Of a stretch of 35,229 nucleotides of DNA, positions 1 through 35,229 are shown piece by piece. Both the position numbers and the translations under genes were made by a program. The first letter of the stretch is position 1, and every line of letters starts with the position of its first letter. The stretch is taken from sequence record SRR2962707_5509, one strand, 5' to 3'. Under the pieces are notes generated by a model, which was not told where the DNA came from, made no database searches, and saw only the letters and a program-made list of their open reading frames with translations.

Positions 1-291
1 GCCCACATTGTCGTAAACGCTCATATGCGGGTAGAGCGCATAGGATTGGAACACCATGGCCACGCCGCGATCGCGCGGCTGCACGCCGTTGACGATTTTG
101 TCGCCGATCCTCAGCTCGCCGCCGGTGATGTCCTCCAGGCCCGCAATCATGCGAAGCAGCGTGGACTTGCCGCAGCCGGACGGACCGACAAACACCACGA
201 ACTCGCCGTGCTCGATTTGAAGGTCGACGCCTTTGATGACTTCGACCTTGCCATAGGTCTTGCGGATTTGAGTGAGGCTCAAGCCGGCCAT
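1..291 (-). CDS. Sugar ABC transporter ATP-binding protein (MalK/UgpC-like); only the 5' part is in the window
   Basis: Manual translation of the minus strand from ATG at 291 gives [53 protein letters not shown]...[19 protein letters not shown] (Walker A and Q-loop). AAGGAG RBS upstream. Absent from the ORF track because it is truncated. Confidence 0.95.
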
Positions 292-308
292 GATGATCTC
301 CTTATGCC

Positions 309-1301
309 CTAGACCTGGGCGCCGGGGGGAAGCTTGTCGAGTTCAATATGCAATAGGCCATCAGCATCGATGCGCACCGGAATGGGGTCAGAGACCTGCC
401 CGATGAACGAGCCGTCAGCCGCGTCATGGCGGAAGCCCATGAAAACGAGGCCCTTGTCGGTCTCGACGATCTTGCCGGCATAGCGGCTGCCCTGCGCGCC
501 ATCGAAGAAAGCGCCGGGCGCCACTTCCCACGGACCGAACGGATCGTCTGCCATCAGATAGTGCGTTCCGCGCACCGGCGTTTCCGGGTTGAGGCGCTTA
601 TAGGCCTCGGACCAGTGCGACCCGTCGGTACAGAACAGCATGTACCACTTGCCGTTCACCTCGAAGACCTGCGGTACTTCCATCTGCCCGAACATGCCGC
701 CGGCATAAACGGGCGGCTGCAATGTCCAGGTGTAAAGATCGGGCGAGGTGGCAAAGCCGATGGTGCCGCCGGCATTGGGCTCGGCCACACCGGGACGGCG
801 GGCAACGAAATACATGACCCAACCATCGCCCTTGGGATTGTTCATCACCCAGGGGTCGCGGAAGGCGCGGTCGTGCCAGTGACCCGGGGTATATTCCTCA
901 TAGTCCGGGCCCGAAATATCGAGCGCCAGGCCATCGCCGACACGGGTCCAATTGTGCCCGTCGGTCGAGGTCGCGTGCCCCAGGCGCTGCTTCATGCCCT
1001 CTTCGGCATGCTCGGTGCCGGTATAAAAGAGGTGCCAAAGGCCGGTTTCGTCCCGCAGCGTCGAGCCGGTCCAGGTGGTCCAGTCGTCCCAAGCCACCGG
1101 GTCGGCCGGCTTGAACGTGGTGCCCAGATGCGTCCAGTTGACCAGGTCCTTGGACACCGCATGCCCCTGGGTTACGTGGCGATGCCGCATGTCAGGATGG
1201 GCCAGCGTGTTGTCTGCCTGCAGGAAATAGGCGTGATAGTCCTCGCCGTCGCGGTAAATCCAGAAGTCCCAAATCCATTTGTCTTTAAGTGCGATAACCA
1301 A
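309..1301 (-). CDS. Clan GH-J glycoside hydrolase (GH32/GH68-like beta-fructofuranosidase), no signal peptide
   Basis: Motifs WIWDFW (nucleophile Asp), WTGS, FRDP (transition-state Asp) and MEVP (acid/base Glu). Probable TTG start at 1301; the track start at 1352 overlaps the upstream permease. Confidence 0.85.
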
Positions 1302-1326
1302 AATCGTAGCTTTCGTAAGTGGTGTC

Positions 1327-2205
1327 TCAGCCCTTGATGCCGGTGGAGGCAATCGAGGTGATGAAGGCGCGCTGGAGGAAGAGATAGAAGGCGAGCACCG
1401 GCAGGGTGATCATGGACAAATAAGCCATCACCTCGCCCCAGGCGGTGTTGAGCTGGAAGAAATATTGCAGCCCAACCATCACCGGCCGGTACTGTTCGGA
1501 CTGCGTGACCATCAGCGGCCAGAGATACTGGTTGTACATGGCCAGGAACTTGAGGATCGCGGCAGTGGCAAAGACCGGACCGGATATCGGCACGATGACC
1601 AGGCTATAGACCTGGAACCAGCTTGCTCCATCGAGCCGAGCTGCCTCGATCAGTTCCTTGGGCAGGTCGCGGAAGAATTGCACGAAGAGGAAGATGGTCA
1701 GCGCATCGGCCAGGAACGGCACGATCTGCACGTGATAGGTGTTGAGCCAGCCCCAGGTGATACCCTCGCTTCCAAGCCAGGGCAGGGCATTGACCACCAT
1801 CAGCATGGGCACGGCGATGGTTTCGAAAGGTACGATCAGTGTCGCGATAATGATCGAGAGCACCACGCTTTTGCCGCGGAATTCGAGGAACGCGAAAGCA
1901 AAAGCCGCCATCGAGCACAGGAACAGCGAGCCGATCACGGTGATGGCCGTGACCAGGATCGAGTTGAAGACAAAGAGCCCCACCGGCGCGCGCTCGAACG
2001 CGGCAAAGTAGTTGTCCAGCGACACATCACCCACTGGCAGGAAGGCATTGAACGAAGAAGTGTCGCGCAACAATTGCGCGTCCGGTTTGAACGAGCTGAC
2101 CACCATGAAGACGATGGGGAAGACGAAGACCAGAGCCACCAGGATCAGCAGCAGATATTTCAGGCTGGTCTTGAGGTTCTGGTTGGGCGAAGTGACGGCA
2201 GCCAT
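1327..2205 (-). CDS. Carbohydrate ABC transporter permease (MalG-like)
   Basis: Multiple hydrophobic helices and the EAA motif LIEAARLDGAS. Confidence 0.95.
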   Translation of the reverse strand: MAAVTSPNQNLKTSLKYLLLILVALVFVFPIVFMVVSSFKPDAQLLRDTSSFNAFLPVGDVSLDNYFAAFERAPVGLFVFNSILVTAITVIGSLFLCSMAAFAFAFLEFRGKSVVLSIIIATLIVPFETIAVPMLMVVNALPWLGSEGITWGWLNTYHVQIVPFLADALTIFLFVQFFRDLPKELIEAARLDGASWFQVYSLVIVPISGPVFATAAILKFLAMYNQYLWPLMVTQSEQYRPVMVGLQYFFQLNTAWGEVMAYLSMITLPVLAFYLFLQRAFITSIASTGIKG

Positions 2206-2207
2206 GG

Positions 2208-3290
2208 TCAGCGCTCCCTTGTGACGTATCGCTGGAAGAGAGATATGGCGAGCACGATCAGGAACAGCAGCACCGATATGGCCGAGCCACCGGCGATGTT
2301 CTGCTGCTCATAGCCGCGCGTGACTGCCTGGAACACCAGCGTCTGCGTACTGTCGAGCGGACCGCCATTGGTCATCACGTCGATCTGGGCAAAGAGCGCA
2401 AAGGCCTGCATTGTAATGACGACGAGGATCAAGACGGCCGTGTTGCGTAGCCCTGGCCAGGTAACAAAGCGGAATTTCTGCCAGGCCGTTGCCCCCTCGA
2501 TATCGGCGGCCTCATAGAGGGTGAGCGGGATGTTCTGCAGGCCCGCCAGCCAGATCACCATATGAAAGCCCACTGCCTGCCAGATCGACATGACGATGAT
2601 GGCGAACATGGCCGTGTCGGGATTGCCAAGCCAATCGATGGGCTGGAATTGCCCGAAACTGAGAAATTGCAGGAGGTTGTTCAAAAGCCCGCTGCGCCCG
2701 TCATAGATAAAGCGCCAGAGCAGCGACACGACCACGATCGAGACAACTACAGGCATGAAATAGACGGTTCGGAAGACGTTTATGCCGCGCAGCTTCTGGT
2801 TGATCATCAGGGCCAGCAAGAGCGCGATGCCCGATTGCAGCGGTGCCACCACCGCCACGAAGAACAGTGTATTGGTCAGCGCCTTCATGAAGACGAGGTC
2901 TCGGGCAAGGACCAGCACCTTGCTGTCGCCCCAGCTCCAGCCGAACCATTCGCGCATGCCCTCAAGCTGGGGATAGTCCGGATTGTTGCGGGTGAAGTTG
3001 CGCACCCGCGGATAGCTCAATTCGCCAGTCTCGCTGACAATGAGGCTGCCGTCTTCGGCCCGCTCAGGCTCCAGCACCAGCGTGCCCACGCCCAGCAATT
3101 GCTCGAAATTGCTGGTGCCCACGAACTGGGTCGGATTGGGTGAAATCAGGCGCTGATTGGTGAAGGAGAACCAGAAGGCCAAAAGAAAGGGCACGATTAG
3201 GAACAGGGTCACCAGAGCCAGGGCCGGACCGCTCATCAGCCAGCCGGCCAGCGAGTGGGACTGCAGCGATTTGGTTCTTGTCGGACGCAT
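2208..3290 (-). CDS. Carbohydrate ABC transporter permease (MalF-like) with an enlarged periplasmic loop
   Basis: EAA motif LYEAADIEGAT, MTNGGP motif and TM helices. Confidence 0.95.
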   Translation of the reverse strand: MRPTRTKSLQSHSLAGWLMSGPALALVTLFLIVPFLLAFWFSFTNQRLISPNPTQFVGTSNFEQLLGVGTLVLEPERAEDGSLIVSETGELSYPRVRNFTRNNPDYPQLEGMREWFGWSWGDSKVLVLARDLVFMKALTNTLFFVAVVAPLQSGIALLLALMINQKLRGINVFRTVYFMPVVVSIVVVSLLWRFIYDGRSGLLNNLLQFLSFGQFQPIDWLGNPDTAMFAIIVMSIWQAVGFHMVIWLAGLQNIPLTLYEAADIEGATAWQKFRFVTWPGLRNTAVLILVVITMQAFALFAQIDVMTNGGPLDSTQTLVFQAVTRGYEQQNIAGGSAISVLLFLIVLAISLFQRYVTRER

Positions 3291-3319
3291 GGTTGACCTG
3301 CCTTGGGACGCGCGGGGTG

Positions 3320-3347
3320 GGCCGGTCCGGATTTCTCCGGGCCGGCC
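3320..3347 (-). terminator. Intergenic stem-loop after the binding-protein gene (mRNA stabiliser or partial terminator)
   Basis: Minus strand GGCCGGCCCGGA-GAAA-TCCGGACCGGCC: 12-bp stem with one mismatch and a GNRA loop, no U-tract. Confidence 0.55.
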
Positions 3348-3364
3348 GTGCTCGGGAGGGGGAC

Positions 3365-4633
3365 CTATTGGGCCGTGGCGTAGTTATTGTTGCGGGCGAT
3401 GTCGTCATTGATGGCATCGGTCGCCGCATCGAGCGCATCAACCACGTCAGCGCCATTGGCGATGTCCGAAAGCGCCTTGCGGAATTCAAGTGCCTGGAAC
3501 ACATAGCCCGGGGTCACTGGACGCAGCGTCGCCTGGGCCTCGGAGAGACCATAGAAGACTTCAAGCGGCCCGCCTTCCTTGTAGTTTTCGGTCATGGCCG
3601 CAGCTTCGGCCGTGGCTGGGATGAGGCCAATACCGTCGGAGAAGGCCGCCAGATATTCGGGCTGAAGCGCGAACTCGATGAAGGCGCTCGCGCCCTCGGG
3701 ATGCTCGGAGGTCGCTGATACGCCGAACTGCCAGGAAGCGCCGCCGATCTTGGGACCAGTGCCGAAATCGGGCGCGGGCAGGAAGAGAACATCATCGCCC
3801 AGAGCATTGAGCGTATTGACCGCTACCCAATTGCCGTTCCATTGCAGGGCATAGTCGCCGTCGATGAAGCCGGTTTCATGGTCGGCCATGTCCTGGCTGG
3901 TGCCCGGAGCATATTCATTGGTGAACAAGCTCTGCCACCATTCGCCGAATTCGATGGCCGCGTCGCCATTTAGGGCGCCCTCGGCGGTCTCGTAGGACGA
4001 GCGGTCAACCATGTCGCCGCCAAAGCTCCACAGGAACGGACCAAAGGCATAGGGGTACCATTCGCCCTGATCGGCCATGCCCAGGTTCAGCGGATATTCG
4101 AACTCGCCGGATTCCTTGAGGGTCGCGAGAATGCCGTCGAACTCTTCGCGGGACCAGGGCTCATCGAGCGTCGGAATGCGGATGTCGAATTTTTCAAGCG
4201 TCGACCTGCGCGCATACATGGCAATGGCCGCGTCCCACAGGCCAACCGAATAGACTTCGCCGTTGTATTCGCCGATCGCGCCAGGCAGGAAACCGTCAAG
4301 CGCGCCCTCGGAGAGTTGCAGCGGCTGCATATATCCGGCCCAGGCCCAGTTCGGCATGACCGGTCCATCCACGTCGATGATGTCGGGCAGATTGCCGGCC
4401 ACGGCGGCGGCCACGACAGAGTCATTATAGGCCGCCTGCGGGAATTCCTGCAGCGTGACCGACCAGTCGGACTGGGAGTCATTGAAATCGGAAATGATGG
4501 TGTTGATCAGGTCGCGCTCAACGGTGCTGCCGGCGCCGTGATACCACATGGTCAGCTCGGTCTGTGCGAAAGCGGCGGTGCTCATCGCCGTGGTGATGAC
4601 AAGGCCTGCTGTCAAAAGGCGTAGGGACTTCAT
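3365..4633 (-). CDS. Carbohydrate ABC transporter substrate-binding protein (family 1)
   Basis: Signal peptide ending AFA-Q, LPDII motif, operon context. Confidence 0.93.
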   Translation of the reverse strand: MKSLRLLTAGLVITTAMSTAAFAQTELTMWYHGAGSTVERDLINTIISDFNDSQSDWSVTLQEFPQAAYNDSVVAAAVAGNLPDIIDVDGPVMPNWAWAGYMQPLQLSEGALDGFLPGAIGEYNGEVYSVGLWDAAIAMYARRSTLEKFDIRIPTLDEPWSREEFDGILATLKESGEFEYPLNLGMADQGEWYPYAFGPFLWSFGGDMVDRSSYETAEGALNGDAAIEFGEWWQSLFTNEYAPGTSQDMADHETGFIDGDYALQWNGNWVAVNTLNALGDDVLFLPAPDFGTGPKIGGASWQFGVSATSEHPEGASAFIEFALQPEYLAAFSDGIGLIPATAEAAAMTENYKEGGPLEVFYGLSEAQATLRPVTPGYVFQALEFRKALSDIANGADVVDALDAATDAINDDIARNNNYATAQ

Positions 4634-5706
4634 GTTTCTTTCCTCCTTGAATTTAGTTGCGTGACATTGGCGTCACGGGTTTGGACGCTTTCGCGCCAGG
4701 CGACCGGAGCAGAGACCAGTTCGCGGCTCGGCTCGTTGGGTTTGGTGGTGCCACTCATCAGGCGCAGCAGCTTGTCGGCAGCGCGCGCACCCATGGCGGC
4801 GTAAGGCAGCTCGGCGCTGGTCAGGCCCGGATGGAGATGTTCGGCGATCATGCGATAGTCGTCATAGCCGGCGACTGACATCTGCTGGGGTATGGCAAAT
4901 CCACGCTCGCGTAAGAGGCCATAGACACGCATGGCCATCTTGTCGTTGGCGCAACAGATGACTGTCGGTTCTGCCTTGAGTATGCGGTCCAACGCATCCC
5001 AGAGCAGATCGAATTCATGCGTGCTGCTGGGTAGGGCGCCGACCTGGACCAGCCCATCGTCAACGGCAATGCCATTGTCGCGATGGGCGCGGCGATAGCC
5101 AGCCACGCGCAGATCGCAGGCCACGTAGTGCTCGGGCAGGGTGAGATAACCAATGCGGTGATGGCCACGCCGGATCAGCCCATCCACAAGCGCATACTGG
5201 GCCCCTTCATCATCGGGCAGGACAGAGGGAGTGTCCTCGGCATCAAAGCAATTGACCAGAACGATCGGCCGATCGCGTAGAGCCGCTGGCAGGGTGACTT
5301 CGCGGTGGTACTCAGCCACATATAGAATGCCCTCAACCCTATGCTCCTGAAATGTCTGGAGTAGCGTCGGGATGCGCTCGGCCTGTCCGCCGCTATCGGC
5401 GATAAGCAGCGTGCGGTTGGATTGGTCGATGACACGCTGCGCGCCCTGCACGAGGTAGATTTCGGGAAGGCCCGCATCTTCGAAGTGATGGGTCGAACTG
5501 ATGGCGCCGGTAATCATGCCGATCAGGCCCGAGCGCTGCGAACGCATGGTGCGGGCGGCGCTGGAGGGGACGTAGTTGAGGGCCACCATGGCCTGCTGCA
5601 CAGCCTCGCGTGTCGCCTGGTTAACCGGCGCATCGCCGTTCATCACCCGGCTCACCGTCTTGGGTGAGACCCCTGCAGCTTTGGCAACATCATAAATCGT
5701 GGCCAC
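4630..5706 (-). CDS. LacI-family transcriptional regulator
   Basis: HTH ATIYDVAKAAGVSPKTVSRVMN, YVPS hinge and SVAGYDD. GTG start at 5706 with GGAGGAGG RBS. Confidence 0.95.
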   Translation of the reverse strand: MATIYDVAKAAGVSPKTVSRVMNGDAPVNQATREAVQQAMVALNYVPSSAARTMRSQRSGLIGMITGAISSTHHFEDAGLPEIYLVQGAQRVIDQSNRTLLIADSGGQAERIPTLLQTFQEHRVEGILYVAEYHREVTLPAALRDRPIVLVNCFDAEDTPSVLPDDEGAQYALVDGLIRRGHHRIGYLTLPEHYVACDLRVAGYRRAHRDNGIAVDDGLVQVGALPSSTHEFDLLWDALDRILKAEPTVICCANDKMAMRVYGLLRERGFAIPQQMSVAGYDDYRMIAEHLHPGLTSAELPYAAMGARAADKLLRLMSGTTKPNEPSRELVSAPVAWRESVQTRDANVTQLNSRRKET

Positions 5707-5794
5707 GTCATTCCTCCTCCGGTTGAACTGATGCCCCACTCTAGACGCTCTGGTCGGTTGGGAAACGGTTCACCGTGATGCCGCAGGTGTTCTA

Positions 5795-5822
5795 TGACAC
5801 CGATGTCATGACATCGGTGTCA
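5795..5822. promoter_or_regulatory. Tandem LacI-type operator (perfect 28-bp palindrome)
   Basis: TGACACCGATGTCA-TGACATCGGTGTCA: two abutting 14-bp CG-centred quasi-palindromes, about 90 bp upstream of the lacI-family gene. Confidence 0.8.
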
Positions 5823-5851
5823 CAAATGCAGGATGACGAGACAAGAGTCAA
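5823..5851 (-). promoter_or_regulatory. Possible sigma70 promoter of the sugar operon
   Basis: Minus strand TTGACT-N17-CATTTG immediately upstream of the operator; the -10 box is weak. Confidence 0.4.
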
Positions 5852-6140
5852 GTCGATTGCGGCAAGCGGCCGTTCAATGGGGTATTTGGTGGGGCCTAAA
5901 AAGGGAAAGCCGCAACTCCCCAATCTGCGTGATCATCCTGGACTGGCCCGATGCGTGAACGCTCGCTGGGCCAGGACCGAAGGCGATATGAAGCCGAGCA
6001 GATATATGGTGACCGCGCACTGGTGCGTTGCTGGTCCAGTCCCGTGGCGACATGCGCTACCAAGCATCTAGGCACTTTGATTGCTTTACAGTGCGCAGGC
6101 CGGAATGGTTTAATTCCAGGTAGTTGAGGGAGCAGCGCAG

Positions 6141-6506
6141 ATGAGATCTTGCTTGGCGATAGTGCTGTCGTTGTTCCTTGTGCCGGCGGCGGGCGCGGTG
6201 TGCGACTTTTGCAATCCGAGCATTCGTCTCAATGAACGCGTTGCTGCCTGCTTTGCCGAACAATATGAAGCCGAGCTTGTGCGGCTCGAAGCAGAGGGAC
6301 GCGGCTTCGTCCTTGTTGATCTCACCCAATGCGTGGAAGACAGATCCCGGGGGCTTCCCAGCGCCAATGCACAGCGCGATATCGCGGCGATTGACACAAG
6401 CTTTGTGGCCGATGAGGCCGCATTGCGCTGCATCAATGCCGAGATCGGCCGGCTGGCCGGCTCGCTTGATCCGGTGGTCCGGTTGGACCTGACAGCATGT
6501 CCCTAG
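6141..6506 (+). CDS. Small exported Cys-rich hypothetical protein
   Basis: GAGGGAG RBS, signal peptide MRSCLAIVLSLFLVPAAGA, six Cys in the mature part (CDFC...C...C...C...CP). Its stop overlaps the next start. Confidence 0.75.
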   Translation: MRSCLAIVLSLFLVPAAGAVCDFCNPSIRLNERVAACFAEQYEAELVRLEAEGRGFVLVDLTQCVEDRSRGLPSANAQRDIAAIDTSFVADEAALRCINAEIGRLAGSLDPVVRLDLTACP

Positions 6507-7129
6507 ATCCGCTCGATGAGGCCGTCGCGGACCAAGGCGAACCACAAGGCAATAGGGGCGGTGGCAGAAGGACTGGTTGGCTGGCCGGTGCCGACGGCGT
6601 CCTCTCGCCGGTTCTCAAGATCTTTGCCGTCATCGCCGTTCTCGCTGGTGCCATGGAATATTTTCAGCGCGTGCAGGATGACCGGATCGAACGATCATTG
6701 GCGGAGGTCGAAAACTGGGATGAGGGGGGCTATCGTGCGGCCTATGGGGAACTCAACGCCATTATCTGGCCGTTCTACCAGCAACAGGCCGATTTCATCG
6801 TTGGTCTGGCACCCGACCAGCAGGCGCTGATCTATGCCAATATCGGAGAGCGGGTCACCGGTCAGGATGACCAGTTCGATGCGCGCAGCGACCGGCTTGT
6901 CGACGATCTCTTCTATTTTTTCGATCGCGCGGCACTTTGTGCGCAGCAGCGGATTTGTGATTTTGACGTCCTCAATGCCTTTCTGGGTACCGAAGTCGTC
7001 GATTTCTGGCGGTACTTTTCCGAATATGCCGAACGCCGCCGTGACGCGGGTTACGGCAATTATGGTCTCTGGACCGAGCGCTTCGCCAGGGCCGAGATCG
7101 CGAGGGCGTCTTGGCCGCTCGGTTTCTGA
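6497..7129 (+). CDS. Single-pass membrane hypothetical protein (possibly DUF4760-like)
   Basis: TM segment VLKIFAVIAVLAGAMEYF, then a helical domain with FYFFDRAALCAQQRICD. Overlaps both neighbouring genes. Confidence 0.7.
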   Translation: MSLDPLDEAVADQGEPQGNRGGGRRTGWLAGADGVLSPVLKIFAVIAVLAGAMEYFQRVQDDRIERSLAEVENWDEGGYRAAYGELNAIIWPFYQQQADFIVGLAPDQQALIYANIGERVTGQDDQFDARSDRLVDDLFYFFDRAALCAQQRICDFDVLNAFLGTEVVDFWRYFSEYAERRRDAGYGNYGLWTERFARAEIARASWPLGF

Positions 7130-10100
7130 AACAGGCCGTCCTCGCCATAGCCGTCCTGGGCGCGGTTGCAGCCCACGGGGTAGCGCGGGCTCAGGAGCTT
7201 GGCCTTGCCGAGCGTCTGCTCGTGCAGGAAAGGCTTATCGACCTGGGGCACCTTGAGGGTTCGGCCGACGGCGTGTTCGGGCCAATGACCCGGGCGGCTA
7301 TCGGGGCCTATCAAGTGGGGCAGGGACAGTCCGAAACCGGCGCGCTGACCAGCGATGACCTCGGGACCCTGCTTGACCCATTGCCCCTTGAGGGGTTCGA
7401 GTTGCTCGACAACATAGACCTCTCTGGCGCCGATTACCGTAGCGGCATGTCCGACCCGAACCTCAAGAATATCGGGCTTGGCGCCTGTCAGGCCAGTTGC
7501 GCGTCAGAATCGCGGTGCTCTGCCTTTACCTACAATGTCGGCGCCAGGGTCTGCTTTCTCAAGATGAACGCGCCCGGCCGCTCGGCATTCACGGGCGCGG
7601 TGTCCGGCATCCGGCTGGCATCGGGCCTGGCCGCCGGAGGGGAGGGTGCGGCGATCTCATCCTTCGATCGGCTCGAAAATGTCGATCTGCCTTACAACGA
7701 TCTTCGCTCCGGCATGGTGGAGCCGTCCCTCAAAGGCATCGATCTGGCAGCATGCGAAGCACAATGCGCCGATGATGGGCTCTGCCAAGCCTATACCTAT
7801 AACAGCCAGGCAAGGGTCTGCTTTCTCAAATCCGCCGCAGCCGAACCCGTTCGATTCTCGGGCGCCTATTCGGGCATCAAGCGCGATGGTTCGGCATCGA
7901 ACGTGGCCGACCAATGGGTGCGCGATCCGTCGCGGCTTCTCGATTGGGCACGCGAGACAATCACGCGTTACGAACCAAAGACGCCCCCGCTGCGCTTTGA
8001 TGCCCTCGATGCCGAGGTTTCGGGCAATGTCACTCCCGGCTTTGCCAGGGACGATGTCTATGATCTGAGCGACATGGCGAGGGAAGTGACCATTCTGCCC
8101 CAGGCCGAGGGCAACTGGTCCATCACCATGCGCGTGGGGGAGGAAATCGATCGCCTCGAGACCAGTCGATTGGTGTTGGGCGGCCAGTATCAGGACTGGC
8201 TTTCCGCCCTCGATGCATGGCGTCTTTCATATTCCGATGAGAGCCGGGCCCATGTTGCGGCCTTAGTGCCGCGTCTAGAGGCCATAATTGCCGAGCTTGA
8301 TGCCCGTTACGGTCAGGACAATCCGCTCTCGGGCTATGTCAAGCTGGACCTGGTGACTGGGCTGGGCCAGCGTTACGACGCGCGCTGGGATAAAGGCGAG
8401 CGAGACGCACATCTGGAACGGACTGATCGGCTGAAGCGCGAGGCCTTCAGCGCGATGGCGCGTTCCTATGCTGGCGCGCCCGATCTTGCCCATATCCTGC
8501 AATTGCGGGCCGTTGCCGCCGTGACGTCCGGCCTGCCGAATGGTGATTTTTGCGAGGACAGCGACGCGAGCAAGGCCTATCAGGCCGGCGCTGAACTGCT
8601 CGCAATGGCCGGCGTCGGTGACCTCTGGGTTGGCCACGCCCTGGCTGATGCTGCGGGCTGCGCCCGGAGCGCCGAGCGGGTGGCCCTGCTTGAGCGTGCC
8701 GCAAGACTGACTTCGCAAAACGAGACTCAATACGCCCGCGCGCTGCTGCAGCTCGGGGTGGCCCGGGCCGAGACGGGCGACCGGGACGGTGCACGAGCGG
8801 CCATCCTCAATGCCATGGCGATCGAGAAGGGAGAGGCCTATGCGCACTCCTATGGCTGGATGCGCAACTGGTTCGGAGATTTCGGAACTGTCCAGAGCCT
8901 TGGGCTTGCAGACGAGATTGACCTTATGCTCGCTCACCGGTTCGTTGAGGCCTTGAGCGATGGGCCGCAGTCGAACACGGCCGAGATGTCGAGCTATTTC
9001 GGCACCGCGCGACAGCTTGAGCGACTTGAGCGCTTCGAGGTGGCTGACATGTTCTATGCGGCCATTGCCGGGGCATGGGATGGTGACCCGACGACGCCAG
9101 CAACGCTCGTCGCCGCTCAGGCCATCAACGACCGCGACTATGGAGAGGCCGAAGCGATCGCTGCGCGCCTGCTTTCACTCACCCCGCCTGGTTCGAATGC
9201 GGCGCTTCGGGTGGATTTTCTATCCATGCTGGCCCAGGCGACCCAGTTGGCCGGAGACTTCGAGCGGTCCGCCGATTTTGCCCAGCAGGCTCTGGTCGAG
9301 ATCGGCTCGGCAAATCTTGGGCAGGATCCTGGATTTGCAGAAGCGGTTCGGACCCTTGAGGGTCAGATCATGGAAGCGCTGCAAGCCAGCGGAGGCGGCA
9401 GGCTTGCCGACACGGCAATCGATGCGTTCGACAGCCGTCTCGCGCAGGCTTGTGCGGCCGGCTATCCGGTGCCTGATCTGCCCGGCGTCTTCGTGACCGA
9501 GGAGCTTGAGCGCAGTCTGTTCTTTCCTGACCTTGCCAGCCGCTATGCCGATTGCGCCCACGACCAGTTCGGCCGGCGCTTCCTGGTGGAAGACCAGTTC
9601 GGCTCGGTCGATACCAAAGGCATTGAGCACTATTTTCGCACCCTGGTTGGCCTGGGTCGAACGGGGGAGGCATGGACGGACTTTGAGCGCATCCTGGCCA
9701 TCGATCCGGTGCGCCGCGAGCGTGAAGATAACGATGGCTGGGCGATCGGGCGCAATCTTGAGCGTCTCAATAGCGCGACCCGTGCTGCCATTCTCGAAGG
9801 CGACACCGCCTTTGCCCGGCGATTGTCAGAGGCCGTGATCGAATATCTTGAAGGGGAGCTGGATGATCTGCTGGCGCTGGATATGGCGCAAGATGCGGTC
9901 GCGACTTCGATCCTGATGCTCAAGACATTGGGGCAGGATGAGCATTTTGTTCGGCTTGCTTCCGTGTTCGATGCCAACCGGGAAGCGCAGCAGATGGGCT
10001 ACTCCTGCTATGGCGTGGCCTGCGACCTCGCCATCGAAGTGAGGCAGTCCCTTGGTGATCTGGACGGCGTGGAGGACTATTCCGGGCGCCTCAACAACGG

Positions 10101-11934
10101 GCTTATCCTCTATATGTCGGGCGCCAGTGCGGACTCCAAGGAAATGGAAGTCATCATGGCAGAAGCCGAGCAATTGGGCATCAAGGCCATGGCCATGGGC
10201 CTGCCAGCGACGGCTTTCGCCTATTTCTCGACCGCCGGAGCCGATGTGGAGACGATCCTGGGGGACCCTTTGCCTCTCTCCTCGATCAAGAAGGTCAGAC
10301 TTGCGGGTGCCTTTGCCAAGGGGCTGGCCGCCACCGGACGACGCAAATCGGCATTCGAGGTGGCCCGCCACCTGCTCGATGCTGCGCGGGAGCGTGTCTC
10401 GGGGTCAGATGCATTTGCGGCCGATAGCCTTCTGAGTTGGTCCAGTGAACTCGACGAGGTTCTCGAAGTGTTTCTGGCCGTGGCGCCGGCCGCGCAAGGC
10501 GAGGCGTTCAGGCCAGCCGTTGCTGAGGACATTCTGTTCGCCGTGCAGTTCCTTCAGGCGTCCGGCACCTCGGCAACCCTGAGCGAATTGGCAGCTCGAG
10601 GCATGTCTCCATCCCTTGATGCACCTTATCGCCGGTACCTCGATGTTGTCAGGCAGATCGACGCACTTGTGGCCGAACTGGGTGAGGGCGGCTTGGCTGC
10701 AGAATTGACGCCAGAGCTGGACCGCCTGAGATCGGAACGCCAAAGCCTGTCCGAAGTTATCGCTGAAGCGGACCCGGACTACTTCCGGCTTGGAAGGCTG
10801 CAATTTGCCGACACGGAGGCTCTCTCCTCCGCATTGCACGAAGGCGAAGCGATCTTCACGGCCTATGCTCTGGACAATGGGTTGGTGCGGGTCTGGGTCG
10901 ATGGCGATGGGCTCCGTGCGGATCGAACAATGATCGGCGCAGACAGGCTCGGCGCCATGGTCACGGCTTTCCGCCAAAGCATCATCGGGGACGGCACGAG
11001 CAGCGTGCGGGTCGATCTTGCCTATGAGCTGCAGGCGACCCTGCTTGGTGACATCCTGGACGACAAGGATCATGTTCGTCACCTGACATTCGTCCCCAAT
11101 GGTGTGCTGGACGGTCTTCCGTTGGCCGCGTTAATGACCGGGCAATCCGAGAAAGATCGCCTCTCCGGTCAGGAGTTGATGGACCCGGAGCTCCCCTGGC
11201 TTGTGCGGCGCCTGGACCTGGCGGTCCTGCCTTCCGTATCGGGCCTTGTTTCATTGCGGACCGGAATTGCGCCCTCCAATGCGCCAAGGGCTTATCTGGG
11301 CATTGGCAATCCCAGCTATGGCTACACCGATCCCGTGCATGGCCCCCTTGTGTCCCTGCCCGAGACCGAGGCTGAAGTGCGGTTCATCGGCGCCTTGCTG
11401 GGGGCCGATAGCAAAAGGGATCTGCTGGTGGGCGAGGCTGCAACCGAGCAGAATCTGAAAGCCCTGCCGCTTGACCAATACCGTATCCTGACCTTCGCCA
11501 CGCATGGCTTTATCGCTGAAGGGTTGACTGGTGCCACCGAACCCGGACTGGCCCTTTCGGGATCCACGCTCGAAGAGACGCTGCTGACGCGTTCCGATGT
11601 CATGGAGCTTGAGCTCGATGCTGACCTTGTCATTCTCTCGGCCTGCAGTACCGCCAGCTCGGATGGGACACCGGGCGCGGAGGGCTTGTCGGGTCTGGCC
11701 TCGGCTTTCTTTTATGCCGGAACGCGCGGCTTGCTGGTGACCCACTGGGACATTCCGAGCGGCCCGGCGCTGGAACTAACGACCGGCATGATCGAGGCGC
11801 GTGGTGTTGATGGGGCTGTCAGTTGGCCCGAAGCGCTCCAGACCTCGATCGTTGGGATGCTGGATAATCCGCGCTCGCCATTGCATGCCCATCCCGTTTC
11901 ATGGGCCGGACATTTTCTGGTCAGCGCTCAATAG
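7111..11934 (+). CDS. Exported CHAT-domain (caspase-like, clan CD) protease with a peptidoglycan-binding domain, two PAN/Apple domains and a TPR-like helical region
   Basis: Signal peptide ending ARA-Q. PG_binding_1 motif VQERLIDLG...ADGVFGPMTRAAIGAYQ. Two PAN repeats (C..C..C..TYN...CFLK). CHAT motifs FVPNGVLDGLPLAAL, GNP, LPETEAEV, FATHG (His1465), LVILSACST (Cys1512), GLASAFFYAG, THW and HPVSWAG. Confidence 0.92.
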   Translation: MAARFLKQAVLAIAVLGAVAAHGVARAQELGLAERLLVQERLIDLGHLEGSADGVFGPMTRAAIGAYQVGQGQSETGALTSDDLGTLLDPLPLEGFELLDNIDLSGADYRSGMSDPNLKNIGLGACQASCASESRCSAFTYNVGARVCFLKMNAPGRSAFTGAVSGIRLASGLAAGGEGAAISSFDRLENVDLPYNDLRSGMVEPSLKGIDLAACEAQCADDGLCQAYTYNSQARVCFLKSAAAEPVRFSGAYSGIKRDGSASNVADQWVRDPSRLLDWARETITRYEPKTPPLRFDALDAEVSGNVTPGFARDDVYDLSDMAREVTILPQAEGNWSITMRVGEEIDRLETSRLVLGGQYQDWLSALDAWRLSYSDESRAHVAALVPRLEAIIAELDARYGQDNPLSGYVKLDLVTGLGQRYDARWDKGERDAHLERTDRLKREAFSAMARSYAGAPDLAHILQLRAVAAVTSGLPNGDFCEDSDASKAYQAGAELLAMAGVGDLWVGHALADAAGCARSAERVALLERAARLTSQNETQYARALLQLGVARAETGDRDGARAAILNAMAIEKGEAYAHSYGWMRNWFGDFGTVQSLGLADEIDLMLAHRFVEALSDGPQSNTAEMSSYFGTARQLERLERFEVADMFYAAIAGAWDGDPTTPATLVAAQAINDRDYGEAEAIAARLLSLTPPGSNAALRVDFLSMLAQATQLAGDFERSADFAQQALVEIGSANLGQDPGFAEAVRTLEGQIMEALQASGGGRLADTAIDAFDSRLAQACAAGYPVPDLPGVFVTEELERSLFFPDLASRYADCAHDQFGRRFLVEDQFGSVDTKGIEHYFRTLVGLGRTGEAWTDFERILAIDPVRREREDNDGWAIGRNLERLNSATRAAILEGDTAFARRLSEAVIEYLEGELDDLLALDMAQDAVATSILMLKTLGQDEHFVRLASVFDANREAQQMGYSCYGVACDLAIEVRQSLGDLDGVEDYSGRLNNGLILYMSGASADSKEMEVIMAEAEQLGIKAMAMGLPATAFAYFSTAGADVETILGDPLPLSSIKKVRLAGAFAKGLAATGRRKSAFEVARHLLDAARERVSGSDAFAADSLLSWSSELDEVLEVFLAVAPAAQGEAFRPAVAEDILFAVQFLQASGTSATLSELAARGMSPSLDAPYRRYLDVVRQIDALVAELGEGGLAAELTPELDRLRSERQSLSEVIAEADPDYFRLGRLQFADTEALSSALHEGEAIFTAYALDNGLVRVWVDGDGLRADRTMIGADRLGAMVTAFRQSIIGDGTSSVRVDLAYELQATLLGDILDDKDHVRHLTFVPNGVLDGLPLAALMTGQSEKDRLSGQELMDPELPWLVRRLDLAVLPSVSGLVSLRTGIAPSNAPRAYLGIGNPSYGYTDPVHGPLVSLPETEAEVRFIGALLGADSKRDLLVGEAATEQNLKALPLDQYRILTFATHGFIAEGLTGATEPGLALSGSTLEETLLTRSDVMELELDADLVILSACSTASSDGTPGAEGLSGLASAFFYAGTRGLLVTHWDIPSGPALELTTGMIEARGVDGAVSWPEALQTSIVGMLDNPRSPLHAHPVSWAGHFLVSAQ
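7396..7881 (+). repeat. Intragenic tandem duplication encoding two PAN/Apple domains (about 7396-7614 and 7663-7881)
   Basis: Shared peptide pattern N.DL...D.RSGM..P.LK.I.L.AC...C.....C.A.TYN..ARVCFLK.......F.GA.SGI; DNA AGGGTCTGCTTTCTCAA is present in both copies. Confidence 0.9.
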
Positions 11935-12568
11935 ATCTGGCGCCAGGAGCGTGATCGAAGGGCCCCATCGGTTCAAAGGAGCGCGGCAGCCGCGACGCTG
12001 GTCGCGGAGATTGCGACCAAGAGGCTTCTGCGCAAAGCATAGGCGCAGCCTATCCCCACAAACAGGACGTGCAGCGCAAACGGTAACAGGGTCCCGGTGA
12101 TAATCAGGTCAGAGTCTTCGGAATGCGAAGGGGCTCGATCGTGGCGATCTGCAACCCGTTTTCTCCTGTTAACCATGCGATCGAACAGAACTGGAACACA
12201 AAGGGAACTTTGTTCATGGTCCTCGTGTCCGGATCGATGATCGATTCGGTGTCTGGCCGGGCCGCATGTCTGAGGACAAAGCGGCCGCCGATCCGCGCCA
12301 ACGGAACGACGGCCTGACCCTATCCAACCTGATTGACCAGGTGTGAACATGGCTAAGGCCAATATGATTGGGGCATTGCCCCCATGCAAATGCTGCCCGT
12401 CCCCGGGCACTGCTTATCCCCATCCGATCGAACCTGACATCGCGCCCATGGTGCCGATTTGCTGCGGGCCCTAGGCCGCGCCAGCACTCCTTCGTCAGTT
12501 TTGTCATTGTCCTCTCGGCCGTGACGTCGAGATCTCGCAGCCCATGCGGCTGCTCGGGAGAAATTTGC

Positions 12569-13459
12569 ATGTCTTTTCTATCAATGAGCCCGACCTATAA
12601 GTCGGTGAGCTTTTTCGGCGACGATATCAGTCCCCTGGTGCCCGTCATTCTCCATATTGCGGGCCATCGCCGCGCCGAACTGGCCCGCGTTCGGGTCACC
12701 GGTCCGGCAGTCTATGTCGCGCTTTATGCCAATCAGAGCCGTGCCTATGTCGGCGTCAGTGCGGATTATCCCACCCGCGCCGGCGAGGGCCGGCATCTCG
12801 ATACCTATGGTGAGGTCCAGAACCTCTTCATCATCACTGAAGCCCAGGATCGCTGGACGCTGGACGAAGCCCGCGCCAGCGAGCGGATCGTCTGGGAAAC
12901 GCTCCGTGAGGTCTGCGGTCTTGAGACCGTTGGTGAAATCCCGCGCGGGTCACCGGTGGCGCATCGCTATGCGCAGCTGCGCGGCTTTTGCGGGCGCGCC
13001 CTGCAGTTGATCGCCGGCTCGGGCCATGTGGCATTCGATGCGCCTGATCATGCGCTCCTCGCCGGCGCGCTGGGCAATGGGGATATTGTTGAAAAAGACA
13101 GTGTCGGGCTGCCCGATGGAACGCTCCACGCCTTTGTGGGCAAGAATATCGAAGCCCATGCCATCGAGACCGAAGAGGGGGACTGGATCGTCCTGCCCGG
13201 TAGTGAAGTCTGGGCAACTCCCGTCGCCTCGGCTGGCCAGCTGGTTCGGGTTCGCCTTGAGAGCCTGATGTTCGCTGGCTGCCTTGAGCCCCACTACCGT
13301 GATCCGCAATTGCTGGTGGCCCGCATGCCCTTGCGCTTCCCCTCGCCGAGCGGCGCCGCCCAGTTTGTCGCGGGCTCGAAGGGCTATGGGCCTGCCGGCT
13401 GGCACAAAGTCTGCCGTGTCCGCGAAGGTACGCCCGGACCCTTGCCGCGCCGACCCTAG
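12569..13459 (+). CDS. GIY-YIG nuclease-like domain fused to a C-terminal DUF4357 (RAMA-like) domain
   Basis: ATG at 12569 with GGGAG RBS. N-terminal PAVYV...AYVGVS....R....H and the conserved Glu in ARASER. C-terminal WIVLPGS...FPSPSGAAQFVAG...GPAGW is typical of DUF4357. Confidence 0.75.
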   Translation: MSFLSMSPTYKSVSFFGDDISPLVPVILHIAGHRRAELARVRVTGPAVYVALYANQSRAYVGVSADYPTRAGEGRHLDTYGEVQNLFIITEAQDRWTLDEARASERIVWETLREVCGLETVGEIPRGSPVAHRYAQLRGFCGRALQLIAGSGHVAFDAPDHALLAGALGNGDIVEKDSVGLPDGTLHAFVGKNIEAHAIETEEGDWIVLPGSEVWATPVASAGQLVRVRLESLMFAGCLEPHYRDPQLLVARMPLRFPSPSGAAQFVAGSKGYGPAGWHKVCRVREGTPGPLPRRP

Positions 13460-13543
13460 CGCCCAGCCCACCCCCGCCTGGCCCGATTATTCCCGTTTTC
13501 TCAAGCGCCGCAGCGCTCTTCGCGCCGCGCCATAAGGAAATCT

Positions 13544-15418
13544 ATGTCTTTCATTCCCACGCCACCTGAGACTGAGGCGCACTCCGGTCCTGATCCGGAG
13601 ACCCGCATCAAAGCGATCGCAGACCGCTTTTGCAGCGCCATGCTCGACGCCGCCGCGCCGCCTGCCGTCCTCAACGCCCTCGCCGAAAACCGTCCCCAGG
13701 TGATCATTGTCCAGGCGCCAACGGCGGACTGGGTCGACTATCTCGACCAATATTTGCGCGAGGCCTACCCCCTGGCCCTGGTGCTGTCTCGCGATGAGGC
13801 GGTTCGCCGGGACGCCGGGAACTGGTCCAGCCAGACGCTGATGCCGTCGCTACATGGCCGTGCGGTGATCGCCGTCTCCCAGGATCCCCAGTCCCTGATC
13901 CCGCTGCTGCTGCTCGATCTGGCCGACCATCACATCGTGCTTTCTCGCCCCGACCTGCCCATGGTGCAGGCAGTCATCATCGATCTGACGGCGGCCTGTC
14001 CCCGTAAGCTGCGGGCCCATCACCTCGAAGGGATGAGCGCCGGACAATTGCTTGGCGCCTTGCGCCCCGCCAAAAGCGCCGGAGCTATGGCACGCCGCAT
14101 TATTGCAACAACGACACGGGCCCAGACCGCCCACAAGGCTCCCGACGTGCCCAAGCTTTCGGAGCTTGAACTGCCAGACGATGTCGCATCCTGGGCCCAT
14201 CGCATGGCCGCCGATCTGCCTGCGGGTAAAACGAGCGGACTTGAACATGTGCTCATTGCCGGACCGCCTGGTGTCGGCAAGACCCATCTGGTCTATTCCC
14301 TGGCAGCGACTGCCGGTCTGCCGCTGGTCATGACCAATGCCGGAAAATGGTTCACCGAGAAAGGCGGCCATCTCCACGAGGTGCTGGGGGCGCAAACCCA
14401 GTTCTTTGCCGAGCTTACCCGTCTGGCGCCGGCCATTGGCGTGATCGATGAGGTCGATTCGGTTCCCAACCGGACCGTTCTGCGGGGCCATTACGACCCC
14501 TGGTGGATCGGGGTTACCAATGGGCTGCTCACCAATATTGATGGGTTCAATGCCTTAGGCCTTCCCGTCCTGCTGATCGGCATTACCAACACGCCCAACC
14601 GGCTCGACCCGGCACTGGTCCGTCCTGGACGATTGGGCCGCCATCTCGAGATGATCTTGCCCACCTCGCCCGAACAGCGGCTCGCTATGCTGCGCCTGCA
14701 TCTGCCCGAGCCGGTCAAATCGGCAGCGCTCGAGACACTGTTGCCGTTTCTCAATCATCAAAGCCAGGCCGGTCTCAAACAGGTCGCGGTAATGGCATCC
14801 GCTCTGGCCGCAGAAGCGGACAGGGCGATGACCCTCGAAGATCTCCGCAAAGTCCTCTCGCCGTCTGACCACCGCACCCCCGAGGTCCGCCGGGCCGTCG
14901 CCCTGCATGAGGCCGGGCATGCGGTTATGGCCATCACCTACGGCCGCACTGTGCGTTTGGTTGCGATCCATGCCGGGGACGGCCGGGAAGGGCAGACCGA
15001 TATCGAGGCGAGCGGTACCGTCATCCTGACCCCTGAGCGCCTCGAGGAGAATATCCGCATCCGCCTTGCGGGCCGTGCCGCCGACATCGTCAGCGGCACC
15101 GGTCCCAATGCCGGGGCCCGGGCCGATCTCGCCCAGACAGCGGAGATGCTTGAGGACGCCTTTGTGGACCTGCGCTTTTACGGCCCGCCCTCACAATGGC
15201 CGGCTGATGGCGTCGATCCCAATAATCGCAGCGCCATTATCGAGGAGCGGATCGCGACCCTTTTGGCCCAGACCATTGCCTGTCTGACCCCGCTGCGCCC
15301 CGTGCTGGAGGCGGTCGCCGATGCCTTGGTTGAGCACAACGCCCTCTCCGGGACCGATCTGGCCGCCGTTCTGGCGCCCTTTGATCTGCCCAATCCCGAT
15401 ACCCCCAAAACCCCATAG
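13544..15418 (+). CDS. Soluble FtsH-like AAA+ ATPase / peptidase M41 zinc metalloprotease
   Basis: Walker A GPPGVGKT, Walker B GVIDEVD, SRH TNTPNRLDPALVRPGRL, HEAGH zinc motif, LAGRAA, GARADL (third ligand Asp). No TM helices. TAAGGA RBS. Confidence 0.9.
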   Translation: MSFIPTPPETEAHSGPDPETRIKAIADRFCSAMLDAAAPPAVLNALAENRPQVIIVQAPTADWVDYLDQYLREAYPLALVLSRDEAVRRDAGNWSSQTLMPSLHGRAVIAVSQDPQSLIPLLLLDLADHHIVLSRPDLPMVQAVIIDLTAACPRKLRAHHLEGMSAGQLLGALRPAKSAGAMARRIIATTTRAQTAHKAPDVPKLSELELPDDVASWAHRMAADLPAGKTSGLEHVLIAGPPGVGKTHLVYSLAATAGLPLVMTNAGKWFTEKGGHLHEVLGAQTQFFAELTRLAPAIGVIDEVDSVPNRTVLRGHYDPWWIGVTNGLLTNIDGFNALGLPVLLIGITNTPNRLDPALVRPGRLGRHLEMILPTSPEQRLAMLRLHLPEPVKSAALETLLPFLNHQSQAGLKQVAVMASALAAEADRAMTLEDLRKVLSPSDHRTPEVRRAVALHEAGHAVMAITYGRTVRLVAIHAGDGREGQTDIEASGTVILTPERLEENIRIRLAGRAADIVSGTGPNAGARADLAQTAEMLEDAFVDLRFYGPPSQWPADGVDPNNRSAIIEERIATLLAQTIACLTPLRPVLEAVADALVEHNALSGTDLAAVLAPFDLPNPDTPKTP

Positions 15419-15438
15419 TCCCAGAAGGACCCGCAACC

Positions 15439-15846
15439 ATGATCCTGCCCTCTTTTCATATCGGCGTGAGTGACCCGCGCGGCACCATTGGCCTGATCGA
15501 TCTCGATCGCGTTTTTGATCTCGATGATGATCGCATAAGCGATCGGATGCGTCTCAGGATTGCGGCTGCCCGCAAGGCCATGCTGCGCCTGCGCGGCGGC
15601 TGGCGTCCTGGCCAGAAAACGCTCGAACATGCTCCGCGCCTGCATGACTGGACCTTCTATGAATTCGCGCCTTATCGCGTGGTCCTGCACGGCACCGTGG
15701 TCGGGCACCCGCGTTTGGGTAACCGTCCCATGATCCAGACCAGTTTTCTGATTGGGATCGATGCCACGCATCTGAAATGGGCCAGGACCCTGAGCCGCTT
15801 CTATGTGCTTGGAGAGCCTGAAAAGCAGCATGGCGGGTGGGAGTGA
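15439..15846 (+). CDS. DUF6634-like small protein
   Basis: Motif APRLHDW...LHGTVVGHPRLG...IQTS......WARTLSRFYVLG; AAGGA RBS. Family name is from recall. Confidence 0.7.
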   Translation: MILPSFHIGVSDPRGTIGLIDLDRVFDLDDDRISDRMRLRIAAARKAMLRLRGGWRPGQKTLEHAPRLHDWTFYEFAPYRVVLHGTVVGHPRLGNRPMIQTSFLIGIDATHLKWARTLSRFYVLGEPEKQHGGWE

Positions 15847-16099
15847 AATCCCGTCATGCAGGCGCCTGGTATTCGCGACCTTTGGCACCGGTATGGTTCA
15901 TTGCCCTCCGGTGCCTGTTCCCAAAGGGTCACAATGCCCGGGAGTTTGTACATTCTTCATTGCCCGCCTTTAGATTGGTGGGTAGTTTGTCGGCCACGGG
16001 CGTATCGGCTTGGGACGGCGTTGCGAATTCATTTAGTTGGCGTAGTGCGGTCATGGCAGCCCGAAGCTCAAAAGCATCGAACCTCAGGGGTGCTCATTG

Positions 16100-18400
16100 A
16101 TGAGACCCGGTAAGGGCGCGATTATAGGCTGGGCCTGTGCATTGGCCCTGCTGCCGGCGACGACAATTGCGCCTGCACTCGCCCAGGGCCTCTTGCCCGA
16201 CGATTTCTTTTCCGCCCCAATCGACCCTTCCGCACCAACAGCCGTCGAGGCGGAGGAACTGGTCTTCGATTCCGTGCGCAATGAGATCTCGGCCCGCGGG
16301 GACGTGGTGCTGCGCGTCAGCGGCTATACACTCTCAGGCGACCGGCTGGTCTACCGCCGCGCCGACGGGGAAATGGAATTGATCGGCAATGTCGTGGTGA
16401 TCGACCCGGCCGGTAATACCTCGAATAGCGACCGCCTTGACCTGACCGAGGGCCTCAAACGCGTCGTCTTGGACAGCGTGACCCTGACTGGTCACGACGG
16501 CTCGCGCGTCACCGCAGACGACGCCGAGTTCGATCAGGTGCTCAATTCGATCCTGACTAATGCGCGTTATGCCCCTTGTGGCGATTGCGTTGGTCCGTCC
16601 GGTCAACGCATTGGCTGGTCGATTAGCGCCGCCCGGATCGTGCAGAATGCCGAAGACAATTCCATTACACTGGAACAGCCGAGTTTGGCCTTGCTGGGCG
16701 TGCCCGTCGCCTGGCTGCCCTTTCTCTGGCTGCCCGATCTCAGCAATGACGCGCTCGATACCATCCCCAAGCCCACTCTGGGCTACAGCGAAAAAACCGG
16801 GGTTAAGGTCGAGGTGCCTTTTACGGTCTATTCGACCCGCGACACCAATGTCATCCTTTCGCCGACCCTTCTGAGCCGTCAGGGCTTCCTGATGGGCGCT
16901 GAATGGATTCAGCGCTTTGATCGCGGCTCGTTCAGCATCAAAGCCTCGGGGCTCTACCAGTTCGACAAGACCGCCTTCACCTTTGCCGACGCAAAGACTG
17001 ATTGGCGTGGCGCCATACAGGCTGCAGGCGAATTCAAGCCTGTGGACGACTGGACAGTTGGCGCGGCCTATTCGCTGTTCACCGACAGCGCCTATTTTGC
17101 CGACTATATGCTCGATCCGCGCCGCTCGGCGGTCAATGAGATCTATGCCACCCATTTGAGCGACGACACCTATATCGACGCCCGCATTCAGCAATACAAC
17201 AAGCTGGGCGAGAATCCCGATTCAGTGCGGGACCAACAGGGTATTGCGCTCCCCAATATCCGGGTCGAACGCAGTTTCGCCCTGCCGCCGGGTGCAGGCC
17301 GGGTGGACGTGGAAGCGCGCTTGCTCGGGATAACACGCAAGCTGGACTACACCACCACGGTCAATGGCATCCCTTATGATTATGGCTATGCCGGAAACCG
17401 CGTGCACGGCATGGCGCAGGCGAGCTGGCAGAACCAGTGGATTGCTGGCGGTGCCGTGGTGACGCCATTCCTCGGATTGCGGCTGGACGCTGCCGGCTAT
17501 GATGGCGGCAGTGCCCTGGCGTCGGCGCCGGCCGCCCAGACGCTTCTGGGCGCAACGCCCATCGCGGCACTCGATGTGCGCTACCCCATGGCCGCTTATG
17601 GCAATGGCGTGACCCATCTCGTCGAGCCGATTGGCCAGATCGTCTATCGCGGCGCCTCCAATATTGCGCCGGGGATCACCAATGAAACCTCCCAAAGCCT
17701 GGTCTTCGATGACACCAACATCTTCAGCTACAACCGCTTTTCCGGCATCGATCGGCAGGAAACCGGGCTGCGGGTTAATCTGGGTGGGCGTTATCTCGCC
17801 AGCCTGATGGACGGCAGCTATGTCGAGCTGGTGGGCGGGCAATCCTTCCAACTGGCGGGCACTAATGCGTTTGCCTTGGGCAACCAACAACAGGTCGGCG
17901 TCGGCTCGGGCCTCGAAAATGCGGCGTCCTACGCCGTGGTTGGCGCCTATGGGGCCCTGGCCAATTCCCTCAAAGCTGGCGGCAAACTGCAGGTCGACAC
18001 GACGAGCTTTGAAATTGCGCGCGCAGGTCTGGGCGTAAGCTACGGGCAGGACGGTTGGTCTGGCGCGCTGAACTACCGCTACGCCGCGGCAACGCCGGCG
18101 ACCGGCAATATCAAGGACATGCACGAAGTTGGTGTCGAAGCGCGCGTTCCGGTCGCCGAATATTGGAGTGCCAGCGGCAACGCCTATTGGGATCTGTCAG
18201 CCAACAGCTTTCTGCAAGTCGGCGGCGGCTTTACCTATAATGATGGCTATCTGGTTCTCTCCGGCAACGTCACGCGCACCGGGCCCACACATAGCTCACC
18301 CAATGATCTTCGCGCCACTGCCACCTTCCGCCTGCTCGCCCCAGCGGGCTTGGACGTCGGCTATTCCGGCGCCGTGCCGGTTGGCAATTTGCTGCAATAG
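16100..18400 (+). CDS. lptD: LPS-assembly protein LptD homologue
   Basis: Signal peptide ending ALA-Q, OstA-like jellyroll N-terminus (VEAEELVFD...ARGDV), YAPCGDC, GVPVAWLPF, and barrel motifs RYP, VEPIGQI, NETSQSLVFDDTNIFSYNRFSGIDRQETGLR. Confidence 0.92.
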   Translation: MRPGKGAIIGWACALALLPATTIAPALAQGLLPDDFFSAPIDPSAPTAVEAEELVFDSVRNEISARGDVVLRVSGYTLSGDRLVYRRADGEMELIGNVVVIDPAGNTSNSDRLDLTEGLKRVVLDSVTLTGHDGSRVTADDAEFDQVLNSILTNARYAPCGDCVGPSGQRIGWSISAARIVQNAEDNSITLEQPSLALLGVPVAWLPFLWLPDLSNDALDTIPKPTLGYSEKTGVKVEVPFTVYSTRDTNVILSPTLLSRQGFLMGAEWIQRFDRGSFSIKASGLYQFDKTAFTFADAKTDWRGAIQAAGEFKPVDDWTVGAAYSLFTDSAYFADYMLDPRRSAVNEIYATHLSDDTYIDARIQQYNKLGENPDSVRDQQGIALPNIRVERSFALPPGAGRVDVEARLLGITRKLDYTTTVNGIPYDYGYAGNRVHGMAQASWQNQWIAGGAVVTPFLGLRLDAAGYDGGSALASAPAAQTLLGATPIAALDVRYPMAAYGNGVTHLVEPIGQIVYRGASNIAPGITNETSQSLVFDDTNIFSYNRFSGIDRQETGLRVNLGGRYLASLMDGSYVELVGGQSFQLAGTNAFALGNQQQVGVGSGLENAASYAVVGAYGALANSLKAGGKLQVDTTSFEIARAGLGVSYGQDGWSGALNYRYAAATPATGNIKDMHEVGVEARVPVAEYWSASGNAYWDLSANSFLQVGGGFTYNDGYLVLSGNVTRTGPTHSSPNDLRATATFRLLAPAGLDVGYSGAVPVGNLLQ

Positions 18401-18412
18401 GGAAGGGGAGCC

Positions 18413-18907
18413 ATGACACATCGCATCTTTGGATTTGCGTTTGCATTCGCCGTCCTGGCCGGCACTCTGGCAGGATGCACCAGCCTTGCGCCGGTCTATG
18501 GCGATCCTTCGTCTGGTCGTGACTTGAGCACGGTCCGGTTCAACTTCGCGTCGCCTGACAACCATCTCGAGCAGATCATCCTCAATCGCCTCAAGGTCGC
18601 GTTTCCGGGACCGGCGTCGCCAAGCGATCCGATACTGGACATCGCTGCCGGCACCAGCACCCCACAAGGCTCGATGTCCGATGCCTATGCCGTGGCGCGA
18701 CCGGTCAATGTGCGGGTGGAGGCCAGCGTGACCATCGAGCAGGGTGATGAGGTCGTGTTCGAGGCAACGCGCTTCACCGATACCGCCTATCAGGGCGACA
18801 AGCTGACTCCAACGGATATAGCGTCCGCGACCGCTGCCCGGGAGACCGCGGCCAGAAGCACGGCCGAGGCTTTGCGAGCGGCGATCCTGGCCGGATATAA
18901 CCGCTAG
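18413..18907 (+). CDS. lptE: LptE-like outer-membrane lipoprotein
   Basis: Lipobox LAGC followed by TSLAPVYG (alphaproteobacterial LptE-like N-terminus), about 160 aa, C-terminal helix ARETAARSTAEALR. Starts 12 bp after lptD with a GGGGAG RBS. Confidence 0.72.
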   Translation: MTHRIFGFAFAFAVLAGTLAGCTSLAPVYGDPSSGRDLSTVRFNFASPDNHLEQIILNRLKVAFPGPASPSDPILDIAAGTSTPQGSMSDAYAVARPVNVRVEASVTIEQGDEVVFEATRFTDTAYQGDKLTPTDIASATAARETAARSTAEALRAAILAGYNR

Positions 18908-19024
18908 ACCGACGGAGGCATTGCGGTCGCCCAAACCTTCGCACAACGGCCCCTGTGCCGTGGGATGTGCGATAATGCCCACTACCCTCCATGCCCGAGG
19001 CAATTCACGGGATGGGACTAGAGA

Positions 19025-19051
19025 GGTAACATCGGTAACACTGGTAACGTC
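19025..19051. repeat. Three GGTAAC direct repeats at 9-bp period (iteron-like)
   Basis: GGTAACATC-GGTAACACT-GGTAACGTC starting at 19025, 19034 and 19043. Confidence 0.8.
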
Positions 19052-19136
19052 GGGCTCGCGCACCCCTTGCGTAGAGCAATTGGTTTAACAACAGCCTGTC
19101 GCTCTGAAGCCGCCCGCCCAGAATCCGTCGGCAGAA

Positions 19137-19925
19137 TCACGATGACTCAGTTCTTGCGTCACAAGCCTGCGCATTTGAAAGACCGATCACTTCAACGTCG
19201 ACCACGTAGTACCGGGTCGGAATTCCGTTGACGGGGTGCCGGTGGACAGACTGACACCGCCCCTGTTGCCGCCCAAGGGCGCCCAATCGCGCCAAAGCTC
19301 GGGTGATCAAGACTGAGCTGGTCTCCCCGCACAGATCCGCCCACGCTGCCGCAGTCAGATGGGCCTTGCTTCCGCGCCGATAGCCTGGAGCATCGACGAT
19401 CGCAGTCTCCCATTCCGGCAAGGTCGGCAGCAGCTCGGCCAGCCTGGTTTTGAAACCAGCGAGTGGGTCAGGCTGTGATACATCTTGGATGCGGGACCAG
19501 CTCTCCGCGCAAAGGGCGATCGCCTCCTGCACGTTGTTTGCCGCCATGGACAGCACGCCTTGGCGGATGGCCAGCTCACCTGCCGCGGCAAGGATCCCGA
19601 AATTCCCGTAGCCTCGTCGAACGACACTCGAGGCTCCTGCGGGAAGGAAGCGGGACAGGAATGCCGCGCGCCGCCCCCTCAAATAACTTGCCGAACCTTC
19701 AGGATCACTCGCCATGGCCGACAAAAAAGCCAATGCCGGCCCGCCATGAAATGCGCCACAAGCGCTGGTGACGGCCTCCGAGAGAGCGGCCCCATTTTCA
19801 TAGCCATTGAGTGTGTCGTAAATGCCCAGGCCGTGCCCGGCGTCGGCGTCGACATCCATGATGCGGACCGCTTCTCCGTCCTGACGCTGCGGCGCGGACG
19901 ACCATTCGGCGACCTTCTGGGCGAG
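19137..19925 (-). pseudogene. C-terminal remnant of a DUF927-family helicase/replication protein
   Basis: GEAVRIMDVDADAGHGLGIYDTLNG...GAALSEAV...HGGPALAFL, FGILAAAGELA and AWADLC...RYYVV resemble the DUF927 C-terminal half. The N-terminus and Walker motifs are absent. Confidence 0.72.
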
Positions 19926-20761
19926 CCGCCGCCTGATCGTACGCTCTCCCATTTTTGAGAAACTGCGCAGCCTCTGCTTGCCGCCGGTCGAGTGCTGGCG
20001 CGGTGCAAGGCCGAGCCACGCCGCGAAGTCACGGCCTTCGCGGAACGTCTCGATGGGCGGCGCGAGCGCGATGATGGCGGTTGCAGCGATGGGTCCGATG
20101 CCAAGGATAGTCATCAAACGACGAGCTACCTCGTTCTCCTTCGCGCGCCGCGCAATCTCACGATCAAGCACCGCTATCCGCTTGTCCAGCTCGGCCAGCA
20201 GGTCGACCATAAGCTTGAACATCGGGAGCGCCGCTTCTGGTGAACCGGAGGCCATCTTCTCATCTCAAGAAGGTCAGCCACCCTTGTCATATGGGCGGTC
20301 CCTCGCGGAGCAACCCAGCCGTACTCCGCCAAGTGGCTGCGGATCGCGTTGATGATCTGCGTCCGCTGACGCACCACCAGATCGCGTGTGCGGAACACGA
20401 GCCCTGCGGCCTGCTGCTCCTCGCTTTTCACTGCGACAAAACGCATGCCGGGCCGCTGCGCTGCCTCGCAGATCGCCTCCGCATCGATTGTATCGTTCTT
20501 GTGCCGTTTCACGAAGGGCTTCACGTAGGACGGCGGGATCAGCCGCACCTCATGCCCCGTCGCCTGCAGTTCACGCGCTCAGTGATGCGCGCCGCCGCAT
20601 GCTTCGAGCGCGACAACACATGCGTCCTGCGTGGCAAAAAACTCGAGCAGCTTTCTCCTGGTCAGCTTGCGACTGAAAACCATGGCGCCGCGCTCATTCG
20701 CGCCATGCGCATGAAAAACGCTCTTGGCGATATCCAAACCGATTGTGATAACCTGCGATAC
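19926..20761 (-). pseudogene. IS110-family transposase pseudogene
   Basis: IGLDIAK, LEACGGAHH, KNDTIDAEAI, GIGPIAA, FAAWLGLAPRQHSTGGK. In-frame TGA at 20579-20581 where Trp is expected, a frameshift near 20263, GTA at the expected start position after a GGGAGG RBS, and a truncated C-terminus. Confidence 0.93.
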
Positions 20762-20840
20762 GGATGCCTCCCTCAGTGGCGTTTCAACACCTCCACTTTG
20801 GCACATAGATGCCGTCGGGGGGCGTCCACCCCATCAGCTT
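19926..20840 (-). mobile_element. Truncated IS110-family (probably IS1111-subgroup) element
   Basis: Transposase remnant plus a short upstream end (TGATGGGGTGGACGCCCC...) near 20836; the downstream end is lost. Boundaries are approximate. Confidence 0.8.
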
Positions 20841-20967
20841 TGGAACGCGCCACGCGTGCGTCTTCTGCCCGCGCCGACACCGATCCGTGAGCCGCGTGGA
20901 AGCAGCAAACATTTGATGACGCCACTTGGAGACCGGCCATGTGCCGGAGAGTGTCCAAAAAATTCAA

Positions 20968-22422
20968 CTAGACAAATCGTCCGTTGAACCCTCGCAGGTC
21001 CTCGTAGAGCGCTCGGAAATGTCCGTGCCGATCCGCGTAATGGGCGGCCCGTTCTGCGTCCGGCGTGAACGCCTTGTCGTACCGCACCAGTTCACGGACC
21101 GCTGTTGCCAATGACCCGAAAGCTCCGCTGCCCAATCCCGCAATAATCGCAGCGCCCAAGGCCGCTGCCGCCGGCTGTTCTGCACGGTGCAATGGCACGC
21201 CCAGGACATCGGCCCGGATCTGGCACCAGAGGTCCGACCGCGCGCCACCGCCGCCAATATTGACGAGGGATGGTTTGAGATCAGCAGACTGTTCCAGTGC
21301 CTCGAATGCCCAACGCACAGAATGGGCCACGCCCTCCATCACCGACACGGACATTTCTCCGGGCCCCACGCCGGCATCGAGTCGTGCGAACACCCCACGC
21401 GACTGCGCGTCCCAGATGGGCGCTCGTTCGCCGGCCAGGTGGGGCAGGAAGATCGGTACGCTGGCGGCCGGCTCCACCGCCCCGGCAAGGCCAAACAAGT
21501 CCTCCGGCGTTCGGCCCAGGAGCCTCGACAGCCAGGTGATTGAGGCTCCACCCGATTGTGTGGGCGCGGCATGCATGCGGATGCCCTGGTAGGGCGGAAA
21601 CAGCACCACGCCTCGTGTCGGTAGGACCTTTGAGGAGATGATGCCGGGCACTTCGCTGGTGCCCGATTGATACATCACGTCGCCCTCCGCCACGACCCCG
21701 CAGCCGAACATGCCGGCCCAGGCGTCCATGGCGCCGACCATCACCGGCACGCCGGCGCAGGGCAGGCCGGCCCGAACGCGACCGACGCTGTGGTGAAAGT
21801 CGAAGAGCGGCGGCAATCTTTCCATGGCGCCGGGCACGAGGTCGAGCAGGGGAGCGACATAGTCTCCGGTTTTGTCGACCAACCCGATTGCTGCCACCGG
21901 GTCACCGGCAATCTCCCCGGTCAGTTGCAGGGCAATGTAATCCTTGGGCAGCAGCACATGTCGGGTCGCACCCCAGATTTCCGGCTCGGTACGGGCAATC
22001 ATGGCCATGCGCGCGAGCGCATGGCTGGCATCGATCGGCACCGGCCCGCCGAACCAACGGGTTTTCTGCGCCGTAGTGACCTGGCCGTCCAGCCGGATTG
22101 CATCTTGAGCCGCGCGCGTATCCTGCCAGGTCAAAGCCGGGCGCAGCGGCGCGCCGCCCGTGCCGACAAACACATGGGTATTGACCTGCGACGTCAGCCC
22201 GATCCCGGCCACGCCCTTAAGATCTGACTCCTCGGCAAAATGCTGCAGGGCGGCCAGTACGCTGTCCATCCAGGCGGACGGGTTCTGTTCGGCTTTTCCA
22301 TTGCTGGAGCGGTCCATGCCATGCGGGCGGCTGAACTCGGCCAGGGTCCGCCCCGCGCCATCGATAATGATGACCTTGGTCGACGTCGTGCCGACATCAA
22401 TGCCGATCAGCTTCAAACTCAC
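20968..22422 (-). CDS. FGGY-family carbohydrate kinase (xylulokinase-like)
   Basis: IGIDVGTTSTK, EQNP, TWQDTRA, LLPKDYI, GTSE, FLPHLAGERAPIWD, GGGARSDLWCQIRADV. GTG start at 22422 with GGGAG RBS. Confidence 0.93.
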   Translation of the reverse strand: MSLKLIGIDVGTTSTKVIIIDGAGRTLAEFSRPHGMDRSSNGKAEQNPSAWMDSVLAALQHFAEESDLKGVAGIGLTSQVNTHVFVGTGGAPLRPALTWQDTRAAQDAIRLDGQVTTAQKTRWFGGPVPIDASHALARMAMIARTEPEIWGATRHVLLPKDYIALQLTGEIAGDPVAAIGLVDKTGDYVAPLLDLVPGAMERLPPLFDFHHSVGRVRAGLPCAGVPVMVGAMDAWAGMFGCGVVAEGDVMYQSGTSEVPGIISSKVLPTRGVVLFPPYQGIRMHAAPTQSGGASITWLSRLLGRTPEDLFGLAGAVEPAASVPIFLPHLAGERAPIWDAQSRGVFARLDAGVGPGEMSVSVMEGVAHSVRWAFEALEQSADLKPSLVNIGGGGARSDLWCQIRADVLGVPLHRAEQPAAAALGAAIIAGLGSGAFGSLATAVRELVRYDKAFTPDAERAAHYADRHGHFRALYEDLRGFNGRFV

Positions 22423-22542
22423 CGCGTTCTCCCTCGCATTAGCCCTTGCTGATCCGCCGGGGCGCCATATAGTGCCTTGAAGCAAAAGGAAAACAACCGT
22501 CGGCGAGTGATTTGCCACGGAAGATCTTGAGGAGGGCTCCCC

Positions 22543-23472
22543 TTGCACATCACTTTGAAAGCGGCCGTAACCGGCCTTGCGCTCGCCGCCGCAACGCTGT
22601 CCGCCGGCGCTGCCTATGCCCAGGCCAGGGTGGCTATCGTCACCCCTTACATGGCCCAACCGGGCACCCAGTTTTATGTTGAGGCCTTCCAGGAGGTAGC
22701 AGATGAACAAGGCTGGGACGTCAATGTCATCGATACAGCCGGCGATGTCGCGGCTGTCATCAGCCGCATCGAGGACGTGGTCATCCAGAATGTCGACGCT
22801 ATTGTCATCAATGTTGATCCCACCCAGGTGACAGCCGGTCTGCAGGCCGCCAGCGATGCCGGCATTCCCGTTTTCGGCATGGATGCCGGCTCCGATCCGC
22901 TCCTTGTGACCAATGTGACCTCCAATGGCTATGCCATGGCTGCCGAGACGGCCACTTATGTCGCCGACCGCATCAATGGCCAGGGCAACGTCGTGATGTT
23001 CGTCTTTGACGCCTTCCCGCCCGTGCAGGCGCGTGGCGTCGTTGCCGATGCGGTCTTTGGCAATTATCCCGACATCAATGTGCTCGACCGCGTCACGCCC
23101 GACGTCTCCGATGGCGGCATCGCCGACAGCCGTTCCAAGATGGAAGCCATCCTGGCCGCCAACCCGGAGCCGGGCAGCATTGCCGCTGTCTGGGCGGCCT
23201 GGGATCAGCCTGCTCTGGGCGCGCTGCAGGCCATCGAAGCGGCCGGACGTGAGGGCGAGGGTATCGTCATCACCGGTATCGACGCCAATCCCCAGGCCCG
23301 TGAGGCCATTGGCGCCGGCGGCAATTTCGAGGCTTCGGTGGCCCAGGACTTCGCCGGCATCGGCGCTGCCACTGCCGATGCGGTCGCCCGCGTGCTCGAG
23401 GGCGAGGACTTGCGCCAATCGGTGATCTATGTGCCCACCCAACTGGTCACCGCGGCCAACGCCGACCAATAG
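22543..23472 (+). CDS. Monosaccharide ABC transporter substrate-binding protein (RbsB-like)
   Basis: Signal peptide ending AYA-Q, VDAIVI, AGIPV, AAWDQPALGA, ITGIDA, SVAQD; GGAGGG RBS. Confidence 0.92.
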   Translation: MHITLKAAVTGLALAAATLSAGAAYAQARVAIVTPYMAQPGTQFYVEAFQEVADEQGWDVNVIDTAGDVAAVISRIEDVVIQNVDAIVINVDPTQVTAGLQAASDAGIPVFGMDAGSDPLLVTNVTSNGYAMAAETATYVADRINGQGNVVMFVFDAFPPVQARGVVADAVFGNYPDINVLDRVTPDVSDGGIADSRSKMEAILAANPEPGSIAAVWAAWDQPALGALQAIEAAGREGEGIVITGIDANPQAREAIGAGGNFEASVAQDFAGIGAATADAVARVLEGEDLRQSVIYVPTQLVTAANADQ

Positions 23473-23483
23473 GTGACTGCCTC

Positions 23484-25037
23484 GTGCTGACGATATCAGG
23501 GGAGGGGCCCGCGACGGCCCCTTCCACTTCCCTTCTCTCTGCCAGAGCGGTGACCAAGGCCTATGCGGGCGTTCCTGTCCTCAAGGGCATCGATCTGGTC
23601 ATAGCGCCGGGCGAAATCCATGCCCTGATGGGCGAGAATGGTGCCGGCAAATCCACGCTCATCAAGATCCTCGCCGGCGTCACTGCGCCCGACAGCGCCG
23701 ACATCGCCGTTGACGGCCGCCCCGTCAATATCGAGAATACCAAGGCCGCCTATCGACTGGGCCTGCGCTTCATTCATCAGGAATTCAATGTCGTCCCCAC
23801 ACTGTCTGTGGCGGAGAACATCTTCATGGGCCGGCTCTATCCCCGCCGCGCGGGGCTGTTTGTCGACTGGTCCGCGCTCAATGTTGCCGCGGGCAAGGCC
23901 CTCGCGCGCCTTGGTATCGACCACATAGACCCGCGGCTGACCCTTGGGCAGCTCAGCCTGGGCGATCAGATGCTGGTGCGAATCTCCGCAGCCCTGCTCG
24001 ATGACGCACGCCTCTATGTCATGGACGAACCCACGGCCGCGCTCACCCGTGAGGAGAGCGAGCGGCTTTTCCGCGTGCTGCGGGAAATCCGTGCCAGCGG
24101 CAGTTCCGTGCTTTATGTCTCGCACCGGCTCGACGAGATCATGGCGTTGTGCGATCGCGCCACGGTGCTGCGCGATGGGCGCGCCATTGATAGCGGTCGC
24201 ATGGCCGAGATCACCCATGACGATCTGGTCGCCATGATGATCGGTCGCAAGGTCGAAGAGGCCTACCCGCCGGCCAACTCGGCCACAAGCGCCGAGATTG
24301 TTCTTTCGGTCCGCGGTCTTGCCGCCAATGGCGTCGGCCCCGTTGATCTCGATATCTCAGCAGGCGAAATCCTGGGCATTGCCGGACTTTCCGGTGCTGG
24401 CCAGGCCGAATTGGTGAAGACCATTTTTGGTGACTTGCGCCCCACTGCCGGAACCATGACCTTGCTGGGCGCGCCCTACCGCCCGGGCAGTCCTGCGGCC
24501 GCCTGGGCAAGGGGCGTGGCTTATGTGCCGCGCGAACGGCGTGCGCAAGGCCTGGTTATGCGCCGTCCTGTTTTCGAGAATATTACTCTGGCCCATCTCC
24601 GACGGCAGAGCCTTGGTGGCGTGTGGCTGACCCCACGTCGCGAACAGGCTTTTGCCCGGAGCACGGGCGAAACCATGCAGCTCAAATCCGCCGGCCCGGG
24701 CCAGCCCGTATTCGAGTTGAGCGGAGGCAACCAGCAAAAGGTCGTGCTGGGCAAGGCCGTGGCTGGTGCGCCCAAACTTCTCATCCTCGAAGAGCCGACG
24801 CGGGGTGTCGATATCGGTGCCCGATTTGACATCTATTCCATCCTGCGTGATCTGGCCGCCCAAGGCACCGCCATCCTGCTTGTTTCATCCGACCTGCCCG
24901 AGCTTTTGGGCATGAGCGACCGCATCGCCATCCTGCGCGACGGGCGGATCGACGCGCCTGTCGCGGCCGCCGGGCTGGGCGAGGACGATCTTATCAATCT
25001 TTGCTATGGCCGCTCCACCGGCCGGAAAACGACCTGA
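23484..25037 (+). CDS. Monosaccharide ABC transporter ATP-binding protein (RbsA-like, two NBDs)
   Basis: GENGAGKST, MDEPT, SHRL, LSGGNQQKV, EEPTRGVDIGA. Confidence 0.95.
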   Translation: MLTISGEGPATAPSTSLLSARAVTKAYAGVPVLKGIDLVIAPGEIHALMGENGAGKSTLIKILAGVTAPDSADIAVDGRPVNIENTKAAYRLGLRFIHQEFNVVPTLSVAENIFMGRLYPRRAGLFVDWSALNVAAGKALARLGIDHIDPRLTLGQLSLGDQMLVRISAALLDDARLYVMDEPTAALTREESERLFRVLREIRASGSSVLYVSHRLDEIMALCDRATVLRDGRAIDSGRMAEITHDDLVAMMIGRKVEEAYPPANSATSAEIVLSVRGLAANGVGPVDLDISAGEILGIAGLSGAGQAELVKTIFGDLRPTAGTMTLLGAPYRPGSPAAAWARGVAYVPRERRAQGLVMRRPVFENITLAHLRRQSLGGVWLTPRREQAFARSTGETMQLKSAGPGQPVFELSGGNQQKVVLGKAVAGAPKLLILEEPTRGVDIGARFDIYSILRDLAAQGTAILLVSSDLPELLGMSDRIAILRDGRIDAPVAAAGLGEDDLINLCYGRSTGRKTT

Positions 25038-25039
25038 CC

Positions 25040-26002
25040 ATGCAGCTATTCGTCCGCCGCTACGGCACCCTGATCGGCTTTGTCGCCATTCTGGTCTTCT
25101 TCTCCGTCATGCTGCCGGGCACTTTCCCCACCGCGCGGAACTGGCTCAACATTACCCAGCAGGTTTCCATGCTCATGGTGGTGGCCGCAGGCATGACCAT
25201 CGTCATGGTCATGGGCGATTTCGACCTCAGCGTCGGCTCCACCGCCAGCCTTGCCGGCATTGTTGCCGCCTTGATGATGGCCGCTGGTCAACCGCTCTGG
25301 GCCGCCCTCGCCGTGGCCCTGTTGGCGGGGCTTTTGGGTGGGGTGTTCAATGGCGCGATGGTGTCACTCGTGGGCATTTTGCCGTTCATTGCCACACTTG
25401 CTACCATGACCATGTTTTCCGGGTTCGCCTTTGTCATCAGTGGTGGCAGGACCATCTCCGGGCGGGCCATTCCCGAGGAATTCGGCAGCTTTGCCCGTGG
25501 CGGGGTCTCATTGGGTGAATGGGGCGGGGTGGCTGTCAGCCTGCCCAACTTGTCCATCCTCGCCATCTTGGTGGTGCTGGCGGTCTGGGTGCTCCTCGAA
25601 CAGACCACCTTCGGCCGGCGCCTTTATGCCATTGGCGGTAATATGGAAGCGGCGCATCTGAGCGGTATCGCCGTCAAGCGACTGCGCCTGATTGCCTTTG
25701 CCCTGACCGGCCTGGCCGCTGCCGCTGGTGGCCTGATGTATGCCAGCCGTGTGGCCTCGGCCAACCCTGTCCAGGGCAGCGGGCTTATGCTCAATGCCAT
25801 CGCCGCGGTGTTCTTGGGCACCACCATGTCCCGTCACGGCGAACCCAGAATTCTCGCCACCGTTATTGGTGTACTGGTTCTGGGGGTACTCGATAACGGC
25901 CTCACCCAGATGAGCGTCGACAGCTATGTGCGCCAGGTTCTTGTCGGTGGCCTTATCCTGGTAGCGGTCGCGGCCAGTTCGGTGTCTCAGGCCAGGCGGT
26001 AG
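25040..26002 (+). CDS. Monosaccharide ABC transporter permease (RbsC-like)
   Basis: FDLSVGS, PFIATLA, TFGRRLYAIGGNMEAAHLSGI; ATG at 25040. Confidence 0.95.
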   Translation: MQLFVRRYGTLIGFVAILVFFSVMLPGTFPTARNWLNITQQVSMLMVVAAGMTIVMVMGDFDLSVGSTASLAGIVAALMMAAGQPLWAALAVALLAGLLGGVFNGAMVSLVGILPFIATLATMTMFSGFAFVISGGRTISGRAIPEEFGSFARGGVSLGEWGGVAVSLPNLSILAILVVLAVWVLLEQTTFGRRLYAIGGNMEAAHLSGIAVKRLRLIAFALTGLAAAAGGLMYASRVASANPVQGSGLMLNAIAAVFLGTTMSRHGEPRILATVIGVLVLGVLDNGLTQMSVDSYVRQVLVGGLILVAVAASSVSQARR

Positions 26003-26025
26003 AGCGACTTGCGTGCGGGCTCACT

Positions 26026-26592
26026 TCAGTCGATCAGGATGAATGGCTCGCTCTTGCCGGCATTGCCGAGATTGTCGAAGGCTGCCTTGATAATGTCGCT
26101 GTCTTTTTCGCGCGCTGGATCATAGGTCACCCCACCGACGGCGACGCCCAGGCGGGAGATGCCCTCATTTGTCATGAAGATCGTGTCATCCACCGATTCC
26201 CGGATGCGCTTGGCAACAGTGTCCGCCACCTCCTGTGCCGCGCCGCGCAGGAGCACCGCGAACCTGTAGCCGTAGAGGTGGGTCACCAGATCATCGGCAC
26301 GAACCGCATGCCGGATTGATTGGGACAGCCAGGGCAATACACTTTGGCGACCCTCTTCGGCGAGGGTCTCGATCTCGGTCGACCGTTCGTCCAGGTCAAT
26401 GACCAGAAGGGCGCCTGCAGATTGGAGCCGCTCCGCTTCCAGTATCCTGGTGAACTTGGCCCAATGGATTGCCCCGGTGACCGGATCAAAATCTTCTGGA
26501 TCCAGTTGGGGCATTTCCGGGGCGGGTTTGGCGCGTCGATCCCAATCGCCCGCACTCTTGCCGGTGAACCAGTCCAACCACGACTTGGCCAT
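26026..26592 (-). CDS. Stand-alone degenerate GGDEF-domain protein
   Basis: DPVTG, LLVIDLD, RADDLVTHLYGYRFAVLL, AKRIRE, VAVGG. Start probably ATG at 26592 (GAGGA RBS). Confidence 0.8.
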   Translation of the reverse strand: MAKSWLDWFTGKSAGDWDRRAKPAPEMPQLDPEDFDPVTGAIHWAKFTRILEAERLQSAGALLVIDLDERSTEIETLAEEGRQSVLPWLSQSIRHAVRADDLVTHLYGYRFAVLLRGAAQEVADTVAKRIRESVDDTIFMTNEGISRLGVAVGGVTYDPAREKDSDIIKAAFDNLGNAGKSEPFILID

Positions 26593-26723
26593 CTGCATGT
26601 CCTCAAGTCCAACACAGCGCAAATCATGCCAGACCAAGTCTCAATTTGCGCTAAGGGTGATGGCTGTAATTTTAGCTATATGGCGGTCTGGCAAGACGAT
26701 CCTGCTCCCGGCAAAATGTCCTT

Positions 26724-27314
26724 TCAGAACCGACCCATCTCCGCCTGCACCTTTCCTAGAAATGCATCCCGCTGTTCCTGCGTGACATTGTTCATGTCGT
26801 AGAGCGCGAGATATTTCGGTCTGGTCTGGAAAGTAACCCAGCCCCAACGCATGGCGATGCGGCGGGGCGGGTCGCCCATGAGGAATGTGCGCCAACGGTC
26901 CCCGCCATAGGTGGTGACGAAGGCCGCCTTCTTGATATTACCCAATCCCGGCTTGAGCCTGCCCCGATCATTGCCCCCTTCCATGGTGAAAGAGACACCG
27001 GGCAAGAAGATGCGGTCGAAATAGCCCTTGAGAATGGCCGGGTAGCCGTAGTTCCAGACCGGATGAACAAAAACCAGGGCGTCAGCGGCCCTGAGGCGCT
27101 CGACATAGGGCTTCGTCAGAGGGGTCAGGTTCTCGGGAATGTCGTGATAGCCCAAGCGCTCTTCGCGGGTGAGGACAGCCGGGAAATCCTCCTCATAAAG
27201 ATTGAGCGGATCGACCGCATGCCCGGCCTGTTCAAGGCTCTCGACGGTGGTGTTGAACAGGGCCCGGTTGAAACTGGTTTCAACCGGATGGGCATGGATG
27301 ACGTGGACCCGCAT
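26724..27314 (-). CDS. NAD(P)H-dependent oxidoreductase, flavodoxin-like fold (quinone reductase family)
   Basis: HAHPVETSFN, PVWNYGYPAILKGYFDRIF, TTYGG. ATG overlaps the upstream stop. Confidence 0.9.
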   Translation of the reverse strand: MRVHVIHAHPVETSFNRALFNTTVESLEQAGHAVDPLNLYEEDFPAVLTREERLGYHDIPENLTPLTKPYVERLRAADALVFVHPVWNYGYPAILKGYFDRIFLPGVSFTMEGGNDRGRLKPGLGNIKKAAFVTTYGGDRWRTFLMGDPPRRIAMRWGWVTFQTRPKYLALYDMNNVTQEQRDAFLGKVQAEMGRF

Positions 27315-28717
27315 CAGGCGCTCTGCCGGACTGTGTTGAGCCCGTCGAACAGCCACACTTTGCCGGCATTGAAGTCGAAGTCCGGATTCTCCCAGGCGAC
27401 CATTTTACCTGGGTTGAGGATGCCCTTGGGGTCGGCCTCGCGCTTGAAATCGAGCTGCTTCTGGTCTGTCCGCTTCATGCCGCCTTCCTCAAGCGTGTAG
27501 CGGTGCGGATTAAAGACATTGCAGCCATTGTCCTCATGGATGCGGATAATTTCTTCGAGCCGTTCCTCACTTGTGTAGCGAACCAGCGGCAGGCCGGCGA
27601 AGGTCACCTCTCCATCCTGGCGGGTGATTTCAATATGCATGGGCAGTTCGTCGCCCAGCAATTCGTAGATTTTCTGAACGTGCTCAATGCTCGGATAGCG
27701 CGTCTGGAGATAGGTGATGCTGTTGTCGACCTTGAGCGCGCGCAGTGTCGTGTGGTTCCAGGCCAGCTCATAGACCGGTGGCAGGCGGCGCTTTTCTTCG
27801 TCACTCGCCTGGTCGGCCCGATAGACCAGATCACCCTTGTGATGGGTGACGAACAGCTCCATCGCATCAACCGATACCGGCGCGACCATCAAGAGGACAA
27901 CCGACTGGCCATCCTTGAGATAAGGCTTATGCCGGTTGAAGAATGCCTCGGGGATCGGCGCGGCGCAGGGCGCGACCTCTTTGACAAGCAAGCCATCCTG
28001 CAGCGCAACGGCCTGTGCAAAGGCGGCCGCATCCATGAACTGGTCGAAGCCAACAATCATGTCGACCCAGTCATAAGCCGGTGCCAAGGGCATTTCGGCT
28101 TCAACGATTATGCCGTTGGTGCCATAGGCATGGGCGACTTTGAGGATGTCTTCGCCCTTGAGATCGAGTTCGCGCGGCTCGGCCTCGCAGGTGACGATCT
28201 TGAGGCCCAATATACTGCCCAGATTGCGCAGCCCGCCCCAACGGACTGAGCCGACGCCACCTGAGCCTCCGGCAATAAAGCCGCCCAGCGAGGCCATGCG
28301 GTAGGTCGAGGGGTGAAAGCGCAATTCCCCGCCTACGGCCGCCTTGGTTTCATGGTCCATGGCCTCGAGCACGGCGCCGGCCTGGGCGCGTACGCGATCG
28401 GGCTTGATCTCGAGCACCTTGTCCATATTCATCAAATTGAGCATCGCGCCGCCAGAGAGGGGCATGGCCTGGCCGTAATTGCCCGTGCCGGCTCCGCGCG
28501 GGGTGATGGCCACGCCATGCTTGTAGGCGGCGCGAAGCGTGGTCTTGACCTCTTCGATAGAGCGCGGCGAGACCACCACTTCTGCGGTGACATGGTCGAG
28601 CTTCTCCTTGAGGACCGGCGAATACCAATAGTGGTCGCGGCTGCGCTGCTGCACGATGCGCGGATTATCTTCCTGCGGGATATCACCCAGTTCGGCGCGG
28701 AATTCTGCAATGCTCAT
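27314..28717 (-). CDS. FAD-binding oxidoreductase (GlcD/VAO-type)
   Basis: PRGAGTGNYGQ, SLGGFIAGGSGG, GTNGII, DPKGILNPGK. Confidence 0.92.
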   Translation of the reverse strand: MSIAEFRAELGDIPQEDNPRIVQQRSRDHYWYSPVLKEKLDHVTAEVVVSPRSIEEVKTTLRAAYKHGVAITPRGAGTGNYGQAMPLSGGAMLNLMNMDKVLEIKPDRVRAQAGAVLEAMDHETKAAVGGELRFHPSTYRMASLGGFIAGGSGGVGSVRWGGLRNLGSILGLKIVTCEAEPRELDLKGEDILKVAHAYGTNGIIVEAEMPLAPAYDWVDMIVGFDQFMDAAAFAQAVALQDGLLVKEVAPCAAPIPEAFFNRHKPYLKDGQSVVLLMVAPVSVDAMELFVTHHKGDLVYRADQASDEEKRRLPPVYELAWNHTTLRALKVDNSITYLQTRYPSIEHVQKIYELLGDELPMHIEITRQDGEVTFAGLPLVRYTSEERLEEIIRIHEDNGCNVFNPHRYTLEEGGMKRTDQKQLDFKREADPKGILNPGKMVAWENPDFDFNAGKVWLFDGLNTVRQSA

Positions 28718-30027
28718 GATGGTCCCATCAGGTCGTCAAGTTCACGGTAGTCGGGCAGGGTGGTATCGATTGCCTTGCCGGCACGGATCACGATGCGGTC
28801 GGCCTGCGGGCGCGACATCAATTCAGTCCAGTTGCGGCCCTTGAACAGCACCAGATCCGCCGAAGCGCCGGCCTTGAGTTCGCCGGTGAAAGCAAACCGC
28901 GCGATAGCGGCCGGCTCGGCCGAAACCGCGCGCGTCCAGGCCAAGGCATCAGCCTGTGGATGATCGAAATGCAGGATCCGCGCGCCCTCACGAAGCACCT
29001 CGAAGCCGTCCAGGTCGCCATAGGCATAGAAGGGGTCACGGGTGTTGTCCGAGGCAATTGCCACAGGGACGCCTGCGGCCTTCAACTCGTTGAGCAAAGT
29101 TACGCCGCGCCAGCGGGGCGTCCGCACGCCGGATGCGTTGTCGCGATCCTGCAGGTACATATTGCACATGGGCAGCGAGACCACCGCAATGCCGGCGCGG
29201 GCGACCTTATCGATCACGCGCCTTGCCGTGTCCCCATCCTGCACCGCCAGCGAGCAGCAATGCCCGGCAACAACCGAGCCGGAAAAACCGGTTTCGATGA
29301 CGGCATCGGCCAGACATTCGAGCGCATTGGCCGCCGGGTCTGGCGATTCATCTGTGTGCAGGTCGATATCGAGACCAAGCTCTCCTGCGATCTCGACCAG
29401 GCGCCGCATGATTGCTGGGTTTTCCGGGTGCACGGCGGTCGAACCGCCCAGAATGCCGCCGGCGGCCTTGGTGCGGGTCGCCACAGCACGGAGCGCCGTG
29501 TCGTCGAGTATGGTATCGGGACCCATCAGGCCCGCTGCCTGCAACTCGATCCGCCCGGCCCAGCGCTCGCGCATGGCTTCGAACACCTCCCAGCTTATTT
29601 CATGCTGGGGCGGCGCCATGTCGAGATGCGTGCGAATGGCAGCGGTGCCGTGGGCATAGGCGCAGTGCAAGGAGAAATCCATGCGCCGCTCAACGTCGTC
29701 GGACGCCCAATTCGCCTCACGATCTTCCAGCACAGCCCGCAAGGCCCCGATCCAGGTGCCGTCCGGGTTCTGCTTGCGCGGCCAGATGTGACCCTTGTCG
29801 AGATGCGTGTGCAGGTCGACAAAGGCCGGGAGGACGATGTCGTCGCGCAGATCGATCCGCTGGGGCAGGCTGGCCGAACCGGCCGGTTCAATGGCGGCAA
29901 TCGCGCCATCGGCAATGGTAATGTCGACGCATTGCAGCGCACCGGATGCAGGGTCGCCGATAAGCGCTTCAGGCACACTGGCATTGGCCAGCACATAATG
30001 GCCATTGGCGGGGATCGAGATGGTCAC
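28714..30027 (-). CDS. Cytosine deaminase-like amidohydrolase (candidate pterin deaminase)
   Basis: DLHTHLDK, AHGTAAIRTH, DLHTDE, AGHCCSL, ASDNTRDPFYAYGD metal-binding motifs. Confidence 0.9.
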   Translation of the reverse strand: MTISIPANGHYVLANASVPEALIGDPASGALQCVDITIADGAIAAIEPAGSASLPQRIDLRDDIVLPAFVDLHTHLDKGHIWPRKQNPDGTWIGALRAVLEDREANWASDDVERRMDFSLHCAYAHGTAAIRTHLDMAPPQHEISWEVFEAMRERWAGRIELQAAGLMGPDTILDDTALRAVATRTKAAGGILGGSTAVHPENPAIMRRLVEIAGELGLDIDLHTDESPDPAANALECLADAVIETGFSGSVVAGHCCSLAVQDGDTARRVIDKVARAGIAVVSLPMCNMYLQDRDNASGVRTPRWRGVTLLNELKAAGVPVAIASDNTRDPFYAYGDLDGFEVLREGARILHFDHPQADALAWTRAVSAEPAAIARFAFTGELKAGASADLVLFKGRNWTELMSRPQADRIVIRAGKAIDTTLPDYRELDDLMGPS

Positions 30028-30028
30028 C

Positions 30029-30895
30029 TCAATTCTCCCGCTTCATGGCGCTTTCGTGCCAGCGATGCAGCAATAGCCAGGCGATCAGCGAGGTCGCCGC
30101 AAAGATGGCAACGCCGGTAACCATCAACAGGATCAGCGCCGCATAAAGGCGCGGGTAGTTGAGGCGATAACCCGATTCGAGCAGGCGGAAAGCCAGGCCC
30201 GCACCCTTGCCCGCAGAACCGGCCGCAAACTCGGCCACCACAGCGGCGATCAGTGACAGCCCACCGCCAATGCGCAGGCCTGCAGCGAAATAGGGCAGGG
30301 AGGCCGGCAGCTTGAGATAGAGCAGTGTCTGCCAGCGATTGGCACCATAAAGCTCGAAGAGATTGAGCAGATTGTGGTCGACGCTCTTGAGACCCGCCAC
30401 CATGTTGGAGAGGATCGGGAAGAAGGCGACGACAAACGCGCAGGTCAGCAAAGCCGATTGCGTGTCGGGCATGTAGATGATGAGCAGTGGCGCGATGGCG
30501 ATCATCGGCGTCACCTGCAGGATAACGGCGAAGGGGAAGATCGCCAGCTCAATCCACTTGCTCTGAACCAGGATAATGGCCAGCCCCACGCCACCGACCA
30601 GCGCAATAGCGAGCGCAAGGAAGGTGATGCGCAGCGTCACCAGAAGCGACGGGGAAAGCGTGCCCCAATCGGTATAGAGCGCGGCAATCACGTCGCCCGG
30701 CGCCGGCATGATATAGCGTGGCACCTCGTTGACCGTGATGTGCAACTGCCAGAGCCCGATGGCCAGGGCCACCATGATGAACGGAATGACGATGCGCAGG
30801 GTCTTTTCGACCATGCCGGTGCGCGCCACAGCGATGGCGACGGCGCTGTCGGTGCCGGCTTCGGACATATTCGAGGTCTGGACGGCGTCGGTCAT
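30029..30895 (-). CDS. NitT/TauT-family ABC transporter permease
   Basis: QVTPMIAIAPL, FFPIL, LPASLPYFAAGLRI, AVVAEF. Confidence 0.93.
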   Translation of the reverse strand: MTDAVQTSNMSEAGTDSAVAIAVARTGMVEKTLRIVIPFIMVALAIGLWQLHITVNEVPRYIMPAPGDVIAALYTDWGTLSPSLLVTLRITFLALAIALVGGVGLAIILVQSKWIELAIFPFAVILQVTPMIAIAPLLIIYMPDTQSALLTCAFVVAFFPILSNMVAGLKSVDHNLLNLFELYGANRWQTLLYLKLPASLPYFAAGLRIGGGLSLIAAVVAEFAAGSAGKGAGLAFRLLESGYRLNYPRLYAALILLMVTGVAIFAATSLIAWLLLHRWHESAMKREN

Positions 30896-31722
30896 TGTCC
30901 CTGCGCTCCCAGCATAATGGCTTCCTGAAGGGCGCGTGACACCCGGTCGGTGGTCGCGCGATATTCTTCTGAGGTGCGGTAATTGGCGTCGCGCTCGCCC
31001 GTGGCCTCAATGGCGAGATCGGCACAGACCTGGCCCGGCCGGGCGCGCATGACGACGATCCGGTTGGAAAGGAAGCCGCTTTCGAACACCGAATGGGTCA
31101 CGAAGATCACCGTGATGCCGGTCTCGCGCCAAAGACGAAGGACGTCGTCATTGAGCTTTTGCCGGGTGATTTCGTCCAGCGCAGCGAAGGGTTCATCCAT
31201 CAGCAACAGGCGGGGCTTGGTGACCAATGCCCTTGCAATGGACACGCGCATCTTCATGCCGCCCGACAGCTCACGCGGATAAGACTTCTCGAAATCGGAC
31301 AGGCCAACCGAGGCTAGGGCTTCCATGATGCGCGCACGGGCGCCCGACTTGCTCATGCCATTCAGGCGCAGCGGCAGATAGACATTGTCGAACACGCTCG
31401 CCCAGGGCATCAGCGTTGGCTCCTGGAAGACGAAGCCGACATCGCCTTCGGGCAGGCCCTTGGCGTTGATGCGCGAGCTGGGCCAATCGATGGACCCCGA
31501 CGAGGCAGCGCCCAGCCCGGCGATGATGCGCAAGGCGGTGGACTTGCCGCAGCCCGACGGGCCGAGAAGGCTGAGGAATTCGCCGCGCCGCACATCGAGG
31601 CTCATGTCCTTGAGGGCCAGCGTACCGTTGGAGAATAGCTTGCTCACATTGCGCATCGACACAACGGTGCGCTCGGGAGCGGTTTCGGCCGTGTTGGGGG
31701 CCGCTTCTAGAATATCAGTCAA
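30892..31722 (-). CDS. NitT/TauT-family ABC transporter ATP-binding protein
   Basis: [41 protein letters not shown]. Confidence 0.95.
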   Translation of the reverse strand: MTDILEAAPNTAETAPERTVVSMRNVSKLFSNGTLALKDMSLDVRRGEFLSLLGPSGCGKSTALRIIAGLGAASSGSIDWPSSRINAKGLPEGDVGFVFQEPTLMPWASVFDNVYLPLRLNGMSKSGARARIMEALASVGLSDFEKSYPRELSGGMKMRVSIARALVTKPRLLLMDEPFAALDEITRQKLNDDVLRLWRETGITVIFVTHSVFESGFLSNRIVVMRARPGQVCADLAIEATGERDANYRTSEEYRATTDRVSRALQEAIMLGAQGQ

Positions 31723-31749
31723 AATACAAAACCCGGTCTAGGGTCAAAG

Positions 31750-31775
31750 CGGTGCGGGCAGGATTGCCCGCACCG
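31750..31775 (-). terminator. Perfect 11-bp stem-loop after the binding-protein gene
   Basis: CGGTGCGGGCA-ggat-TGCCCGCACCG, followed by a short T-run on the minus strand. Confidence 0.65.
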
Positions 31776-31789
31776 GTCGTGGGCGTTGG

Positions 31790-32788
31790 TTACATCAGGT
31801 CCATGCCGAGGCCCTGGCAGACAAATTCGGTGGTGTAGGCCGTGGTGATGTCGAGGCCGGCCTCATAGACACCCACTTCCACCATCTTGTCGTAGAACTC
31901 AGCCCAGTGCGCGTCGGTCATGCAGCCAATGCCCTGGGTCTCGGCGTCACCAGAAACGACGATACCGTACTCCTTCATCTTGGCGATGCCATAGGCGATC
32001 TGGTCGTCGGTCATCTCCGGATTGTCGGCCTTGATCAGCTCATTGGCCGCGGCATTGTCGCCGTAAAGGTAGTTGTACCAGCCAATGATCGAGGCCTCGA
32101 CAAAGCGCTTGGCAATGTCGGGGTTCTCGTCCACCCAGGGCTTCATTGCCTCAATCGTAGTGGAGTAGGGGGTGTAGCCTTGGTCGGCCAGCAGCCAGAC
32201 ATCAGGCGCAAAGCCGGCCTCACGCTCGATGGAGAGCGGCTCGGAGGTCAAATAGCCCTGCTGGATCGCCATATCGTCGGCGAGGAACGAAGCCGGGTTG
32301 AACTGATAGGGTTCGTACTTCTCTTCGACGAACTCGGGCCATTCGGTCTTCATCCAGGAGAAGTACGAGGTGAACCCGTCCGCACCCAGGATGTATTTCG
32401 AGGCCCCGGCCAACTCCGGGAAGCTCTCGAACTTGCCCGGATGCGACATCAGAACCTGCGGATCCTTCTGGAAAATCGCCGCCAGCGTGATGGTGGGGAT
32501 CTCTTCCTTGACGGCGTTGATCGCGCCCGATGCGCCGCCCATGTAGAACTGCACGCCGCCGCTCACCAGCATCGGCCGGCCCGGAGACTGCGGCCCGCCC
32601 TGCATGACCGTGACGTCGAGGCCGTATTCCTCATAGGTCCCGTCGGCGATGGCCTGGTAGTAGCCGCCATGTTCAGCCTGGGCGAGCCAGTTGGTTGCGA
32701 AGGTGACGGCGTCAAGTTCCTGCGCCGCCGCCGGGCTGCTGGCCAGCGCCAGCGCGGCCAGAAGAATGGTCTTGGTCGAAATCTGCAT
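31790..32788 (-). CDS. NMT1/THI5-like ABC transporter substrate-binding protein
   Basis: Signal peptide ending AAA-Q, TNWLAQAEHGGYYQA, FQKDPQ, QGYLTSEP. Start at 32788 or 32791 with GGGAG RBS. Confidence 0.9.
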   Translation of the reverse strand: MQISTKTILLAALALASSPAAAQELDAVTFATNWLAQAEHGGYYQAIADGTYEEYGLDVTVMQGGPQSPGRPMLVSGGVQFYMGGASGAINAVKEEIPTITLAAIFQKDPQVLMSHPGKFESFPELAGASKYILGADGFTSYFSWMKTEWPEFVEEKYEPYQFNPASFLADDMAIQQGYLTSEPLSIEREAGFAPDVWLLADQGYTPYSTTIEAMKPWVDENPDIAKRFVEASIIGWYNYLYGDNAAANELIKADNPEMTDDQIAYGIAKMKEYGIVVSGDAETQGIGCMTDAHWAEFYDKMVEVGVYEAGLDITTAYTTEFVCQGLGMDLM

Positions 32789-32999
32789 CATGCGCTCCCT
32801 GTACCGCGATCCCTTGCCGCGGCTTGTTGCTCTGACGGCTGGGGCCGCCCTTGTTGTACCTTTCGCCATGCAGCCGCATCTGTGAAGCTAAAAAATAGGC
32901 AAAATGCAAGAATGCCTGCTATGCGTGCAGTGGGAGGCTGTTGGGCTGGTCATGGAGCGCGTCGACCTCTAGCATTCCTATCAAAATCAATGAGTGTGC

Positions 33000-33389
33000 A
33001 TGTTCACCCCCCTCGCCCCGACAACCATCCATCCCCCATTCGCCCCCTATAGCCACGGCGTGGTTGTGCCCGAGGGGCAAAAGCTCGTGTTCTGCTCGGG
33101 GCAATTGGGCATTGACGCCAATGCGATGATCCCACCGGATTGTGCGGGTCAGACAAGGCTCTGCTTCGATAACATCGCCGCCATTCTCGCCGAGGCGGGG
33201 TTGAAGCTCGCCGATGTCGTGCGGATCAACGCCTACGTCACCGGCCGGGAGTACCTGGCGGACTATATGGCGGTGCGCAATGCGCTGTTCGCCGAACCCT
33301 ATCCGGCCTCGACCCTGATGATCGTCTCTGGCTTCGCCCGGCCCGAATTCGTGGTCGAGATCGAAGCTATCGCTGCCGGACCCGCCTGA
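33000..33389 (+). CDS. RidA/YjgF-family protein
   Basis: PYSHG, FCSGQLG, catalytic Arg region YPASTL, VEIEAIA. Confidence 0.9.
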   Translation: MFTPLAPTTIHPPFAPYSHGVVVPEGQKLVFCSGQLGIDANAMIPPDCAGQTRLCFDNIAAILAEAGLKLADVVRINAYVTGREYLADYMAVRNALFAEPYPASTLMIVSGFARPEFVVEIEAIAAGPA

Positions 33390-33400
33390 GGAAAAAGACC

Positions 33401-34207
33401 ATGAGAAAAATCTGGTGGACCGATTTCGCCGCCCGCGAATTCGACAATCTCGACCCGGAAAAGACCATCGCCATCCTGCCCATCGCGGCAGTCGAGCAGC
33501 ATGGGCCGCATTTGCCGGTGGGCACCGACACCATCATCAATCAATCGATGATGAACCTGCTGGCCGAGCATGCCCCGGCCGATCTCGATATCCGCATCCT
33601 GCCCGTGCAGGCCGTGGGCAAGTCCAACGAGCATATCTGGGCCAAGGGCACGATCAGCCACAAGGCCACCAATCTGATCGACGCCTGGACCCAGATCGGG
33701 TTGGAGGTCGCGCGGGCCGGGGTGAAAAAGATCGTCTTCGTCAATTCCCATGGTGGCAATGAAGAGATCATGGGCATCGTCGCGCGTGAACTGCGCGTCG
33801 CGGCCGGCATGCTGGCCGTCAAAAGCGGTTGGCGCTTCGGCGCACCAGAAGGCGTTCTGAGCGATCTGGAACGGCGCCACGGTATTCATGGCGGCGACGC
33901 GGAAACCTCGCTGATCCTGCATTTCCGCCCCGACCTCGTCGATATGGACCGGGCTGAGAACTTCACCTCCATCGCCGTGCGGGACGAGCAGGAGTTCAAG
34001 TATCTCCGGCCCACCGGCGCCTTCGGGCATGTCTATGCCTGGGTTGCCTCGGACATCAATCCATCTGGCGCGGTTGGTGAAGCGGCCTTGGCGAGCGCCG
34101 AAAAGGGGCGGCTTATGGCCGAGCGCAATGTTGCGGGCATGATCGAGGTGCTGCGCGAAGTCGAGCGCATGCCCCTGCCTGGATCGGAGCGCTGGCAGCT
34201 TGCCTAA
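33401..34207 (+). CDS. Creatininase-family amidohydrolase
   Basis: EQHGPHLPVGTD, SNEH, NSHGGN, HGGDAETS. Confidence 0.93.
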   Translation: MRKIWWTDFAAREFDNLDPEKTIAILPIAAVEQHGPHLPVGTDTIINQSMMNLLAEHAPADLDIRILPVQAVGKSNEHIWAKGTISHKATNLIDAWTQIGLEVARAGVKKIVFVNSHGGNEEIMGIVARELRVAAGMLAVKSGWRFGAPEGVLSDLERRHGIHGGDAETSLILHFRPDLVDMDRAENFTSIAVRDEQEFKYLRPTGAFGHVYAWVASDINPSGAVGEAALASAEKGRLMAERNVAGMIEVLREVERMPLPGSERWQLA

Positions 34208-34932
34208 ACGAGCTTGCCGTCCGCGATGATGGCGCGGACCTCGTCCTCGACCGAGTCCAGAATGCCATTTATGGCGGCCACCGCCAGATCGGCATTCTCG
34301 GCGACGATGGCGTCGGCCAGGTCACGATGCAGTGGAAAGGAATCGAGGCCAAAGGCGTCGCGATTGAAGGGTGAGATGTCCCCTCGCTCAAGCGCATGGT
34401 CCAGATTGACCAGGATCTGCCCATACATCGGATTGCCCGACGCATCATAGATGGCGTTGTGAAAGGCGTGGTCCGCCTTGCGCCACGGGCGGCCGGAGTT
34501 GACGTCGGCCAGAAGCACGTCGCATAGCCGCGCGATTTCCGCACGTTGCCTGGTTGTGGCGTGCTGGGTGGCCTTGCGCACCACATCGTTTTCCAGCGTG
34601 CGGCGGATTTCGAGCAGCCGCAACAGGGCCTCGCCTTCCAGCCGCACCATGGTCGGGACCAGACCGCGCGAGGTTTGCACGCGCGCGGCCAGATAGGTGC
34701 CATCACCGCGCCGACGCCGGATGATCCCCAGGCCTTCCCAGCGATTGAGCGCTTCGCGAATGGTGGAACGACCAACACCCAGCGAGGCCGCCAGCGAAAC
34801 CTCGGGTGGCAGTCGGTCGCCGATCTTGAGACCGGCGCGCTCGACCATTTCGGCGAGCGCGTCCAGCACCGCCACATTGCGTGTGCGGTTTTCAAGCGGT
34901 TCCAGATAACTCAGGGCGGCTTCCCGACTCAT
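34204..34932 (-). CDS. GntR/FadR-family transcriptional regulator
   Basis: GDRLPPE...LGVGRSTIREAL...GDGTY wHTH, FCD domain DHAFH...ASGN. Confidence 0.95.
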   Translation of the reverse strand: MSREAALSYLEPLENRTRNVAVLDALAEMVERAGLKIGDRLPPEVSLAASLGVGRSTIREALNRWEGLGIIRRRRGDGTYLAARVQTSRGLVPTMVRLEGEALLRLLEIRRTLENDVVRKATQHATTRQRAEIARLCDVLLADVNSGRPWRKADHAFHNAIYDASGNPMYGQILVNLDHALERGDISPFNRDAFGLDSFPLHRDLADAIVAENADLAVAAINGILDSVEDEVRAIIADGKLV

Positions 34933-34997
34933 GGGGCCCTTTCCTCCAGGTGCGGCAGACCTTTATTGGCCACTCACACCACATATTGGCGCGCTTG

Positions 34998-35229
34998 TCA
35001 GCCTTGCGCTGCCAAGGGCGCCTGCTTGAGATCAAGCAAATCGGTGAGTGCCTCGATCAGCCGGTCCATTTGCGGCCGCGAATTATAGCCCTGCACCGAC
35101 AGACGCACGATGCAGGTGTCCTGCCATTTGAAGACGGGGATCTCGATCCCGTACTTCTCGAACAGCGTCGTATGAATCGCGAGCGTGTCGCATTCCGGAA
35201 TGGGCATGGCGACCATTTGCGGGGCGCAG
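34998..35229 (-). CDS. Class V PLP-dependent aminotransferase (isopenicillin N epimerase-like); only the 3' end is in the window
   Basis: C-terminal pattern QMVAMPIP...LFEKYGIEIPV...VRLSVQGYN. Confidence 0.7.
   Translation of the reverse strand, partial: CAPQMVAMPIPECDTLAIHTTLFEKYGIEIPVFKWQDTCIVRLSVQGYNSRPQMDRLIEALTDLLDLKQAPLAAQG

Follow-up and report, generated by a model that had tools for sequence, protein, structure and literature searches.

Layout, setting and conservation of the three genes

The window, by which we mean the whole stretch of 35,229 nucleotides analysed (sequence record SRR2962707_5509), carries three genes, g1, g2 and g3, which lie on the + strand, span positions 6141-11934 and overlap in their reading frames by 10 nt (g1/g2) and 19 nt (g2/g3), with Shine-Dalgarno sequences of the GAGG type upstream of g1 and of g3. 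The ORF coordinates bear out the overlapping set described in the first-pass annotation, namely a small exported six-Cys protein, a membrane protein and a protein of 1607 aa. The features are as follows:

5856-15926, accessory island holding the trio (10,071 bp, missing from the nearest genome)
6141-6506, + strand, g1: exported-type protein of 121 aa
6497-7129, + strand, g2: single-pass membrane protein of 210 aa, DUF4760-like
7111-11934, + strand, g3: exported-type CHAT protease of 1607 aa, putatively of TPR-CHAT architecture, TTG start
7111-7191, + strand, putative g3 signal peptide (residues 1-27, ending ARA/QE; called by eye, same N-terminus in orthologues P0004-P0009)
7210-7353, + strand, g3 PG_binding_1 domain (residues 34-81; Pfam E 1.2e-8)
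7414-7830, + strand, two g3 PAN/apple domains (about residues 102-156 and 184-240, four conserved Cys each)
7918-11010, + strand, g3 helical region, putatively TPR-like (about residues 270-1300; Cys pairs 481/517, 781/815 and 966/971 conserved)
11029-11919, + strand, g3 CHAT domain (residues 1307-1603; Pfam PF12770)
11503-11505, + strand, g3 His1465 codon (Phe-Ala-Thr-His-Gly motif)
11644-11646, + strand, g3 Cys1512 codon (Leu-Ser-Ala-Cys motif)

Homologues of each gene are conserved, those of g3 at 34-97% identity, so the three are real genes and not chance ORFs. A collection of 5.8 billion proteins contained 9 clusters of the g3 type (six that carry every domain and cover no less than 98% of the query, two truncated and one shorter form of 1255 aa), 8 of g2 and 13 of g1, linked to one another by identically sized longest contigs (28409, 242138, 12445, 9200, 5257, 1972 and 18583). 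The partner genes, on whose conservation the initial proposal depended, do accompany g3 orthologues down to 34% g3 identity: in six distinct loci (the window, D. indica [L001, the same as L013 and L055], L052, L053, L054 and L014) g2 lies directly upstream of g3 in all six, and g1 is present in the four that have enough upstream sequence. Identities in L053 are 34% for g3, 50% for g1 and 53% for g2; L001 and L053 preserve the overlap of stops and starts, and the PG_binding-PAN-PAN order is retained in L053, L054 and L014. Among more distant CHAT loci (L016-L021, L023-L051), 0 of 35 showed a g1 or g2 match.

Of 25 same-genus genomes, just one has a full-length g3. When 185,579 species were pattern-scanned, each through one genome, g3 relatives of at least 50% identity were confirmed in four records only: D. 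indica, L014 and two fragments, L015 and L022. No plasmid record covering at least 80% of g3 was found. Metagenomes of algae, protists and the phycosphere are the main carriers of the DNA; in runs from three studies, at least half of the sampled words were present. The trio is a cassette in a Devosia-like bacterium and a rare, putative accessory operon of few lineages.

In the nearest genome, 113 unrelated bases replace the island between a LacI-family gene and lptD. We found no direct repeats at the island ends. The island ORFs scanned matched neither an integrase nor a Cas family and included nothing for secretion, lysis or release; a sigma factor, or another gene with a cytoplasmic output, was absent from g1-g3 and from the five further ORFs covered. 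None of the three proteins matched a PADLOC-DB v2.0.0 family at E<=0.01. The neighbouring ORF363, which adjoins an FtsH-like gene in the same island, matched the PADLOC family PDC-S14 (E 3.9e-9). One could imagine a six-gene system whose periplasmic part, the trio, works at the envelope as sensor or effector, and whose cytoplasmic part, ORF363, the FtsH-like AAA-M41 protease and a DUF6634 protein, executes the response. All six genes are indeed syntenic in the window, D. indica and L052, and DNA identity across the block (77% and 65%) is lower than in the flank (94%), but these three loci are close relatives, g3 and the conserved part of ORF363 lie about 600 bp apart, and the ORF363 and FtsH-like pair recurs without a g1, g2 or g3 match (about 1.5 kb searched on each side) in five of five other loci. 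We consider such a system very unlikely, and a neighbour module that recurs without the trio says little about the function of the trio.

Domains, catalytic dyad and probable location of the proteins

The C-terminal domain of g3 scored 144.4 bits against Pfam PF12770, of the caspase-fold clan (cut-off 24; E 6.5e-42; model positions 7-286 of 289). Cys1512 is conserved in 13 of 13 aligned relatives and His1465 in all 12 that cover its column. Judged by its sequence, g3 is a CHAT-domain protease with an intact His-Cys dyad. Ahead of this domain, PAN_4 and PAN_1 each matched two stretches (E about 3.5e-13), the PAN profile matched the apple domains of Toxoplasma MIC4 (4a5v, E 4.4e-10), which are galactose-binding lectins, and the PG_binding_1 profile matched the peptidoglycan-binding domain of SltB3 (5anz, E 6e-8). 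The helical region gave a sub-threshold best TPR match (TPR_2, 16.7 bits against a cut-off of 27), and orthologues matched TPR_12 or TPR_7, again below cut-off. All 14 non-catalytic Cys of g3 belong to conserved sets, eight in the PAN domains and the others in the three helical-region pairs. The architecture originally read for g3 (signal peptide, PG-binding domain, two PAN domains, helical region and CHAT with His1465/Cys1512) was upheld.

The signal peptides of g1 and g3 were called by eye from the sequence, that of g3 from its n, h and c regions. Both proteins would act outside the cytoplasm, as had been suggested, because of these signal-like N-termini and, for g3, because of its PG_binding_1 and PAN domains and conserved Cys sets; the six invariant Cys of g1 and the two of g2 were likewise taken as signs of an oxidising, exported setting. 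Export signals are common in the group: most of the relatives P0013-P0036 start in a signal- or lipoprotein-like manner, as do the majority of the CHAT ORFs at distant loci.

These features might also suit envelope housekeeping, that is, a wall-associated protease that matures or releases wall-linked proteins, with g1 and g2 as assembly factors; g3 has a PG_binding_1 domain and a probable periplasmic location, and other PG_binding_1 proteins among the PDB matches are wall enzymes. We regard this as highly improbable, given that the trio sits in an indel island, occurs in 1 of the 25 same-genus genomes and has g3 relatives of at least 50% identity in only 4 records across the 185,579 species scanned.

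The N-terminus of g1 is a hydrophobic, signal-like stretch of about residues 1-19, ending AGA/VC. It contains one of the seven Cys of the protein; the other six lie in the mature part, which opens with a CxxC, and are invariant across 14 aligned family members. The AF2 model (mean pLDDT 75.9) consists of two beta-alpha-beta units and a disordered linking loop (residues 65-86) that holds an invariant Arg70-Gly-Leu-Pro surrounded by variable residues. An internal repeat is suggestive only, as 19 of 2000 shuffles reached the observed score. Compared with solved structures in search of a small protease-inhibitor fold, the model gave a best E of 0.62 against the PDB (Foldseek), and a VIA-align wide comparison peaked at Z 4.1, no row reaching Z 5.

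Protein g2 has a single TM helix (about residues 36-55) with Arg residues on its N-terminal side, an N-terminal tail of about 35 aa that is variable and predicted to be disordered (alignment, AF2), and a highly conserved C-terminal helical-bundle domain with invariant Cys148/Cys154 and an invariant Arg180-182 triplet that precedes a loop (AF2 mean pLDDT 75.8). It would adopt an N-in/C-out topology, with the tail in the cytoplasm and the C-terminal domain in the periplasm. The window copy scored 22.5 bits against DUF4760 (PF15956; E 1.3e-4; curated cut-off 25 bits) and the D. indica orthologue 26.8 bits, over that cut-off; cluster P0041 of the g2 family has a precomputed PF15956 assignment, and the nearest Atlas clusters of g2 are DUF4760 (score 0.96). 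A threshold of E<=1e-3 gave 279 representatives and one of E<=1e-30 gave 6; none was found on viral contigs. By these profile and cluster matches, g2 is probably a divergent DUF4760 branch.

The predicted g1-CHAT complex and related proteases

ESMFold2, run without alignments, predicts that g1 binds the CHAT domain of g3, with a score (the model confidence) of 0.65 (runs of 0.65, 0.64 and 0.66) against 0.00 for the best of three controls. Of 78 solved complexes, 51 pass the mark for this score, as do 2 of 108 mismatched pairs and, in the calibration of the tool, 7 of 44 neighbouring gene pairs picked blind. The runs share at least 88% of contacts, with a partner pLDDT of at least 79, and the predicted interface is large and rigid, with 109-125 contacts, and more than a loop. 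On g1 it comprises residues 21-25, 29, 54-63, 67-69 and 83-89, which coincide with invariant columns, and on g3 residues 1415-1435, 1549-1558 and 1588-1589; the interface helix signature of g3 is kept only in the clade carrying g1. The confident contact list includes neither the catalytic His and Cys nor Arg70, and so does not extend to a loop seated in the active site. The model favours an interaction of the protease with one co-encoded partner, in line with the initial proposal.

Immunity proteins, too, bind catalytic domains, and the predicted position of g1 on the C-terminal domain of g3 would fit a toxin-immunity set, in which g3 is a released antibacterial or anti-eukaryote protease, its PAN domains bind a receptor or glycan, and g1 and g2 shield the producer. 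The rare, accessory distribution, the resemblance of the PAN domains to MIC4 apple domains, and the DNA being mainly in algae, protist and phycosphere metagenomes are in line with it. However, no secretion, lysis or release gene was seen in the island ORFs scanned, immunity genes placed first would be unusual, no polymorphic-toxin features were seen, and PG_binding_1 together with a regulatory helical region of 800-1000 aa better fits a resident periplasmic enzyme, which makes a released toxin quite unlikely.

The nearest described comparison is DdvA of Myxococcus xanthus, a structurally solved periplasmic TPR-CHAT protein (PMC11506125) and the only hit of a literature search for TPR-CHAT and periplasm. 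It makes out of date the earlier statement that characterised TPR-CHAT proteases are cytoplasmic. DdvA resembles the predicted g3 in placing a CHAT domain with a His-Cys dyad in the periplasm, behind TPRs in DdvA and behind a putatively TPR-like region in g3. An extracytoplasmic, possibly phage-derived cue is proposed to be sensed by DdvA and to lead to regulated proteolysis, with self-cleavage followed by RseP, and DdvA is linked to defence genes. Unlike g3, DdvA joins a cytoplasmic zinc anti-sigma domain, a TM helix and TPR-CHAT in one polypeptide, pairs with the ECF sigma factor DdvS, dimerises, and has a CHAT domain without a three-helix motif. In g3, a free exported protein, a cleavable-type signal is followed directly by PG_binding_1 and then two PAN domains, and the trio adds a separate membrane protein, g2, without an anti-sigma domain, and a dedicated small partner, g1. 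A transmembrane anti-sigma factor of the DdvA type was rejected on this layout of g3, on the short (about 35 aa), variable tail of g2 and on the absence of a sigma-factor family from the island ORFs scanned. No sequence-level match of g3 to any solved CHAT structure was found.

Separase and securin resemble the trio in joining a large helical region and a CHAT-type caspase-fold protease with a small dedicated partner; securin binds the catalytic domain as a pseudosubstrate, and the trio may work likewise. The eukaryotic pair is, in contrast, cytoplasmic or nuclear, and securin is intrinsically disordered and without disulfides, whereas g1 is folded, six-Cys and exported, and we detected no g1-securin homology. 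Separase cuts after Arg (PMC11506125). In the type III-E Craspase (Cas7-11, Csx29 and the substrate Csx30), a TPR-CHAT protease is allosterically activated and cuts a co-encoded partner, but this system is cytoplasmic, RNA-guided and Cas-associated; it was rejected here, there being no Cas family in the island ORFs scanned and no PADLOC match for g1-g3. HetF, a CHAT protease of Anabaena, cuts one specific substrate, PatU3, after Arg117 (PMC9457339); it is membrane-anchored with TPRs on the periplasmic side, but its CHAT domain and substrate are cytoplasmic, whereas the CHAT domain of g3 itself would be exported.

The closest CHAT relatives are uncharacterised exported clusters of Alphaproteobacteria, with 30-40% identity over about residues 1100-1604. 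They share with the trio signal-like N-termini and an exported partner gene directly upstream, as in a Pseudosulfitobacter plasmid operon (caspase family, serine protease, two hypotheticals and CHAT) and the M48-CHAT pairs of Sphingomonadales, but they are without PG_binding_1, PAN, g1 or g2 homologues, and what accompanies them is other proteases or, at about 240 aa, an exported protein of no relation to g1 or g2. The trio is an arrangement hitherto undescribed for this protease type, in agreement with the first-pass annotation, which had not recognised a described system: PADLOC gave no match, and a literature search gave no pairing of CHAT and PAN domains.

Proposed mechanism and role

We read the trio, with a probability of about one half, as a regulated caspase-like protease of the periplasm (g3), accompanied by g1 as its securin-like partner or substrate and by g2 as its partner in the membrane. 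For topology, the roles of Arg70 and g2, the trigger and the biological output, what we infer is the following. After Sec export, g3 would be held at the sacculus through PG_binding_1; ahead of CHAT it has its two PAN domains, which are lectin-like, and some 1000 aa of helical region. A disulfide-locked periplasmic g1 would set a beta-sheet face on CHAT helix alpha1 and on the loop after the conserved His-Trp-Asp motif, so that its flexible loop with Arg70-Gly-Leu-Pro adjoins the docked CHAT surface. There g1 could be a securin-like pseudosubstrate inhibitor or chaperone that silences the protease, or else its dedicated first substrate, cleaved after Arg70; by analogy with HetF (PatU3 Arg117) and separase, Arg at P1 would be plausible. 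Protein g2 could serve as inner-membrane anchor, downstream target or both, made in fixed proportion through the overlapping frames. A cue, such as an envelope glycan or a foreign protein, perceived by the PAN or helical part may then release or consume g1 and so switch proteolysis on.

A strict form of the initial proposal, in which g1, g2 or both are pure substrates without inhibitory function, seems unlikely to us. A ligand sensed by the PAN domains would activate CHAT, and cleavage would make the signal, for instance a freed g1 fragment, or loss of the part of g2 in the periplasm, after which intramembrane proteolysis would act in the way suggested for DdvA. The disordered g1 loop, with its invariant Arg-Gly-Leu-Pro and variable flanks, and the invariant Arg180-182 triplet of g2 ahead of a loop could be cleavage sites of this kind, and cutting after Arg by HetF and separase (PMC9457339; PMC11506125) as well as the self-cleavage-then-RseP model of DdvA (PMC11506125) offer precedents. 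Against these points, the cytoplasmic tail of g2 is just about 35 aa long, variable and predicted to be disordered, no sigma factor or cytoplasmic output gene was seen in the island ORFs scanned, and the modelled g1 interface is large and rigid (109-125 contacts) and not a loop alone.

As for the purpose of the regulated protease, its place in an accessory island points most strongly to conflict or defence, and the trio is probably a module of this type. The PDC-S14-like gene beside the FtsH-like gene in the island suggests defence by guilt by association only, and DdvA, a periplasmic TPR-CHAT protein linked to phage defence (PMC11506125), is a precedent. Since PADLOC, viral contigs and plasmids gave no support, the defence reading is drawn solely from the island context in two close Devosia lineages.

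A more specific version, which we hold to be quite unlikely, is a self-contained periplasmic immune sensor-effector, in which g1, as a securin-like, disulfide-rich clamp, silences the wall-anchored CHAT, the PAN and helical parts detect a glycan or protein of an invader that crosses the envelope (candidates would be phage proteins of the tail or of ejection, predators and factors from algae) and the freed protease cuts g2 or host envelope proteins, blocking infection before DNA entry. If this were true, it would be a caspase-type immunity acting wholly outside the cytoplasm, without a sigma factor or a nucleotide signal.

Gene structure and domain content

An exported, wall-tethered CHAT protease operon with PAN sensor domains had been proposed in the first-pass annotation. 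The three genes, here called the trio, were found where it had placed them and overlap as it described (by 10 nt between g1 and g2 and 19 nt between g2 and g3, as measured here), and the domains and the His1465/Cys1512 dyad were borne out by Pfam and by alignment. GAGG-type ribosome-binding sequences are present upstream of g1 and of g3. No promoter-like site was detected between 5700 and 12700, and the eight terminator-like sites of the same region, against 5.6 expected from shuffles, included none that was convincing.

Genes of the trio and features of the g3 protein
6141-6506, + strand: g1, small six-Cys protein, 121 aa
6497-7129, + strand: g2, membrane protein, 210 aa
7111-11934, + strand: g3, CHAT protease, 1607 aa, TTG start
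g3 residues 34-81: PG_binding_1 (Pfam, E 1.2e-8)
g3 residues ~102-156 and ~184-240: two PAN domains (Pfam PAN_4 and PAN_1, E ~3.5e-13)
g3 residues 481/517, 781/815 and 966/971: conserved Cys pairs of the helical region (alignment)
g3 residues 1307-1603: CHAT (Pfam, E 6.5e-42, 144 bits; cut-off 24)

The catalytic Cys1512 of g3 was invariant in an alignment of 13 relatives, and His1465 was kept in each of the 12 sequences that extend over its position, the 13th being truncated. Along the roughly 1000 residues between the PAN and CHAT domains, Pfam gave TPR matches below threshold only. Sequence and profile searches of the PDB with the CHAT region found no CHAT structure, and NCBIfam gave nothing meaningful for g1, g2 or g3. 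The second PAN domain (window 7660-7830) is 69% identical to that of P0027, a protein of 1452 aa that also has a PG_binding domain, and 37-47% identical to PAN domains in frames of about 1850 aa from many genomes of the genus, one of which (P0036) is named in its source as an alpha-2-macroglobulin family protein; this PAN module thus recurs among large exported Devosia proteins.

The g1 protein consists of a hydrophobic N-terminus up to an AGA motif, followed by a mature chain whose six Cys do not vary among 14 family members. No match was found in Pfam, NCBIfam, PHROG or PADLOC, and an Atlas search returned unnamed clusters only. Its AF2 model (mean pLDDT 75.9) shows two beta-alpha-beta units joined by a low-confidence loop (pLDDT below 50 across residues 68-81), which opens with an invariant Arg70-Gly-Leu-Pro and then runs into the part that differs most among family members. 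Because the two halves are only weakly similar in sequence, with the observed score reached by 19 of 2000 shuffles and z values from 0.8 to 6.1 across members, an internal duplication is suggestive only. Comparison of the model with solved structures gave no useful likeness (Foldseek best E 0.62, VIA-align wide best Z 4.1).

Judged by its sequence, g2 appears to be a divergent member of DUF4760: the score of the window copy (22.5 bits) stays under the cut-off of 25, that of the Devosia indica orthologue is 26.8 bits, and the nearest Atlas clusters are DUF4760 (score 0.96). A profile search recovered 279 representatives at E<=1e-3, a number that falls to 6 at E<=1e-30. A single transmembrane helix spans residues ~36-55 of g2, and two Cys of its strongly conserved C-terminal domain are invariant; the model (mean pLDDT 75.8) places a helical bundle after the long transmembrane helix. 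Fold searches were uninformative (Foldseek against PDB best E 0.29; VIA-align wide best Z 6.0), the VIA-align likeness lying mostly on the single long helix. PHROGs gave no match, and no relative was confirmed when viral contigs were scanned using an alignment of g2. Around 24 loci of ordinary DUF4760 genes from the same order, no recurrent neighbour was found: 19 of the 74 ORFs scanned were DUF4760 itself and every other family occurred in at most two, and therefore the family gives no hint of the function of g2.

A rare accessory island and a conserved trio

In the nearest genome (G001), the counterparts of window 1-5855 (97% identity) and of window 15927-18951 (92%) are separated by only 113 unrelated bases, so window 5856-15926 is an accessory island of 10,071 bp. 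It is flanked by lptD and by a LacI-family regulator that lies on the minus strand along with a cluster for a sugar ABC transporter and GH32. Direct repeats of at least 9 nt were not found at the island ends, the 113-bp filler of G001 is unrelated to these ends, and no integrase family was detected in the island ORFs scanned. Upstream of the LacI-family gene, a 28-bp perfect palindrome (5795-5822) that matches itself on the opposite strand in G001 and in D. indica looks like an operator. At the other extreme of this flank (1-300), the first ~270 bases match dozens of places per related genome at 70-85% identity, and probably represent the conserved 5' part of a minus-strand gene for an ABC-transporter ATPase.

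Six genes make up the island, those of the trio and a second module.

Second module of the island (12368-15849, + strand)
12368-13459, + strand: ORF363, 363 aa, PADLOC candidate PDC-S14 (E 3.9e-9), conserved from residue ~61-70
13544-15418, + strand: cytoplasmic FtsH-like AAA protein, intact HEAGH zinc motif at residue 455
15439-15846, + strand: DUF6634 protein, sixth gene of the island

In Devosia indica, all six genes are present with the same left junction, at DNA identities of 77% and 65% over the island and 94% over the flank. A single system formed by all six genes is nevertheless highly unlikely in our view: the pair of ORF363 and the FtsH-like gene was found again at five of five further loci of the order, none of which showed a match to g1, g2 or g3 within ~1.5 kb on each side, and because the pair recurs without the trio, it is taken as a separate neighbouring module.

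Full-length g3 was present in one of 25 genomes of the genus, that of D. indica (77% identity). Pattern scans over one genome per species (185,579 species) yielded relatives of at least 50% identity in D. indica and in a Proteobacteria MAG (L014), and also matched the contig-end fragments L015 and L022. A collection of 5.8 billion protein clusters held nine of g3 type, six with the complete domain set (P0004-P0009), two truncated (P0010, P0011) and a shorter form (P0012), together with eight g2 clusters and thirteen g1 clusters; the three families share contigs, as their longest contigs coincide in size (28409, 242138, 12445, 9200, 5257, 1972, 18583). A plasmid search with g3 gave 128 records, none covering at least 80% of the query. 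For relatives with a PG_binding-helical-CHAT arrangement but no PAN domain (P0013-P0015), P0014 alone found no relative and the alignment found only a Calothrix CHAT protein.

Conservation of the partners beside g3 orthologues was upheld by the gene neighbourhoods: g2 lies directly upstream of g3 at six of six distinct loci (the window, D. indica, L052, L053, L054 and L014), and g1 upstream of g2 at all four whose contigs extend far enough. As L052 is close to D. indica, these six loci represent about five lineages. The PG_binding-PAN-PAN architecture is retained in L053, L054 and L014, even though identities at L053 are down to 34% for g3, 50% for g1 and 53% for g2, with genes overlapping by 4 nt. 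The g3 orthologue of L054, a metagenome contig, carries one in-frame stop (3586-3588) between the helical region and CHAT, with the frame unchanged across it, which may reflect a pseudogene, a split gene or a sequencing error. By contrast with the trio loci, a g1 or g2 match was found in none of 35 more distant CHAT loci (L016-L021, L023-L051). The trio is real and rare, and it is a conserved unit in which g1 and g2 are specific to the PG_binding-PAN-PAN-CHAT architecture.

Because the trio lies in a rare accessory island, beside a candidate defence module, it may well serve in conflict or defence; envelope housekeeping is, to us, the least probable of the explanations weighed. Among public runs, metagenomes from algae, protists and phycospheres and two coded organisms contain at least half of the words sampled from window 6000-12000 (three studies), which suggests an alga-associated lifestyle; the listing included no RNA data set with this region.

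Predicted cell location and g1-CHAT complex

Several independent features point to the periplasm. The N-termini of g1 and g3 are signal-like, as assigned by eye, the PG_binding_1 domain of g3 resembles the corresponding domain of the lytic transglycosylase SltB3 (profile, 5anz, E 6e-8), and its PAN domains resemble the apple domains of Toxoplasma MIC4 (profile, 4a5v, E 4.4e-10). The strongest of these features is the Cys pattern of g3, whose 15 Cys comprise eight in the PAN domains, six forming the three conserved pairs of the helical region and the catalytic one; such a pattern is typical of disulfide-bonded exported proteins. Taken together, they favour the extracytoplasmic location that had been suggested earlier. 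For g2, Arg residues before the transmembrane helix and the invariant Cys148 and Cys154 after it favour an N-in, C-out topology.

Modelling of the CHAT domain with a partner, which the first-pass annotation had recommended, supported binding of g1. Residues 1070-1607 of g3 and mature g1 were submitted to ESMFold2, with no alignments used, and reached a score of 0.65 (runs 0.65, 0.64 and 0.66), against 0.00 for the best of three controls; 51 of 78 solved complexes reach the mark for this score, as do two of 108 mismatched pairs and, in the calibration of the tool, seven of 44 neighbouring gene pairs picked blind. Contact agreement among runs was at least 88% and partner pLDDT at least 79.

On the g3 side, the predicted interface involves residues 1415-1435, a helix opening with a conserved Leu-Pro-Glu-Thr-Glu motif, residues 1549-1558, a loop and helix past the His-Trp-Asp motif that trails the fifth strand, and residues 1588-1589. 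Judging by caspase-fold topology, we take these elements to border the substrate groove. The signature of the interface helix is kept in the g1-carrying clade and variable in other CHAT proteins. On the g1 side, residues 21-25, 29, 54-63, 67-69 and 83-89 are involved, largely in invariant columns, the stretch 67-69 directly preceding Arg70. The confident contact list includes neither catalytic residue nor Arg70, so that docking in the active site is only a possibility. A released g3 toxin with g1 and g2 as two immunity proteins would also include a g1 that binds the enzyme, and we consider it distinctly unlikely.

Relation to known CHAT proteases and proposed mode of action

The first-pass annotation assumed a cytoplasmic location for characterised TPR-CHAT proteases, which is outdated. 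In Myxococcus xanthus, the transmembrane anti-sigma factor DdvA has a periplasmic domain of the separase/craspase TPR-CHAT type. Its authors suggest that a signal would induce autoproteolysis and that RseP would then cleave DdvA, turning on a CBASS-CRISPR island, and they call it the only reported anti-sigma factor with a periplasmic TPR-CHAT (PMC11506125). In HetF of Anabaena the TPRs are periplasmic and the CHAT domain cytoplasmic, and its substrate PatU3 is cut after Arg117 (PMC9457339); separase likewise cleaves after Arg (PMC11506125), and thus Arg70 of g1 as a P1 residue would have precedent. A pure substrate and signal model, with which such a cut would agree, is unlikely beside the reading developed below.

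The trio belongs neither to the DdvA type, as no anti-sigma domain and no sigma gene were found, nor to the Craspase type, as no Cas genes were found among the island ORFs scanned. Signal- or lipoprotein-like starts were found in most of P0013-P0036 and in most CHAT ORFs at the distant loci; an export signal is not unusual among uncharacterised CHAT relatives. Relatives in Xanthobacter and Rhodobacterales adjoin a caspase-domain protein and an exported protein of ~240 aa, those in Sphingomonadales are paired with an M48 peptidase, and Pseudosulfitobacter plasmids carry an annotated operon of a caspase family gene, a serine protease, two hypothetical genes and then CHAT. In one of these plasmids (L090, CP069022.1), the second hypothetical gene encodes an exported protein of ~235 aa; the nearest CHAT relatives (L090, L023-L050) are exported proteins within multi-protease clusters. 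Pseudosulfitobacter accounted for 46 records of the plasmid search, several of those listed coming from diatom cultures.

The trio was taken for a system not yet described, and this view held: no PADLOC model matched g1, g2 or g3, and the literature searched contained no paper that mentions a CHAT domain as well as a PAN domain. A search for periplasmic TPR-CHAT proteins returned the DdvA paper only (PMC11506125). CHAT protease modules with dedicated partners are of a known kind; what is new is the combination of a free exported CHAT protease with a PG_binding_1 and double-PAN front, a dedicated g1, family-less, disulfide-rich and predicted by the model to bind CHAT, and a dedicated DUF4760-like membrane protein, g2.

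Overall, the observation of the first-pass annotation was confirmed and its interpretation partly supported: location, partner conservation and novelty stood, while the cytoplasmic premise did not. By analogy, the trio may work like separase-securin or DdvA. The best reading, to which we give a probability of about one half, is that g3 would be a regulated periplasmic protease tethered to the wall, with g1 as a securin-like partner, acting either as inhibitor or chaperone, or as first substrate cut after Arg70. The g2 protein would serve as inner-membrane anchor or target, the ratio of the products being fixed via translational coupling, and the enzyme would fire once its PAN or helical part detects a cue.

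CHAT proteases act like switches, as in mitosis (separase), CRISPR immunity (Craspase) and cyanobacterial development (HetF). To our knowledge, DdvA is the only periplasmic one studied so far, and its trigger and substrate are still to be found. The trio offers a simpler, genetically compact case, with a free protease, predicted to be periplasmic and probably of TPR-CHAT type, that has an intact dyad, a small dedicated partner modelled on the catalytic domain and, in addition, a dedicated membrane protein that resembles DUF4760, a family of unknown function. It would allow direct tests of how a caspase-fold protease is held and fired in an oxidising periplasm, and would also open tests of the roles of bacterial PAN/apple domains and of the purpose of DUF4760. 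Finally, the nearest alphaproteobacterial CHAT relatives, mostly exported and encoded beside exported partners or proteases, suggest that periplasmic proteolytic modules form a set that has yet to be explored.
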